Shown: piece after piece, positions 1 to 64,000 of the stretch
Position numbering within the stretch: the stretch's first letter is position 1
Layout of the letters: every line of letters starts with the position of its first letter
DNA from: Candidatus Alkanophaga volatiphilum
GTDB taxonomy: Archaea; Halobacteriota; Syntropharchaeia; Alkanophagales; B39-G2
DNA: 64,000 nucleotides
Assembly (NCBI GenBank): GCA_029259545.1
Contig: JAPHEE010000002.1
Span: 5,601 to 69,600 of the forward strand
Reading direction: 5' to 3'
The notes under the pieces: generated by a model
What the model saw: the letters and a program-made list of their open reading frames with translations, nothing else
Databases searched by the model: none
What the model was told of the DNA's origin: nothing
Program-made: the position numbers and the translations under genes

Positions 1-582
1 TATCGAGTAGAGGGAGTTTACGAAAAATGACGCGGGATTGTACATAGGTAAGATGGCTTTTCCGGCATTAAGCACGCTCTTTAAAGCTTTCAGTCCGAAG
101 TTCTCATCGTTTACCTCAAACTTCTTTGGACTCGGCTTTTCAACGACCCCTCTCAACATCTTGAAAACAGCCTGAAGTTTTGAAAGCAACTCTGATAATC
201 TCGATACGACGCTTGTGCTCGTGACACTGCACAAGATGTCTGCGACAGCAGATTCGAGCGTTGATCCATCCTTCATCCTTGATATGATTGTCGACACGGC
301 ATTACGATTCAACCCCACACCGAGCGCTTCCCAGTAAAATCTCGCAAGTGCGTTGTCCACGAAGGGTTCATCTTCCTTTCCTTGCAATCCACCGAAGAGC
401 ACACTCTTGTAGAAGCCTTTCTCGTCGATTATTGAATTTACAAGCTTGCCTTCCAAATAAGCCTTAACTTCCTCTCTTAAGTCTATAAATCCTTCAACAC
501 TCGCATACAAGCTAGCTAAGTCATTGTTAAAGTAGTGTCTCCACGTGTCCTCCTCGTAATACTTTATCCGGTCGTCGAGCAT
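1..582 (-). CDS. hypothetical protein, C-terminal part cut by window edge (starts MLDDRIKYYEEDTWRHYFNN)
   Basis: Open minus-strand frame from ATG 580-582 down to position 1. It is absent from the ORF track because no stop lies inside the window. GC is lower than in neighbouring genes. No motif recognised. Confidence 0.4.
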   Translation of the reverse strand, partial: MLDDRIKYYEEDTWRHYFNNDLASLYASVEGFIDLREEVKAYLEGKLVNSIIDEKGFYKSVLFGGLQGKEDEPFVDNALARFYWEALGVGLNRNAVSTIISRMKDGSTLESAVADILCSVTSTSVVSRLSELLSKLQAVFKMLRGVVEKPSPKKFEVNDENFGLKALKSVLNAGKAILPMYNPASFFVNSLYSI

Positions 583-645
583 CCGCACTACCTTTTATGG
601 CTGAGCTAAAATAAATAATTCCACCTTCCCATCACGGCATAGCCC

Positions 646-1317
646 TCACAGCCGCCTCAAATAACCCTCAATATACCTTCTAACGGCGCTCGCGGGCTGG
701 TAAATACCAAAGTGCCCTTCGCAGAGTATGTCGGCGTTCAGAGCCAAGAGTTTTTCCAGCGACCGCCTCGCAAGCCGTGTATCGGAGCCTAGCGCTTCCA
801 TGTAGGGACCGTGGATGTCCTGCCCGAAGAGGACTCTGCGCCCTGCGATGTCAGCGAGCACGGCGACGCTTCCCGGCGTGTGCCCCGGGATGTGAATGAT
901 TTTGAGGGTGTGCTTTCGGAATTTCAGCTCTAGGGCGTCGCCGCTCATCTTGACATCCACAGGGCAAGGCTCGTAAGGGACGCCGTAGAACTCCGCCCCT
1001 ATTCCCTCGCCGCTTTCGATAGCCGCCGCATCCAGCTCGTGCGCCACGATCTTGGCTCCGAGCTCACGAAAGCGGGCGAGCGCGCCGATGTGGTCGATGT
1101 GGGCGTGCGTCGCAACGACGTGACTGAGCGCCGACACGGAAAAGCCGAGATGCTCGATGTTCCTCACGAGCGTTCTGAAGCTGCGCCCCGCCCCCGCGTC
1201 TATCAGCACGAGCTCGTCGCCATCAGCAACATCTATCAGATAAACGCAGCAGTCCAGCATGTCCGAAATGTCAGGACCGCCGACGACGTAAACATCCTGC
1301 CAGACCTTACGCGCCAT
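646..1317 (-). CDS. MBL-fold metallo-hydrolase
   Basis: HxHxDH motif (VATHAHIDHIG). The track ORF 646..1596 is trimmed to the internal Met (MARKVWQDVYVVGG), because the upstream 93 codons run through the intergenic repeat region. Confidence 0.8.
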   Translation of the reverse strand: MARKVWQDVYVVGGPDISDMLDCCVYLIDVADGDELVLIDAGAGRSFRTLVRNIEHLGFSVSALSHVVATHAHIDHIGALARFRELGAKIVAHELDAAAIESGEGIGAEFYGVPYEPCPVDVKMSGDALELKFRKHTLKIIHIPGHTPGSVAVLADIAGRRVLFGQDIHGPYMEALGSDTRLARRSLEKLLALNADILCEGHFGIYQPASAVRRYIEGYLRRL

Positions 1318-1343
1318 CTCTTTTACTTCCGTCGAGCCACTAC

Positions 1344-1401
1344 ATATTTTGACGCCAAAGGGTATTGGTTTGACACCAAATAAAATTGGTTTGACGCCAA
1401 A
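1344..1401. promoter_or_regulatory. three tandem ~21-bp repeats (ATTGGTTTGACRCCAAA) in a divergent promoter region
   Basis: TTTGACGCCAAA at 1347-1359, GGTTTGACACCAAA at 1367-1380 and GGTTTGACGCCAAA at 1388-1401. Each unit has TTGG/CCAA inverted arms. A TTTATATA box follows at about 1401-1409, roughly 20 nt before ATG 1430. Confidence 0.55.
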
Positions 1402-1429
1402 TTTATATGATTGTGGCTTATCAATTACC

Positions 1430-1828
1430 ATGCGGGTGGAGCTGGATGATGTGGAATACGTCACGGAAACGACGCTTACGATCCGGGGCACTCGGCGACG
1501 CACCACCGTGCCGAAGGTCATCGTTGAGAGGCTCGGGCTGCGGAACGGCGACAAGATCCGGTGGGTTCTCTTCAAGGACGGCAGCATCCTCGTCACGGGG
1601 GTCAGGAGGCGGGTGAATGGAGCGAATAATAACTGCGGCGGTGGTGGGACTCATAGCTCAGGTGATCGACGGGGCCCTTGGAAACGGGCTTTTAGCCCGC
1701 CAGAGTGGCCTACGGGGTCACCTCCACAACCTTCCTGCTCAGCCTCGGAGTCCCACCAGCGGCGGCGAGCGCAAGCGTCCACACCGCTGAGATTTTCACG
1801 AGCGGGGCGTCCGGGCTCTCGCACCTGA
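1430..1828 (+). CDS. AbrB/SpoVT-family DNA-binding protein (3' end uncertain)
   Basis: MRVELDD...RRRTTVPKVIVERLGLRNGDKIRWVLFKDGSILV matches the swapped-hairpin AbrB motif. The frame stays open to 1828 and overlaps the next gene, so the C-terminal ~65 codons may not be biologically meaningful. Confidence 0.55.
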   Translation: MRVELDDVEYVTETTLTIRGTRRRTTVPKVIVERLGLRNGDKIRWVLFKDGSILVTGVRRRVNGANNNCGGGGTHSSGDRRGPWKRAFSPPEWPTGSPPQPSCSASESHQRRRAQASTPLRFSRAGRPGSRT

Positions 1829-2388
1829 GATTCAGAAATGTGGATGGGGAGTTGTTCAAGAAGTTATTGGTTCCGGGGATCATGGGCGGGGTTTTAGGAG
1901 CTTATATCCTCGTGAGGGCGCCGGGGGAGATGATGAAGCCCTTTGTCGCCATTTACCTCCTCATTATGGGTTTATTGATTCTCAGGAGGGCGCTCAGGAG
2001 CGAGAAGAAAGAGACGAAAGTGGGAGGCAAACTTGTCTTTTTGGGCTTGGCAGGGGGCTTTTTCGACGCCGTCGGGGGCGGCGGCTGGGGTCCGATCGTG
2101 ACCTCGACGCTCGTCGCAAGCGGGCATAACCCTCGCTTCGCCGTCGGCACCGTCAACCTTGCTGAATTCTTCGTAACCGTTAGCGAATGCGCAACTTTCC
2201 TCCTAACGATTGGAGCTGCGCATTTGGAAATAATCGCCGGATTGATCATCGGCGGAGTTCTAGCCGCACCCCTCGCCGCATACGCCTGCAGAAAGCTGCC
2301 CTCCCGCACCCTGATGATAATCGTTGCGTCGTTAATTATCGCTTTAAGCATCAGAACAATATATTCGGGGTTCAGCGAAATCCGCTGA
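1617..2388 (+). CDS. TauE/SafE (DUF81) family anion exporter, coding sequence interrupted by a 22-nt insert (1684-1705)
   Basis: Frame 0 from ATG 1617 (GGAGG upstream) encodes TM1, MERIITAAVVGLIAQVIDGALG. The rest (AYGVTSTTFLLSLGVPPAAASASVHTAE..., track ORF 1705..2388) is in frame +1. Multiple TM helices and a family-typical SASVHTAE motif. Confidence 0.75.
1684..1705 (+). other. predicted bulge-helix-bulge (BHB) intron in the TauE/SafE mRNA
   Basis: Outer helix GGCC 1673-1676 / GGCC 1707-1710. Central 4-bp helix UUGG 1678-1681 / CCAG 1700-1703. 3-nt bulges AAA 1682-1684 and AGU 1704-1706 on opposite strands. Inner helix CGGGC 1685-1689 / GCCCG 1695-1699. Excision gives in-frame GGA-AUG-GCC. 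Confidence 0.5.
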
Positions 2389-2513
2389 TGGGCGAGCTTC
2401 GCTCGGACGCTCCAACCTCAACCTCCCTGTAAGTCATCGCGTTCGGCAACCTCCTTAAGGAACACTTGTGGGCTCTGACACTCCAGTTAACTTATAAATG
2501 GGTTCATAAGCCT

Positions 2514-2760
2514 TGGCGGCAGGAGACCTTTTAATGGGAGGAATGCCGCCTTTCTCACCTCCGTCAAGTTTTTAAACTTGTGTTGCAATATTACCCCAGG
2601 CCCGAGCTCAAGGCACTCCCGGGTCAAAACCCGGAGGAGCGGCTGTGGCTGTGAGGCTTCGACCGACCGGGCTAGGGGCGGGCTCCTATCCCGAGGGCGC
2701 CGTCAGCCGGGACGACGCAGGGTCGATTATTGCCCGCATGAGACCACCTGCAAGCCACCG
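2514..2760 (-). mobile_element. MITE-like GC-rich element, family 2 (IS200/IS605-derived ends)
   Basis: Shares both ends with the element at 42369-42566. One end is TGGCGGCA-N(~20)-GAGGAATGCCGCC(T)TCTCACCTCCGT. The other end is TGCCCGCATGAGACCACCTGCAAGCC, compared with TGCCGCATGGACGACCACCCACCTGCCC in the second copy. Confidence 0.55.
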
Positions 2761-2809
2761 TCTTAGACGGTGGTAGTTGACAAAATCCGGAGCGTTTCGT
2801 AAGGCTTGC

Positions 2810-3622
2810 ATGAGGGGAATCGACTGCTCACAGGGCGGCGGCCTCCCGCCTCCGACTGCGACGCCGACGCCGAGGGCGTCCGCCGCCAAGGTGTGCCGTG
2901 CCTGCGGCTCGCCGCTCGAAGCCCCCGGCGACTACTGCCTGAGCTGCGGCGCCTCGCAGGTGACGCTCCTCGGCTGCCTCCTGCGTGATGACGGCGCAAC
3001 CCTACTAATGCTCGACGCCGAGGGGCGGGAGCTCGGCGTGGACTTCGTCAAAGCTTACCTCCCGCTCTACGAGCACGGCAGCATCGAGCGTCAGATCAGC
3101 CTCAGAAACTTTCTGGAGCTCGTCGCCGACCGGATCCACAGGAAAAGACCCGAGCTCGTCGTCCTCTCCGCCGAGAACCACGAGCTTGCCCAAATTAGAG
3201 AGCTAATACCTTTTGCCGTCAGGTTTTTGGGCTTCAGCGAGGATGCCGACCTCCAGAGTCTCAGGGACGAGCTTTCGAAGCTTTTAAAAATCAGCGGGCT
3301 TGAGCGTGTGGAAATTCCTCCGGACAGGAAGCTCGGCGGCGCCCACTCGACGATAATAGGGGAGAGGAGGGGGTACAACCTGATTCTAAAGCTTGCGACA
3401 TGTCCTTACGTTAAAAAGGTCGTGCCCGGACGCATAAGGGCGAAAGGCGCCGCGGCGACGAGCGGCGGCGTCTCCGTCAAAATAACAAGGGCTGACGAGC
3501 GTGGGAACGTACGTGCGCTGCTCTCCGAAGGCTCGAGCGTCCAAGAGATATTCATCGTGACCACCGCACCGAACAAAGAGCTGGGCGAGATCGTCGCGGG
3601 AGAGCTGAAAAAGCTTCTTTAA
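2810..3622 (+). CDS. conserved archaeal zinc-ribbon protein, function unknown
   Basis: N-terminal CRACG...CLSCG zinc ribbon. The track ORF is trimmed to ATG 2810, because the upstream part overlaps the MITE. Confidence 0.5.
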   Translation: MRGIDCSQGGGLPPPTATPTPRASAAKVCRACGSPLEAPGDYCLSCGASQVTLLGCLLRDDGATLLMLDAEGRELGVDFVKAYLPLYEHGSIERQISLRNFLELVADRIHRKRPELVVLSAENHELAQIRELIPFAVRFLGFSEDADLQSLRDELSKLLKISGLERVEIPPDRKLGGAHSTIIGERRGYNLILKLATCPYVKKVVPGRIRAKGAAATSGGVSVKITRADERGNVRALLSEGSSVQEIFIVTTAPNKELGEIVAGELKKLL

Positions 3623-3662
3623 TTGGATGAAGAGTTTTTTGAAAGATTGCCACTTTTAATTG

Positions 3663-4490
3663 ATGCGTCGTGTTGAGGTCATTGGAATTGAAGGGATGCC
3701 GGAAATTAGACCCGGAGACGATCTCGCCGCCATTTTCTTAAAGGCTCTTCGGGAGAAAGACATTTTCCTCCAGGACTATGACGTCGTGGTTTTCGCCTCC
3801 AAGGTCGTTGCGAAGAGCGAGGGGCGGATCGTCGATCTTTCGGGCGTGAAGCCGGACGCCGCTGCGGAAAAACTCGCTGCCATTACAGGCAAAGATCCAA
3901 GAATCGTCCAGCTCATTCTCAACGACGCCGCCGAAATCATATGCGTCGGCGAGGACTTCATTCTTACGGAGACGAAACACGGCTTCATCTGCGCAAACGC
4001 CGGCATCGACGAGTCGAACGTCGAACACGGGAAGGCGGTACTGCTGCCCGAAGACCCTCAGAGGAGCGCAGCGGTGCTCCGCCGTAAAATAGAGGCGGCA
4101 ACCGGAAAGAAGATCGCAGTTCTGCTTGCGGACTCCTGCGGACGCCCCTTCAGGATCGGCGTCGCCGGTACGTGCGTTGGCTTCGCAGGAATGAAACCCA
4201 CGCTCGACAGGCGTGGCGAGAAGGACCGCTTCGGTAAGACCGCTAGGATCACGATCGTTGCGATCGCCGACGAAATCTGCGCGGCGGCGAACCTCGTCAT
4301 GGGCGAGCTTCAGGAGGGCATACCTGCTGTCATCGTCCGAGGACTGCGCTTCAAGCTTGACGAGGAGCAACAGAGTGTGAAGACGCTGTTCTTTGACAAA
4401 AGACGGGATGTGTTCAGAACTCTTGCTTGCAAACAACATTTTTTGGCGGTCAAAAATCTCCGTGAGGGTCAGAACACTCTCAAATCTTGA
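3663..4490 (+). CDS. cofE: coenzyme F420-0:L-glutamate ligase
   Basis: VVVFASKVVAKSEGR, FICANAGIDESN and LLADSCGRPFR are typical CofE motifs. Confidence 0.8.
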   Translation: MRRVEVIGIEGMPEIRPGDDLAAIFLKALREKDIFLQDYDVVVFASKVVAKSEGRIVDLSGVKPDAAAEKLAAITGKDPRIVQLILNDAAEIICVGEDFILTETKHGFICANAGIDESNVEHGKAVLLPEDPQRSAAVLRRKIEAATGKKIAVLLADSCGRPFRIGVAGTCVGFAGMKPTLDRRGEKDRFGKTARITIVAIADEICAAANLVMGELQEGIPAVIVRGLRFKLDEEQQSVKTLFFDKRRDVFRTLACKQHFLAVKNLREGQNTLKS

Positions 4491-4515
4491 CTGAGGTAAA
4501 AATTGTCAAAAAAGG

Positions 4516-5109
4516 TTAAGGGTGGCCGTGTGGCCACATCAGCGGGCGTGGCGGGATGCCCCTGTCGATGCCGGGACGCAGATCGAACTTCTTGGCGTAG
4601 TACTTGAAGTACGGGCTGTCCGTGTGCTGTGCGGTGTGTATCGAGTCTCTCAGGTCCATGAGCGCCGTGAAGTTCCCGATAACTGTGGCGGTGCCGTCGC
4701 AGACGGCGTCGGTGAGCGTGATCTCCCCGAGCAACGCCCGCACGAGCGTGTAGTAGCTGCGGAACGTCACAACGGCATCCACTTCTATGTTGGAGCCGGG
4801 CTCGGGGGCGCCCTGCACGACGGTTGCCGGCGACAACCTGAACCGCACGTACTCGACGCCCCGCTTCGGGTGCTTCGTCACTATGAGGATGGATCTGGGC
4901 GGGTACAACGACGTTTGCATCACCGTATCCGGGTCTGATGCCATCTTATTGATGAAGTAGTCGAAGAGCAGCTCGTAGAGCGTAGGCTCGTGGTCCTTGA
5001 GGTTAATCCACTCCACATCCTTCCACCAGCCGTCGGGCAGCGGCTTGGTCCTTTCAATTATATGCTCCTTCTCCGTCTCAGGGTAAATTTGTCCGAGTTC
5101 CTCCGCCAT
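4516..5109 (-). CDS. SCP2-like (sterol-carrier/alkyl-binding fold) protein occupying the mcrA slot
   Basis: Lies 9 nt downstream of mcrG-like 5119..6012 with its own AGGTGA Shine-Dalgarno sequence. The C-terminal part, DAVVTFRSYYTLVRALLGEITLTDAVCDGTATVIGNFTALMDL, resembles the SCP2 domain pattern. I see no similarity to McrA, McrC or McrD. Confidence 0.45.
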   Translation of the reverse strand: MAEELGQIYPETEKEHIIERTKPLPDGWWKDVEWINLKDHEPTLYELLFDYFINKMASDPDTVMQTSLYPPRSILIVTKHPKRGVEYVRFRLSPATVVQGAPEPGSNIEVDAVVTFRSYYTLVRALLGEITLTDAVCDGTATVIGNFTALMDLRDSIHTAQHTDSPYFKYYAKKFDLRPGIDRGIPPRPLMWPHGHP

Positions 5110-5118
5110 CTACATCAC

Positions 5119-6012
5119 CTACCCCTCAGGACTCGTCCGCTCTCTTGAGCCCGGGAGGAGCATCTCCGGCTCTATCCACTCTTCACCCTCGTTGATATAA
5201 AGCCCACCGTATTCTACGAGCGGCAGCTCGGGATTGTGACCCATGAGCACCCTACCAGCGGCAGCCCTGCCAAGCACCGTCAAAATCTCAGAGCGGCTCT
5301 TGTAGGGAGCGACGTCCCAACGGTAAGTGACGTCGTATGCCCGCAGCTCACGCTCGGTCAGCGGACGCCCTACTGGTATCGGGTTGTCGAGAACCTCGGC
5401 GTGCTGGTTCTTGATGTACTCGACCTCGCCTGTCTCTTTGTTTAGCATGTAACGGCGACGGGCGTCGAACATCAAACCGTCCTCGTCGAGACGAAGCGAA
5501 TGCCCGTGCACGGTAACGCCCCGAATGCCCACCCTAGCAGGGTCAAAGATGTGCGTCTCGATAAGCATCTTCGCCGCCTGCTCAAGGTCCCGCTCCCGCA
5601 TTTCAAGGAGCGTCCTTCCGGAGTAGACGACGGTGTCAATTCCTCTTAGCCTTGACATGTAAACACGAGCCCTAAGCCATGGTGCCATCGGCGGGTAATA
5701 CATGGAGTCGGCAAACTGGAGGAAACGCAAGCGGTCACCAGCCCTCGCTCCAGGTGTTGGCTCTACTATCTCCTTTATTGGATCGTACTTCTCGACAAGC
5801 TCATCTAGCGGTGGGTGTACGCTCACATAGGATTCGCCTTTGAATCTGTGCCCCAGAAGTTCCACAAGGCTGTCATCAGGAATGGAGCGGAACTTCGTGA
5901 GTCGCTTTGAGGAGTCCATTGCCCTCCTTCTGTTCGCCGACACCCTGTCAGGTCCCGGGTAGTACTGCCTCTTATACTTAACTTTCTTGACCTTCTTCTT
6001 AGCAGCCGCCAT
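5119..6012 (-). CDS. mcrG: methyl/alkyl-coenzyme M reductase gamma subunit-like (set 1)
   Basis: LLGHR, VHPPLDE, YSGRTLLEMRERD and HGHSLRLDEDGLMFDARRRY are typical McrG blocks. It carries an extra Lys-rich N-terminus (MAAAKKKVKKVKYKR) and a C-terminal extension. Confidence 0.85.
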   Translation of the reverse strand: MAAAKKKVKKVKYKRQYYPGPDRVSANRRRAMDSSKRLTKFRSIPDDSLVELLGHRFKGESYVSVHPPLDELVEKYDPIKEIVEPTPGARAGDRLRFLQFADSMYYPPMAPWLRARVYMSRLRGIDTVVYSGRTLLEMRERDLEQAAKMLIETHIFDPARVGIRGVTVHGHSLRLDEDGLMFDARRRYMLNKETGEVEYIKNQHAEVLDNPIPVGRPLTERELRAYDVTYRWDVAPYKSRSEILTVLGRAAAGRVLMGHNPELPLVEYGGLYINEGEEWIEPEMLLPGSRERTSPEG

Positions 6013-6026
6013 TTCGCACCCCTCTC

Positions 6027-7406
6027 TTAAACCTCATCCTTTATCTTCTCAGCAGCCTCAGCCACCCTCTTCATCGGGTTCCTAAATATCGGGAACTCTT
6101 GGGCTATTGTGAAGTACAAGCCCGAGGTCGTGGTAACCTTGAATATCTGCGTTCCGGCGTCAAGACACGCACACGCAGCCGAAATGGGCGTCAAGAAGCC
6201 AGACGTGTTCTTAACGATAACGTGGTCGCAGGAGAATGCGCCTGGGGCGGCGCCGCCGTAAAGACCGTGCGTGTAGAACACATAACCCTGCCCGCAGCCG
6301 AGCATGCGTCCAGCGTCTGGGTCTGGTAAGCCACAGGTCTCCCAGATGAGCATGTCCGGGAAGAATGCGATTACGCTCGCAACTCCTTGGACGGCACGGG
6401 CGGCAGCACAGTTAACAATAGCGGCAGCTGTCAGGCCTGCTATGGAATAAGCGTTCCACAGGCATAGGTCCGGTGCAGCCCACACAACTGCTCCCGAAGG
6501 CAATACCCATGGGTACTTGTCGCCCTTCTTTACTATCACACCGTCCTCAAGCGCTCTCTGCAGCATGCTCGTCATGACATCCCCAACAGTCCCTTTCGCA
6601 TTTTCCTTTATCAGATCAAGAACCAGACAATTTGCATTGAAGCCCTGATACGCCGACGTCAGGAGCATGTAACGCTCATACCAGCCGACATTGTAGCCCA
6701 TTTCTGCCGCCGCTCCTTGTTCAAGGATTGTACCTATGGCAAGCGCCCACATCGTCCGCATGTCAGCGAGCGCCGCAATGTGGTTGATCATTATGGACTT
6801 GAGTCCATTACCTAAGCCCTCCAGCTCTGAAGGCAGCTTCAAAAGCGGGCGAATTGGGTGCCCCGGCGGCGTCCCGACCGTCTGCGGATATCTACCCCAC
6901 AATGCCGACTTCACCAGTCCGATCTTGTACAAGTTCTCCAAGGGGTGCAAATTTGCTATTTTCGTTATTATCTGACCGAGTGCGGTCACAACTCTCGTAA
7001 ACGCTGGCGAAGTGTCATAAGAACGATTTAAGACTTCATCCGAGAGCTGGACTACGAGGATCGTACCGCCCTCAAGCACCCGTACCTCAGTCCCATCGTC
7101 GGGCCTCACCTGTAAGAGCTTGACAAGCTCATCTGCAATGTATTCGGCGTTATCCACGAGCTCGACATCGAAACCGTACCACGGCATCTTTATCTCGTCC
7201 TGCCCAACTATTGTGGACCAGCCAACTCTGCCCGTCCTGAGCATGTCCTCCAGCTTCTCAAGCTCAATGACTGTCGTCCTCTTCATGAACCTGTAAACCT
7301 CACCCATGTAGGGGTTCTTGTAAGGATGCAACGCCTCTATCGGTATGTCCTTTGCAAGCAGGTTCCCCTCATCGTCGTACAGGTCAACCTTGTCCTCGTA
7401 TTTCAT
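6027..7406 (-). CDS. mcrB: methyl/alkyl-coenzyme M reductase beta subunit-like (set 1)
   Basis: DKVDLYDDEGN, ERYMLLTSAYQGFNAN, FYTHGLYGGAAPG and CLDAGTQIF are typical McrB blocks. Full length at 459 aa. Confidence 0.85.
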   Translation of the reverse strand: MKYEDKVDLYDDEGNLLAKDIPIEALHPYKNPYMGEVYRFMKRTTVIELEKLEDMLRTGRVGWSTIVGQDEIKMPWYGFDVELVDNAEYIADELVKLLQVRPDDGTEVRVLEGGTILVVQLSDEVLNRSYDTSPAFTRVVTALGQIITKIANLHPLENLYKIGLVKSALWGRYPQTVGTPPGHPIRPLLKLPSELEGLGNGLKSIMINHIAALADMRTMWALAIGTILEQGAAAEMGYNVGWYERYMLLTSAYQGFNANCLVLDLIKENAKGTVGDVMTSMLQRALEDGVIVKKGDKYPWVLPSGAVVWAAPDLCLWNAYSIAGLTAAAIVNCAAARAVQGVASVIAFFPDMLIWETCGLPDPDAGRMLGCGQGYVFYTHGLYGGAAPGAFSCDHVIVKNTSGFLTPISAACACLDAGTQIFKVTTTSGLYFTIAQEFPIFRNPMKRVAEAAEKIKDEV

Positions 7407-7488
7407 CTCCTAACACCGCTCCATCTTTATGGCTCCTACCTCTTCATATTCAATCCATAATATTTAAATCTCACTATGCTAACTACGA

Positions 7489-7893
7489 ATGGGGGTGTTG
7501 TGCGTGGGTATAAGAATAGGCGATGTCGATCCTATAAAAATGCTCCTTGAGGGGAAGACGTCGTGCCTGTTTTGCGTGTACTACAACCCAGATGTGGGCT
7601 GCGATCGAATATACAAGCAGACGAGGGGCAGGATGAAAATAGACCTGTCAGATCCGTTAAACAAGACGTGCGACGCCTTCCAGCCGGCGATACGCTGCGA
7701 GGACTGCGTCCACTTCATGGTACAGAAGCTTGAAGAGGCGTTCGCAGGGCGTACCGAAAAATACATGTGCACGAAGCACGGGCTGGAGGATGCTGATATA
7801 AAGCTATGCCCTGATTATACCCCAAAAGAAGAGAAGAGAAAGGAGTTTGAGGAGCTTTATAAGAAGGCGGGCTTTGAGTTCAAGGTCGTCTGA
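7489..7893 (+). CDS. small Cys-rich hypothetical protein
   Basis: CLFC...C...C...CEDC...C...C pattern. The stop lies 2 nt before the start of the radical SAM gene. Divergent from mcrB set 1. Confidence 0.45.
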   Translation: MGVLCVGIRIGDVDPIKMLLEGKTSCLFCVYYNPDVGCDRIYKQTRGRMKIDLSDPLNKTCDAFQPAIRCEDCVHFMVQKLEEAFAGRTEKYMCTKHGLEDADIKLCPDYTPKEEKRKEFEELYKKAGFEFKVV

Positions 7894-7895
7894 TA

Positions 7896-9362
7896 ATGAG
7901 GATGGAAACGAAATCGTTGTGCCCGGAATGTCTCAGCGTGATTCCGGCGGAAGTTTACGAAGAGGGCGGGAAAATTTTAATAAGGAAGAGGTGCGAGGAG
8001 CACGGCGAGTTCGAAGACATTTACTGGGCGGACGCCGAGCTTTACAAAAGGTTTTCTGCATTTGAGAGCGTAGGCAAGGGTTTTGCGACGAGGGCGGCGG
8101 AGCGTGGCTGCCCCTACGATTGCGGGCTCTGCCCCGCACACAAGACGACGACGCTCCTTGCGAACATCGACGTGACGAACCGCTGCAATCAACGATGTCC
8201 GACGTGCTTTGCGAATGCCGCCGCCTCCGGTCGCCTTTACGAGCCCTCGCAGGACGAAATTTGGAAGATGCTCGAGGTTTTGCGCTCTGAGGTGCCGCCG
8301 TGCCCCGCCGTGCAGTTTGCGGGCGGCGAGCCGACCGTCCGTAGCGACTTCGTGGAGCTCGTTAAGATGGCAAAGAAGCTCGGCTTCGCCCAGATACAAG
8401 TGGCGACGAACGGCATCATGCTTGCGAAAAGCGTGGAGTTCTGCGAGCGGCTTGTGCATGCTGGACTTCATACCGTCTACCTGCAGTTCGATGGCGTCAA
8501 GGAGGAAGCTTACGAGAAATTAAGAGGGCGGAGGGTGTTGAAAACTAAGTTAAAGGCGGTTGAAAACTGCAGAGCTGGCGGGATAAGGAGCGTAGTGCTC
8601 GTGCCGACGCTCGCAAGAGGAGTGAACGACGATCAGATCGGCGACATCATCAGATACGCCGTCGAGAACCTAGACGTGGTGCGGGGGGTGAACGTCCAGC
8701 CCGTGTCCTTCACGGGCAGAATTGATAAAAGCGAGCTCCGCAAGCTCAGGATTACGATCCCCGACTTCATAAAGCTCGTGGAGGAGCAGACCGATGGGCA
8801 GATCCCCAAAGAAAGCTTCTACCCCGTGCCCGCAGTCGTTCCGGTGTCGAGGTTTGTCGAGGCGTGGAAGGGCGAGCCGCAAGTAGCCTTCACGGTGCAC
8901 CCACACTGCGGCGCCGCTACTTACGTGTTCGTCGACGGTAAACGGCTTATCCCTATTACAGACTTTGTGGATGTCGAAGGTATTCTTGAGTTCTTGAAGG
9001 AAAAGGCGGAAGAGCTGGAGCGGGCGAGATTGCCGGCGCTTGCGAAGCTGAAAGTTGCGATAAGCGCAGCGAAGCAGATCAACAAGTTCATAGATGCCGA
9101 AAAGGCGCCGAGTGGTGCGGAATCCATGCGCAAAGTTATCGACATTCTGACAAGAGGTGACAGAGAGTCAACGGCGGAGTTCCACCGCCGTACGCTGTTC
9201 ATCGGTTGCATGCACTTCATGGATCCCTACAACTTCGATATCAAACGTGTGCAACGCTGTGGCATACATTACGTGACGCCTGACCTCCGCATCATTCCGT
9301 TCTGTACCTACAACACCTTGCATCGTCCTGAAGTCGAAGCGAAATTTAGCAGGACGTTGTAA
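7896..9362 (+). CDS. radical SAM enzyme of the MJ0619 / tetraether lipid synthase (Tes, GDGT-MAS) family
   Basis: N-terminal Zn ribbon CPEC...C. Also GCPYDCGLCPAHK, DVTNRCNQRCPTCFA (CxxxCxxC), QFAGGEPTVRSD, RITIPDFIKLVEEQTDG and a C-terminal CMHFMDPYNFD...RCGIHYVTPDLRIIPFCTYN. Confidence 0.75.
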   Translation: MRMETKSLCPECLSVIPAEVYEEGGKILIRKRCEEHGEFEDIYWADAELYKRFSAFESVGKGFATRAAERGCPYDCGLCPAHKTTTLLANIDVTNRCNQRCPTCFANAAASGRLYEPSQDEIWKMLEVLRSEVPPCPAVQFAGGEPTVRSDFVELVKMAKKLGFAQIQVATNGIMLAKSVEFCERLVHAGLHTVYLQFDGVKEEAYEKLRGRRVLKTKLKAVENCRAGGIRSVVLVPTLARGVNDDQIGDIIRYAVENLDVVRGVNVQPVSFTGRIDKSELRKLRITIPDFIKLVEEQTDGQIPKESFYPVPAVVPVSRFVEAWKGEPQVAFTVHPHCGAATYVFVDGKRLIPITDFVDVEGILEFLKEKAEELERARLPALAKLKVAISAAKQINKFIDAEKAPSGAESMRKVIDILTRGDRESTAEFHRRTLFIGCMHFMDPYNFDIKRVQRCGIHYVTPDLRIIPFCTYNTLHRPEVEAKFSRTL

Positions 9363-9956
9363 TAGTCCTTGATAGGTAGACGACGCGCTCGAACATGAGC
9401 CTCTCGTAACCTTTAGCACTCAAAAGCACGCATTGCCCCCGAACGCCTTTTCCTCGTATACCCACGCATATCTTCTGTTTTTGACAAGGCACATCATTTT
9501 CATCAAAAGGATGGTCTGCGCGCGCTTGTATCATCTCACAATTTGAAACGACGGCGTCGAACTGCTCATAGCTAACACCTCCTCCCTCGGCGAAGCTGCT
9601 CCAGAATGTTGGGGAGGTTGGCGTTGCAACGTCAGTCGACGCATAAATGACAGTGACATGACGCCGAAAGCGGACGTCTTTAGGCTCTTAAAGCTCCTCT
9701 CGGCTCCTCTCGTAGTTCCCTTAACCTCTCTTGCATCCGCACTGCAGTGGTCCTTATAATTTGTCAGAAGAAAATCAGTTCTACGTCCAACCCCAGCAGC
9801 TCCGTCACTTATAATCGGAGCATCAGTCCTTCTTCGCCCTTACTTTGCATCGAACTTGATTCCACCAAACCATACTTCCAACCTTACTCTTTCTCAAAAA
9901 GCGTAGATGACGGCACATTTATGCTTTTTCTCTTCGTTAGTCGTGCCGGTATCAAA

Positions 9957-10640
9957 TTAACTTCTGCTACAAACACGCCATTTCAGCAGAACGCCATCAT
10001 CGAGCCTCTCAACACTCAGAAGCTCTAACTTCAAAAAATTATCTACGAAGCCCTCGCCGTCCACGAGCGTCGGCGCATTCGCGCCGCCGATTATCATGTT
10101 GCCGACGAAGACGTACAGCTCGTCTACGAGGCGCTGCGAGAGAAGCGACCAGTTAAGCGTGGCGCCGCCTTCCACCATGAGGCGGCGGACACCGTAATCG
10201 TCGTACAGTATGCTGAGAAGTTTTCTCAAATCCACCTTGCTCTCGCCGCATATGACCACATCTGCCTTCTGCTCCAAAGCTTTGACACGCTCCATCGGCG
10301 CCCTTTTCGAGACCGCCACCAGCCGCCCCCCTACACCTTTATTCAAAATTTCTGCGTTCAGAGGCGTCCTCGCCCTGCTGTCCACGACGACTCTTATCGG
10401 ATTCTCATCCTTACCAGCTTTTCTACGTTCCGCTCGCAGTCGCTCGGACTTCACAGTCAGTGACGGGTCGTCAGCAAGGACGGTACCAATGCCGACGAGC
10501 ACGGCGTCGCTGCCCGCCCGCAGGGCGTCAACACGCTCAAGGTCGCGGGCGCCGCTTATCCTCACCTGACGCCGCTCCACCGTCGAGATTTTGCCGTCGG
10601 CGCTCATCGCCGCATTTATGAAGACGAACGGTCTTCCCAT
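9957..10640 (-). CDS. arfC: 2,5-diamino-6-ribosylamino-4(3H)-pyrimidinone 5'-phosphate reductase (RibD C-terminal type)
   Basis: FINAAMSADGKIS, GIGTVLADDPSLTV and LMVEGGATLNWS. The track ORF 9957..10895 is trimmed to MGRPFVF. Confidence 0.8.
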   Translation of the reverse strand: MGRPFVFINAAMSADGKISTVERRQVRISGARDLERVDALRAGSDAVLVGIGTVLADDPSLTVKSERLRAERRKAGKDENPIRVVVDSRARTPLNAEILNKGVGGRLVAVSKRAPMERVKALEQKADVVICGESKVDLRKLLSILYDDYGVRRLMVEGGATLNWSLLSQRLVDELYVFVGNMIIGGANAPTLVDGEGFVDNFLKLELLSVERLDDGVLLKWRVCSRS

Positions 10641-10719
10641 GAAAATGGGTGGGGCGGCGGCACTTAAAGACGCTCGTTCGAAAAAGTAATATGAGGGCTT
10701 AAGGGAACAACACAAGGGC

Positions 10720-11823
10720 ATGAACGGTTGCGGCGTCAGCGTGATCATCCCCGTATACAGAGGCTCCGAGCTTCTCGACGACCTTTTACGCAGCCTGATG
10801 GAGCAGAGCGTGCGGGCAGCGGAGGTCATCGTCGTTGCCGACGAACCCACCGAGGAGACGTTAAACACCGTGCGAAAATACCCTGTGAAACTCATCGTGA
10901 ACGAAAACAGGCGTGGGAAGGCTCATGCTTTGAACGCCGGCGCAAGAGAGGCGAGAGGCGACATTTTGGTGTTCCTTGATGCTGATACTAAGATAGAAAG
11001 GGATTTCTTGGAAAACGTCGTAGAAGAGATGAAAAGCAGCCCCATATTGGATGTCAAGAAGAAGATTTTGTGCAGCGGGCTGCTTTCGAGACTTGTAAAC
11101 ATTGATTATTTCAACATGTACATCTCGTCGTTCTTCTCAACAAGATTTGGCACATGCATGGGTCTAAATGGCGCATGCATCGCGGTGAGGAGAGAATACT
11201 TCTTCAAGCTCGGAGGTTTTAGGCGGACGATCACCGAAGATGTCGATTTCGGCATCCGAGCAGCAATGGGCAAAGTGCGGGTGAAGACTTCAAAAAAAGC
11301 TTGCGTTCTCACCCAGTCGCCACAAAGCTGGCGTGCATGGTACAAGCAGCGAGAAAGATGGGCGCTCGGCGGCTCTTTATGCATACTTGAGTACTTCAAT
11401 TACATAGTAGGGAAGCCCAAGGTCTGGACTCCCATCCTAATAATGCACTATCCCGCCATGATACACTTCTTCGCATCTGCGGTGATTCCTGACGCCTTGG
11501 CGTGCAAACTGCTCTCTTTTATCATTCTGACGCTCTTCCTGCTGAAGCTCCCAGCGCTGGCACTCCCTGTGATTTTCATCCTTTCTTTTGGACTCATCGT
11601 ATTGAAAGGCCTGCTCGCCGCACTGATAACGTTCTCGGTGTGGGCGTGCGCAACCGCTTTAGGCTTCAGGATCACAAAATGGGGCGATGTTAAACCCTAC
11701 GACTTCTTGGTATACTACTTCATATACTCGCCTCTTTGGCTCTTTATAAGCATCAAGAGCTTTGCCAAGGCGAGCGTGGCAATGCTTGGTAAAGAAATAA
11801 AAGTGAAAGATTGGAAGGTGTAA
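10720..11823 (+). CDS. family 2 glycosyltransferase with C-terminal TM helices
   Basis: VSVIIPVYRGSELL, VFLDADT and a QRERW-type motif. Confidence 0.75.
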   Translation: MNGCGVSVIIPVYRGSELLDDLLRSLMEQSVRAAEVIVVADEPTEETLNTVRKYPVKLIVNENRRGKAHALNAGAREARGDILVFLDADTKIERDFLENVVEEMKSSPILDVKKKILCSGLLSRLVNIDYFNMYISSFFSTRFGTCMGLNGACIAVRREYFFKLGGFRRTITEDVDFGIRAAMGKVRVKTSKKACVLTQSPQSWRAWYKQRERWALGGSLCILEYFNYIVGKPKVWTPILIMHYPAMIHFFASAVIPDALACKLLSFIILTLFLLKLPALALPVIFILSFGLIVLKGLLAALITFSVWACATALGFRITKWGDVKPYDFLVYYFIYSPLWLFISIKSFAKASVAMLGKEIKVKDWKV

Positions 11824-11872
11824 TTTGCTTTCAGCAGAAGGCAGTCGAGTTGGCAACCTAGCAGGTGAGCAT

Positions 11873-12151
11873 ATGAGGGTGAAAGTGAGAGTATTTGCAA
11901 TGTTCAGGGAGATGATAGGGGCGAAAGAGGTGACGCTGGAACTCGACGGCAGCAGTAGTGTTAGAGATGTTTTAGAGAGGCTTTGCGAGATTTATGGCAT
12001 TTATGATAAACTTTTTGATGTGGACGGTAACTTGAAGGAGTACGTTCACGTTTTGAAGAATGGAAGGCACATCAACTTCATAGGGGGGCTCGCTGCAGAG
12101 GTGCAAGACGGCGATGAGATTGCTATTTTTCCGCCCGCCGCCGGCGGCTGA
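11873..12151 (+). CDS. MoaD/ThiS-family ubiquitin-like small protein (ends in GG)
   Basis: MRVKVRVFAMFRE...DGDEIAIFPPAAGG. Trimmed to ATG 11873. Confidence 0.75.
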   Translation: MRVKVRVFAMFREMIGAKEVTLELDGSSSVRDVLERLCEIYGIYDKLFDVDGNLKEYVHVLKNGRHINFIGGLAAEVQDGDEIAIFPPAAGG

Positions 12152-12164
12152 ATGAGGTGGTGGA

Positions 12165-13556
12165 ATGAGGCTAGTGATGAAGTTTGGAGGCGTTGCGGTT
12201 GCAGATGGGCAGCGCATGAAAAGAGTGGGCGAGCTCGTCCGCCGCTTCAAGGACGAGACGCATGAAATAGTGGTCGTGACCTCGGCGCTTTCAGGCGTCA
12301 CGGACTCGTTACTCCGAAATGCAGAGCGTATCGCCACAGAAACGAAAACGGAACTCGTCGAGGAATTCATAGAAGAACTGAGAAGGAGGCATGAAAGGGC
12401 AGCGGAGGAGGCTATCAACGACAAGAATGTGCTAAATGGCGTTATTTACGAGCTTGAGAGGCGATTGGGCGACTTAGAAAAGGCACTGACTGGCATATGC
12501 CTGCTAGGGGAGTTAACGAGGCGTTCTCTCGACTATATTGCGTCCTTCGGAGAGCGTCTCTCCGCCCCGATACTCTCGGGGGTATTGGAGTCATTAGGAA
12601 TAAGCTCCGTGCATCTCACCGGCGGCGAGGCTGGAATCATCACAAACGACGACTTCGGAAACGCTCAGCCGGTGGACGGCGTCGAAACCATAATTGCGGA
12701 ACGCATCCTCCCGCTCCTCAGAGAGAATAAAGTGCCGGTCGTCGCAGGCTACATCGGCGAGACGAAGGACGGCATCGTCACGACGCTCGGCAGGGGCGGC
12801 TCCGACTACACCGCCACGATAATCGGCGCTGCGATAAAAGCCGACGAGATCTGGCTCTGGAAGGACACCGAGGGCATAATGACCGCCGATCCCAAGATCG
12901 TGCCGAACGCCCGCAAGATTCCGACGTTGTCCTATGTGGAAGCCATGGAACTATCGTACTTCGGAGCCTCGATACTCCACCCAAGGGCGATGTTGCCGGT
13001 GATTCGTAACGAAATTCCGGTACGCGTCAAAAATCTTTGTAATCCAGAAGATGAAGGCACGCTCATCTGGAAGGAGCCCGAACGTGATCGCGTCGTGAAG
13101 GCGATCACGCTGATAAAAGACGCTGCCATCATAAACGTTGCGGGCACGGGGATAACGAGCATTTCCGATGTCGCCGCCCGCGTTTTTTCAAGTCTTGCAG
13201 CTAAGAACGTCAACATTATAATGGTATCGCAAGGGAGCTCCGAAAGGACTATTTCCATAGTCGTCGATGGTTCTCAGCTCAGAGAGGCGCTCGATGCGCT
13301 CCGCGAGATAGATGGAAACGTCATAAGAGACTTTTACTTTAACCCCGACGTTTGCGTCGTCGGCGTCGTCGGGGCGGGCATGGCGGGAACGCCCGGCGTC
13401 GCCGGTCGTGTATTCTCGGCGCTCGGCGAGCGGGGCATCAGTATCATCATGATCGCACAGGGCAGCTCTGAATACAACATTTCGTTCGTAGTAAGGAAGG
13501 ACGACGCATACGAAGCCGTGAGAGCGATTCACGAAGCCTTCGGGCTTGCGGGATGA
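12165..13556 (+). CDS. aspartate kinase
   Basis: VMKFGGVAV, TLGRGGSDYTA and two C-terminal ACT-like repeats. Confidence 0.85.
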   Translation: MRLVMKFGGVAVADGQRMKRVGELVRRFKDETHEIVVVTSALSGVTDSLLRNAERIATETKTELVEEFIEELRRRHERAAEEAINDKNVLNGVIYELERRLGDLEKALTGICLLGELTRRSLDYIASFGERLSAPILSGVLESLGISSVHLTGGEAGIITNDDFGNAQPVDGVETIIAERILPLLRENKVPVVAGYIGETKDGIVTTLGRGGSDYTATIIGAAIKADEIWLWKDTEGIMTADPKIVPNARKIPTLSYVEAMELSYFGASILHPRAMLPVIRNEIPVRVKNLCNPEDEGTLIWKEPERDRVVKAITLIKDAAIINVAGTGITSISDVAARVFSSLAAKNVNIIMVSQGSSERTISIVVDGSQLREALDALREIDGNVIRDFYFNPDVCVVGVVGAGMAGTPGVAGRVFSALGERGISIIMIAQGSSEYNISFVVRKDDAYEAVRAIHEAFGLAG

Positions 13557-14215
13557 GAGTCGTAGGCGTCGACGAGGCGGGACGTGGCCCCGTAATAGGT
13601 TCGATGTTCGTCGCTGGCGTTGTGTACACGGCGGCGCTCGAACGACTGGGGATAAAGGATTCCAAGAAACTGAGTGCCAAGAGGCGGGAAACGCTGGCTA
13701 GGGAAATAGAAAAGCTCACAGAGGTGTACGTTGTGGAAGTGTCGCCGACAGAGATAGACGAGCTGCGTCGCCGCATGACGATGAACGACATTGCGGTGCT
13801 CTATTTTTCGGCGGTTTTAAGGCATTTGCGTCCGGATGTTGCGTTCGTAGACGCCGCCGACGTGAACCCAAAACGCTTTGCGGAACGGCTGCGGGAACGC
13901 CTCAATCCAAGAGTTACAATAATCGCAGAGCACGGCGCCGACGAGAAATACGTGGTGGTAGGCGCCGCCTCCATTATAGCAAAAGTCCGACGGGATGCCT
14001 CCATAAGAGAGCTTGAGAAAAAGATAGGAGAACGGATAGGAAGTGGGTATCCAGCAGACCCACTTACGAGAGAATTTTTAAAAAAAGTAGTTTTGAAAGA
14101 GTTCTTAGAGAAAAAAAAGCTGCCATCGTACGTTAGAGCTTCGTGGAGAACGGTTAAAGAGCTCCTCAGAAGCGAAGGAGATACGAACGGCGGTACGGGA
14201 GAAGGGTATATATAA
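13553..14215 (+). CDS. rnhB: ribonuclease HII
   Basis: GVDEAGRGPVIGSM, DSKKLS and ASIIAKV. Confidence 0.85.
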   Translation: MRVVGVDEAGRGPVIGSMFVAGVVYTAALERLGIKDSKKLSAKRRETLAREIEKLTEVYVVEVSPTEIDELRRRMTMNDIAVLYFSAVLRHLRPDVAFVDAADVNPKRFAERLRERLNPRVTIIAEHGADEKYVVVGAASIIAKVRRDASIRELEKKIGERIGSGYPADPLTREFLKKVVLKEFLEKKKLPSYVRASWRTVKELLRSEGDTNGGTGEGYI

Positions 14216-14249
14216 AACTTAGCGTAATATAAAGGTAACGGAGGTGTGA

Positions 14250-15272
14250 ATGCAGCCCATGGTGGAGGAAAAACAGGATGTGGACGTAGAAGAGAAAGAT
14301 TTCGAAAGGTTTGAAGGTGAAGAGGACTCAGAAGATATTGAGGAGACCACCGTTATCGAGAGATCCAAAGAAAGACTATATAGGGAGATAAAGGAATGTC
14401 CTGAGTGTCATAGCAGGGACCTCGTCCTAGACCCGGAGCGTGCCGAGCTTTACTGCAACGAGTGCGGGCTGGTCATCGAGGAGGACATCGTGGACCTCGG
14501 TCCGGAATGGCGGGCATTCGACTTCGAGCAAGTTTCGAAACGGGCTCGTGTCGGAGCGCCGATGACGTACCGGATACATGACAAAGGACTTTCGACGCTG
14601 ATAGACTGGAGTGCCACTGAGGGCAAGGCGATTTCCAGCGAGCAGCACCGCCTCAAGAAGTGGCAGCAGCGCATGCACGTCACGAACACCAGCGAGCGTA
14701 GCTTCGTGTTTGCCCTTTCGGAGATGGACAGGATGGCATCAGCTCTTGGACTCCCAACGAACATCAGGGAAACCGCTGCAATGCTTTACAGGAAGGCTAT
14801 GAAGAAAGGCTTAATACGGGGGCGGAGCATCGAGGGCATAACCACAGCAATCCTCTATATAGCGTGCAGGCTGCACGGCGTGCCGAGAACGCTCGATGAG
14901 ATGGCGGAGGTCTCAAGGGTCTCGCAGAAGGAGATCAGCCGCTCTTACAGGTTCTTGTCGAGGGAGCTCGACCTGAAGCTGCAGCCGACCTCGCCGATCG
15001 ACTTCGTGCCCCGCTTCTGCTCGAAGCTCGGGCTCGACGGCGAGGTCGAGGCGAAAGCCATCGAGATCATAAAGGAGGCGCAGGAGAAAGAGCTGACGAA
15101 CGGACGAGGCCCGATAGGGATCGCCGCCGCGGCGATATACATAGCGGCGATCCTCTGCGGCAAGCATAAGACGCAGAAGGAGGTCTCTGAGGTCACAGGG
15201 GTCACCGAAGTGACGATTCGCAACCGTTACAAAGAGCTAGCCGAAGAACTGGATATTGAGGTCATTCTCTAA
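14250..15272 (+). CDS. tfb: transcription initiation factor IIB
   Basis: Zn ribbon CPECHS...CNECG, B-finger region and two cyclin-fold repeats. Acidic N-terminal extension. Confidence 0.9.
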
Positions 15273-15280
15273 GGTGCATC

Positions 15281-15293
15281 TTTGTTTTTTGTT
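15281..15293 (+). terminator. oligo-T tract downstream of tfb
   Basis: TTTGTTTTTTGTT lies 9 nt after the tfb stop. Archaeal terminators are oligo-T runs. Confidence 0.35.
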
Positions 15294-15362
15294 GACGTTT
15301 TATTAAGCCGCGATGGTAAGGTATTAATTCTTTTATGGGAATCCCCATGTGGAGGCATTGGG

Positions 15363-15761
15363 ATGGCGGCAACTGCTCGCTTTTGGAGAGAGCTGAGTCA
15401 TAGGTACAACTTAGTTGGGACGCACTGCCGGAAGTGCGATTCTTACTTCTTCCCACCGAGAGACGTATGTCCAAAGTGCAGGCGTGGCGGCGACGTCGAA
15501 GAATACAAATTCAAGGGTGTTGGGGAGATTGTGACGTTCACCGTAGTGCATCAAGGGAAGAAGGATCTCAACCGCCGGCTGCCTTACGTGCTTGCGATCG
15601 TCAAATTAGAGGAAGGGCCTTGTCTACTTGCCGAGGTCATGTGCGATCCTGAGGAGATTCGTGTCGGCATGAGGGTGAGGGCGGCGTTCAGGAAGATTGG
15701 CGAGGACGGCGAGCGCGGCATCATATATTACGGTACGAAGTTCGTTCCTGCGTTGACCTGA
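15363..15761 (+). CDS. Zn-ribbon / OB-fold protein (DUF35 family)
   Basis: CRKC...CPKC ribbon followed by an OB-like segment. Trimmed to MAATARF. Confidence 0.7.
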   Translation: MAATARFWRELSHRYNLVGTHCRKCDSYFFPPRDVCPKCRRGGDVEEYKFKGVGEIVTFTVVHQGKKDLNRRLPYVLAIVKLEEGPCLLAEVMCDPEEIRVGMRVRAAFRKIGEDGERGIIYYGTKFVPALT

Positions 15762-15811
15762 GACAGCGGCGTGCAGATTGCTTTTATATTATCCCGGTCA
15801 AAAGAAGAATC

Positions 15812-16084
15812 ATGCGAGTGGAAGTGACCTCGTTGTATGGGCTCGATGTATACACCGACACGGGTATATACGTGGGTAAAGTGAAGGACGTCGCCATAGA
15901 CGTCAAGGAGAGAAAGATCGCAGGCCTCGCTGTTGAAGACGTGAACAAAGACTTGTTTTCTGTTGAAGCTAAGGGTGTCATAATCCCACACCGGTGGATT
16001 CTGGCCATCGGCGACATAATACTCATAAAACACGTTGAGAGGTTAAGGCGGAGGAGGAAGGAGGAAGAAGAAAGAGCGAAATGA
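15812..16084 (+). CDS. PRC-barrel domain protein
   Basis: LYGLDVYTDTGIYVGKVKDVAIDVKERKIAGLAV pattern with a basic/acidic tail. Confidence 0.6.
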   Translation: MRVEVTSLYGLDVYTDTGIYVGKVKDVAIDVKERKIAGLAVEDVNKDLFSVEAKGVIIPHRWILAIGDIILIKHVERLRRRRKEEEERAK

Positions 16085-16806
16085 AGGAGCGGGAGGTATA
16101 TGCAGAGATAAGGGCGCCGTTACCGCTTATTATAAGGATTGATGGGAGAAACTTTCAGAGGTTTTTAGAGGAAAAAGGTTTTCAGAAGCCGTATGACAGG
16201 CGGTTTGCAGAAGCGATGGCGAATGCCACCGAACTTTTTTTTAAAAGAAGTGGTTTCCACCCAGAACTCGCTTATATTTTTTCTGACGAGGTGAGCTTTT
16301 TCTTTAGGGAGGTGCCTTTCAACAGCAGGATCGAAAAGTTGGATTCCGTAGTTGCAAGCTTCTTTGCGAGCGCCTTAACAATAATCTTGGGGGCGGACGA
16401 GCCTTTGAGCTTCGACGCCCGTGTCATACCAATCTGCGAGCACGAGCTTGTCGAATATCTTGCGTGGCGGCAGGCGGAGGCTTGGCGCAACCACGTTAAC
16501 TCCTACGGCTATTACACGTTACGCAGAGAAGGATTGAGTGGCGAGGAAGCTCAGAAGAGACTTAAAGGCATGAAGGCGTCGGAGATTCATGAGATGCTCT
16601 TCTCAAAAGGTATAAACGTAGCGGAGACGCCAGCCTGGCAGCGTCGTGGCATACTCGTCGCCTGGGAAAGGTATGAAAAAGAGGGGACTGACGCTAGAAG
16701 TGGTAAGCGCACAAAAGCTGTCCGCAAAAGAGTAGTTCAGCTCTGGAACCTGCCCATCTTCAAAAGCGAGGAGGGGCGGGCGCTACTGAAGAGGATTTTA
16801 GAATAG
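16081..16806 (+). CDS. tRNA(His) guanylyltransferase-like protein (Thg1/TLP)
   Basis: IRIDGRNFQRF, YIFSDEVSFFF and WRQAEAWRN. Confidence 0.75.
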   Translation: MKEREVYAEIRAPLPLIIRIDGRNFQRFLEEKGFQKPYDRRFAEAMANATELFFKRSGFHPELAYIFSDEVSFFFREVPFNSRIEKLDSVVASFFASALTIILGADEPLSFDARVIPICEHELVEYLAWRQAEAWRNHVNSYGYYTLRREGLSGEEAQKRLKGMKASEIHEMLFSKGINVAETPAWQRRGILVAWERYEKEGTDARSGKRTKAVRKRVVQLWNLPIFKSEEGRALLKRILE

Positions 16807-16809
16807 TCG

Positions 16810-17856
16810 TCAAACCTTCCTGAGCACGTTCACGTATCTCGTCAAGCTTTTATGCACGTAACACTCGTGCGTTTCCAGAAGCTCGAAGCCGTCATGCGGC
16901 ACGTCTTTGAAGTTTGAAAGGACTATGACAAAATGATTTTTCTTTAAAACCCTGTGCATTTCGGAGATGGCGTCCTCATAAAGCCTCTCCAGAGGGCGGC
17001 GCATGTGGGTGGACCTGCCGTATGGTGGGTCGGTGGCGATGGCGTCGATGCTTTCGTCCCGTAGACAGAGGGCGGTGGCGTCGCACGCTGCAAACTCGCC
17101 CTTCAAGCCATAAAACTTTAGATTCTCAGCGGCGCCCTGCACCGCTCGCTTTAAGATGTCACAGCCAAAGACCTCGGCGCCGACGAGCGCCGCTTCTATC
17201 AGAATCCCACCGGTCCCGCAGAACGGGTCGAGGAAGCGTCCGCCGCTCCGCACCCTGCTCAGATTCACAAGCGCTCGTGCGAACTTCGGCAGAAGGACGC
17301 CAGGCATGAAAAAGGGGCGTGCCTGCGGCGCCCTTTGCAAGAACTGTTTCTTATCCATGTTTTGAAGGACGCCGCCGAGCACGCAGACATCCTTCGTGAT
17401 GAGCACGCATATTGTGCGATCTGGGTTTTTAAGACGCACACTGAATCCCCACCGCTTTACCTCAGCTCCAAGCCGTCTTTCGAGCGTCATTGAATCTATT
17501 TTCACAGGCAGCAGCCCACGCTTCCGCACACGCACCGCAAAGCCGCGGCAGACCTCCTCATTACCCAAAAACTCGCGGATTTCGTCTTCGGCATCGCAGA
17601 GGGCATTCAGTACAGCTTCTTCGGAGGGCTCGCAGAGCGCAAAAACCCTAAGTACCCGGTGCGTCATCGCCAGCCGCTCTCTTAAAAACTTTAACAATGC
17701 TTCCAGCGACTTCTCGTTTAGTACTTCCACGATCAGGAGAACACCCTTTTTAAAAACTACTTCCTTATAGCTTGTTCCGGACATATCCAAGCATGCGAGA
17801 GTCTCAGCTTTCGGCAGCGTTTCGTATTCGCCTGAAAGTTCGAAAGCGAGCTGCAT
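16810..17856 (-). CDS. THUMP-domain tRNA (guanine-N2)-methyltransferase (Trm11 / Trm-G10 type)
   Basis: LDPFCGTGGILIEAA and ATDPPYGRS, preceded by a THUMP-like N-terminal half. Confidence 0.75.
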   Translation of the reverse strand: MQLAFELSGEYETLPKAETLACLDMSGTSYKEVVFKKGVLLIVEVLNEKSLEALLKFLRERLAMTHRVLRVFALCEPSEEAVLNALCDAEDEIREFLGNEEVCRGFAVRVRKRGLLPVKIDSMTLERRLGAEVKRWGFSVRLKNPDRTICVLITKDVCVLGGVLQNMDKKQFLQRAPQARPFFMPGVLLPKFARALVNLSRVRSGGRFLDPFCGTGGILIEAALVGAEVFGCDILKRAVQGAAENLKFYGLKGEFAACDATALCLRDESIDAIATDPPYGRSTHMRRPLERLYEDAISEMHRVLKKNHFVIVLSNFKDVPHDGFELLETHECYVHKSLTRYVNVLRKV

Positions 17857-17894
17857 CCAAATATTTTTAAACTTAAGGGTAAAAATCCATAATC

Positions 17895-18899
17895 ATGGAG
17901 CTTAGCAGGCTGAGGCACGGCACCGAACTCCTGAAGAGGGGCTTCGCCAAGATGCAGAAGGGCGGCGTGATCATGGACGTCACAAATGCGGAGCAGGCGA
18001 CGATCGCGGAGGCGGCGGGCGCCGTCGCAGTAATGGCGCTGCAAGCGGTTCCTGCGGACATCAGGGCGAGAGGGGGCGTCGCAAGGATGGCAGATCCTGT
18101 GAAAATCGTGGAAATCATGGAAGCGGTCACGATTCCGGTGATGGCAAAGTGCCGCATCGGGCACTACACAGAGGCAAAAATCTTAGAGGCGCTTGGTGTG
18201 GACATGATCGACGAATCTGAAGTTTTGACGCCAGCAGACACCTATTTCCATGTGGACAAGCGGGAGTTCACGGTGCCGTTCGTCTGCGGCGCCCGCAGCC
18301 TCGGCGAGGCGGTCCGCCGCATCTGGGAGGGCGCCGCCATGATCCGGACGAAGGGCGAGGCGGGGACCGGCGACGTCGCCGAGGCGATAAGGCACATGCG
18401 GCTCATGAACGAGGCGATCGCCCTCGTGACGAGGCTTGACGACGACGCTATGATGGACGTCGCTCGGAAATATGCGGAGCCCTACAAGAGGCTGGCGGAG
18501 GAGGTGCGGGCGGAGATGGGCTTGCCGCAGCTCACCGAGGAGGAGCCTGTCTACGGCGAATACACGCTGCCCGAGATCGTGGACGGGCTTTTCGAGATTC
18601 TGAAGGAGATTAAGGAGCTGGGGCGGCTCCCCGTTGTTAATTTCGCGGCTGGCGGCGTGGCGACGCCCGCAGACGCCGCACGCATGATGAGCCTCGGGGC
18701 GGACGGCGTCTTCGTGGGCTCTGGGATTTTCAAGTCGGAGAACCCTGAGAGGATGGCGAAGGCGATTGTCGAGGCTGTGAACAACTATGATCGTCCGGAA
18801 GTCCTCGCAGAGGTATCTAAGGGGCTTGGGGAGCCGATGCGTGGTTTGGAGGCGAGGAAGCTTTTGGAGAAGGAAATGCTACAGGTTAGGGGCTGGTAA
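17895..18899 (+). CDS. pdxS: pyridoxal 5'-phosphate synthase lyase subunit
   Basis: [33 protein letters not shown] and [12 protein letters not shown]. Confidence 0.9.
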
Positions 18900-18907
18900 C
18901 CCCAAAT

Positions 18908-19066
18908 ATGGAATGTGACGTGCTCGTCGTGGGGGCGGGACCCGCGGTCGCCGCCCTTTACTGTTCAAAGAACGGTCTTGACGCAGTTTTGGTGGAGAGG
19001 GGATGCATGCCGGAAGGCGGCTGGACTCGTCGCCGGATACAAATTTCAGCCTTTCTAGGGCAGTGA
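18908..19066 (+). pseudogene. remnant of a geranylgeranyl-reductase-family paralogue (5' fragment)
   Basis: MECDVLVVGAGPAVAALYCSKNGLDAVLVERG then a premature stop. The stretch TGTGACGTGCTCGT..GG.GC.GGACC.GC is nearly identical to the start of the intact gene at 19116. Confidence 0.5.
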
Positions 19067-19115
19067 AGGAGTTGGAGCGCACAGAGAGCTTGGTTTTTGA
19101 TGACAAAGGAATGAA

Positions 19116-20294
19116 ATGGAAAAAGTATGTGACGTGCTCGTTGTAGGTGCAGGACCTGCAGGGAGCAGTGCAGCGAGAGCTGCGGCAAGATTTAGAGCTA
19201 GAACCGTGTTCATAGACAAGAAAGAGGAGATAGGCGTACCGGTGCAGTGTGCAGAAACCATAGGCAAATACTTGCTCCCGCTCCTACCATTTAAGATACC
19301 GAAGGACCAACTAGTATGGAAGATCAAGGGGATGACCTTCTGGGCGGAAGGCATAAAGATAACGCGCCAGGGACGGTTCTGGGCGGGCTATGCGATAGAC
19401 AGGAAGAACTTTGACAAGTGGTTAGCATCTCTCGCTGTGAGGGCAGGTGCGGAGTTGCAAACGAGCGCCGAACTCGTGGATTTGGAAGTGGACGACAAAT
19501 ACAAAGTCAAGAGAGCGTACGTACGAACGCCACATGGCGTGATATCCATTAGACCAAAGGTAGTGATTGCCGCAGACGGCGTCGAATCCTCCGTTTTAAG
19601 GCTATTGGGCTTCAAAATAAACAAAAAGGAGAACTTAGGGGAGGTCTTGGGCTTTGAAATGCGAAACTTGAACTTGGAGAAGCCCAACTACGATCATTTG
19701 TTCCTCGGAGACTTTGCGCCTGGCGGCTATGCATACATATTCCCAAAGTCGAAACATGCGGCAAATGTGGGCGTCGCCACGCTCTTCCCAAGCAAGAGTT
19801 TGGAAGAATACTACGAGGAATTTTTGGAGATCCCGGAGGTCAAGAGGCAGCTGGATGGGGGGGTCGTGGTTGAGGAGAAGAGCGGGAAGGTCCCAGCTCG
19901 CAATCTAGTTGATAGGTGGGTTTACGGGAACGTGCTTCTTGCGGGCGATGCTGCCAACCAAAACATCAAGCCGTTCGTAGAAGGCATCCTCCCGTCCGTT
20001 ATTTGCGGCGATATTGCCGGAAGGGTCGCCGCTGCCGTCGTGAAGGGAGTAGGCTTGATAGACACCTATCCTAAGAGAGTAAAAATGAAGCTAGGTAGGC
20101 TCCTTAAAAGATCTAATGCAGTCATGAGCGTCAATGATAGCTTATTTAGACAAGGTGCTAAGGGTGCTCTTCTGAGTTTATGCCTATTAGCTGAAGTTGT
20201 TCCCCTGAGAGAGATAATAAAATTGGGAGAGGAAGAATATACTTCAGTTAAGAGATATATAGAAGATCTGAGCGTCCGATGGGGATCTAAATGA
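19116..20294 (+). CDS. FAD-dependent oxidoreductase, geranylgeranyl reductase family
   Basis: DVLVVGAGPAGSSAA dinucleotide fold, AADGVESS and LLAGDAANQ. Confidence 0.75.
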   Translation: MEKVCDVLVVGAGPAGSSAARAAARFRARTVFIDKKEEIGVPVQCAETIGKYLLPLLPFKIPKDQLVWKIKGMTFWAEGIKITRQGRFWAGYAIDRKNFDKWLASLAVRAGAELQTSAELVDLEVDDKYKVKRAYVRTPHGVISIRPKVVIAADGVESSVLRLLGFKINKKENLGEVLGFEMRNLNLEKPNYDHLFLGDFAPGGYAYIFPKSKHAANVGVATLFPSKSLEEYYEEFLEIPEVKRQLDGGVVVEEKSGKVPARNLVDRWVYGNVLLAGDAANQNIKPFVEGILPSVICGDIAGRVAAAVVKGVGLIDTYPKRVKMKLGRLLKRSNAVMSVNDSLFRQGAKGALLSLCLLAEVVPLREIIKLGEEEYTSVKRYIEDLSVRWGSK

Positions 20295-23200
20295 TATACT
20301 TGGGTAGTGACGTGTTAGGGCCCATAACGTTATTTGTCACAATAAACGTTTTCATCCTTTCCCTTATACTAACGTCCATACTTGAGGCAAAGAGGAAAAC
20401 GAGCTCAGGATTGTGGAACGACTTGCTCTTAGGAACATGTTTTTACATAGTGAAGACGGGAATTATAGGAATAATACTAACGCGCCTACCAGACACCTAC
20501 AAGTTGATGCTTATCATCCTCCCATATTCCACAGCCACGACATGCGTGTTTTTCGTACATTATTTGATAATAAAACCGTTGTTAAGAGAGATAAAGTTCA
20601 TGAAGCCTGAATACATGAGTTTTTATGCAATATTTACAGCGATATATTGGATAACTTTCGTCAAACTTGCTCCAATTGTAAGCTCTTTTACTTTTACACT
20701 TAAAGCTGCTCCAGTCATATACATATTTATTGCGCTATACTTGTTCATAGTACTATACGTGATTCGTTACTTTATAGCACTATTTGATAATTATCGAAGG
20801 ATAGGATTTTTAGAGAAGCCAGCATTGTTAGCGGCAGTTAGTTTGATACCTGTGATTGCATACTCTGTATCTCTAGTTATAATGTGTGACATACACTCAT
20901 ACTATCATTTGCTATCAGGCTGGATAATCTGTTTTGCAGTTACCGTGGTGAGTTACTTCCGCTTTGCTGTCGAATATCCCTCCCTCCTCCAACCCAAGTG
21001 GAAAGCATACATGCCTTTCGACCCTGTGAAGATGACCGCCGCTCTGACCATGGCGTTTCTTGCGGTTTCCGCTTACTTCACCGTGATGGAGCACGGCACG
21101 CCGCAGTTCCTCAGCATGCTGCGCTCCGCATTTCTACCGCTTCTCGTGCTGCTTGCTGCCATCTTCACGGAGGTCGCTATCATTCTGACGTTTCTCAAGA
21201 ATTTCGCCGCCGGGACGGCGCTGAAATACTGGCATCTGCTGAAGAGCGGCTTGTATATACACATCGCAGCCACGCTATATGTATTTTGCCTGATGTTCTT
21301 ACTTTGGAATGGCATCTCCGCATACGAGCGACTGCTATTCGTGATATTCGCCATCGCCACGTTCGCCTTCTACCTCTTCTATGCGCTGGATCTCAAAACT
21401 CTTTTATCATACCAAGGGATCGAGCCGACGTTCAGCAAGCTGGATATTGCCAGATACTTCGTCTGCCTTTACTCCGCATTTTTCTTCATCCTCTTCAGTT
21501 TGAATTTCACGTACGGCAGGACATCTCTTTACGTGAATCTCGAGTCTCGCCCTGCAATCCTGTTCTTCATCCTCTTTTTCATGACATCTTTCGGCACATA
21601 CCTCAGCATGTCGCATAAGGGCTACGAGGAGGTACTGCGGAAGAACATATGGAGCGAGCTTTCTTACGTCTCGGCGTTCGGCGCCGCCGCCGTAGTTTAC
21701 GCAATATACAGCTCCGTAGCCGCAGTACGGAGCTTCCCCCTCAGAGACCTCTTCTTCGTCGGCTATTTCCTCGTGCTGCTCATCGAAATACTTTCGACCG
21801 CAATGCTCCGCCGTGCCTATAGATGGTATGAGCGAAGAGCGGAGGCAAAAGACATTGTGGAGCTTTTGAACCGTTATGCTCTTGCCTTCTTGCGGGTTGA
21901 TTTCTTGAAAGAAATCTGGGAAAAAATCGTGGACAAATACGTCCCGCAGGACAAGCAGCGATATGTGAGGTTCGACGCATCGTCCCGCACGTTCCGCATA
22001 GACTTGGATGAGAAAACACGAACGACGGTTGCGGTTGCCATGTTGCTTGAAATGTTCCGCAGCCCGCCGCCAAGAGCGACAACTGAGGAAATACCACCGG
22101 AAAGGGTTAAAGCCGAGACGAAGAGTGTGTTGAAAGAGAAGGTTTTAGTGTTACCTGAGGAATTGATGCACGAGTTGGGGGAGCCTTCGGAATATTATCC
22201 GCTGTTGTACCTGAAGACGCTCCGGGACTTGGAGGGACGGCTTAGGGTTTTCATTCCTGAGTTCCATCTCGATACGTTCTTCGAAAGACTGGCAAACATA
22301 AACCCCGCTTTCAGGGAAGTCTCTATTAGGGAGGAGGAATACGACGGCTCGTCCTATGAGCTGCCAGAGGGGCTACGCTTCCAGAGAGACGACTTCCTGA
22401 GGTATTTCAAGCTGTTTGTGAGGGCGGTGGAAGAGCGCTTCCCATTCAGGTATTCGCTGCTCTACGATGCTGTTAAGAAGAAAGTGAGGGAAGAACTACA
22501 CCTTTACGGCTTCACGCTGAGCGAGCTGCTGGACGTGGTCCTCACTGGAATCAACGGGATAGACAACGTACTAGGCGGGCTTGTAAAGAACAAATCTACC
22601 CTGCTTCTAGCTGAGGATTCGAAGGCCAAGAACAGAATGCTGGTAGCATTCGCAGCTCAAGGGCTGAAGGATGGCGACGGCATCATCTTTGCAAGCTCTA
22701 AGCGTGCTTCTGAGGAAGTTTTGGACGACTTGGAGATGAGCTTGAACACTTTTATCGACGGCGGCGTCATGATGATAGACCTGTATCGGGCGACCCACAC
22801 CGACAAACCGCCAAGCTCCCTCATTGAAGAAAAGCACAGACTGATAGTGCCTTTAAACAAGACGCTCATCCAACACGGCATCGTCAAATCGGTAAAAGCG
22901 TACCCCAAGGAGCTCCATAAGAGAATGGTGCTGGACATATACGATGACCTCTTGAAGTATTACAACTTTAACGAACTTTTCGCAATACTAGAAAGACAAC
23001 TCGACGGCTTCAAACGTTGGAACTGCACGACTTTCGTAACACTGAGCCAGAGGTCGGTATCGGTAGCAGAGCTTGAAAAGCTGGAGAGAGTATTTGATAA
23101 CGTGTTTGTTCTACGTGGTAGGGATGTAGATGCAAAGCTTTTCATCGAAAAGCTTTATGGAGGCGTACCCTCAGGCGTGAGGGAAATACCGGTAGTGTAG
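20291..23200 (+). CDS. large polytopic membrane protein with C-terminal degenerate RecA/KaiC-like domain
   Basis: About 470 N-terminal residues of hydrophobic helices. The C-terminus, GINGIDNVLGGLVKNKSTLLLAEDSKAKNRMLVAF...GIIFASS, has a KaiC-like layout, but the GxxGxGKT P-loop is replaced. The 5' ~700 nt are AT-rich. Confidence 0.55.
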   Translation: MIYLGSDVLGPITLFVTINVFILSLILTSILEAKRKTSSGLWNDLLLGTCFYIVKTGIIGIILTRLPDTYKLMLIILPYSTATTCVFFVHYLIIKPLLREIKFMKPEYMSFYAIFTAIYWITFVKLAPIVSSFTFTLKAAPVIYIFIALYLFIVLYVIRYFIALFDNYRRIGFLEKPALLAAVSLIPVIAYSVSLVIMCDIHSYYHLLSGWIICFAVTVVSYFRFAVEYPSLLQPKWKAYMPFDPVKMTAALTMAFLAVSAYFTVMEHGTPQFLSMLRSAFLPLLVLLAAIFTEVAIILTFLKNFAAGTALKYWHLLKSGLYIHIAATLYVFCLMFLLWNGISAYERLLFVIFAIATFAFYLFYALDLKTLLSYQGIEPTFSKLDIARYFVCLYSAFFFILFSLNFTYGRTSLYVNLESRPAILFFILFFMTSFGTYLSMSHKGYEEVLRKNIWSELSYVSAFGAAAVVYAIYSSVAAVRSFPLRDLFFVGYFLVLLIEILSTAMLRRAYRWYERRAEAKDIVELLNRYALAFLRVDFLKEIWEKIVDKYVPQDKQRYVRFDASSRTFRIDLDEKTRTTVAVAMLLEMFRSPPPRATTEEIPPERVKAETKSVLKEKVLVLPEELMHELGEPSEYYPLLYLKTLRDLEGRLRVFIPEFHLDTFFERLANINPAFREVSIREEEYDGSSYELPEGLRFQRDDFLRYFKLFVRAVEERFPFRYSLLYDAVKKKVREELHLYGFTLSELLDVVLTGINGIDNVLGGLVKNKSTLLLAEDSKAKNRMLVAFAAQGLKDGDGIIFASSKRASEEVLDDLEMSLNTFIDGGVMMIDLYRATHTDKPPSSLIEEKHRLIVPLNKTLIQHGIVKSVKAYPKELHKRMVLDIYDDLLKYYNFNELFAILERQLDGFKRWNCTTFVTLSQRSVSVAELEKLERVFDNVFVLRGRDVDAKLFIEKLYGGVPSGVREIPVV

Positions 23201-24874
23201 TCACCTTGACGGTATGATGGGGTTGCGTTCGCCGGCGGGCATGAACTCGCGGAGGGCGCCGCGGGCGATGCACGCCCTTATGTTTCGGAAGTCGAAGACG
23301 AGGTCGGGGTCGGCGAACGCCACCTTTATCACCGGCGACAGCCCCCACGCGTCCATCCGCGCCTCGTGCGCCGCAACGACCGCCGGCGACGTGAAGAACT
23401 GGGAGTCTGCGAGGTAGGAGCGGAACGGGACGTTCGGTCCGTGGAGTTCGACGGGCATGCCCTCGTCGATGAGCACCGACGGCAGGATGCCGAACGAGTT
23501 GTGGTGGTGCGTCTCCTGCCCGCCCCAGCCCGTACGCAGCAGCAGCTCCTTGTGGATCAGCGTCAGAGCGTGATGAGCGGCGAGCGCCCCCGCATACGCA
23601 CTGCCGGTCGCCCATGCGGCGCAGACGCCCGCCATCATCGCGATGAACAGGTTTTTGATGAGTCCCCAGTGGTGCTCCAAGAGCACGGGGTATTTGTCGT
23701 AGTCCTCGCAGCAGTGGAGCACCGCCTCCCGCGCGCACTCGTGGATCACGTCCCAGCCCGGCGACACGCCCGCAAAGCCGTACCTGTCACGAACCCACCC
23801 CGCAAGGTGCTCGCCCCAGCCCTCGAACGTCTCGTTGAGGTAGTACACGGAGGCGCCGACGGTGACGCCGACCGACCCTATCATCTGCTGCCCGTAGTAC
23901 CACTGCATGTACAGGACTTTTTCGAGGGCGACGCCCTCCGCCGTCACCGGGACTGGCGATTCTGGCATTTTCGAGGGGTGCTGCACGATGTCGAAGATGT
24001 AGCCGCACGGGAGTCCGACGGGGTTGTTGTGCCCGTGCGCCCGTGAGGGGAACGGCGGGGTTCCGATGAACACGTACTGGGCGTGCTTCGCCGAGAAAGC
24101 GAAGTCTGAGATGGTGGACTCGCCGGCGCAGAGGCGGTAGGCGGCGATGAACGCCATGGTTTGCGCCATGGCGTTCCAGCGGTGCACCATGGCGCCGTCC
24201 ATGCTCCGTATTGCGTGCGTCGGCAGCCTCGAGACCTGCCAGAGGGAGGCGCCGACGCCTTTTTTGAGCTTTGCCGCCCTCTCGGCGTCGAACTCGCGGT
24301 CGATGTCGATGAGGAAGCGTCTGTCGAGCTTTGATGCGAGCTCGTCGCTGCCGGTGAAGGTTTTGACGTAGGCGTCCGGGGCGAGGGCGGGGTTGACCTC
24401 CACCATGTGCTCTTGGGCGACGGCGCCGCCGACGAGCGTGTGGTTTATGGTTTCGAGGTAGATGTTGATGGTTTCGGGGGTGACCTCGCGCCCGTAGCGG
24501 TTCGTGAGCACGCGGTGCGGCAGATCCAAGCACGTGATCGCCGTCCTGAAGATGTCGTCGCGGAGCTGCTGCATCGCCGCGTTGTTCAGCACGTGCAGGT
24601 CCTCGTACTCGCAGAGCACATCCGTCCCGCTCACCCGCACCGGCTCCAGAAACCGCTCGCCCACCGGGACGCCCAGCCCCAGCTCGTCACAAATCCGATC
24701 CGGATTGTACGACGGGATCCCCCGCCCCTCCGCTATCCTGCGAGCCGCCTCGATAAACTCAGACTTCCGCCTCGACTGACGACGACCCCCGTACTTATGA
24801 AACTTCGAGTCTTTAAGCTCCGACGGCAAGACTCCGTACGTCTCCTCAAGAATCTTTAAAAATTTCTTCTCCAT
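23201..24874 (-). CDS. mcrA: methyl/alkyl-coenzyme M reductase alpha subunit-like, divergent (set 2)
   Basis: NNAAMQQLRDDIFRT, REVTPETIN, GGAVAQEHMVE, AKHA and DEGMPVELHGPN are McrA blocks. The substrate-channel blocks are substituted (see findings). Confidence 0.85.
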   Translation of the reverse strand: MEKKFLKILEETYGVLPSELKDSKFHKYGGRRQSRRKSEFIEAARRIAEGRGIPSYNPDRICDELGLGVPVGERFLEPVRVSGTDVLCEYEDLHVLNNAAMQQLRDDIFRTAITCLDLPHRVLTNRYGREVTPETINIYLETINHTLVGGAVAQEHMVEVNPALAPDAYVKTFTGSDELASKLDRRFLIDIDREFDAERAAKLKKGVGASLWQVSRLPTHAIRSMDGAMVHRWNAMAQTMAFIAAYRLCAGESTISDFAFSAKHAQYVFIGTPPFPSRAHGHNNPVGLPCGYIFDIVQHPSKMPESPVPVTAEGVALEKVLYMQWYYGQQMIGSVGVTVGASVYYLNETFEGWGEHLAGWVRDRYGFAGVSPGWDVIHECAREAVLHCCEDYDKYPVLLEHHWGLIKNLFIAMMAGVCAAWATGSAYAGALAAHHALTLIHKELLLRTGWGGQETHHHNSFGILPSVLIDEGMPVELHGPNVPFRSYLADSQFFTSPAVVAAHEARMDAWGLSPVIKVAFADPDLVFDFRNIRACIARGALREFMPAGERNPIIPSR

Positions 24875-24887
24875 CCCGGCAACCCTC

Positions 24888-25661
24888 CTATTTCCCGTTT
24901 ATTAAGTCGGGTCTAAGCCCACCCAGCACCCGCAGCTCGCCTATCCGCTTCACGACCTTCATAAGCTCGTCGGCGACGGTCGGCGGCACGTGATCGAAGC
25001 GATAGACGGTCGCCATCTTCTTAAGCTCCTCTTCAGGTAGCGGCGGACCCACAGGCACTGGCTCCTCAAGCGGCACGGACTGCTGCGTCTTCACGTAGAC
25101 GACCTCACCCCGCTCCTTGTCGTATATATAACGGCGGCGGGCGTCGAACATCAAACCGTCCTCGTCGAGACGGAGCGAGTAGCCGTGGACGGTGATCGAA
25201 CGCAGAGCGCAGCGTGCCGTGTCGAACATCTCAGTCTCCAGCAGCGTCTTCGCCACCCGGTCGATGTCGCGCTCCCTCATTTCGAGGAGCGTGCGCCCTG
25301 AGTACGCAAGGGAGTCAAAGCCCCGGAATTCTCTGTTCGTCGCATATATCCGGAAGCGGAGCCACGGCGGCAGCGGCGCAAAGTGCTGAGAGTCCGTAAA
25401 CTGAATGTAACGGATGCGGTCGCCGTGTCGGGCACCGTCGGTGGGCTCTACAAGCTCCTTTATCGGGTCAGGCGGCTCCTTTATCTCATCTAATGGGGGA
25501 TGTACGCTAGAGTATGCCATTCCTGGCTTCCTGTGCCCCAAAAGCTTCACTATGTCGTCATCTGAAATCTCTCTCAGTTTCTTAGGCTTAAAATCCGGGT
25601 CAAGCCATTTGCGACGACGCTCCGCAATCTCATCAGTACCTGGATATGGAATTCCTACCAT
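24888..25661 (-). CDS. mcrG: methyl/alkyl-coenzyme M reductase gamma subunit-like (set 2)
   Basis: LLGHR, VHPPLDE, YSGRTLLEMRERD and HGYSLRLDEDGLMFDARRRY. Confidence 0.88.
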   Translation of the reverse strand: MVGIPYPGTDEIAERRRKWLDPDFKPKKLREISDDDIVKLLGHRKPGMAYSSVHPPLDEIKEPPDPIKELVEPTDGARHGDRIRYIQFTDSQHFAPLPPWLRFRIYATNREFRGFDSLAYSGRTLLEMRERDIDRVAKTLLETEMFDTARCALRSITVHGYSLRLDEDGLMFDARRRYIYDKERGEVVYVKTQQSVPLEEPVPVGPPLPEEELKKMATVYRFDHVPPTVADELMKVVKRIGELRVLGGLRPDLINGK

Positions 25662-25670
25662 CTTACCACC

Positions 25671-27032
25671 TCACAACTTATCTTTAATCTCAGAGGCAGC
25701 CTCCGCCACGTATTTTATCGGCTGTTTCATCTCAGGCGGTAGTACGTCCCTTATCTTCATGTAGACTCCTGATGTCAGCTCCGGCGTGAACGTCTGTGTC
25801 CCGGCATCCATACACATCCCGGCGACGATACATGGCGCTATGAAGCCCCGTGAGTGTCTGAGTAACGGACCTGCTGGCGCATAAGCGCCAGGACCGGCGC
25901 CGCCGTATATGTTGTGCGTGTAGAAAGCGAAACCTATCGAGGTCCCGAGCACACGCCCGAAATCTAGGTCAGGTAGCCCCGTTGCCAACTTTATTATGTC
26001 GTTAAAAGCGTTTATCGTCGCCGGGGCGCCCTGCACTGCTCGCATAGCGCCGCAATTCACAATCACGGCGGCGAGTTGTCCTGCTGCCATATAGGCATTC
26101 CACAGGCAAGCGTCGTCGGTCTTGTAGATCTTAAAGCCTGACGGAAGTGTCTCCTTGACTTTGATCACGCCGTCTTCTTCAGCTCGTCTTATCAGGCTAA
26201 GAATCACGGTACCTATCGTACCGTCCTTCCCGTTTTCCTTAACAAGCTCGTATACCAAGTTATTTGCATTCAATCCCTGATACGCAAGCCTTAACAGATG
26301 ATAGCGCTCGTAAACCGGATGGATGGCGTCGCCGCTGTCGAACATCGCCAGCGTCTCGAGGATCGCAGAAAGCGCCACGCCGTTAAGCGTGTTCTTATTA
26401 GTGATGGCTACGATGTCGTTCACCATGTTCGTACGGAACGCAAGACCGACGCCGTCGAGCGCCGGCGGCCAGCCGCGTAACAGCCCTGTGACGGCGCCGC
26501 GCAGCGTTATCGACTGTGGATACCTGCCGAAAATTGCCGACTTTATCACGTTGGAGCCGTTGAACGGTGTTATGTTGAAAAGCTCGATAATGGCGTGCGC
26601 CGTCGCGACTCCGACGTTCACGGTCGCAGAAGCCCAATCGCTCGCCATGTACATTCGGAGGGTAGGCACCTGCACAAACAGAATTTCGCCACCACCGAGC
26701 ACATGCACGCTCGTGTCGTCATCGTCGCTCACCCGCACGTACCTATCAACAAGCTCGGCGATCTTCTCGGCGTTCTCTACGATCGGGAGGTCGAGCTCGA
26801 TGCCTGGGATTTGACACTCCTCGCCGACGCCCATTTCTCCACCCATGCGTCCGGAGCGTAATGAATCCTCAATCCTCCTCAAATTCACGATCACTGAACG
26901 CTTGAACGTTTCACAAATCTTCTTTATCGCCGGGTTATGCAGCGGGCTTATCGCGTCCAGCGGAATATCTTCCGCAATCCGCTCGCCCCGCTCATCGTGT
27001 AGGTCTATCCTATCTGGATGCCTAACAGCCAT
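25671..27032 (-). CDS. mcrB: methyl/alkyl-coenzyme M reductase beta subunit-like (set 2)
   Basis: [40 protein letters not shown] and CMDAGTQTF. Confidence 0.88.
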
Positions 27033-27070
27033 GTTGTCACCCCTATTCTTTCTGATTTATCAACTAATAA

Positions 27071-27104
27071 AATTACCTTAAAGGCAAACAAATTACCCTG
27101 AAAG
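27071..27104. promoter_or_regulatory. 20-bp-phased direct repeat in the mcrB / marker-15 divergent intergenic region
   Basis: AATTACCTTAAAGG at 27071-27084 and AATTACCCTGAAAG at 27091-27104. Confidence 0.35.
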
Positions 27105-27188
27105 TGCTGTGAGAGTTGCGGCGCGTCCCGACGTTGCCTCAAATTTTGTGATGATAAATTCTAATAAGACGAGGAGAAACCAAAGGAT

Positions 27189-28412
27189 ATGGGGATAAAA
27201 ATAGCCCAAGTATCTTGCGGGACGGTTTACGGCAACGTGCAACATGAGATCGAGGCGGCGGCAAGAGCCGTCGGCGCCGAGATTTTCGTGCCTGAAGTCT
27301 CTCTCGATTATGCTCGCGACAAAGAGAAAGAATTCGGGTTCGACGTGCGGAGCGAGGGTCTAAGGATCGCGTTGGCAAGGGGCTACGCCGTCGCCGAGGG
27401 TCTTTGCGACGCCGACGCCGTGTTCATCGCAACCTGCCACAAGTGCTCACGGGGCGCCATCGTCAGGACGGAACTGAGGAAGATAATACAGGAGAGGGCG
27501 GGGCTGCCCGTGGTCATGTATCCATTTACGGAGAGGACGAAAGCCGGCGAGCTGCTGACGCGGATGGAAGCGTTGGTGACGATCGTCACGAAGCGGCACA
27601 TCTTGGAGCGTAACAAGCAGGAGGGGCTGACTGCAGGCATAGATTCGGGCTCGACGACGACGAAGGCGGCGATCATGCAGGACGACGAGGTCCTCGGCGC
27701 CTTCTGGACGCACACCACCGACCCGGTTAAGACGGCAGAGAAGGTTTTTGAGGAGGCGTTAAAGCGGGCGGGCGTCCGCCGTGAGGAAATAGAGGCGTTA
27801 GGCACCACGGGCTACGGGCGGCACATCGTCGGAAAGCACTTCAAGGCGGATCTCATCCAAGAGGAGCTGACGGTGAACTCGAAGGCTGCGATGTATCTGG
27901 CTGGGCTTTTGAAGGGCGATTGCATGGTCGTCGACATCGGCGGCATGGACAACAAGATAATAACGGCGAGGGACGGCATCCCCGACAACTTCACGATGGG
28001 CGGGATTTGCGCCGGGGCGTCGGGACGCTTCCTCGAGATGACCGCACGGAGGCTCGGCGTGAGCGTCGAGGAGCTCGGGAAGCTCGCGCTCGCCGGCAGC
28101 CCCGAGAAGGTGAAGATGGACAGCTACTGCATCGTCTTCGGCATTCAGGACTTGGTGTCGGCGTTGTCAAGGGGCGCCCGCCGCGAAGACGTCGCCGCCG
28201 CCGCCTGCTACTCCGTCGTCGAGCAGGTCAAGGAGCAGCTGCTGCAGGAGATCGACCTGAGGCAGCCCGCCATCGAGGTAGGAGGGACGGCGCTCGTCGC
28301 CGGCGTCCCGAAGGCGATGAGCGACGTCTTGGGCTTCGACGTCATCGTGCCGAAATACCCGCAGTATATCGGAGCGATCGGCAGCGCCCTGCTGGCGTCG
28401 TCGTTTAGATAA
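27189..28412 (+). CDS. BadF/BadG/BcrA/BcrD-type ATPase, methanogenesis marker protein 15-like
   Basis: The N-terminal ~140-aa domain starts MGIKIAQVSCGTVYGNVQHEIE. It is followed by an acetate/sugar-kinase-fold ATPase with GIDSGSTTTKAAI and VDIGGMDNK. Confidence 0.65.
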   Translation: MGIKIAQVSCGTVYGNVQHEIEAAARAVGAEIFVPEVSLDYARDKEKEFGFDVRSEGLRIALARGYAVAEGLCDADAVFIATCHKCSRGAIVRTELRKIIQERAGLPVVMYPFTERTKAGELLTRMEALVTIVTKRHILERNKQEGLTAGIDSGSTTTKAAIMQDDEVLGAFWTHTTDPVKTAEKVFEEALKRAGVRREEIEALGTTGYGRHIVGKHFKADLIQEELTVNSKAAMYLAGLLKGDCMVVDIGGMDNKIITARDGIPDNFTMGGICAGASGRFLEMTARRLGVSVEELGKLALAGSPEKVKMDSYCIVFGIQDLVSALSRGARREDVAAAACYSVVEQVKEQLLQEIDLRQPAIEVGGTALVAGVPKAMSDVLGFDVIVPKYPQYIGAIGSALLASSFR

Positions 28413-28620
28413 AAGGAGTATAACGGACGGCAGTAAGCGTATAAGGCATAGGCATAATGCCCAGTTGGAAAATCCACGACAAATGGGCTGCGGTACCGGA
28501 TATTAACGAAAAGATTTCTAGGGAGATAAATGCCGAAATCGATAGCATTGATGACCCAACGTTCCACGATCATAGAGAGTCATAACCCAGGGCAGGTGGG
28601 AGCTCACTTACCTTCAGCTC

Positions 28621-28896
28621 GTGCTGCAGAAGACTTGGAAAAAGTATCACAGTGACGAAGCCGTCAAGGCGTTCCTCCTGCACCACATTTTGGACTATAC
28701 TGCCACACCACCTTACTCTTTTAAATCTCGTGAGTTACCTGATCAAAGCTTAAAGGAGGAAGCTGAAACACTGTTAGAAAGAGAGCTGAAAAATGTAGTC
28801 CTTAAGGCATGTGAGGAAATAAGGGGGCTTTTAGGGTGCATGGGAAAGGAAATTCTCTCTGACATAATGCCTGAAATGGGCGAGTGGTTTGAATAG
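28621..28896 (+). CDS. hypothetical protein, possibly the 3' part of a frameshifted small gene starting at 28457
   Basis: A 42-codon ORF at 28457-28585 (MPSWKIHDKWAAV...FHDHRES) is followed in another frame by ...KAFLLHHILDY.... No family recognised. Confidence 0.3.
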   Translation: MLQKTWKKYHSDEAVKAFLLHHILDYTATPPYSFKSRELPDQSLKEEAETLLERELKNVVLKACEEIRGLLGCMGKEILSDIMPEMGEWFE

Positions 28897-28985
28897 CAAA
28901 ATGAAACTTGATTTTGGCAATTAAAATTAGAAATAGAACCCCTGAAAGTGCAAAGAGACTTTGCTTGAAATGTAGGGGTTCTCCC

Positions 28986-29795
28986 TCACGGTTTGAGGCA
29001 GGACGGATGCCTTGATACACCTTTTAAGAGTTGAGAGGCTTGAGGGGCTAGGAATTCTAATTCTACATCCCATCCGCTCTTTCTTACACGGCGCCGTCTT
29101 TGCTCCTTTCCACTGAGCTCTTTTTGGAGCAGCTTCGCCTCTCTCGTGGCATGTGAGAGTATATGCGTATCGAAGTGCGCTCTCAAGGCGGCGGTGAAGC
29201 CCATGAATGTCGAGCGGCGGTTTTCGGGCTGAGCGAGCCTTATCGCAAACGGCGGCGCCCCTGCGAGCTTCCCCGCGCAACCCCTCGCCCCCTTGCGGTC
29301 GGGCGGCGCCGTCACGAGCCCGATGCGTTCCGCCCCTCGCATCGAACATCTCACCGAGGAACAAAAGCCCCTTCGCCTTATGGACGCCGACGAGCCACGG
29401 CAGAACTGACCTCGGCGTCCGCTGCTGCGACGAGCCTCACGACGGGCGCCGAGCCTCGCATTCTCCGCCGCAATGACAATATCGCACATGCTCGCTAGAA
29501 TCAAACCGGCGGCGACGCATAGCCGCTCACCGCCGCAACCACCTGCTCCTCGCAGCTCCAGACGTGGACGTGGAGCATCCGCTCAAGGTCCTTCCTCTCC
29601 TCGGCTCGAACCATTACCTCAGGGGCGTGAGAGGCGTCCATCTCGTCAGGGTCGTAGCCCGATGAGAACGCCCGCCGCCCGCCAGCACGACCGCACGCAC
29701 GCCGCCTCAGCTTCCGCCCTGCTCGACGCATCATCTGGCTCCTCAGCCCTACGCTCAGAGCGTTCGGTCTCTCAGGGCGGTTCAACGTGACTATT
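28986..29795 (-). pseudogene. enoyl-CoA hydratase/crotonase-family pseudogene (multiple frameshifts, N-terminus truncated)
   Basis: Fragments VTLNRPERPNALS, FSSGYDPDEM, VVAAVSGYA and LASMCDIVIAAENARLG, together with AERIGLV, are spread over at least two frames (track ORFs 29501..29833 and 28986..29504). Confidence 0.65.
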
Positions 29796-29804
29796 TTCAA
29801 GTTT

Positions 29805-31514
29805 CTAAGCAAAAATTTCAGGATAGAGTTCATGGGCTTTGAAATGTATTATTCCTATCCTCGCCTTTAAGAACGCCTCGTATGTTTCTAATCTCCAGAG
29901 GTTTTCATCCGTAGGTATAAAATGCTTGTCTATGTATGCTCTGTATTCAGGTAGATACTCATGCGGAGGTCTATCACCAATTTCAGAGTTTACCTCCTTC
30001 TTTATAAATGTGATGTTTCCGATATTGTTTATAATAATGTCTCGATTATCTTCGATTTCTAAGTTCTCTTTTAGGAAATCTCTCGGAAATATGTGATGTC
30101 TGTCTAAGCCGTCAAAAGGTCTTATTTTGAGCCTTTCACCCGTCCAGTCAGTGGCATCGTTCTTGATTAACAAAACGTATAACAAGAAGAGGTAACTTCT
30201 ACCTTGTCTACCTCTAAGAACATTCATTTTCAGTCCAGCTTCTAGGTCTTCCCTACGAATCCTTATTGGAAGTCTTCGCTTTTCGATGTTGTTCATTAGT
30301 TCATCAAACGGAAAGTCTCGATGTGCTTTAATGATCCTTAAGTCCTCTTCGAGCTTTGTGTCGGTTTGCGAGCTGTAATACCCAATGAAGCTAACAAGCA
30401 CAAACCAGCTTTCGATCAGTTTGGCGAGATCTGAGTTAATTTGGTTGATGTTAGTAATGTCGTTGGATGAAAAGTATTTGGCTATCGTTATTAGCGGTAT
30501 CTGACTTGGCAAGATTCTCGTATCTTTTATTCCGAGATTATCTTCCAAGAACTTTGTTGTTAGTTTGAGAGCGTTACCCATTTTACTAACCTTCTTCTTT
30601 CTCGAGTCTTCATCAGTCTTTTGAATTTCATTGACAATCTTTCTAAATTTCTCAGCCTTTATATCTGACATCGGAATATCAAATTCCGATAAAATAGCTC
30701 TAATTACGGGTTGTAAATCGATCCTAAAGCGTTCTAAGTCTTTGTAGATTAGGACTATATCGTTCTTAAATGATCCTCTGATAGTACCAGCCAAGAAGGA
30801 TAAGATCATTTCTACATTGCCGATCTCTACACCGCTCTTATTTACCCTAACAAAGGCTTCAGCCATCTTCGAATACGTTCCTTCATTTTCATCGTACGTT
30901 TGTAAGATGTACAACGGAATCTGATAGTTTAAGATTCTATTGGCGATTTTACAAAGTTTGTCAAAGATTGCACTGTCTAGACGCTCACTTAACTTTCTGG
31001 ACATCTGAGGATCGTAAATCGGTGACCCCGCCACTGACCTCAATAGATCGTAGATGTTCACATACTTACTCGATTTGTACAATTTATAATCACTATCTCT
31101 TTTTTCAAGATTGATTGAGATCGGCATTCTTTCAATTTCTTCATCTTCTCTTGATATTTTCCAATTGTTAAACATAAGGAGCAAAGTAGTTAACCTCTGC
31201 TGACCATCTATCACATAATAAACTTCCTTATTGAAGTCCTTCTCGCCAATTATCGGTTTTGAAAAAGGGTCATTTTCATAAACGTTTCTTGATGGCTTCC
31301 AGAGGATTATGCTTCCTACGGGGTACCCATTTATCATGGAGTCTATGAATTCCTTCACATCCTCCTCATCCCAAACGTAATCCCTCTGAAAGGTCGGTAG
31401 TAAATACGTTTTAGTTTTTAATAGCTCTTCAACTAACTCCTTTACACCTCTCTTGCCCGCCTCTGGTATCAGATTCATACAGTAGTTGCTGGCGTAGGGC
31501 ACGTATTTAAACAT
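29805..31514 (-). CDS. GmrSD-like type IV (modification-dependent) restriction enzyme, DUF262 + DUF1524
   Basis: N-terminal FQRDYVWDEEDV and IDGQQRLTT (DUF262/ParB-like). C-terminal DRHHIFP...NNIGNITFI...N (His-Me finger/DUF1524). The gene is strongly AT-rich relative to its flanks. Confidence 0.75.
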   Translation of the reverse strand: MFKYVPYASNYCMNLIPEAGKRGVKELVEELLKTKTYLLPTFQRDYVWDEEDVKEFIDSMINGYPVGSIILWKPSRNVYENDPFSKPIIGEKDFNKEVYYVIDGQQRLTTLLLMFNNWKISREDEEIERMPISINLEKRDSDYKLYKSSKYVNIYDLLRSVAGSPIYDPQMSRKLSERLDSAIFDKLCKIANRILNYQIPLYILQTYDENEGTYSKMAEAFVRVNKSGVEIGNVEMILSFLAGTIRGSFKNDIVLIYKDLERFRIDLQPVIRAILSEFDIPMSDIKAEKFRKIVNEIQKTDEDSRKKKVSKMGNALKLTTKFLEDNLGIKDTRILPSQIPLITIAKYFSSNDITNINQINSDLAKLIESWFVLVSFIGYYSSQTDTKLEEDLRIIKAHRDFPFDELMNNIEKRRLPIRIRREDLEAGLKMNVLRGRQGRSYLFLLYVLLIKNDATDWTGERLKIRPFDGLDRHHIFPRDFLKENLEIEDNRDIIINNIGNITFIKKEVNSEIGDRPPHEYLPEYRAYIDKHFIPTDENLWRLETYEAFLKARIGIIHFKAHELYPEIFA

Positions 31515-32112
31515 TTCGATTCGCCGTGCGGGCGAGCCGCCTCGCCAGCTCCAGCTCCTGCGGCGTGTTCACGTTCACCGCGAGCAGCGGGTCGTCGAAT
31601 ACCAGAACCGTCGAGCTTTCGGAGCGGGTGACGACGTTCAGACCGCACGCCACGAGCCTCACGGGCTGGGCGTCGCCGCCACCAACCCGCAGCTCGAACA
31701 CGTACGAAGGTTCGAACCCCCTAGGCACGAGCTCCAGAGGCACCGCCACTGTTATGCTTTCCCCCGCATGCTCGCCGGAGGACGCCCGGACGAGCCTGTT
31801 CACGTGCCACGGCTTGAGGAACGGCAGGTCGCAGGCGACGCTCACGAAAGCCCGGAACCTTCTTAGGAGGGTTGAGATGTCTTCGTGGTAGCCACGCCCC
31901 GCCGTCTCGACAACGTCGTAGCCACGACGCTCGCAGTACTCCCACGTCCTCGGGGCGTTCCTCGAAACCGCCACGCAGAAGCCGTCGAGCTCCGAACGCT
32001 CCAGCACGCTCGCCACGATGTCCAGCATCCGCACGCCGCATATCTCCAGAAGCGGCTTCTCCACGCCGCCCATCCGGCTGCCCCTGCCGCCTGCGAGGAT
32101 GACGCCCCTCAT
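31507..32112 (-). CDS. cobY: adenosylcobinamide-phosphate guanylyltransferase (archaeal CobY) / MobA-like nucleotidyltransferase
   Basis: VILAGGRGSRMGGVEKPL, SRNAPRTWEY, GRGYHEDI, GLNVV and NVNTPQELELA resemble MJ1117-type CobY as I remember it. Confidence 0.65.
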   Translation of the reverse strand: MRGVILAGGRGSRMGGVEKPLLEICGVRMLDIVASVLERSELDGFCVAVSRNAPRTWEYCERRGYDVVETAGRGYHEDISTLLRRFRAFVSVACDLPFLKPWHVNRLVRASSGEHAGESITVAVPLELVPRGFEPSYVFELRVGGGDAQPVRLVACGLNVVTRSESSTVLVFDDPLLAVNVNTPQELELARRLARTANRNV

Positions 32113-32118
32113 CTCAAG

Positions 32119-33219
32119 CTAAGGCGGCGCCCACGCCAGCAGGTGCTTGTTCCCGATGTTCACGTTGTTCAGGTGCCTCTTCGCAGCCTTATAGCAGCGC
32201 TCGACCTGCGAGCGGGGCGTTATCGGCAGGTCGTCCATGTGGAAATCCGGGTGGAAGATGAGCAGCGAATACGGGATGTCGGGGTTCAGGCTCGCTATGA
32301 ACTCCGCTATCTTCCCGACTTCCTCCTCGTCAACGTAATACGGGACGAGGAGCGTCGTCGCCGTGAGCACCGGCGGGTTCGAGCCTTCGAAGAAGTCCCT
32401 GGCTATCATCTCGAAGTTTTCAAAAGCCCTGCGGTTCGACACGCCGCTCAGCGCCAGACTCAAGTTCTCGTCGAAAGCCTTGAGGTCGAACTTCACGATG
32501 CCGCCACTTTCGAGGGAGAGCGCCGCCGCCTTCCGCACGAGCGAGCGGTTGCCGCAGCCGTTCCACTCCCAGCAGATCCGCGGCTTCCGGCGCACGCCGC
32601 CGTCGCCCACGACGCCCTCCCTGACGAGCATTTCCGACGCCTTTATCGCAAACGGGAGCTGCGGCTCCGGGCTGCCGCCGAAGTAGCAGACGCAGTACGC
32701 CCTCCTGTTGTTCCTGATGCCGGAGACGAAGTCCTCGAGCTTTACGAGCGGCGCCCGCCAAAGCTCCTTATGCGACTCGTTCTGGCAAAAAAGGCAGTCG
32801 AAGTTGCAGCCGTAGAAGAAAACGGCGACATTAACCATCCTCTTTGCGGCGCCCGCCTGCGAGCCGGGGCAGAACCACGCCGCACAGCAGTTCGTCGGCA
32901 GCGGGTCCTCGTAGGCGTGGAGCATGGCGTAGCCCTTGGGGAAAATGTTTTTAAGCTTCCCGTCGGCGTTCTCCCGTACGCCGCAGTAGCCACGCTCCCC
33001 CGGCGCCAAAACGCACTCGTTAGCGCACAGCCTGCAGCGCCTCGCACCCGCAGCGCCAACGCTTCTTGGCGGCTCCGCCGGCAACGCATACACGGCTCTC
33101 GCACGCTCGTGCCCGCGCCTCGCATGCTCCAGCGCCTCTTCGGGACGCTCCCGCACGCAGGAGACGCAGACGCCTAAAGCCTTCGCCGCTCCGTCCCGCC
33201 CGCAGATCCGGCACTCCAT
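32119..33219 (-). CDS. radical SAM protein (PflA/PflX-like activase family)
   Basis: FFYGCNFDCLFCQN CxxxCxxC cluster. N-terminal Cys-rich region CRIC...CVSC. Confidence 0.7.
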   Translation of the reverse strand: MECRICGRDGAAKALGVCVSCVRERPEEALEHARRGHERARAVYALPAEPPRSVGAAGARRCRLCANECVLAPGERGYCGVRENADGKLKNIFPKGYAMLHAYEDPLPTNCCAAWFCPGSQAGAAKRMVNVAVFFYGCNFDCLFCQNESHKELWRAPLVKLEDFVSGIRNNRRAYCVCYFGGSPEPQLPFAIKASEMLVREGVVGDGGVRRKPRICWEWNGCGNRSLVRKAAALSLESGGIVKFDLKAFDENLSLALSGVSNRRAFENFEMIARDFFEGSNPPVLTATTLLVPYYVDEEEVGKIAEFIASLNPDIPYSLLIFHPDFHMDDLPITPRSQVERCYKAAKRHLNNVNIGNKHLLAWAPP

Positions 33220-33256
33220 CTCCGCTCACTCTTCGCTCCTCATTTAAGCTCTCCAC

Positions 33257-33290
33257 GCCCACGCCCCGCACTCGCCCACGCCCCGCACTC
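33257..33290. repeat. perfect tandem duplication of a 17-mer
   Basis: GCCCACGCCCCGCACTC occurs at 33257-33273 and again at 33274-33290, in the intergenic region upstream of the radical SAM gene. Confidence 0.9.
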
Positions 33291-33307
33291 CCCGCCGCCG
33301 CCGACCG

Positions 33308-33745
33308 CTACCGCCGCAGCCGCTTCCCGACGGGTCTGAAGGCGCCGCACGCCTCGCACTTCAGCATCAGAACCCTTTCTTTCGTGCGCACGAGCTGCGT
33401 GTCCGGCTTCCCGCACTCCGAACACAGCACGTAATCCTCGACGTATCTCCGTATTTGTTTCGCAACGTCCTCCTTCGAGAAGCGTCCTTGGAAGATCGCT
33501 CTATCACCGTCTATCTTCCCGGCGGTGCCGAGCTCCCGCAGCAGGAACTTCATCACGTGCTCCTGTTCCCTGTTTATGTAGTCGCAGACGCTCGCAAAGT
33601 TGTCGAAAACCGTGGTTTTGCCCTCGATGAAGACTCGTACCTCCGGAATATTAAATCTCGTGTCCTCGACCTTCATTTCAGGCATCCTAGCTAACGCCCT
33701 GTCGAGCATCTCTTCGTACTCCGTCGGTCTCACCCCCTCATTCAT
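33308..33745 (-). CDS. eif2b: translation initiation factor aIF2 beta subunit
   Basis: [14 protein letters not shown] and a C-terminal Zn ribbon CSECGKPDT...CEACG. Confidence 0.88.
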
Positions 33746-33827
33746 TCTTCGCAGCCCAGCTTAACTAAACTAAGCCCCGATAATTTAGGGTCACCTATTT
33801 AAATACAGGTGCCCTAAACAGCAAGAG

Positions 33828-34064
33828 ATGGGTCAAGTAGTCCCGCTCAGCATGCTGGCGGAGAATGAGGAAGGGCGGGTCGTCTCGGTTAGGGGTGGTT
33901 ACGGCTTCGTGCGACGCCTCGCAGAACTCGGCTTGAACCCCGGCGTCAAGGTCAAAATGCTGAGAGCGACGAACGGCGGACCGCTCCTCATTCATGTCCG
34001 AGGCTCAAGGATCGCACTCGGGCGAGGCGTCGCTATGCACGTCCTCGTCGAGGTGGAAGGTTGA
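33828..34064 (+). CDS. feoA: ferrous iron transport protein A
   Basis: [18 protein letters not shown]...[10 protein letters not shown]...[16 protein letters not shown]. Confidence 0.8.
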
Positions 34065-36070
34065 GCCGTGAGATTTTAGTGGCGCTAGCGGGTAACCCTA
34101 ACGTTGGGAAGAGCACGCTTTTTAACCTCCTCACCGGTTTGCGGCAGCATGTCGGAAACTGGCCCGGCAAGACCGTAGAGCGGCGGGAGGGACTCTGTAA
34201 GCACGAAGGGCGGACGCTCAGAATTATAGATCTGCCAGGCACGTACAGCCTCACCGCATACTCTGAGGAGGAGCTAATTGCTAGGGATTTCATAGTCAAA
34301 GACCGTCCTGATGTTGTTATCGATGTCGTGGACGCCTCAAATCTCGAAAGAAATTTGTATCTGACCCTTCAACTCTTGGAGCTCACCGACCGGGTGGTCG
34401 TTGCGTTAAACATGATGGATGTCGCCGCCTCCGAAGGCGTCGAAATCGACGTGCGGCGGCTTTCCGAGATTCTTGGCGTGCCTGTTGTTCCGATAGTCGC
34501 GGATAAGGGCTTGGGCGTGGACAAGCTCTTGCGAGCGGCGGTGGCGGTTGCTGAGGGCGAGATAAGAACACGACCATACAAGACGGATTTCGGGACGCAC
34601 ATCGAACGCCAGATAGGCGAGCTGGAGACGCTGCTTGCAGGCGAAGGCGAGAGTTTGGAGTATCCAAGGAGATGGTTTGCAGTCAAGCTTTTGGAGAACG
34701 ATCCCGTGGTGGTAGCGGCTGCAAAGCGTCTAGGCGTCGGCATGGAGCTTTTGCGGCGGCTTGAGGAGCTACGGAGTGCAGAAATTCACCATAACTTCGA
34801 GATTGAGCTCGTGGACAAGCGTTACGAGCAAATAAGCCGTATCGTAAAGGAAGTGCTTAGGCGGAGGAAAACAACTCTTGGGCAGGAACTCACGGACAGA
34901 ATCGACAGAATCGTCACGCACAGAATCTGGGGGCTGCCTATCCTTTTTGGCATTTACGGTTTCGTCTTTTGGGCGACATTCTTCCTGAGCCGCCCTTTGG
35001 TAGATGCCCTTGAGGTGTTTTTTACATGGCTCGGTGCGCTCCTTGTGGCTAAGAACGCGCCAGCGTGGCTCGTCGACGGCGTCGTCGGTGGCGTCGGCAC
35101 GGTACTTACGTTCCTGCCAGTGATTGCGATCTTTTTCCTCCTGTACGCCATCCTTGAAGACTGGGGTTATATGGCGAGAGCCGCCTTTGTCATGGACAAG
35201 TTCATGCATACGGTTGGCTTACATGGTAGAGCGTTTCTCTGTCTGCTTTGCGGCTTTGGCTGTAATGTCCCGGCGATCATGGCAGCGAGGACGCTCGCCG
35301 ACAGCCGTGAAAAGCTGATAACGGTGCTGATAAATCCATTAGTGCCGTGTAGCGTGCGTCTCGGCGTCCTTGCGTTCATCACGTCGGTGTTTTTCAGCGG
35401 CGTTCTCGCCACGGCGGTCATGCTCTCGCTCGTGGCGCTTAGCCTGCTCTTAGTCGCAGCTTCCGCCTTACTCTTCCGTCGCATCCTGCTGCGTGGTGAA
35501 CATCTGCCGTTCATCATGGAGATGCCGCCTTATCGTACGCCGACGGTGAGAAATGTGCTGTTGTATGCATGGGAGCGTATTAAGGCGTTCGTCGTGAGGG
35601 CGGGCACGCTCATAGTCGTTGTTTCCGTCTTGATGTGGTGGCTCATGTCAACCGGTCCTGGCGGCGGCTTTTTCGGCGTTGGCGGCAATATTCCGCTCGA
35701 AGAGTCGTATGCAGCCAGACTTGGCATGTTTTTCGAGCCGCTGGGCAGGCTTTGCGGCTTTGATTGGCGGATCGTCGTCGCCTTGATGTTCGGCTTCCTT
35801 GCGAAGGAACTAAGTGTGGCGACGCTTGGCGTGCTTTACGGCGGAGGGGAGGAAGCTTTGAGAGCCGTACTGCCGACGGTATGGTCTCCACTTCTTGCTT
35901 ATACGTTTTTGGCGGTGCACATGATCTATGTGCCGTGCGTTGCCACCGTTGCTACAATGCGGAAGGAGACGAACAGCTGGCGCTGGACGCTTTTCGGTGT
36001 AACATATTCGTTGGTGTTGGCGTTCTTAGTCGGCTTACTCATATATAATGCTGGGCGGTTGTTTTTATGA
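34061..36070 (+). CDS. feoB: ferrous iron transport protein B
   Basis: G-domain [13 protein letters not shown] and DLPGTYSL, followed by a polytopic membrane domain. Confidence 0.9.
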
Positions 36071-36473
36071 CTGGCACAAGAGCGAGCTAGTAAACACGCT
36101 GGAAAAAGTATGTGAGAGCGAAGAAGCATGAAGAAAATGGTGCGGCTATCATGTGATTCACCAAATGCGACGCTGCTGCCGACGCCTTTTTAACTGATAA
36201 GGCGCGCCGCTTAGGCTGCTCTGCTCTTTACACGCTCGTCACGACGCTGGACTTGACTATTAGCAGCATTATTTGCTATTATACTATGCATGTCCCAGAG
36301 TATAGATGCCTCTTCTGAAGTCCATCCAGAAGGCAAAGCGCGGCGCGTCGGTTTTTCAACGGCGGTGAGATTATCAGGTTGAAAAGTCGTTCTATATCTT
36401 TTCCACACTTCCCACCGCTGTCGTTTTTCCTCGCAGCTCCTTAAAGCAGACCTCTCTAACGCTCGGCTTTGGT

Positions 36474-37690
36474 CTTTAGGATAAATGTTGCTGCTAATCC
36501 CCATCTTTTCAAAGATGGGATATAGCAGGGGAGGTGGGTGGTAATATTTAGTAGAAGAACTATACTAAAAATGATGGAAGTGACAAAGACGATCAGGTGC
36601 AAGCTGATCGGTCTGACGAAGCGCAAGCAAGAGTTGCTTAATAGAGAGTATGACAACTTCCAGCACTGGCTCGAGACGGGCGAGGACAGAGGCGTGTATT
36701 CAGCATACAAGCAGGATGCGAGGTGGCTGTACAAGAAGGCGAGGCGGATGAAAGGTGTTCCCATAAGGAAAGACTTGATAGACATTCAAAGAAGAGACAC
36801 GAAAATAGCAAAATACTGGGCGAGGATAAGGGTAAAAGGTGTGAGAGGAGGCGTTGGTCGCACTCGCTCATCAACATTTCAATTTTGAGGCGTGGAGAGT
36901 ATGTGAATCTCTGCTCGTCAGGAGGGATGGAGATTTCTATCTTTATGTTACGGTCAAGAAGGATGTCGAGCTGGAGAAAGAATATGCATCCATCATAGCA
37001 ATAGACCTAGGGGCCAAATGGGTTGCCGTGTCGGTGGCACGGCACCGCAGTAAACCGAAGTTCTACGGCAGAAGGGTGAGAGGGGCTCGTGGAAAGTATT
37101 TCTGGTTGAGGCGAAAGTTGGGCAGAGAAAAGAAGCTGAGGGTGATAAAGAAGATCGAGGGCAAGGAGCGGAGGATCGTGAACGACGAGCTCCACAAGAT
37201 AGCAAAGGACATCGTTGAAGAAGCAGAGAAACACGACGCAATAATAGCGATTGGTGACTTGAAAGGCGTCAGAAACAAGAGGCGAGGAAGAAAGGCAAAC
37301 AGGAAGGTCAACTCAATGCCATCGCACAAACTAAGGGAATACATCAAGTATAAGGCACTTGAGCGAGGCATTCTGGTGATAGAAGTTCCCGAATATAACA
37401 CATCGAAGCAGTGTTCGAGGTGCGGCTCGATGCGAACTGAAAGACCTTCTCAGGGAGTTTTCATCTGCGAGGATTGTGGCTACCAGATTAATGCCGATGT
37501 GAACGGAGCTAAAAATTTATTAAAACGAGCCCACGCCTACATGGTGTGGGCAGGGGCTGCGGTGACCCAGCCCGAAGGGGAGCGGTTCGTCCTGAGCCAC
37601 ACTCCCCAACCTCTCGCATCCGGCGGATGCCCCTTCAGTGAGGGGAGGAGGTCACTCGTACCTGCATGCTCTCTCTTAATCCTCTGAAGG
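36474..37690 (+). mobile_element. IS200/IS605-family element carrying tnpB only (no tnpA)
   Basis: The left end AAATGTTGCTGCTAA...GATGGGATATAGCAGGGGAGGTGGGTGG and the 3' structured region GGGGCTGCGGTGACCCAGCCCGAAGG...GAGGAGGTCAC...GCTCTCTC recur in short copies at 38.4, 40.8 and 60.9 kb. Confidence 0.7.
36571..37687 (+). pseudogene. tnpB: TnpB RNA-guided nuclease homologue with a frameshift near 36850
   Basis: RuvC-like IAIDLG, EVPEYNTSKQCSRCG...CEDCG zinc finger and NADVNGAKN. The N-terminal 95 codons (track ORF 36538..36888) are in a different frame from the remainder (36854..37687). Confidence 0.75.
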
Positions 37691-38267
37691 GCAGCCGCTC
37701 CATATACCAGATGCACGGAAGTCTCACCTCTCTAATTTCGGATTCTACAAGTTCGATCTCGACGCCTGTGCCGCCTCCTGCGGGCTTGACGAGGATATCA
37801 AAGCTTTCAAAGCGCTTCGACGAGACGAAGAGCATAAAGTAATGCCGGTAGTTATGTAGTTCCCACTCCAAAACTTTGATGTTGCGGCGGTGGAACTCCG
37901 CAGGGTGTACGAGCCGCAGCTCCTCCGGGCTCACGACAGGCTCGTATCTTATCCTCGTGCGAAGGACGCCGCCGGTGTCCCGGGCTGCCACCACGTATTC
38001 CTTCTCTTCACCGTCGTGCAGCACTCTCGCCCGGTAAAAAGGCTTGCCATTGGACGAGCCTCTGAAATTTGAAACCACCTCGAAGGGAATAGTGTCCCTA
38101 GAAATGAGCCCGGAGTCCGTCATCGCAGCGTGGAGTTCGTCAGCGGTCTCTTCGAAGAGCAGCGATGCCGAAATGCCGATAGTAAACTGCGGCTTCTTCG
38201 GCGTGCCGTAGTTGCGGAACTCCTTGATACGGATCTCAAGATGCTTCGGCTCTAGCAACACAGTCAT
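37635..38267 (-). CDS. hypothetical protein
   Basis: 210-aa ORF. The last ~15 codons lie inside the right end of the IS element. No family recognised. Confidence 0.4.
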   Translation of the reverse strand: MTVLLEPKHLEIRIKEFRNYGTPKKPQFTIGISASLLFEETADELHAAMTDSGLISRDTIPFEVVSNFRGSSNGKPFYRARVLHDGEEKEYVVAARDTGGVLRTRIRYEPVVSPEELRLVHPAEFHRRNIKVLEWELHNYRHYFMLFVSSKRFESFDILVKPAGGGTGVEIELVESEIREVRLPCIWYMERLPFRGLRESMQVRVTSSPH

Positions 38268-38370
38268 CGCCTTTTCTCCAACAATACTTCACGTACGTTC
38301 CACCACTTCAAACTAATTTGCTCCTTCAGGAATAATTTTCGGAATAGGCTTCCAGTGTTGAACTCGGCTC

Positions 38371-38578
38371 CTTACAAAATGTCGCTAAGAAAGCCCTAAG
38401 GGATGAATCAGGGGAGGCGGGTGGGGAAATTTATGCTTTGAAGCCGATTTTATCGAGACGAAGCTGGAGCTAGCTCCGGCGGGCTGCGGTGAGCCGCCCG
38501 GAACTTCGGCTCCGAGCGGTGCTCTAGGGCGGGGCGGAGAGGCTTAAAGAAGCCCCGCCTCCAGTCGGGAGCGGCTCA
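38371..38578 (+). mobile_element. MITE-like element, family 1 (derived from the tnpB IS)
   Basis: CTTACAAAATGTCGCTAAGAAAGC...GATGAATCAGGGGAGGCGGGTGG...GGGCTGCGGTGAGCCGCCCGGAAC...GGAGCGGCTCAC. It ends at the atpI stop codon. Confidence 0.65.
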
Positions 38579-40693
38579 CTAATACGTGTAAGTCCTACTG
38601 AACTTAAACGGTGAGAACGGCGTGCCGCCGCCCTCATAGAACTTGGTGAACCACTCGTAGAAGTGCAACCTGACGGTATGGATGCCCGCCATGATGGCTT
38701 CAAGTATCACGACGAGGGCGGTGCCGCCGATGAAGACAAGAGCGGCGACCGCCGCACTTACCTTCAGGCACATGAACGTCAGCAATATGAAAACTTCGAT
38801 GAGCGCGGCGTGGCATAACGCCAGCGCCAGAATCCTGCCGTAAGAGACGGTATTTGCGAGGAAGCGGAAAAACTTCTCAAGTAGAGCATCTATCACGCCG
38901 TCGATCAGAATGATGAGCAAGTCCATGACCGAGCGCCTGCGCTCTCTCGTGCCGCCGTCCGCAGCCCCGGTCGCAGCCGCAGCGGCGTGCTCGCCGCCGT
39001 GCTCCTCGTGCCTCAGCTCCTCTATGATCCTCAAAACCATGAGCAGTACTACCGGGGCGGCGATGAGGATTGTGAGGTTCATCATCGTCATGGACGCGAG
39101 CCCGAAGAGCGCTAACAGGAAGTAGAGGGCGCCGGCGAGGCACCAGATGCTCACGAAGCCCGTCACGCCTTTCAGCACCTCGCCCTTCAGGAAGCTGTTG
39201 ATGCCGTTGAGCGTCAAGCCCAGCCCCATGTGCAGCGCACCTATGAGCATCGAGACCACGAACATCCGTTCTACCTCAACAACGGGCTCGAACCACAGCG
39301 GGTCGAGCAGCAGCGAGTGCGGGACGTGCATGTGCAACGCCTCCTCGACGAGCTCCGCCGCATAATGGCTGAAGCCGAAGAACTCGCCGAACAGCGCTCC
39401 AGCGATCATCGAGAAGAAGCCGCAGAGCGCGATCACGAGACCCATCTGCCGTATACCTTCGCTCAGCCCTCTAAAAACAAGCATCAGAGCGAGACCGAGT
39501 AAAAGAACGAGCAGTCCATGCCCGACATCTGGAAACATGAGCCCGAAAAGGATCGGGAATATGATGGCGGTGATGATCGTAGGGTCGATATCGCCGTAAG
39601 ATGGCGGGCTATACATGTTTATTATCGCCTCAAAAGGTTTCAAAAAGCTTGGGTTTCTAAGGAGCGTTGGCACTCTGGGGTCGTGCCGGCTCGGCTTCCG
39701 CACCTCAAAGGCGCAAACGTCGCTCGTGACCGACCGCACGCCCTCGATGACGACATCCACGTCATCCCTCGACACCCACCCCTCTATGACTTTTGCCCGC
39801 TCGGTCTCGCCGAACAGAAGTCGTACCCTTGCGCTCGTATCCTCTATCTGCACAAGTTCCCGCATCACAAATAGATCGTACAGCTTCTCCTGTCTCACCT
39901 TCTCGATTTCACGCTCCGCCTCTCCTATCTGCTCTTCAAGCTTGCTTCTTCGCCGCTCCACTTCTCTTATCGCGTCTTCTATGTTCGTAGGCAAGAATGG
40001 GGGCGGCGTGAACGCCTCGAAATCCACCATCCTCAGCGCTCTCGCCACCTCGTCTTTGCGAGCTTTCAGCGTGACCACGACCACCGTCATGACGCCCGTG
40101 TCGAGCGGCTTCGATACGACGAAGCTCTCCTCGCCGGCGGTGCCCGTGACGAGCCGCTCCAACTCCGGCACGTTCTCTGCGGAAACCCTCCCCACAAACA
40201 CATGAACGAACTCCCGTTCGCCCACAAAATCCAAATTCAGATCCAAATCTCGCAGCACGTTCAGAATTTTGAGCGTGCTCTCAAGCTCTGAAAGCTCATT
40301 GCGAGCCCGCTCCACTCGCTCCTTCGCTCCGATGACAGCCTCTTCCAATCGCTTTAATTCGTTTTCTATGCTTTCGATGTCCACTTTTTCTACCTTCACC
40401 CGCCGCACTTCCTCCTTCGACGGCTTGAACAATAATTCTCTTATGCTCCTCCTTTCCTCCTTTTCGGTGCGAAGAGCATCTATTACATTATTAATACGCA
40501 TCAGAAGCTCGGAATACTTCACTAAGGCAGGGTCGGCTTTCGATGGCTCTACTAAGCCATCAAACTCGTCCAAAAACTCTTTTATGTCGGTAAGGTGCAC
40601 GCAACCAAGCTCGTCCAGCTTTTTTATAACCGCATCTACATGCTCGTCCAGCACGATTATGCGGAGCTCCCGCATCTCGACAGGACGTAGCAT
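38579..40693 (-). CDS. atpI: A/V-type ATP synthase subunit I (a-subunit)
   Basis: Long N-terminal coiled-coil cytoplasmic domain. C-terminal TM bundle with TVSYGRILALALCH (essential Arg region). No other ATPase subunit genes are adjacent. Confidence 0.85.
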   Translation of the reverse strand: MLRPVEMRELRIIVLDEHVDAVIKKLDELGCVHLTDIKEFLDEFDGLVEPSKADPALVKYSELLMRINNVIDALRTEKEERRSIRELLFKPSKEEVRRVKVEKVDIESIENELKRLEEAVIGAKERVERARNELSELESTLKILNVLRDLDLNLDFVGEREFVHVFVGRVSAENVPELERLVTGTAGEESFVVSKPLDTGVMTVVVVTLKARKDEVARALRMVDFEAFTPPPFLPTNIEDAIREVERRRSKLEEQIGEAEREIEKVRQEKLYDLFVMRELVQIEDTSARVRLLFGETERAKVIEGWVSRDDVDVVIEGVRSVTSDVCAFEVRKPSRHDPRVPTLLRNPSFLKPFEAIINMYSPPSYGDIDPTIITAIIFPILFGLMFPDVGHGLLVLLLGLALMLVFRGLSEGIRQMGLVIALCGFFSMIAGALFGEFFGFSHYAAELVEEALHMHVPHSLLLDPLWFEPVVEVERMFVVSMLIGALHMGLGLTLNGINSFLKGEVLKGVTGFVSIWCLAGALYFLLALFGLASMTMMNLTILIAAPVVLLMVLRIIEELRHEEHGGEHAAAAATGAADGGTRERRRSVMDLLIILIDGVIDALLEKFFRFLANTVSYGRILALALCHAALIEVFILLTFMCLKVSAAVAALVFIGGTALVVILEAIMAGIHTVRLHFYEWFTKFYEGGGTPFSPFKFSRTYTY

Positions 40694-40740
40694 TCACCCA
40701 ACCTTCCATGCAGCAGTTATAAAAATCTTTTGAATTTGTC

Positions 40741-40995
40741 CTTACATAATCGTCGCTAAGAAAGCTTACGGTTTTAACCGTGAGATGAATTAGGGGAAGC
40801 GGGTGGGTTATCGATAAGTTTAAATATTGGAATAAATCAAATATTGAGACGAGCCCAGGGCTATATGCTCTGGGCAGGGGCTGTGATGAGCCGCCCTGAA
40901 CACGTCGTGAGGCATAGGCTCCGGAGCGGTGCTCCTTAGGGAGTCTATGCTGAGAGGCGTGAAGCTCCCGGCTTTAGCCGTGGAGTAGCTCGCTG
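40741..40995 (+). mobile_element. MITE-like element, family 1
   Basis: CTTACATAATCGTCGCTAAGAAAGC...GATGAATTAGGGGAAGCGGGTGG...GGGGCTGTGATGAGCCGCCCTGAAC...GGAGTAGCTCGC. Same orientation as the copy at 38371. Confidence 0.65.
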
Positions 40996-41081
40996 GGAGG
41001 ACTGCTCATCATCACCGCAATCCTCAAAAATTTTTAAACGATGCGTAGATTTAAGCGTGTAAAATCCCTAAGTCCTCGGGG

Positions 41082-41501
41082 ATGCGTGGCGACGAGCCAT
41101 CCTTGCCGCTTATAGACGTTTTATGCGCAACTTTGATCCTCTTGCAGGTATTGGATTTCGGCACCACGTGCTTCCTGTTGACCAATTGCGACTTCGCATA
41201 CGAGGCGAACTTCCTGATGCGGAAGGTGCTGGACAGGAGCTACCTTTTAGCGTTTGCCCTGAAGATGGGCGTTACAATATTACTCGTGATGGTTGTATCT
41301 CTCTGGGTGCGTGACAGGCTGCGGCTGCGGCTGCATGGCGTCCTTGCCGACCTCAACCTGAAGCTCGAAAAGGCGCTCAGGCTTGACAAACTGAATAAGA
41401 GAACGCTTGCTTTCCACCTATTGCTCTTTTGCAATGCTTTTTACATTTTCGTGGTAGCTCATAACGCCGTAATGATCGCATTGTTCCTCATTTGGACGTA
41501 G
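41082..41501 (+). CDS. small membrane protein (DUF5658-like)
   Basis: LQVLDFGTTCFLL...YEANFLM pattern and four hydrophobic helices. Confidence 0.45.
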   Translation: MRGDEPSLPLIDVLCATLILLQVLDFGTTCFLLTNCDFAYEANFLMRKVLDRSYLLAFALKMGVTILLVMVVSLWVRDRLRLRLHGVLADLNLKLEKALRLDKLNKRTLAFHLLLFCNAFYIFVVAHNAVMIALFLIWT

Positions 41502-42363
41502 CGGTATCCGTCAGCCTTCTTGCAATCAGCTCGGCGACGCTTATCCTGCTGAATATGGTTTCCAAGGTATCGGTAGCTATCACCTCCTTGACGCCGGCAT
41601 TAAGCATCCTGAGGGCGGCGCCGGGCACGAGCACGGCATGAACGCATGCCACGTATACCTCAGAGGCTCCAAGCTCCTTAAGAAGCGTCGTCGCCTTTAC
41701 AATCGTACCGCCTGTTGAAATTATGTCATCAACGAGCGCCACATTGCGGCCGGCGACGTCGAGCGTCTTCGGCTTTATTTCTACATCCTCGGCGCTGAGC
41801 CGTGTCTTTTCAAGCACGTCGTGTTCCAAGCCCGCACGTCCCGCAACCGTTGCAGCTAATGCTGCGGCGCCATCGTCGGGCGCCACGATGAGCTCGACGT
41901 TTTTGGTCTTGCGGAAATGCTCGCCGAGTAGCGGCGCCGCGTCCAGCGCCTCGATGCTACGAGCGTTTTCGAAGTATTTTAAAGCCTCTGCGGAGTGCGG
42001 ATTGATAACGAAGACCTCATCTGCAAAAATGCACCTCGCGAGCGCCCGGACGCTTATCGGCTCCCCGCTCTTAAACCGCTTGTCCTGCCGTGCGTACCCT
42101 AAATACGGGATGACAACGCTTATCTTTGAAGCGTCAAGCCCCTCGCAGGCTTCTATGAGCTGGAGGAGGCAGACGAAGTCCGTATCTGAGGTCACGCTTT
42201 GTATGATCGCCACGGGTTCGCCGTCGAGCGTCGTCGCATCGACCCTCGTGTAAAGCTCGCCGTCAGGGAAGCTCCGGAACTCGCACGGCAAAAGCTCGCA
42301 GTTGAGTGCTGCGGCGACCCTTGAGGCCAAAACCTGAGATGCACGCCCTGCTACTATTTTCAT
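41488..42363 (-). CDS. prs: ribose-phosphate pyrophosphokinase
   Basis: FPDGELY, IPYLGYARQDK and VDDIISTGGT. Confidence 0.88.
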   Translation of the reverse strand: MKIVAGRASQVLASRVAAALNCELLPCEFRSFPDGELYTRVDATTLDGEPVAIIQSVTSDTDFVCLLQLIEACEGLDASKISVVIPYLGYARQDKRFKSGEPISVRALARCIFADEVFVINPHSAEALKYFENARSIEALDAAPLLGEHFRKTKNVELIVAPDDGAAALAATVAGRAGLEHDVLEKTRLSAEDVEIKPKTLDVAGRNVALVDDIISTGGTIVKATTLLKELGASEVYVACVHAVLVPGAALRMLNAGVKEVIATDTLETIFSRISVAELIARRLTDTATSK

Positions 42364-42368
42364 GGCTC

Positions 42369-42566
42369 TGGCGGCAATAGATAATGACTCTGAGGAATGC
42401 CGCCTCTCACCTCCGTTAATTTGACCTTAAAGCCTACTTCGAGCCTGAAGATGCTGCATTTGATGAGTAACTGCAGGTGAGGGATGAGCATTCTTTTCGG
42501 CATAGCTCTCATCGGCACGTGTTCGATGTTAGGATGCCGCATGGACGACCACCCACCTGCCCATCT
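42369..42566 (-). mobile_element. MITE-like element, family 2
   Basis: TGGCGGCA-N20-GAGGAATGCCGCCTCTCACCTCCGT at one end and CCACCCACCTGCCCATCT at the other (reverse complement of AGATGGGCAGGTGGGTGG, like the IS left end). It starts 5 nt from the prs start codon. Confidence 0.55.
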
Positions 42567-43757
42567 AGGGTTTCATAAATAGTTCGGCGTCTTTGTTTTT
42601 CATTTTATAGTTGGCATCTTAGCGTGTAGCAGTCCTCGGCATGTGGGGTGTTCAAGCCTGCTGGAAGCCTGAAGATGTGGGGGTCTCCGTTCCCTCGAAA
42701 GCCCCACGATGAAGACGGGAGTGGGGGGGAGGAAGCCTACCCGCTACGACGTTAACACTCTACACGCTCTTAACGGGTATAGGCAGAACGGTCTCTATCC
42801 TAGAATATCATAAGCCTAAAAGCAAATGCACGTGCAACTTTGGACGGACCCTGCGGCTGTTGAAAACTTGTCCTATCTTTACAGCTCACGATTTCCGGGC
42901 GCAAACGAAAGGTATTTTTACGGCTTGAACACCCACAGACGGTGGGGGTCGGATGGGCACTAAAGTGGTGATGGAACATAGCGACAGCCTGTGGCGGCGG
43001 TGAGGAGACGCTGAGCAAGCTGGCGATTTCCCGTGGGCTTGAAGCTTGCTTGAACGTCGCAATTTATCGATGATCAGCGGGTGATGGTGACTACCACAGG
43101 GGTTCCCAGAAATCGCATCAGCAAAAGACCGAAGCCCAAACACTGGTTGTCGTGTATTATGTCAGAGCGTCCTAGCTCTTTGAGTTTGCGGAACGCCCTT
43201 ATGCTGAACGTGAACACCTCTGGAGGGTTCGGGTTGCAGCAATTCGAAGAAGTTGGGCGGGTGGAGAAGGGTCTGGATATGGCAGACTGGCTATTGAGTG
43301 CACTTCGCACCGCTTTGGCTTCCGATAACATTCGTTAACATTTTCGAAAGTCTTCCTTCTCCATCACTCCGTTCGGAGCAACTTCATAGAAGCCTTCGGG
43401 GGAAACGGAAGCTCCCCAATCTTGTTTCTACGCTCCACGCTCATCAGCCTCGCGGCTTCACGTCTCTCACTCATCTCATAGCTTCATCTTTCCATACAAA
43501 TGTATCGCTGACATTCGTAATGAATCGTATACGAATGTCATCAAAACTCGAAGCTGTCGGCAAACCCCAGTTTCGCCGGTTCTCTCGTGAGATAGTAGCA
43601 CCTTGTCCTCCGCAGTACATGCCCCGATAACTCAGCAAGCAGACCCGCAACACCTCTCCCCCGGCATGCATGATGAAGATAACAATTATGTTCCGCACAC
43701 TATGAAGCGCCGTTGTGGTATTTGGAGCGAAGCTCCACCATCGGATCATACACAATC

Positions 43758-44855
43758 TCAAGCGCGTCGCAGGCTTCCAACCAGAGAACTCAGAGCGTCA
43801 ATGACTTTTAGGTTCTGCTCGTGCGTCCCAATGCTTATGCGTATGAACGAGGTGCCAGCGCCCCTGAACGAAGAGCAGTCCCGGACGACGACGCCCCGCC
43901 TCACGAGGAACTCAAAAGCCTGCTTCGAGGTGAAGGGCGACACGTCAACGAGCACGAAGTTCGCATGCGATGGGAACGTTCTGAACGGTATGTTTTTTAT
44001 GAAGAAGGCTCTTTCCGTTTTAACGAGGCTAACTGTCCTTCTAAGATGCTCTTCGTCCTGTAAGGCGGCGAGCGCAGCTGCGATGCCGAGTATGTTTACC
44101 GAGAAAGGTATTGCTGCTTTCTTATACTCCTTGGCGATGTCCTCATCCATGACGGCGTAGCCGACACGCAGCCCCGCAAGCCCAAATGCTTTTGAGAACG
44201 TCCTCGTCACCACTAAGTTCTCATACTCACGAACGAGCGGCACGAACGAGCGTTCGGCGAACTCCACGTATGCTTCATCGACTACAATCATCGAGGACGG
44301 CAGTGTCTCGAGAATCGCCCGTAATTCGGCTTCGGCGATGACGTCGCCCGTGGGGTTATTCGGCGAGCCTAAAAACACAAGCTTCGTTTTTTCTGAAGCA
44401 TTTGCGACGACGTCCGCCGCCGCAACTTCGAAGTTCCGCCGCTCGTCCCGCTGTAAGAACCTCGGGACGCCGCCGCAGAGCCGCACGAGCGTCTCGTAGA
44501 GCGAGAACGTGGGTATCGGGATTATCGCCTCGTCGCCACTTTCCACAAAAAGCTTCACGAGCGTGTCTAGGACGCCGTCCACGCCCGCGCCGAGCACTAT
44601 ATTCTCGGGTGCAACCCCTAGCCACTTCGAGAGCTCCTGTATCAGCTCGTGCTCGCAGCCGCAGCCGTCCAAGCTCGAATGGGCTTCCGGGTAGCGACTT
44701 ATCAGCTTTGCGCACCGGATGACGGCTTCGACGGCTTTCGGGCTCGGACCCAGCGGGTTCTCGTTGGAGCTGAGTTTTATGGCGCCCTCTACCCACCTGC
44801 CGGGCTTATACTCGCTTATATCCTTGAGCGCTGCTCTTACTCTCACCTTTTTCAT
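43758..44855 (-). CDS. hisC: histidinol-phosphate aminotransferase
   Basis: KLSSNENPLGPSP, NPNNPTG and RTFSKAFGLAGLRVGY. Track ORF trimmed to MKKVRVRA. Confidence 0.85.
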   Translation of the reverse strand: MKKVRVRAALKDISEYKPGRWVEGAIKLSSNENPLGPSPKAVEAVIRCAKLISRYPEAHSSLDGCGCEHELIQELSKWLGVAPENIVLGAGVDGVLDTLVKLFVESGDEAIIPIPTFSLYETLVRLCGGVPRFLQRDERRNFEVAAADVVANASEKTKLVFLGSPNNPTGDVIAEAELRAILETLPSSMIVVDEAYVEFAERSFVPLVREYENLVVTRTFSKAFGLAGLRVGYAVMDEDIAKEYKKAAIPFSVNILGIAAALAALQDEEHLRRTVSLVKTERAFFIKNIPFRTFPSHANFVLVDVSPFTSKQAFEFLVRRGVVVRDCSSFRGAGTSFIRISIGTHEQNLKVIDALSSLVGSLRRA

Positions 44856-44927
44856 CTTGCGTCCATGGAATTTGGAAATATTTATTAAGTAATGGGGCTT
44901 AAGGAAGTGCAAAAAGGGTGGGAGAAG

Positions 44928-45146
44928 ATGGCAGAGATGTGTGGGGTATGCAAGGAGAATGAAGCCACGAAGAAGTGCGAGGTGTGTGGTATTCCGCTCT
45001 GCGACGTATGTGCGAGGGAGATAGAGATAGAGGAGACGCACCCGTCGCACCGGGTCAAGGGGGTGACGACGCCCGGAATCATAGGGGAGGCTGTGAAGAA
45101 GAAGGTCGTATGCGAGAAGTGCATGGCGGAAGTGGACATATTCTGA
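44928..45146 (+). CDS. small B-box-like zinc-finger protein
   Basis: CGVC...CEVCG...CDVC...H...CEKC pattern, directly upstream of cdhA. Confidence 0.45.
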   Translation: MAEMCGVCKENEATKKCEVCGIPLCDVCAREIEIEETHPSHRVKGVTTPGIIGEAVKKKVVCEKCMAEVDIF

Positions 45147-45167
45147 CTCTGCTTCTCAGGTGGTAAT

Positions 45168-47696
45168 ATGGAAGGGAAGGTGGTCAAGGTAGGAGGGGTA
45201 GAGGTTAATCTGGCGGACGCCGTTCGCGATCCGAGGGGCGTCGAGGACATCGCCGAGGACATCCTCCAGGAAATGGGCGAGCGCCGCCTCCGGCAGTGGG
45301 ACCCGAAGCTGAACATATTTGCGCACGCATCCGACATCGCAGAGTGGGACGACATCCTGCTCAATAAATACCACACGATCTTCACGAGCGGGAAGAAGAG
45401 CTGCGAGGCATGTCAGCAGGGACCTTGCGACCTCTCTGCGAAGAACGGGCTCTGCGGCTTGGACTTGGAGGCGCACCAGGCGAGGGAGGGGCTGAAGGAG
45501 GCATGCAGGGCGCTCGCAAGGCAGCTGACGCATGCGAGAGACCTGTTGAACTACGCAATTAAAATTTATGGGAAGGAGAAGGAGATCGACCTTGGACCTT
45601 ATGAGGAGTACCCGATGACCAACGTCTCGATGCTTTGCGGCTTCTATCCTAAGAACCTCGCAGACGTAGAGCGTGCGCTGTCGTATGCGGAGGCACAGCT
45701 CGCCGAGCTTTTGTATGCGGTGAACAATGGCAACGAGTCGGCGAAGGACCTCGTAGAAAAGACGATGCACGCAGGCTCGTTGACGTTCCTCGCGATGGAG
45801 GTCGCCGAGACGATAAAAATGTGCATCTTCGACTTTTACAATGCCGGTAAAGTAGAGCCAACAGAATATAAGGACTGGCCAAAGATGCAAACACCTGTGG
45901 GGTTGGGTGTCGTAGATACCTCGAAGCCGGTCATCTGCTTCATGGGCAACGACTTCCTGCCGGCGTGGCACGCCGTCCGTATCATAAAGGAGCGGGGGCT
46001 GGAGGATGAAATTGAGGTCTGTGGCGTCGGCGCCGCTGGACACGACATCCCGAGGTTTTACGAGAAGGCGAAGGTTGTAACATCGGCGACGAAAGCACGG
46101 CTTGCGATCCGAGCCGGAATTCCGGACGTCATCGTCGTCAGCGAGATGTGCCTGCCGTTTGACGTTGTGGAGGAAGCTAAGAAGATAGGTGCAAAGGTCA
46201 TTGCTTACGGCTACAAAGCTGATTTCAAGGGCGTGGAAGACAAGACGGAGCTCCCGATGGAGGAGCTTGTGAAGTATTTGGAAGAGAACGACGCTGTTCA
46301 GGTGACGATACCTGAGAAGGCAGGCGAGCTCGCCGTCGAAATTGTGAAAAAGGCGAAGGAAGGAAAGAAGGCGGCGTTGCTCTCTGAAGCCGAGATAAAG
46401 GAAAAAGCGGCGGCGTGCAAAGCATGCGACTCATGCTTCAATGTTTGCCCGAACAGGCTGATGATAAGCAGAGCGATGAAAGCGGCGAAAGAAGGCAACC
46501 TTGAGAAACTCTCGGAAATATACGATGAGTGCGTTTTCTGTGCGAAGTGTGAGCACGTCTGCCCGAACGGGCTTCCGATAATAGATATGATAATAGGGGC
46601 GTCCATCGAGAAGATAAAGAACGACAAGTATATGATGCGCCCCGGACGGGGACTTATCTCGCACATCGAGTGGCGTGATCTGACGTTCGGCTTCGTCCTC
46701 GGCGGCAACGGTCCCGGCATGGTTTACATCATAGGCTGCGGCAAGTATCCGGGGGCGGAGAAAGATGTCGCTGAGATCGTGAGATATCTGGTGGACAGGA
46801 ACTGCTTCGTCGCAGTTGCGGGCTGCGTCGCCGCCGACGCCGCAAAGTACTTCGACGAGGAAGAGCGGAAGTACATATTCGAGAAATATCTGGCGGCAGG
46901 CCTGCTGCGGGGCTTCGTGAACCTCGGCGGCTGCACCGCGATCTCGCACATTCCACCCGCGACCTACAAGGGCACGATGATAGGCAGCGGCTACACGCCG
47001 AAGGCGAACTGGTCGCAGATCGTCGACTACCAGTACACGAGGCTCCCGCTCGTCGTCCTGATATGGGGCGCCGCCACTGAGGAGATGTTCACAGTAGCTA
47101 TGGGCTTCGCCCGCTCCGGCGTCTCCGTCGTCGTCGGTCCCGAGGGCTTCAAGTTCAAGACGTGGCTCCTCGGAAACAAGCACGACCGCAGCAAGTGGCA
47201 GATGTTCGACGGGATCACCGGTAGGATAAGAGAGGTGGAGCCGTGCCCAGTCCACATGATAATTCCGGTGGAGACGAAGGAGGAGGCGATCACGATGATC
47301 GCAAAGCTCTTCCACCGCCCGCTGGCGCTCAGAGATCCACGACTTGCGAGTCTCGAAGCCTACAACGAGGCGCATAAGAACTTCTTCGGCGAGTACTCTG
47401 ACGATTGGCATCTGTATGTGCGCTCCGAGCACGAAATTCACGTCATGCGACGTATGGAGATGCTGCGCCTCCTCGAAAGGGAGCATGGCTGGGTCATCGA
47501 GGGGCCAAGGGTGAAGAAAGCAAGACTCAGAGACGGGCGGCTCGTGGACATGCGGGACTACGTCGAGAACTATGGTATTCAGCTTGGTAGGTACTCAACG
47601 GTCGTACCAAGGCTCGTGATCAAGGAGATGGTCGGCGGCGCGGTGGCAGCGCCTTCCGAGGAGATTACAAAGATGCACGGCGTGCCGAAGGAATAA
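45168..47696 (+). CDS. cdhA: acetyl-CoA decarbonylase/synthase complex alpha subunit (CODH catalytic)
   Basis: 842 aa. N-terminal CEACQQGPCDL, internal 2x[4Fe-4S] ferredoxin insert CDSCFNVCPNR / CAKCEHVCPNG, and LGGCTAISH. Confidence 0.88.
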   Translation: MEGKVVKVGGVEVNLADAVRDPRGVEDIAEDILQEMGERRLRQWDPKLNIFAHASDIAEWDDILLNKYHTIFTSGKKSCEACQQGPCDLSAKNGLCGLDLEAHQAREGLKEACRALARQLTHARDLLNYAIKIYGKEKEIDLGPYEEYPMTNVSMLCGFYPKNLADVERALSYAEAQLAELLYAVNNGNESAKDLVEKTMHAGSLTFLAMEVAETIKMCIFDFYNAGKVEPTEYKDWPKMQTPVGLGVVDTSKPVICFMGNDFLPAWHAVRIIKERGLEDEIEVCGVGAAGHDIPRFYEKAKVVTSATKARLAIRAGIPDVIVVSEMCLPFDVVEEAKKIGAKVIAYGYKADFKGVEDKTELPMEELVKYLEENDAVQVTIPEKAGELAVEIVKKAKEGKKAALLSEAEIKEKAAACKACDSCFNVCPNRLMISRAMKAAKEGNLEKLSEIYDECVFCAKCEHVCPNGLPIIDMIIGASIEKIKNDKYMMRPGRGLISHIEWRDLTFGFVLGGNGPGMVYIIGCGKYPGAEKDVAEIVRYLVDRNCFVAVAGCVAADAAKYFDEEERKYIFEKYLAAGLLRGFVNLGGCTAISHIPPATYKGTMIGSGYTPKANWSQIVDYQYTRLPLVVLIWGAATEEMFTVAMGFARSGVSVVVGPEGFKFKTWLLGNKHDRSKWQMFDGITGRIREVEPCPVHMIIPVETKEEAITMIAKLFHRPLALRDPRLASLEAYNEAHKNFFGEYSDDWHLYVRSEHEIHVMRRMEMLRLLEREHGWVIEGPRVKKARLRDGRLVDMRDYVENYGIQLGRYSTVVPRLVIKEMVGGAVAAPSEEITKMHGVPKE

Positions 47697-47697
47697 G

Positions 47698-48171
47698 GTG
47701 ATGCGAATGGCGGCTAAGGAGCCGTTGGACATCGCAAAATACCTTAAGGAGAGGAAGGGCAAAGTTCTGGTGATGAGCGGGTGGCTCTGCGAGAAGCTCG
47801 AACTTGATGGGCGGCGGCTCATCGACTATGCTGTGGAGCTTGCGAACAAGCTGGATGCGGCAGTCGCTGCCACCGGGAACACCGTGAACGCCGTTCGCGG
47901 CAAGGTGAAGGCGACGAAGAAGATGTGGGCTGCTGAGATACCCCTATACCTTAAGTATGATTGGAAGGAGCCGTTTGAGCGTCCGGAGGTCGTCGTCCTT
48001 ATAGGCTACACGCCAGATGCCGCCCGAGCGTTGGCGACGGCGATGGCGGGGCTCGTGGAGACCGTCGTCCTCGACAGCGTCGAGGTTCCCGAAGCTACGA
48101 TCTCCCTGCGCACCATGACAATTGATAAATGGAAGGAGAGCCTAAAGGAAATAATGAAGAATCTGGGGTGA
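47698..48171 (+). CDS. cdhB: acetyl-CoA decarbonylase/synthase complex epsilon subunit
   Basis: 157-aa protein immediately after cdhA. Size and position are as in archaeal cdh operons. Confidence 0.7.
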   Translation: MMRMAAKEPLDIAKYLKERKGKVLVMSGWLCEKLELDGRRLIDYAVELANKLDAAVAATGNTVNAVRGKVKATKKMWAAEIPLYLKYDWKEPFERPEVVVLIGYTPDAARALATAMAGLVETVVLDSVEVPEATISLRTMTIDKWKESLKEIMKNLG

Positions 48172-48176
48172 GGAAG

Positions 48177-49643
48177 ATGGCAAAGAAGGAAGAGGACGAG
48201 ATGGCGAAGGAGCGGCAGCGCGTCTGGGACTCGTTGCCAAAGGGCAGGGTCTATCAGGCGCCGACCGACCTCGACCACCTCTTCGACGGCGTCAAATATG
48301 AGATCTCGCCGAAGTGGGGTGGCGAGCGTATCAGGAAGGGCGAGTACGCGCTCGAACTCGGCGGTCCGAGGTTCAACTACACGAGCGTCTGGTTCATCGA
48401 GATCGTGCATGACCCCGACCGGATTCAGGACGGGCGGATCGAGCTCATAGGACCGGACATCCCGGAAATCCCTGACGGCACGTCGCTGCCCTTCATGTTC
48501 TGGATCCGCTACTACGGCAAGGAGCTCGACGACCTGCACTTGGACCTGCTGACCCGCTGGACGTATATGGCACTGGAGTTTGGCGAGGGGTGGATGCTGC
48601 TGAACACCCGCGACACGATCTGGCTGCGTCTTAGGAAGACTGCAAAGCACAAGCACGACTTCTTCCATCTCGCGCAGGCGATGATTGCAAACACAAAGAT
48701 AATGTTCCCGTATGTGGAAAAAGGCGATGCTAAGCTCATAATTGGCGTCGAGGAGCTAGGCGGGCTGGAGAAGCTGCGGGAGATCATAAACAACGTGTGC
48801 ATCCCGTATTGGGAAAGAATGGATGCGATGGCGAGTGAATTCTCAGACGAGGACGTGGACACGTTCTACGGCTGCGCCGTTTGTCAGACGTTTGCGCCGA
48901 ACCACGTATGTGTCGTCGCCCCCGACCGCCCACCGTATTGCGGCATCATCACGTGGATCGGCGCCAAGGTCATGTACGAGCTGGATCCCTACGGCTACAC
49001 CTTCATAATGCCGAAGGGCGAGTGCCTCGATCCGATCGGCGGCGAGTACACCGGCGTGAACGAGGTCGTTTACCAGAAGTCGAACCGGAGCTACAAGCGT
49101 GTTGTCATGTACTCCACGCTGCTTTACCCGCAGACGAACTGCGGTTGCTTCGAAGCCGGTATTTTCTACATCCCGGAGGTTGACGGGCTGGGCATGGTGG
49201 ACCGCCGATACACGGGAATAACGCCGCTTGGCATCACGTTCTCAAAGCTCGCCGGCTTCATGAGCGGCGGCATGCAGAACCACGGCTACTGCGGGATGTC
49301 GTTCAGGACGCCTCGCTCCCGGAAGTTCATGCTCGGCGACGGCGGCTGGTATCGGATCGTCTGGATGCCGAAGGAGTACAAGCAGATGCTCGCCGAGTAC
49401 ATCCCCGAGGAGATCTACGACAAGATAGCAACTGAGGAGGACGCTATCGACCCGAAGGACTTGAAAGAGTTTCTGAAGAAGGTTGGGCACCCGGTGACGA
49501 AGCTCTGGAAGAACGGCGAGGAGCCTGAACCCCTGAAGCTCCCGCCGCCGAACGGCGAGTGGGATCCAGAAGAAGAGAAGCGAGCGAAGGAGAAGGCGAG
49601 GATACTCTTAGAAATGCAAGGCAAACTTCCAAAGTCAGAGTAA
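48177..49643 (+). CDS. cdhC: acetyl-CoA decarbonylase/synthase complex beta subunit (acetyl-CoA synthase)
   Basis: A-cluster region CAVCQTFAPNHVCVV and QTNCGCFE. Trimmed to ATG 48177, which follows a GGGGTGAGG Shine-Dalgarno sequence. Confidence 0.85.
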   Translation: MAKKEEDEMAKERQRVWDSLPKGRVYQAPTDLDHLFDGVKYEISPKWGGERIRKGEYALELGGPRFNYTSVWFIEIVHDPDRIQDGRIELIGPDIPEIPDGTSLPFMFWIRYYGKELDDLHLDLLTRWTYMALEFGEGWMLLNTRDTIWLRLRKTAKHKHDFFHLAQAMIANTKIMFPYVEKGDAKLIIGVEELGGLEKLREIINNVCIPYWERMDAMASEFSDEDVDTFYGCAVCQTFAPNHVCVVAPDRPPYCGIITWIGAKVMYELDPYGYTFIMPKGECLDPIGGEYTGVNEVVYQKSNRSYKRVVMYSTLLYPQTNCGCFEAGIFYIPEVDGLGMVDRRYTGITPLGITFSKLAGFMSGGMQNHGYCGMSFRTPRSRKFMLGDGGWYRIVWMPKEYKQMLAEYIPEEIYDKIATEEDAIDPKDLKEFLKKVGHPVTKLWKNGEEPEPLKLPPPNGEWDPEEEKRAKEKARILLEMQGKLPKSE

Positions 49644-49660
49644 TTTTACACTTTTTAGCT

Positions 49661-50188
49661 ATGTTCAGCGTGGAAAGCGTCAAGGAGTTTGTCGAGAAGT
49701 TTTTGGAGTATGTGGGTTACGAGTTGAAGCCGTCAGAAACCGTGGGCTTCGTGCGACCGGACGTGCGGGCAACTCGTAGTGACGAGGAGAAGCAGAAAAC
49801 TTACGAACTTGTTGCAGTCGTGAAGCCGGGCTTAGAGAGCGGTAAGGAGCAGGTGCTGGAAGGTTTCAGGGACTTGAGCGCCATGAAGGCGTTTCTCGGC
49901 GGTGGCACGTCGGAGCATGTAGTGGACTACGCCATGATCCTCCCGCCGACGAGTGAGCGTCTCATGATCGCATTCCTTATAGACGAAGAGGAGTGGTACT
50001 TTCCGATAAAAGAGCAAGGCTTCATGATCTGGCTCGTGAATCCAGAGCGTGAGACAGTGAACTGCATAATCGGTTGGCCGAGTGACGAGAAGTTCAAATA
50101 TTATTTTGAGCATCCCGACGTCTCCGCATTCGACGCCCTCATCGGTCGGAAGGCGACCGAGAAGTTGCTTGAGGAGGAGGGATTCTAA
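49661..50188 (+). CDS. hypothetical protein
   Basis: 175-aa ORF after trimming to MFSVESVKEF. No family recognised. Confidence 0.4.
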   Translation: MFSVESVKEFVEKFLEYVGYELKPSETVGFVRPDVRATRSDEEKQKTYELVAVVKPGLESGKEQVLEGFRDLSAMKAFLGGGTSEHVVDYAMILPPTSERLMIAFLIDEEEWYFPIKEQGFMIWLVNPERETVNCIIGWPSDEKFKYYFEHPDVSAFDALIGRKATEKLLEEEGF

Positions 50189-50311
50189 CCGCCCAACCCA
50201 AATCACCAACTTTTAAAAGCCAGCGGCGGAAAGGTTTCGTCGTGACGGCACGTTGAACATGAGGAGGTGAGAGGGGCGGCGTCGGCGTGGCGTGCGTCGC
50301 CGCCCGTGCCC

Positions 50312-51529
50312 ATGAAGAGGGACTTGAAGTTGAGGGACGTTGCGGTTCTCGGCGTGGGGCACACGAAGTTCGGGCGGAGCCCTGAGAAGTCGCTGATGGA
50401 CCTCTTCGGGGAGGCGGCGCTCGAAGCCATAAGGGCGTCGAACATCGAGAAGGAGAGGATAGAGGCGGTGTTCGTGGGGCAGCACGTCGGCGAGCTGACC
50501 GACGGCGTTTCGAACTTCGCGCCGTTCGCCGCCGCCGAGATCGGGCTGGCGGGCGTCCCCGCCGTCAGGACGGAGGGCGCCTGCGCGTCGTCCTCCGTGG
50601 CGTTCAGAGAAGCCTACTTGCTAGTGGCGACCGGCGTCTACGATGTCGTGCTCGTGGGCGGCGTCGAGCGATTATTATCGGCGGGAACTGCGCTCGGCAC
50701 GAGGGCGCTCGCGACCTCCGCCGACGGCGTCTACGAGTTCAACGCCGGGCTCACGTTCCCCGGGATTTTTGCGATGGCAGCCATCCTGTACTCCCAGAAG
50801 TACGGGATCCCGCTGGACGAGCTGCGGGAGAAGATGGCGCACGTTTCGATCAAGAACCACAAGTACGGGGCGTTGAACCCGAAGGCGCAGTTCTACAAGA
50901 AGTACGGCGACCTGAAGGTCGAGGACGTGCTGAATTCGAGGATGATTGCGTACCCGCTGACGCTGCTCGACTGCTGCCCGATGACGGACGGGGCGGCGGC
51001 GGTCGTGCTTGCGGAGGCGAGCATCGCCGAGAAGCACGTCGATAAGCCAATATACGTGCTCGGCGCCGGTCTGAGCTCTGCGGGCGGCATTTACCGGCAG
51101 AGGGACGTGACGGTGCCCATGTCGAGGGTGCGTTCCTGCAAGATGGCGTTCGAGCAGGCGGGGCTCACGCCTGAAGACGTGGACGTCGTGGAGCTTCACG
51201 ACTGCTTTACGATCGCTGAGATCATAGCGTCGGAGGCGATGGGCTTTTTTGAGTTCGGTGAGGGCGCAGACGCCGTTGCGGAGGGCAAGACGAAGATCGG
51301 TGGCAAGGTTGCAATAAATCCGTCAGGCGGGCTTATTGGCAAGGGTCACCCCGTCGGGGCGACCGGCGTCTCGCAGATCTACGCCATCGTGAAGCAGCTG
51401 CGCAACGAGATGGAGCCCCGGGAGTTACAAGTGCACAACGCCAAGATAGGCATGACGGACACGCTCGGCGGCGACTTCGGCACGATCTGCAACATCATCC
51501 TGAGCACGGAGCGTCGGGGTGAAGCTTAG
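50312..51529 (+). CDS. thiolase-family acetyl-CoA C-acyltransferase
   Basis: TEGACASSSVAF (active-site Cys), ELHDCFT and NPSGGLIGKGHPVGATG. Confidence 0.85.
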   Translation: MKRDLKLRDVAVLGVGHTKFGRSPEKSLMDLFGEAALEAIRASNIEKERIEAVFVGQHVGELTDGVSNFAPFAAAEIGLAGVPAVRTEGACASSSVAFREAYLLVATGVYDVVLVGGVERLLSAGTALGTRALATSADGVYEFNAGLTFPGIFAMAAILYSQKYGIPLDELREKMAHVSIKNHKYGALNPKAQFYKKYGDLKVEDVLNSRMIAYPLTLLDCCPMTDGAAAVVLAEASIAEKHVDKPIYVLGAGLSSAGGIYRQRDVTVPMSRVRSCKMAFEQAGLTPEDVDVVELHDCFTIAEIIASEAMGFFEFGEGADAVAEGKTKIGGKVAINPSGGLIGKGHPVGATGVSQIYAIVKQLRNEMEPRELQVHNAKIGMTDTLGGDFGTICNIILSTERRGEA

Positions 51530-51546
51530 CCAAGGAGGGTATAGAA

Positions 51547-51954
51547 ATGGGGAAGCTCACGTTTAAGGCGTATTTTGACGCGTTGCGTGAAGGGAAGCTG
51601 CTTGGACTGAAATGCAAGGCGTGCGGGAAGGTCACATGCCCGCCGATGAGCGTGTGCCAGGAGTGCGGCGCCGACGAGCTTGAGGTCGTGGAGATGAAGA
51701 ACAGCGGCGTGATAAAGACGTTCACGGTGATCCACGTGGCACCAGCGGGGCTCGAAAACGAGGCTCCCTACGTCGTCTGCGAGGTCGAGACCGACGACGG
51801 TCCCTGGCTCGTGGGCAGGCTGGACATAAAGCCGGAGGAGGCGTCCATAGAGCTCGTAGGCAGGAGAGTCACTATTACGGGGCAGGAGCTACCGCCCGAG
51901 CGCCATTATCCGGACAAGGAGCGGCGGGTCGTCCCGCTGTTCAAACTCTCTTAA
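51547..51954 (+). CDS. Zn-ribbon / OB-fold protein (DUF35), thiolase partner
   Basis: CKACG...CQECG ribbon plus an OB segment. Typical archaeal pairing with the thiolase. Confidence 0.75.
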   Translation: MGKLTFKAYFDALREGKLLGLKCKACGKVTCPPMSVCQECGADELEVVEMKNSGVIKTFTVIHVAPAGLENEAPYVVCEVETDDGPWLVGRLDIKPEEASIELVGRRVTITGQELPPERHYPDKERRVVPLFKLS

Positions 51955-51985
51955 CTATTTTTAGGGACGGTACCAACCTTCTTCG

Positions 51986-52624
51986 GTGGTGAGCGTCAGC
52001 CGGGACCGTTGGGAAGCAGAGAATGTGGAAGGCGGGCTGCTCGTCTGCGGGGATTGCCTTGAGTGGTTGAGGAACAACAGCGTGGAAGTGCACCTCACGT
52101 TTCTGGACCCGCCGTTCCGTCAGGGCAAGGATTACCGGTATTTCGACGACAATCAGCCTGAGGACGTTTACTGGAACTGGCTTGAGGAGGTCGTCGCCCG
52201 TGTTTACGAGCTGACGGCGGGCGGCGGCGCCATCTACTTCATGCATCGTGAGAAGAACGCCGAGCACGTCCTGAGGACGCTCAGAGAGACGGGCTGGACG
52301 CTCCAGAACCTCATAGTCTGGAAGAAGCGGACCTCCGCAGTCCCCTACGCTCATGGCTTCTCGAAGGCGTACCAGATAATCGCGTTCGCCACGAAGGGCA
52401 AGAAGCCTCGGGTGTTCAATAGGCTGCGTGTCGATTACCCGCTGCTCCCAGAATACAAGTATCCGAGGGAAAACGGGATTTTCGTAACCGATGTCTGGGA
52501 TGACATCCGTGAGTTGACTTCGGGATATTTCGCCGGTGAGGAGGCGATCAGAGATGAGAAAGGAAACAGGGTGCACACGCAGCAGTCGCCAGTCGCCCTG
52601 CTCCTCGGTTCTGTTGAATCTTAG
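51986..52624 (+). pseudogene. N-terminal fragment of a beta-class DNA methyltransferase (DPPF motif IV)
   Basis: LTFLDPPFRQG...HTQQSPVALLL, then the frame leaves homology at 52607 and stops. Motif I is found 2.4 kb downstream at 55045 onward. Confidence 0.75.
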
Positions 52625-52633
52625 GGTGTTGCA
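52607..52633. repeat. left arm of 27-bp imperfect inverted repeat bounding the AT-rich cassette
   Basis: GGTTCTGTTGAA-TCTTA-GGGTGTTGCA matches the reverse complement of 55036-55062 at 24 of 27 positions. Confidence 0.85.
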
Positions 52634-52650
52634 TTTGTGATGTTGCAAGT

Positions 52651-53718
52651 GTGGTGGTAGAAAACTTCAAAAAAGAATGGAACCCATTTAGTTATAAGGT
52701 GCGTAAAATGTCTGATAAGGGCAGTAATAATGGAAAAAATAAAAACTTAGAGGGCATTAAATGGGTCGTAAAATTTCCAGTCGACACTTTGCAAATTTAT
52801 TTCCCATGTTCTTTAGAACTTCAAGATGAACTAATAAAAAGAGGTTTTAAAGTCCCTGGTGATAAAAGCAGAAAAATAAAAACACCGATACCATTGATTT
52901 ACTCGAATTTTAGAGGATGGTTAGTCCAACCAGAACCAATAACAATTGAAAGGTTAATTCCACCAGAATGGTATGGAAAAACTGCTAAAGAATTAGGTTG
53001 GAAGGAAACTATTAGCAGAGGTAAAACGGCATATCATTTACCACAGGAAGAAGTTTGGGTCAATATTGGCTTTGATAACAATGGTTTAATACACTTTAAG
53101 TTAGATATAAGAGGCTATCATCTTGAAAGAACATCTATAAGAGGTATAAATCCTGAAAAATGGAATAACTGGGCAATGTTTTATATAAGTGCAGAATATT
53201 TAGACGATTTGATAAATACCATTGCCAAGTTTCTCAATGTAACTTTAGCACGGAAATTATATCCAATTTTAGAGAAACAGCAAGGTGGAAAAGAGAAAAC
53301 ATATTATGCTTCGCCTACGCGGAGTAAAAGTCTGGGTATACCGGTAATAAATTATAGTTTATGTCTCGGGTGTTTCGATCTTGCATTACTATACTTTAAA
53401 CATAAATCAATTGAAAATAACCTAAACCCAGATATAGTCAAGGAGCTTAAACTTCGAATAACATACGAACCTACCATAAATGCAGGTTTAAAAGTTGGGA
53501 TTGCAAAGATTGAAGGAAAACGGCCTCAAATAATGTTTAAATTAGCTTCAAATACGCCCATTCAAATTAAAGGCATCCTAAAACCTATTATTGAAGGTAA
53601 AGCTAGGGGTAATCTCTGTTTTTGTAATCATCGATCAAAAACCCAACTAATCATAGCTAGGGCATTGGATATTTATTCTGCATTGTCAGTAACGAAACAG
53701 AAGTTAAAAGATCTTTAA
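52651..53718 (+). CDS. hypothetical protein, candidate restriction endonuclease of the inserted cassette
   Basis: AT-rich 355-aa ORF, convergent with the cassette methyltransferase and overlapping it by 4 nt. No catalytic motif recognised by eye. Confidence 0.4.
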   Translation: MVVENFKKEWNPFSYKVRKMSDKGSNNGKNKNLEGIKWVVKFPVDTLQIYFPCSLELQDELIKRGFKVPGDKSRKIKTPIPLIYSNFRGWLVQPEPITIERLIPPEWYGKTAKELGWKETISRGKTAYHLPQEEVWVNIGFDNNGLIHFKLDIRGYHLERTSIRGINPEKWNNWAMFYISAEYLDDLINTIAKFLNVTLARKLYPILEKQQGGKEKTYYASPTRSKSLGIPVINYSLCLGCFDLALLYFKHKSIENNLNPDIVKELKLRITYEPTINAGLKVGIAKIEGKRPQIMFKLASNTPIQIKGILKPIIEGKARGNLCFCNHRSKTQLIIARALDIYSALSVTKQKLKDL

Positions 53719-54632
53719 TGCTTTTTATTTTTCTTCTTTTGCAGTTTTTCATTAATAACTTTTCTTAACTTAGTTCGTAAATGTTTTGCATCATCTCTAA
53801 TAATGAACTCTACTTTTACACTTTTTACACCTTCTCCATAGAATGTTAGAAGAGTTTTAGTCTTGAGTCCTAATCTCTTCTCTATGATAGGCTTAAGTTC
53901 TAAATCTATTTCATAACCGATACTATTTCTATTTAACTCTTTGGCAACAACAGCAGTTGTTCCAGTTCCAAGGAAAGGATCTAAAACTATTTCTCCTACA
54001 TAACTATAGAGTTTTATCAATCTCTCTGCTAATTCCTCAGGAAATACTGCTGTGTATTTACTTATGTCATTTGACGGCAAGACATTTGTTATCTCCCACA
54101 TTGACAGGTACCACTTCTCATTTTGAAATTTGCTTAAGGGTATTTTTGATTGCTCTTTCAAGGATTGGGATATTCTACTATAATTAAATCTTCCTTTTTG
54201 AAAAATCACTATTTCTTCGTAAATGTTATCTGGATAATAGTACATGGGATATGGATGTTGAATTAAAACGCCACTTCTCCTACTTATTCTTATATACCCC
54301 TCTGGTTTTTTCCAAATAATCTTATCTCTGTATTTGAATCCTATTTCTCTCATTATTTTAATTATGTCGCTAACTATAGGGTATAGCTCTCCATCGATTC
54401 TTACATCTTGAATTACGAAACATGCAATTCTTCCTTCAGATAATACTCTATAAATTTCTTTACCAACACTTTTAATTAATTCCAAATATTCCTCATAGTT
54501 TTTGAACAATCCGGGAAAATCGAATGGAGCGTTAAAGTAAGGTGGCGAAGTTACAACAAGATGTATCGAGTTATCTGCTAGCTCTTTCATTCTTCTGGCA
54601 TCTCCAAATATTATTTTATGTGTTGTGCTCAT
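53715..54632 (-). CDS. beta-class DNA methyltransferase (SPPY motif IV, probably N4-cytosine or N6-adenine)
   Basis: LVVTSPPYFNAPFD near the N-terminus and LDPFLGTGTTAVVA near the C-terminus. AT-rich. Confidence 0.85.
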   Translation of the reverse strand: MSTTHKIIFGDARRMKELADNSIHLVVTSPPYFNAPFDFPGLFKNYEEYLELIKSVGKEIYRVLSEGRIACFVIQDVRIDGELYPIVSDIIKIMREIGFKYRDKIIWKKPEGYIRISRRSGVLIQHPYPMYYYPDNIYEEIVIFQKGRFNYSRISQSLKEQSKIPLSKFQNEKWYLSMWEITNVLPSNDISKYTAVFPEELAERLIKLYSYVGEIVLDPFLGTGTTAVVAKELNRNSIGYEIDLELKPIIEKRLGLKTKTLLTFYGEGVKSVKVEFIIRDDAKHLRTKLRKVINEKLQKKKNKKH

Positions 54633-54853
54633 TCTTTCTCCTCCCTCACCTTTAGGGGTTTAACTACTATAATTAATTCTCCACCTTCAGCCCTAATCTC
54701 CCAATTAAGCTTATCTCCTTCTGAAAGATTAAACTGCTTAACAATGCCCATAGGTATTGTGGTTCTTAATGATTTACTCTTTGATGTTGCTCTAGTGATT
54801 ACGGTAGTCTCCCCCATCTTCTTATCACCTGTTATAATTATAGGTAAAATCAT
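54629..54853 (-). CDS. AbrB/SpoVT-family small DNA-binding protein
   Basis: SLRTTIPMGIVKQFNLSEGDKLNWEI. Its stop overlaps the methyltransferase start (ATGA). Confidence 0.65.
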   Translation of the reverse strand: MILPIIITGDKKMGETTVITRATSKSKSLRTTIPMGIVKQFNLSEGDKLNWEIRAEGGELIIVVKPLKVREEKE

Positions 54854-54908
54854 TTATAAAGCTTTTGGTCTAAGATTTTACCGAAAGATTTAAATATGTA
54901 AATATCCA

Positions 54909-54924
54909 TACCTATAAATAGGTA
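54909..54924. promoter_or_regulatory. palindrome TACCTAT-AA-ATAGGTA upstream of the AbrB-like/methyltransferase operon
   Basis: 7-bp inverted arms that include a TATA-like core, about 55 nt upstream of the AbrB-like start on the minus strand. Confidence 0.4.
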
Positions 54925-55002
54925 AAATATTAGGTAAGGTGAAGAGTATGGACATCGTACCAATGTGGGGGAAACCAAAAGATGAAAGAGCAATAAGGGG
55001 TT

Positions 55003-55320
55003 ATGCTATACTCGTTAAAGAAGATGAGCCTTACTTGCAACACCCAACGTTTCAACAGAACCAGCGTGCCCGGCGACCTTGTCCTCGACCCGTTCGCCGG
55101 AACGGGAACGACGCTCGTCGTCGCAAAGCAGCTTAAGAGGAGGTTCGTCGGCATCGAGATCGACCCGGAATATGTGGAGTTGATAAAATGGCGGCTGAGC
55201 CGCCTGCGACCCGCCGACGACGTTTCACGCTACCTTCACTACTACCGTTTTACCCCTAACCTCCACGAAATATGGCCGACGGAAAAGGCGAGATTCGTGC
55301 AGCGGAGGTTGGACGTTTGA
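55003..55320 (+). pseudogene. C-terminal fragment of the split beta-class DNA methyltransferase (motif I)
   Basis: QRFNRTSVPGDLVLDPFAGTGTTLVVAKQL...GIEIDPEY. Homology begins at about 55045 and GC returns to the host level there. Confidence 0.75.
55036..55062. repeat. right arm of 27-bp imperfect inverted repeat
   Basis: TGCAACACCC-AACGT-TTCAACAGAACC. It overlaps codons QRFNRT of the methyltransferase fragment. Confidence 0.85.
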
Positions 55321-55345
55321 TGTTTGAGGACTCTTTGAGCTTTTC

Positions 55346-56278
55346 GTGAGCGCCGCAAAGCTCCTGAGGGAGGGGAAGCTCAGCCTGAACGATAGGTTGG
55401 AAAGAATTGTGCTGGTAGCGGTTAGGGACAAGCTGGCTTACGCCGACGACCGCCGGTGTGCGAGGGACGTGGGCTTCGACTTCTGGGAGCCTTTGAGGAG
55501 TCGAATGTCAGAGGAAAAGTTTGAAGCCACCTTGAGGGAGGCAGGAGTGACGAGACCCTATTCAGCGTCGAACCTTTTCCTGGATTTCCTGTTCCGAACG
55601 AAAGAACATGGCGGCAAGCCGAGCCGTGAGAGCGTGCTCGAACTCAAGGATTCAGCAGGCGGCAGCATCGCATCCTTCAACTCGATCGAAGTGGAAAAGC
55701 TTGGAGGAAATGGATGCGATAAACGGGGCGAGCCCGAGCTTGGTGTCACGGATCGCATCCCTGATGGATGGAATTCCGCTGAGCCACGGGGGTACCTGAA
55801 GTTCGAGCGCAGGTGCTTCTACCTCGTGCGGACGCATCGCAACAAGGCTAACGTCAAGCTCTCCATTGTGGACGGCTCCTTCTTCGAGACGGTCCCCAAG
55901 GAGCATCTGCTCTACCGGCTGTTCATGCAGGTGCTGCGAGCGCACATTGAGAGCAAGCGGGTGGAGATATCGAAAGAGGAGCTCGAAATCGTCGAAAGGA
56001 CCCTCAGGCACATCACCGATCAGAGAATCATCGCAGGCTCGAAAATCATAGAGGGCGCCTCGGTCAAGCCGCGGCTGCGGGTGATGGCGGAGGTGCATTC
56101 CGAAGGCAACCCGCACAGCCACCATTACGAAATCCCGGAGCGGAGCTTCAACCTCATCTTGGAAAAGACGAGGGAGGCGGAGCGGCTTGAAAGCTCTCTG
56201 GAAGGGCTCGACGTCGAAACCTTCACGATCCTCCATAAGAGGAACGGCGAGCACGTGGTGTTTTCGTTGCAGCTTTAA
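55346..56278 (+). CDS. hypothetical protein, possible partner (endonuclease?) of the resident split methyltransferase
   Basis: GC-rich 310-aa ORF starting 25 nt after the methyltransferase fragment. No motif recognised. Confidence 0.35.
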   Translation: MSAAKLLREGKLSLNDRLERIVLVAVRDKLAYADDRRCARDVGFDFWEPLRSRMSEEKFEATLREAGVTRPYSASNLFLDFLFRTKEHGGKPSRESVLELKDSAGGSIASFNSIEVEKLGGNGCDKRGEPELGVTDRIPDGWNSAEPRGYLKFERRCFYLVRTHRNKANVKLSIVDGSFFETVPKEHLLYRLFMQVLRAHIESKRVEISKEELEIVERTLRHITDQRIIAGSKIIEGASVKPRLRVMAEVHSEGNPHSHHYEIPERSFNLILEKTREAERLESSLEGLDVETFTILHKRNGEHVVFSLQL

Positions 56279-56300
56279 AGTCGCATTCTAAAAGACGTTC

Positions 56301-56708
56301 ATGCGGGGCAAAGTAGCCGTGATAATGGGGTCCAAGAGCGATGAGGGTGTTGCGAGGAAGGCGGTGGAAGTTCTTGAGAGGCATGGAGTCGCTTACGAGC
56401 TGAGGGTGCTTTCCGCGCACAGGAATCCCGAGGAGCTTGACGAGTACGTGAAGAAGAGCGATGCTGACATCTTCATAGCGATCGCGGGACTTTCGGCGGC
56501 GCTCCCCGGCGTCATCGCAGCGAAGACCGAAAAGCCGGTGATCGGCGTGCCGGTGAGCGCAAAACTCTTAGGGCTTGATGCCTTGCTTTCGATGGTACAA
56601 ATGCCGTCAGGCGTGCCCGTCGCCACCGTAGGCATCGATAACGGGGCGAACGCAGCGCACCTCGCGGTGCGAATTCTGAAATTAAAATGCGGCGACGAGG
56701 AGAGCTAG
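56301..56708 (+). CDS. purE: N5-carboxyaminoimidazole ribonucleotide mutase
   Basis: [21 protein letters not shown] and GVPVATV. Confidence 0.88.
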
Positions 56709-57098
56709 CTGTCGTCCTCTCTCTACTTGCCGCAATCGCTTCACTGGACAAGATGCGAAGTTTGCATACGAGACGACACGTAATGGCTTCGGGACAAAGA
56801 AGCATTTTTATCATCCCGTTGCTTGCAAGACCCCATAAGCGTGGGGATACGCAAGGGGGAGGCGGGCGGGTAGTTAAATACTTTGAAGTTGTATGGTGTA
56901 ACGACCCCGTAATAGCCGTTAGGGCTGCCGTAAGGGCTGGTAGAAGTAGCCCGTGAGCCGTAAGGATAGTGGGTAGTGGCGGCGTGAGCCGGGGGATAAG
57001 GCTCGTAAAGAGCAAACTCCCCACGCAGCCCCTTGCGAAGCGAGGGGTAGTTCACGATACCAAGGTCTAGTCACCTTGGGCTGAGGAGAGGATAGACA

Positions 57099-57390
57099 TG
57101 ACGGATCTGAAAGAATATTGGGTCCTGCCGTTGGTAGTTATCCTAATAATCGTGGGCATCGTTTTGAATTTTGTTTATGGGAACATGTTCTCAGCAGGAC
57201 AATTCTCATCAAACTACTTTGCAGCGGTGATTTTTCCATAGGGATATTCGCGGCTGGCATCTTCGCTATAGGTCTGTTTTCAATCGAAATTTTTTCAATA
57301 GGCATATTTTCAATTGGTATTTTCTCCGTAGGCCTTTTCTCTGTAGGATTGTTTGTTATTGCAAAATACAAAGAAACGTTGAAGAAATAA
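57099..57390 (+). pseudogene. small membrane protein with G-[IL]-F-[SA]-[IV] pentapeptide repeats, apparent frameshift near 57235
   Basis: ATG 57099 encodes MTDLKEYWVLPLVVILIIVGIV...AAVIFP then a stop. Track ORF 57118..57390 continues in another frame with GIFAAGIFAIGLFSIEIFSIGIFSIGIFSVGLFSVGLFV. Confidence 0.4.
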
Positions 57391-57465
57391 ACGCTTACTA
57401 CGTTTGCTACGTAGACGGATAAAAATAGAGATCGCATCGTTTGTGCAGTACTTGCACCCGTTGGG

Positions 57466-58470
57466 CTACTTAAGTTTCAAAGTCTCAGCAATAGTCTGGT
57501 AGAATGGGCAGGAGCGGTAAAGCAAGCAACGCCGCCCGTGAAACGATGGCTCGTCGATATTATATTCCCTCTTAAGTGTACTCATGTTGTGTACGCACGA
57601 TTTCCCCTTAGGGGTCAGCTTGTCGAACCTCAAGGGCTTACATGCAATTTTACCGACGACCCACAAGCCGCCGTTCACTTCAAGGGGCGAGGCACCTGCC
57701 ACCGTCGAGAAATACGAAATCGAAAGCTTAATCGGCTCGTCTCCTGCCTCGTTCAGCAGTGTTGCCGCCTGCGAGGGCGTATATCCTGCCTTGAGTAAAT
57801 ATTCAAAAACGAGCCCAGTCCTGAGTGCAACTCTACGAACATGTACATCAATCGGCTGGAGCAGCGAGCACTCTTCTTGCGTGAGATTTGATGCTCGAAG
57901 ATGATAGAACAGGTCGCGGAGGAACATCGAAGCCGTCTTGTCGCCGACCCCCGGAATGCTTTTTAAGCTTTCAAGAATTCTTTCTAGGTGCGTGCCGCGT
58001 TCATACTCGCTCATTACGTAGTCCACGATGTTAAAGTCATATCTTTGCAATCCACTCGTGAATTCAATAGTTCCTACGACCATCCTCCGGTCCTCACTGT
58101 TATTTACGCCCGCCCTTTTCAATGCGGCATCTAAAGCTCGCAAGTCCAACTCGGGCTCGTCGCCGAGCATCTCGCGCAAAACCGTGATGGTCTTATCTAA
58201 AAATTTCCTGCTAACGACATCACTTCGCCCTCGGAAGAACACCCTGTGGAGGAAGAAGTTCAATGCATGCCACCAGTCGGAGCGGAGAGTCGAAAGATAT
58301 CCCCTTTTATTCGAGCCAGCTCTTAAGGCTTCATCCGTGATCCATTTTTCCTCTACGGCTCTGAAAATCGGCACATAGGCTTCAGAAACTATGCGAACGA
58401 CTATGATGCTGCTCTTTTCACGCCCGTCCGCCGTCTTAAGACTCATTCCCAATGACATTTTAACAGACAC
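57466..58470 (-). CDS. HhH-GPD superfamily (endonuclease III-like) DNA glycosylase family protein
   Basis: LKSIPGVGDKTASMFLRDL and PIDVHVRRVALRTGL hairpin-helix-hairpin signature. Cys residues near the C-terminus. Confidence 0.6.
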   Translation of the reverse strand: MSVKMSLGMSLKTADGREKSSIIVVRIVSEAYVPIFRAVEEKWITDEALRAGSNKRGYLSTLRSDWWHALNFFLHRVFFRGRSDVVSRKFLDKTITVLREMLGDEPELDLRALDAALKRAGVNNSEDRRMVVGTIEFTSGLQRYDFNIVDYVMSEYERGTHLERILESLKSIPGVGDKTASMFLRDLFYHLRASNLTQEECSLLQPIDVHVRRVALRTGLVFEYLLKAGYTPSQAATLLNEAGDEPIKLSISYFSTVAGASPLEVNGGLWVVGKIACKPLRFDKLTPKGKSCVHNMSTLKREYNIDEPSFHGRRCLLYRSCPFYQTIAETLKLK

Positions 58471-58485
58471 GCCTATATTCCAAGC

Positions 58486-60766
58486 GTGACTTCAAACTTT
58501 TTCAGCATCACTCTTCCGCCCGTAGAGAGCGAAGAACCCGCAAGGACGAAGCACATAATACTGAAAAGACCTCAAGCTTCGTGGGCGCAGTCGGTGTTTT
58601 CAGTGCCTTGCGGGCGTCATCTTGAAAAGCTCATGCCGAACAGGGATTATCCTTACGAGGGACTAAGCGTCATGCTCAGCGGCGAAAACCACCTCGACGG
58701 CGTCGCCATGGGCGTGAAGACCGAGCGTCGTAACTGCGTACGGTTGAAGCCGACGAAGGTCGTCGCATCCCCTTGGAAAGCCATTTATTTTTACGAGGGC
58801 GATGGAGGCGTACGAGCGTCCGCGGATTACTACCTGATGGCTCTTAGAGGCGAAGGCATCGCCGCCCGCCTGCTTTTCAGAACAAACGCTCCAGTCCTCG
58901 TGCTTGAGCCGTTTTTCGACATGAGACACATGTATGACGAATCCTCGCCGGAAGAGCACCGATTTTACGAGATAAGGGACGGCTGGCTCGCACGTAGCGG
59001 CGACAGGCTTGCATGCCTTCGTGTCCATGGTTACGGCGGCTCTAAGATAAAATGCGAATTAAGGAGCGCCCGTTACGAGATTCGCTGGCGCTATAAGCTC
59101 GGCTCCGGCTATCGGACGAGAACGGACGGCATCACCTTCATAAGCGAATACAAGACGCTCGTCTCGCCCGGCGAACTCAAAGTGCGTTTTTGCAGCAGCG
59201 CTGCCGAAACGCCGAAGAGTGACGTGGGAAACGCCTGCGTGCTCGTGCTGGCTTGCGGCGCCTCTGAACAGAGACTTAGAGAGCTGCATGAAACCGCTTT
59301 GAGCGAGCTGAAGAAGAACGAGGGGGCGGAGCTGAGATGGGCGGTCGAAGCGGAGAAAAGGCTTAACGTCGCTGAGCGTGCTGTCGTTCTCAGAGCGCTT
59401 GCGCTCGCAAAATTTGGCATGTTCAAGGGCTCGAAATTTTTCCAAGACGCTGGGGATTTCTGGTTTAGGACGGTCTGGCTGAGAGATCAGTTTGAAGCAT
59501 TGCTTTCAAATCTGGAAACGCTCTCACGCATCGGCTTCGCACCGCCCGCAGACCGCCTAGACGTGCTGAAAACCGTAAAACGCATAATTTTCGACGCTTT
59601 TGAACTTCAGGACGAGCACGGCAGACTTCCTAACAGATTCCCGGAGCGCCGCGACGCCCCACTCGAATACAACACAGCGGACGCCACACTACTTGCATTC
59701 CTCGTCGCCGGCAAGCTTTTTGATTTTATCAGAGAACCGATGGAGAAGAAGAACTTTGCACTCCGCATTTTACAGCGTGCGGAGCTTACTCTCGAGTGTT
59801 TTCGCAGCAACTCGCAAGAGGAAATCGATGGCGGCCCTGTGCTTTGCGAGAACGCCTTGCTTTCCGCAGTACCTTCGCATTCGTGGACCGACGGGCTACG
59901 AGAAATATGCGGAACGAAAATGCCGATACGCATGCCTGAAAACTGGGAGCTAGAGCTTATTTCGAAGCTCGGTGCGGAGAATGCCGTCAAAGAGGTGAAC
60001 AGACCAATATTCTTCTTGCCGGAAATAAATGCACAATGGACTTTAGGGCATTTTGAGAGATTCGCTGATTTTTTAGAGAGTTTTGGCTGCGATTCTGAGA
60101 GTCTTAATGACGAAACGGCGGCAGCGGAGCTGCGGCTGCGTGCGAGGCACTGGCGGGCGTTGCGTCTAAAGGCGTCGGACAGCTTCAAAAAGGTGCTCAG
60201 GTCCGAGCGATTCTTGTGCAACCTCGTGTCTGCGGGCGGCGTTTTGGGGTGGCGGGCTGACGAGACGCTTGGCTCGCCGGCAGTCGTCGCTCTCAGCCTG
60301 CTCTCTGACTTTTTTGACGATAGCGAGTTGCGGGCGTTCGTGGAAGTCGTGAAGGGCGAGCTGCTCGTGCGGCGTAAGGGTCTTTGTTTCGGCGTTCTCG
60401 TGCGGGCGTCGCCGAAGCGTTGTTACTACGGCGACGATGAATATCACGAAGCCATGGTTTGGCGAGGGACACGCCTTACTTAATTCGTTTGCTGTTGAAG
60501 GTTGGCGAGGAGGGGCTTGTGCGTGAGATTTTGCGCAGCAACCTCGAACACCAAAACGGAGAAGGCTTCGTTTTTTACAACGCCGAACTCTTCAGTCCCG
60601 ACAACTGCAAGCTCACGCCCGTCAAAAATCCGGTGCAGCTCTGGTCGCAGTGGACCGATCCATTCTTAGCCTTTAAGAATGTTGTTGCTGCTAATTCCTG
60701 CCTTTTGAAAGGGGGCGGGGCCCGCCCCGAACGCCTGTGGACACTGATGCCTCTGCCCCGGAGGCT
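58486..60766 (+). pseudogene. amylo-alpha-1,6-glucosidase / glycogen-debranching-enzyme-like protein, frameshifted near 60460
   Basis: WLRDQFEALL, PLEYNTADATLLAF and EYHEAMVW, then a frame change. Track ORF 60459..60860 continues with RDTPYLIRLLLKVG...QLWSQW. A single-nucleotide indel would explain it. Confidence 0.6.
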
Positions 60767-61034
60767 GAGAGAGCTACGGGGCAAGCACGGTGGACGAAGC
60801 AGGAACCTCCCCTTGCTGGATGCCTCTCACTTCATGAGGGGAGGAGGTCACAAGGCTTGAGGAAAATAATTTTGGGGAGGGTGACCTCCTCTAAAGTCAG
60901 GGGCTCCCACCGGGGGAGGTTGGGGGTGTGCCGGACGAACCGCCCCGTCGGGCGGGGTTACCGCAGTCCCTCCCGCCTCCCCTAATTCATCTTATGAATA
61001 AATTCATAAGCTTTCTTAGCCGACATTTTTGTAA
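60767..61034 (-). mobile_element. MITE-like element, family 1
   Basis: The reverse complement reads TTACAAAAATGTCGGCTAAGAAAGC...GATGAATTAGGGGAGGCGGGAGGGACTGCGGTAACCCCGCCCGACGG...GAGGAGGTCAC...GTAGCTCTCTC. It is collinear with the IS left end plus the tnpB 3' region. Confidence 0.65.
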
Positions 61035-61714
61035 TGACGTGCAAGATTCAATGGCTGGGGCATGCCGCCTTCAGGATAACGACAGCAAGCACAACTATTT
61101 TCATAGATCCGTGGCTTGAGGACAATCCGATGAGCGCTCTGCGTCTGGACGATGTTGAGCATGCCGATTTAATTCTCGTGACGCACGACCATTTCGACCA
61201 TGCGGCGGATGCTGTGAAGCTTGCGAAGAAGACCGGCGCTAAGCTCGTGGCACAGCCCGAGACCGTAGAGAGGATGCGGGGCGAGGGGTTGAAAGGCGAG
61301 CAGGCGGTCGCCATGAACATCGGCGGCACTTTCAGGCATGCTGACGTTGCCGTCACGATGACGCAGGCGTTCCACAGCTCAGCCACGGGAGCTCCCTGCG
61401 GCTTCGTTATAAAGACGGAGCATGGCACGATCTACCACGCCGGCGACACCGGGATCTTCGAGAGCATGCGGCTGCTCGCCGAGATTTACGGGATTGATGT
61501 CGCGCTCCTGCCCATAGGCGGGCACTACGTCATGGACCCGACGCAAGCGGCGTACGCCTTAAGGCTCTTACGCCCGAAGGTCGTAATACCAATGCATTAC
61601 AAGACGTTCCCGGTGCTCGTGCAGAGCGCCGACGACTTCGTCACGCTCGCGAAAGAGCACGCCCCTGAGACCAAAGTCGTCGTCCTGAACCCCGGCGACA
61701 CTTATGAGCTTTAA
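61034..61714 (+). CDS. MBL-fold metal-dependent hydrolase (UPF0173 type)
   Basis: [22 protein letters not shown] and YHAGDTG. Confidence 0.8.
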
Positions 61715-61716
61715 AG

Positions 61717-62037
61717 ATGGTAGCCAAGGCAGCAGACGGGAAGATAGTGATCTGGCCGGCATATTTGGACGCCACCAAGCCCAAGAGCCGGGGCAGAAAA
61801 ATTTCAAGAGCAAAAGCGGTGAAGTCGCCCAGGCTTTCAGAAATCGTGGAGGCGGCGAGAAAGCTCGGACTTAACCCAGTGGTCGAGGAGGAGAAAGCAT
61901 TCCCGAGCTCGTGGTGGGAGTTCAGTGGCAGGGTCCTCGTGGATAAGAAGGGCAGTAAGACGGAGTTACTACAGCGGATCGCCGAACTTATAAAAGAGGC
62001 AAGGGAGAAAAAAGCGAGAGCGAAGCAAAAAAAGTAG
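61717..62037 (+). CDS. srp19: signal recognition particle protein SRP19
   Basis: [20 protein letters not shown]...LGLNP and a Lys-rich tail. Confidence 0.85.
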
Positions 62038-62040
62038 AAA

Positions 62041-62697
62041 ATGGTTTACGACTTTCACACCCACTCCATATTCAGCGACGGCGAGCTCATCCCGAGCGAG
62101 CTCGTACGTCGTGCGTTCGTGAACGGCTACGAAGCGGTTGCAATCACCGATCATGTAGATTTTTCGAATTTAGAGCCCGTGCTCTCGGCATTGCGGAGGT
62201 TTGCAGAGCACGCTCCTGAGAACGTCTTCATCGGCGTGGAAATTACCCACGTCCCTCCTGATAAAATCGAGAAAATAGTACTCGCCGCCAGGCGGCTCGG
62301 CGCCGAAATCATTGTGGTCCATGGGGAAACTTTGACGGAGCCTGTCTACGAGGGCACGAACGCCGTCGCCGTCAGGACGCCGGGGGTGGATATACTCGCG
62401 CATCCGGGGCTTCTGAGCCCTGAGGACGCTGAGCTTGCGGCAGAAAACGAAGTCTTCATAGAGATAACTTCAAGAAAGGGTCACTGCCTCACCAACGGGC
62501 ACGTCGCTCGTGTTTCCAGAGAAGCGGGTGCTAAGTTACTTTTGAACACGGATGCGCACGCTCCGGGCGATCTCATCAACGACGAGCTCGCTGCGAAGAT
62601 CGTAAGAGGCGCCGGGCTTGGCGAGCGCGATACCGTAAAAGTTCTCAGAGAAAATCCAAAAGTGCTTATCAAAAGGATAGCAGAAAAGAAAAAATGA
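62041..62697 (+). CDS. PHP-domain phosphoesterase (histidinol-phosphatase-like)
   Basis: YDFHTHSIFSDG, AITDH, HGE and NTDAH metal-ligand blocks. Confidence 0.7.
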   Translation: MVYDFHTHSIFSDGELIPSELVRRAFVNGYEAVAITDHVDFSNLEPVLSALRRFAEHAPENVFIGVEITHVPPDKIEKIVLAARRLGAEIIVVHGETLTEPVYEGTNAVAVRTPGVDILAHPGLLSPEDAELAAENEVFIEITSRKGHCLTNGHVARVSREAGAKLLLNTDAHAPGDLINDELAAKIVRGAGLGERDTVKVLRENPKVLIKRIAEKKK

Positions 62698-63107
62698 GAA
62701 TAAAGGGTAGGCGGATCTCGAAGGGCGTCGCCACGGGCGAGGCTCTCGTTACGAGCGAGCGCATTTCTTTTCTCGGCGGCTTGGACCCGAAAAGCGGCAT
62801 CGTGATCGACGAGGAGCACCCCCTTTACGGCGAATGCGTACGTGATAAGGTTCTCGTTTTTCCGGGTGGTAAGGGCTCTACCGTTGGCTCTTACGTGCTG
62901 TATCTAATGAAAAAGTACGGAACGGCGCCTGCAGCGATGGTGAATGTCAGAAGCGACGTGATCGTGGCGGTCGGCGCCATTATCGCCGAGATTCCGCTCG
63001 TGGACGCGCTCGAAAAGGACCCTTTCAAGGTTATAAGGAGTGGGCAAGTGGTGCTTGTTAACGGCACTGAGGGCTACATCGAGATAAAAGCATCAGAAAA
63101 GCTGTAA
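62694..63107 (+). CDS. aconitase X swivel-domain protein (DUF126; phosphomevalonate dehydratase small subunit-like)
   Basis: GEALVTSERISFLGGLDPKSG...VLVFPGGKGSTVGSYVL. Confidence 0.65.
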   Translation: MRIKGRRISKGVATGEALVTSERISFLGGLDPKSGIVIDEEHPLYGECVRDKVLVFPGGKGSTVGSYVLYLMKKYGTAPAAMVNVRSDVIVAVGAIIAEIPLVDALEKDPFKVIRSGQVVLVNGTEGYIEIKASEKL

Positions 63108-63701
63108 CGCTCCCAAGGCAATAAGAGTTATAAGTCCAGAGCGCAGCCCTGAGCCTAAGATGACAGCAAGCCAGACGCGTAACGGCGACATGCCGAGGAT
63201 GCGTCCGATGATGGAGCCTGTGATCGCCCCCGTCCCGTATATTGGAATCATGACGAAAAGCACAAGTCCCACGAACCCAAGCCTTCTCACCCATGTGTAC
63301 TTCCCCATAAACTCCCTCCCTCTCTCTTCGGTCCTGCGCAGAAGCCTGCCCACGCCCGGAATTTTTTCAGCATAGCTGATGTTCCACACGAGGAAGAGGG
63401 CAGTGGTTGCATCTATGAAAAGGATGAACGTGAATATGGAGGCGGGGTGCAGCCCCATGCTCAAGCCTGCAGGTATGCCTATTTCCATGCCGAGGGGGTT
63501 GAAGAAGTAGATGAAGAAAACCGCCGCGTATTTCACCTGCACTTCGGGCTCAACGAAGCTTTTTATGGTGAAGATGGCAGCTGCTGCGAGCAGAAATGGA
63601 ATTACAAGTTTCAGAAGCGGCAGAAGTTTGGAGTTCACGAGAATGGTCTTTGCATACAACTTCTCACAACACTTTCTCACTCTCTCTAACTCTAAGCCCA
63701 T
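63093..63701 (-). CDS. small polytopic membrane protein (putative small multidrug-export family)
   Basis: Hydrophobic helices throughout. Trimmed to MGLELERV because the track N-terminus overlaps rpoP. Confidence 0.45.
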   Translation of the reverse strand: MGLELERVRKCCEKLYAKTILVNSKLLPLLKLVIPFLLAAAAIFTIKSFVEPEVQVKYAAVFFIYFFNPLGMEIGIPAGLSMGLHPASIFTFILFIDATTALFLVWNISYAEKIPGVGRLLRRTEERGREFMGKYTWVRRLGFVGLVLFVMIPIYGTGAITGSIIGRILGMSPLRVWLAVILGSGLRSGLITLIALGALQLF

Positions 63702-63709
63702 GCCGACTA

Positions 63710-63847
63710 CTACTCCGCCTTTACTCTTTTTATGAATGTTGGTCTTTCCTTGACCAATATGCGGTAACCACAATATGGACACTTAACGCCCGGATACTCA
63801 TAGTTGACCTCCACCTTCCTACGACATCTCACACAGTAGTACACCAT
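63710..63847 (-). CDS. rpoP: DNA-directed RNA polymerase subunit P (Rpo12)
   Basis: 45-aa ORF, below the track cut-off: [45 protein letters not shown], with a CxxC...CxxC ribbon. Confidence 0.8.
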
Positions 63848-63860
63848 GCCCATCCCCCTG

Positions 63861-64000
63861 CTACTGCGTCTTTTCCTCACCTTCGGGCGTCACGGCGACG
63901 CCCTCACCACCCTCAAAGAACCTCCGCACCACCCTTTTGGCGATCGTGCCTGCGGGCGTCTCCGGGACGTATGCGCCGCCGCTGAACACAAGCTCGCACT
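63861..64000 (-). CDS. rpl37ae: ribosomal protein eL43 (L37Ae), C-terminal part; N-terminus beyond window
   Basis: ...[31 protein letters not shown].... The usual archaeal rpl37ae-rpoP linkage is present. Confidence 0.7.

Follow-up and report, generated by a model that had tools for sequence, protein, structure and literature searches.

The 64-kb stretch of archaeal DNA analysed here (the window) contains a resident beta-class DNA methyltransferase gene on the plus strand that is split in two by an AT-rich insert, with a GC content of 30-36% in the insert and 53-66% in the flanks. The 5' fragment (51986..52606, 207 codons) covers positions 1-171 of the PF01555 profile (E 5e-21) and is colinear with its orthologue P0001/L001 up to 52606; its frame runs five codons into the insert (GSVES*) and stops at 52624. 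The 3' fragment (55063..55320, plus strand, beginning SVPGDLVLDPFAGTGTT) covers profile positions 178-220. An uninterrupted orthologue in a syntenic relative (L001/L002) sets the limits of the insert with single-base precision: homology, at 93-95% DNA identity to the orthologue and 91-95% in the sequence flanking the insert on either side, ends at 52606 and restarts exactly at 55063. The insert thus spans 52607-55062 (2,456 bp) and has replaced 18 bp of target, CGCATCATTTTAGCTTCG, the codons RIILAS, which are absent between the two fragments. The peptide LLLRIIL(A/S)S is kept in all ten aligned methyltransferase homologues, the orthologue and nine more. The empty-site comparison with L001/L002 reveals no target duplication, and hence not the 8-bp duplication that is a hallmark of IS6/IS26 elements. 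The same junctions recur at 100% identity in three separately assembled contigs (L003-L005, from one ENA assembly and two Logan run assemblies), which rules out an assembly artefact.

A first-pass annotation of the sequence had already described a mobile restriction-modification (R-M) unit inserted into the resident gene without a direct target duplication, and this much is supported for a horizontally acquired unit, with an 18-bp loss in place of a duplication. Its placement of the junctions has to be revised. The annotation let the gene resume at 55045, gave the insert a length of 2,438 bp and took QRFNRT for native codons, whereas the uninterrupted orthologue, a comparison that the annotation itself had proposed, has RIILAS at this position. 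QRFNRT is encoded by the terminal repeat of the element, and GGTTCTGTTGAA...GGGTGTTGCA is not native methyltransferase sequence, as the empty site holds CGCATCATTTTAGCTTCG and no part of the repeat. Joining 52606 to 55045 is indeed in frame, but the canonical-looking spacing that this join produces has a different meaning: 18 bp of repeat replace the 18 bp lost.

Homologues of the resident methyltransferase are widespread (4,244 matches), and it is closest to m6A enzymes (MboIIA, CcrM). The insertion has inactivated it. Directly downstream lies a candidate restriction endonuclease of the resident system (55346..56278, plus strand, 310 aa) with a D80 ... E-L-K motif, whose homologues (48-49% identity) are encoded directly 3' of homologous methyltransferases in unrelated contexts (L074, L077-L079). 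Sequence searches of Pfam, NCBIfam, PADLOC and PDB returned no match for this ORF, and a single-sequence AlphaFold2 model was poor (mean pLDDT 32.6). The frame is still open; its ancestral ATG at 55320 is out of frame and, by comparison with L001, was so already before the insertion.

A PhoI-like cassette headed by an AbrB-like gene

From left to right the insert consists of a terminal inverted repeat, a PhoI-like nuclease gene, a methyltransferase gene, abrB, a transposase stub and the second terminal inverted repeat. The three genes of the cargo had been recognised in the first-pass annotation, with the nuclease left as a convergent ORF of unknown function. This ORF (52708..53718, plus strand, frame open from 52651/52708, 336 aa) encodes a PhoI-family restriction endonuclease with predicted GG/CC specificity; among 126 homologues it is 51% identical to PhoI of Pyrococcus horikoshii (E 2e-88), and it matches the PADLOC model REase_II PDLC03542 (E 1e-96) while no Pfam or PDB match was found. 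The adjacent, convergent gene (53715..54632, minus strand) encodes the cognate beta-class methyltransferase with an SPPY motif (PF01555, E 3e-52; PADLOC MTase_II, E 4e-89), a predicted m4C enzyme acting at GGCC whose closest solved structures are 2zie and N4-cytosine methyltransferases. M.PhoI produces m4C at GGCC (PMC11033074), and the pair is homologous to the characterised PhoI system of P. horikoshii OT3, with which it shares the convergent gene order and the SPPY motif typical of N4-cytosine enzymes. The insert thus encodes a PhoI-like type II R-M system for which we infer cleavage and methylation at GGCC from homology, and through the insertion the cell gains a predicted GGCC-specific system. 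No tetranucleotide is more depleted in the host DNA than GGCC, with 30 occurrences against 323 expected, a tenfold deficit. This depletion predates the insertion; it is compatible with the predicted specificity and fits long exposure to GGCC restriction.

In contrast to the homologous PhoI-like pairs in L006 and L007, the pair in the window is preceded by an AbrB-like gene and embedded between the ends of an insertion sequence (IS). The gene (54629..54853, minus strand) encodes an AbrB/SpoVT-MazE-like DNA-binding protein (PF04014, E 2e-8) and shares 4 bp with the beginning of the methyltransferase gene; its true start is probably the ATG at 54817, which yields a protein of 62 aa. The protein has 194 homologues across archaeal phyla with 70-100% identity (mostly 80-95%), and its core is near-invariant in eight elements with different cargo. 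Between abrB and the transposase remnant lies a putative divergent promoter/operator region (54832..54947), in which inverted GGTAAAAT motifs lie on either side of a TATA-like TTTATAAA and another GGTAAAAT, the third, occurs at 54921. The motif occurs only four times in 64 kb, and three of these copies fall within 54843-54928. The region is conserved in L048, L059, L080 and L090. From the arrangement of the genes and the clustered motifs, the AbrB-like protein is a probable repressor of the divergent promoter region that abrB shares with the transposase gene.

Terminal repeats and relatives with the same ends

The left end (52607..52661, plus strand) comprises a 27-bp terminal inverted repeat at 52607-52633 (GGTTCTGTTGAATCTTAGGGTGTTGCA) followed by subterminal GGTGTTGCA / GGTGGTAG repeats. 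The right end (55029..55062, minus strand) retains 34 nt, including the 27-bp repeat at 55036-55062 (GGTTCTGTTGAAACGTTGGGTGTTGCA on the minus strand). As noted in the first-pass annotation, the two arms match at 24 of 27 positions, and they lie exactly at the junctions. Their gapped pattern is found only at these two sites in 64 kb, with none expected from 100 shuffles. At their tips (GGTTCTGTTG) the repeats agree with the terminal-repeat consensus of IS6/IS26 and contain the hallmark GG and cTGTt. Both tips read GGTTCTGTTGAA, identical to the first ten bases of the consensus GGTTCTGTTGCAAA; over 14 positions the left tip agrees at 11 and the right at 12, the consensus being a bacterial one and its archaeal counterpart longer. 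Over about 55 nt the left end is near-identical to its counterparts in L035, L017 and L050, and it resembles L048 as far as the first ORF; the 34 nt of the right end are identical to ends in L059 and L061 and differ at one to three positions from L068 and L081.

Next to the right end lies the remnant of an IS6-family transposase gene (54948..55030, plus strand), its first ~27 codons (MDIVPMWGKPKDERAIRGYAILVKEDEP) joined to the IS end by an internal deletion. The DNA of the remnant is colinear with the abrB-transposase intergenic region and transposase 5' end of L090, and the peptide matches the transposase N-terminus of that element (GKPENKRAIRGYAILAKGDEP). Beyond this stub a tblastn search detected no DDE transposase of the IS240 type (PF13610) in the 64-kb window, which likewise holds no full-length transposase, no matching autonomous partner and no further copy of the ends. 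With the ends of an autonomous IS, no functional transposase and an internal-deletion origin, the insert has the properties of a non-autonomous IS derivative.

The same ends occur at about 60 archaeal loci. A 19-base end pattern matched 44 genome loci, against roughly four expected from our own uniform-composition estimate, and a stricter 22-base pattern matched 22 metagenome loci, with nearly all matches archaeal. The elements behind these ends fall into those with IS240-type DDE transposases, MITE-sized derivatives (292-437 bp) and transposase-less cassettes. PF13610 (DDE_Tnp_IS240) transposases were identified in L047, L029 and L040, and by tblastn only in L043. Transposase-bearing relatives are flanked by 8-bp duplications (CGAGAGAG, CGTTTTTG, TAAATTTT, AAATATTA, CGATATTC), and duplications of this length were found at L081, L040, L043, L047, L029 and L051. 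On the chromosome of Thermococcus sp. 2319x1 (L081) a 4,885-bp element has both ends, a perfect 8-bp duplication (CATGGAGT), a truncated IS240 transposase gene, a divergent abrB and a type IIG-like R-M+S module. In L090 a near-full transposase gene diverges from an abrB-M-ORF operon that is followed by an IS end. Complete cassettes that lack a transposase are present in L059 and L068; their ends are near-identical, and they carry abrB together with other R-M cargo. L059 has an independent deletion, and a clear 8-bp duplication was not seen in either cassette. Two further candidates were set aside: L056/L071, considered as large elements, since their second repeat is a weak partner (19/22) and ordinary genes occupy the interior, and the L058 transposase as an autonomous reference, since it is a degraded remnant.

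Taken across these relatives, at least eight different R-M modules are each headed by the same AbrB-like gene (80-95% conserved); they include PhoI-, PabI-, Tsp45I- and HinP1I-like type II systems, type IIG enzymes and modules of an N6-methyltransferase with an S subunit. In L080 the R-M-abrB module has no IS ends, and L006 and L007 have just the R-M pair, which indicates that the module can also move by other routes. A search allowing up to three mismatches found no copy of the repeats in L006 or L007, so the repeats do not belong to the R-M pair as such. Neither the end pattern nor AbrB relatives found a match in viral contigs, and no viral vector was identified.

Origin of the insertion

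The insert is very probably a non-autonomous, internally deleted derivative of an archaeal IS6-family 'transporter' IS that was moved by transposition. The parent type would combine IS6-like terminal repeats and a gene for a SWIM/Zn-ribbon and DDE (IS240-type) transposase with a divergent operon in which a small AbrB-like regulator gene precedes the R-M module. An internal deletion running from about codon 28 of the transposase gene to a point 34 nt short of the right tip would have taken out the rest of that gene. A low-GC archaeon living in the same hydrothermal habitat may have been the donor of the cassette by horizontal transfer, and a related transposase acting in trans would have inserted it, exactly at its two tips, into the resident methyltransferase gene; we infer mobilisation in trans because no full-length transposase was found within the 64-kb window. 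The loss of 18 bp without an 8-bp duplication would then reflect a secondary or aberrant step, for example intramolecular transposition resolving a replicative cointegrate, or an adjacent deletion, although one would not a priori expect intramolecular transposition to delete as little as 26 bp of adjacent DNA. The lack of a clear 8-bp duplication in L059 and L068 as well suggests that the anomaly may be systematic rather than accidental. The uncharacterised insertion or inversion mechanism suggested in the first-pass annotation is not needed, since the repeats are ordinary IS6-family ends and only the 18-bp target deletion is atypical.

The missing duplication also fits an unlikely alternative, in which no transposase took part: host end-joining or microhomology repair would have sealed a chromosomal double-strand break with a linear or circular copy of the cassette, the break perhaps following restriction attack by the establishing system and the IS ends being relics. 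A small (18-bp) target deletion is typical of break repair, L059 and L068 have no clear duplications either, and the R-M-abrB module also exists without IS ends. However, both junctions lie exactly at the GG tips, as in L081 with its perfect 8-bp duplication, and random end-joining would not keep both tips to the nucleotide; in addition, neither junction shows microhomology, and the deleted 18 bp neither contain nor adjoin a GGCC site. Less probable still is that the interrupted allele entered complete from a related strain, with homologous recombination spanning the methyltransferase and the genes around it. Allelic replacement is known to be especially frequent at R-M loci (PMC2853133), homologues of the methyltransferase are common and the DNA on both sides is ordinary and host-like, but the identity of 91-95% to L001/L002 continues on both sides without a break in the flanks and thus gives no evidence of a recombination tract, and such an import would only shift the insertion event to another genome and leave the junction unexplained. 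The idea that insertion itself created the inverted repeat, either by placing an inverted copy of target DNA at the opposite border or through a duplication linked to an inversion, drew on the in-frame right arm and the canonical-looking spacing to GD.VLDPF, and is almost certainly wrong given that the orthologue and nine homologues have RIIL(A/S)S, that the empty site holds no part of the repeat, and that the same 27-34 nt bound unrelated elements in other archaeal genomes.

Members of the IS6 family are known above all for the spread of antibiotic resistance in the form of pseudo-compound transposons. The insert resembles the archaeal (DDE_Tnp_IS240) branch of IS6/IS26 in its GG start and CTGTT, in its first ten nucleotides, which equal those of the family consensus, in repeats longer than the bacterial ones, as reported for archaeal members, and in the 8-bp duplications of its transposase-bearing relatives; it differs in lacking a transposase, in its 2.4 kb of passenger genes and in the 18-bp target deletion. 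The 2021 review of the IS6 family describes one member only (ISDsp3) with a passenger gene. Transporter IS (tIS), mobile insertion cassettes (MIC) and MITEs likewise bracket non-transposition genes between IS ends, some of them retaining a transposase and others not, and the window copy is transposase-less like a MIC; here, however, the cargo is an R-M module with an AbrB-like gene, and one vehicle of ends and abrB carries at least eight such modules. The assignment of R-M-carrying tIS/MIC to IS6 in archaea is new as far as our literature searches show. The closest precedent is the transposon-like R-M units of Furuta, Abe and Kobayashi (2010; PMC2853133), compact R-M sets inserted between imperfect inverted repeats, for which a transposase acting in trans was raised as a possibility. 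Their two resolved cases are bacterial, with 8-bp duplications and repeats without an IS family assignment, and no archaeal case survived their screen, whereas in our case the IS family, the transposase-bearing parents and the deletion behind non-autonomy are all identified. A PluTI R-M unit is flanked by IS982 remnants (PMC2875022).

Control, conflict and implications

The layout of the AbrB-like gene invites comparison with the C proteins of bacterial type II R-M systems, whose part the protein would play. In both, the gene of a small DNA-binding protein heads the operon and overlaps the next gene, and a palindromic motif lies over its own promoter, an analogy that suggests autoregulated timing of R-M expression upon entry into a new host. 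The protein is not a member of the C-protein family: C proteins are helix-turn-helix proteins usually encoded 5' of the nuclease gene, whereas the AbrB/SpoVT swapped-hairpin protein (PF04014) is encoded 5' of the methyltransferase gene and shares its promoter region with a transposase gene. It may nevertheless work like a controller. The incomplete literature that we searched held no description of AbrB-type R-M controllers or of IS6 elements with R-M passengers.

More tentatively, it is possible that an undescribed, phylum-crossing archaeal family of IS6-type transporters serves as a standard R-M vehicle, that a near-invariant AbrB-like protein on a promoter shared with the transposase couples R-M expression to transposition, and that transposase-less R-M copies integrate with target loss rather than duplication. 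A clear duplication was not seen in three of the four complete R-M copies, and target loss is demonstrated for the window copy only. If true, such a pattern of loss in place of duplication would indicate that IS6-type transposases can integrate DNA in a non-canonical way.

A conflict between two R-M systems, as the first-pass annotation proposed, is plausible, since the resident methylase is broken while the frame of its 310-aa downstream partner is still open. Cross-protection against the resident nuclease by the incoming methylase is not expected, though conceivable, as the resident enzyme is nearest to m6A and the incoming one to m4C enzymes. The filled and empty sites, together with a broken methylase beside an open partner nuclease gene, provide a testable natural case of R-M displacement.

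How bare R-M pairs between inverted repeats move is an old question from genome comparisons, and the hitch-hiking defence cassette on IS ends inside the resident methylase gene of a heat-loving archaeon offers a concrete, sequence-defined answer: the repeats can be assigned to an IS family, transposase-bearing parents were found, and the deletion behind the non-autonomous copy is still visible. Archaeal IS6-family elements exist as single units with internal defence cargo, and the findings suggest that an AbrB-type protein may be a portable module for the control of R-M systems that are unrelated to each other.

An AT-rich cassette in the resident methyltransferase gene

The G+C content around the finding is ~58% and falls to 30-36% at about 52650-55050, where the gene of the resident DNA methyltransferase (PF01555) is split: residues 1-207 are encoded by 51986-52606, and the part containing motif I (SVPGDLVLDPFAGTGTT...) ends at 55320. 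The AT-rich stretch encodes a plus-strand ORF of 336/355 aa (52708-53718), a convergent SPPY methyltransferase of 305 aa (53715-54632, minus strand) and, from a gene that lies upstream of the methyltransferase gene with a 4-bp overlap, a small protein like AbrB/MazE (abrB, 54629-54853, minus strand). The split gene and its insert, first described in the first-pass annotation, are real, as the junctions recur at 100% identity in three separately assembled contigs, one from an ENA assembly and two from Logan run assemblies. Equally real are the imperfect 27-bp inverted repeats at 52607-52633 and 55036-55062, which match at 24/27 positions.

An uninterrupted orthologue that defines the empty site was found by searching with the joined protein of both fragments. 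The gene for P0001 (285 aa, 95% identical to the joined methyltransferase) is present in two metagenome contigs, L001 and L002, among neighbours in the same order as in the window (thiolase, zf-ChsH2/OB protein, methyltransferase, ..., PurE). DNA homology to the empty site ends after ...CTGCTCCTC (52606) and restarts at AGCGTGCCC (55063), and the empty site carries CGCATCATTTTAGCTTCG between the equivalents of these two positions. The insert therefore comprises 52607-55062 (2,456 bp), 18 bp more than originally drawn, both repeats lie wholly inside it, and the target lost 18 bp without any duplication. The initial view took the right arm for part of the native gene and the left arm for target DNA copied in inverted orientation. 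This is wrong: at the junction, P0001 and nine homologues that are more distant have ...SPVALLL-RIIL(A/S)S-(V/L/M/F)P... and not QRFNRT. The 'canonical spacing' that had been taken as a sign of an insertion arises by chance: 18 bp from the repeat take the place of 18 bp from the gene.

IS6-type ends and the AbrB-headed element family

The tips of the insert read GGTTCTGTTGAA and match the terminal-repeat consensus of the IS6/IS26 family, GGTTCTGTTGCAAA, with its hallmarks GG and cTGTt; archaeal members have longer terminal repeats (PMC6807381, PMC7986276). The uncharacterised insertion or inversion mechanism once invoked is thus unnecessary to account for the repeats. Further copies are absent from the rest of the 64 kb, where the gapped end pattern GGTTCTGTTGAA-N5-GGGTGTTGCA does not recur (0 expected), and are present elsewhere: a 19-base end pattern occurs at 44 loci in a scan of one genome per prokaryotic species, with ~4 expected by chance on our own estimate assuming uniform composition, and a stricter 22-base pattern at 22 loci in JGI metagenomes. 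Almost all matches are archaeal (Nitrososphaerales, Thermoproteota, Bathy- and Hadarchaeota, and Archaeoglobales and Thermococci from the Guaymas Basin), and none was found in the viral contigs scanned. Elements with these ends in loci L047, L029 and L040 encode proteins of 371-383 aa; the two scanned against Pfam, from L047 and L040, contain SWIM and PF13610 (DDE_Tnp_IS240) domains, with a weak zinc-ribbon match in L047, and tblastn connects L029 and L043 to these transposases. Direct repeats of 8 bp flank transposase-bearing and other elements (CGAGAGAG, CGTTTTTG, TAAATTTT, AAATATTA, CGATATTC), and MITE-sized end pairs of 292-437 bp are also present. At the left end of the insert ~55 nt are conserved with ends in L035, L017 and L050, including the subterminal GGTGTTGCA/GGTGGTAG repeats, and at the right end 34 nt are identical to ends in L059 and L061. 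By its sequence, the insert is a non-autonomous cassette of R-M genes derived from an IS6-family element.

The transposase-bearing elements in L029, L040, L043 and L047 (Nitrososphaerales, Methanothrix, Thermoplasmatota) measure 2.9-4.3 kb. Beside the SWIM+DDE transposase each has one to three additional ORFs without Pfam match, so passenger genes are seemingly common in this archaeal IS6 branch. The 8-12 nt immediately outside the left tip are similar in several loci (CTTAGGTGTAGG in L016, L020 and L052; CTTAGGTAGAGC in L059), which may indicate a preferred target, or that these copies are nested within another repeat.

The best marker for the vehicle is the AbrB-like gene. By tblastn, ten loci contain a copy of 65-98% identity adjoining the same IS ends, and a database search with the protein returned 194 relatives, mostly 80-95% identical, from organisms including Korarchaeum, Thermococcus, Archaeoglobus, Acidilobus and Bathy-, Verstraete- and Asgard archaea. 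In every case examined abrB overlaps or abuts the start of the methyltransferase gene, and the R-M module varies: a PhoI-like nuclease with a beta-class methyltransferase (window, L080), a PabI-like nuclease with an N6_Mtase (L048), an HSDR_N-N6_Mtase-S fusion of 842 aa (L068), HSDR_N-N6_Mtase plus S (L059, L081), a PF01555 methyltransferase with a 330-aa ORF (L070, 550 aa), with a 144-aa ORF (L090/L091, 329 aa) or with a Tsp45I-like nuclease (L092), and an N6_Mtase with a HinP1I-like nuclease (L082-L089). The last group, from Korarchaeum cryptofilum and related contigs, consists of an AT-rich island at about 5000-8000 that adjoins an EVE-domain gene and encodes abrB, the methyltransferase (678 aa) and the convergent nuclease, whose gene is split in some contigs (156 + 80 or 56 aa); no IS ends were detectable there. 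The same ends also enclose non-R-M cargo in L054 (1261-3144), an ORF pair resembling, by eye only, a HEPN/nucleotidyltransferase toxin-antitoxin module, and L050 (2727-3914, equal to L062) is a 1,188-bp element with abrB, a 174-aa ORF and a 7/8 direct repeat at its flanks.

Two loci display the parent architecture. In L090 a near full-length, frameshifted SWIM+DDE transposase gene diverges from abrB, methyltransferase gene and ORF and is followed by an IS end. The element in L081 lies on the completely sequenced chromosome of Thermococcus sp. 2319x1. Between its two ends it holds abrB, a type IIG-like R-M+S module and a transposase gene truncated on the 5' side, and a perfect 8-bp duplication, CATGGAGT, flanks it. 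Elements loaded with R-M genes do, therefore, transpose in the way typical of IS6. The 210 bp from abrB to the right tip of the window insert are colinear with the abrB-transposase intergenic region of L090, and the colinearity extends over the opening ~27 codons of the transposase gene (GKPKDERAIRGYAILVKEDEP in the window, GKPENKRAIRGYAILAKGDEP in L090), after which the window sequence jumps to the final 34 nt of the IS end, leaving a stub at 54948-55030. L059 underwent an independent deletion of the same kind at another position. The window element is therefore an internal-deletion derivative, mobile only with a related transposase in trans, for which no gene was found in the 64-kb window.

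Three of the four copies of GGTAAAAT in the 64 kb cluster within 86 bp between abrB and the stub (54843-54928), two of them inverted about a TTTATAAA box, and this segment looks like an operator common to two divergent promoters. A similar sequence, GGTGGTAAAA, belongs to the subterminal IS-end repeats of relatives. A 65-aa ORF (54939-55136) runs from the stub through the right terminal repeat into the 3' fragment of the resident methylase gene in a different frame; outward transcription from the old transposase promoter may reach this fragment and the downstream 310-aa gene.

Besides lacking the 8-bp duplication that is the hallmark of the family, the window insertion has cost the target 18 bp. 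Its two joints lie exactly at the GG tips, which argues for joints made by a transposase over random end-joining. Intramolecular replicative transposition by IS6-family elements produces tip-precise adjacent deletions with loss of flanking repeats (PMC7986276). The window junction could have arisen if a cointegrate with a donor replicon formed and was resolved by such an intramolecular event and not by homologous recombination, which would leave only one copy, flanked by no duplication, and a deletion of any length beside one end; a second target as close as 26 bp to the first is a priori improbable. Among the complete R-M cassettes without a transposase, the other two, L059 and L068, show no clear 8-bp duplication either, and a direct repeat is present in L081 (8/8) and in L050/L062 (7/8); three cases against two are too few to call a pattern.

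R-M cargo and the resident system

The 'unknown ORF' of the first-pass annotation is a homologue of PhoI from Pyrococcus horikoshii (51% identity, E 2e-88). It has 126 homologues, among them a 100% match in 'Candidatus Alkanophagales archaeon MCA70_species_1', which is thereby recognised as the source organism, and PADLOC assigns it to a type II nuclease model (E 1e-96) and its neighbour to a type II methyltransferase model (E 4e-89). PhoI cuts GG/CC. M.PhoI is a GGCC m4C methyltransferase (PMC11033074), and GGCC is the predicted specificity of the window enzymes. In host DNA (window 1-52606 and 55063-64000), GGCC has by far the lowest ratio of all tetranucleotides, with 30 observed against 323 expected from trinucleotides (0.09), followed by CGCG (0.25). 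This avoidance matches the predicted specificity of the incoming system, and it is older than the insertion, since L001 with its empty site is also GGCC-poor (7 observed, 48 expected). L080 (1-2865, JGI 3300033145) carries PhoI-like R, M and abrB genes with 80% DNA identity to window 52747-54893 in GC-richer surroundings and without any IS ends; as a module, the three genes therefore occur or move independently of the IS frame too.

The 310-aa ORF 3' of the split methylase gene (55346-56278, plus strand) is likely the partner nuclease of the resident methylase: homologues of 48-49% identity directly follow homologous methyltransferases in unrelated contexts (L074, L077-L079), and it has a D...ELK motif of the PD-(D/E)XK kind. 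Profile and structure searches with the ORF gave no support for a nuclease identity. Its ancestral ATG overlaps the methylase stop codon and is off by one base from the reading frame in all three sequences (window, L001 and L002); the longest frame begins with GTG at 55346. Apart from this, the window gene is undisrupted. Its homologue in L001 (6858-7810), next to an intact methylase gene, has two nonsense codons, two frameshifting indels and D80N. Of the candidate nuclease's sites that have one and the same residue in both outgroups, 8 retain it in the window and 2 in L001. The usual pattern is thus reversed, with an open nuclease gene beside a broken methylase gene in the window and a dead one beside a whole methylase gene in L001. 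Possible reasons are that the nuclease was already weakly expressed, that the insertion is very recent, that the two methylase halves still function, or that the 310-aa protein is no nuclease. The closest matches are m6A enzymes (MboIIA, CcrM) for the resident methylase, and 2zie and N4-cytosine enzymes for the incoming one, so the newcomer is not expected to protect resident sites. Further downstream, a second short low-GC patch (57100-57450, 38-46%) has overlapping ORFs on both strands that encode repetitive hydrophobic peptides (GIFSIGIFS...), with a 15/30-bp tandem repeat at 57277-57333.

Relation to known mobile R-M units

Bacterial R-M genes flanked by imperfect inverted repeats have been described as 'transposon-like' units, two of them with 8-bp duplications; no archaeal case was found, the repeats were not assigned to an IS family, and a trans-acting transposase was left open (PMC2853133). 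The window insert resembles these units in its R-M genes between imperfect inverted repeats, whereas its ends are assigned to the IS6 family and its host is an archaeon. Passenger genes of the IS6 family are normally moved as pseudo-compound transposons between two IS copies, and a 2021 review names just one member whose passenger gene is internal (PMC7986276). Elements of the window type, in contrast, carry their R-M cargo internally, together with a conserved AbrB-type gene. A literature search of incomplete coverage returned no description of this IS6-type R-M element family or of AbrB-type R-M controllers. Set against these precedents, the elements described here are a variation on known kinds: a transporter IS of IS6 type, together with a derivative that has lost the transposase, both specialised in R-M systems, with a conserved AbrB-type gene at the promoter region shared with the transposase.
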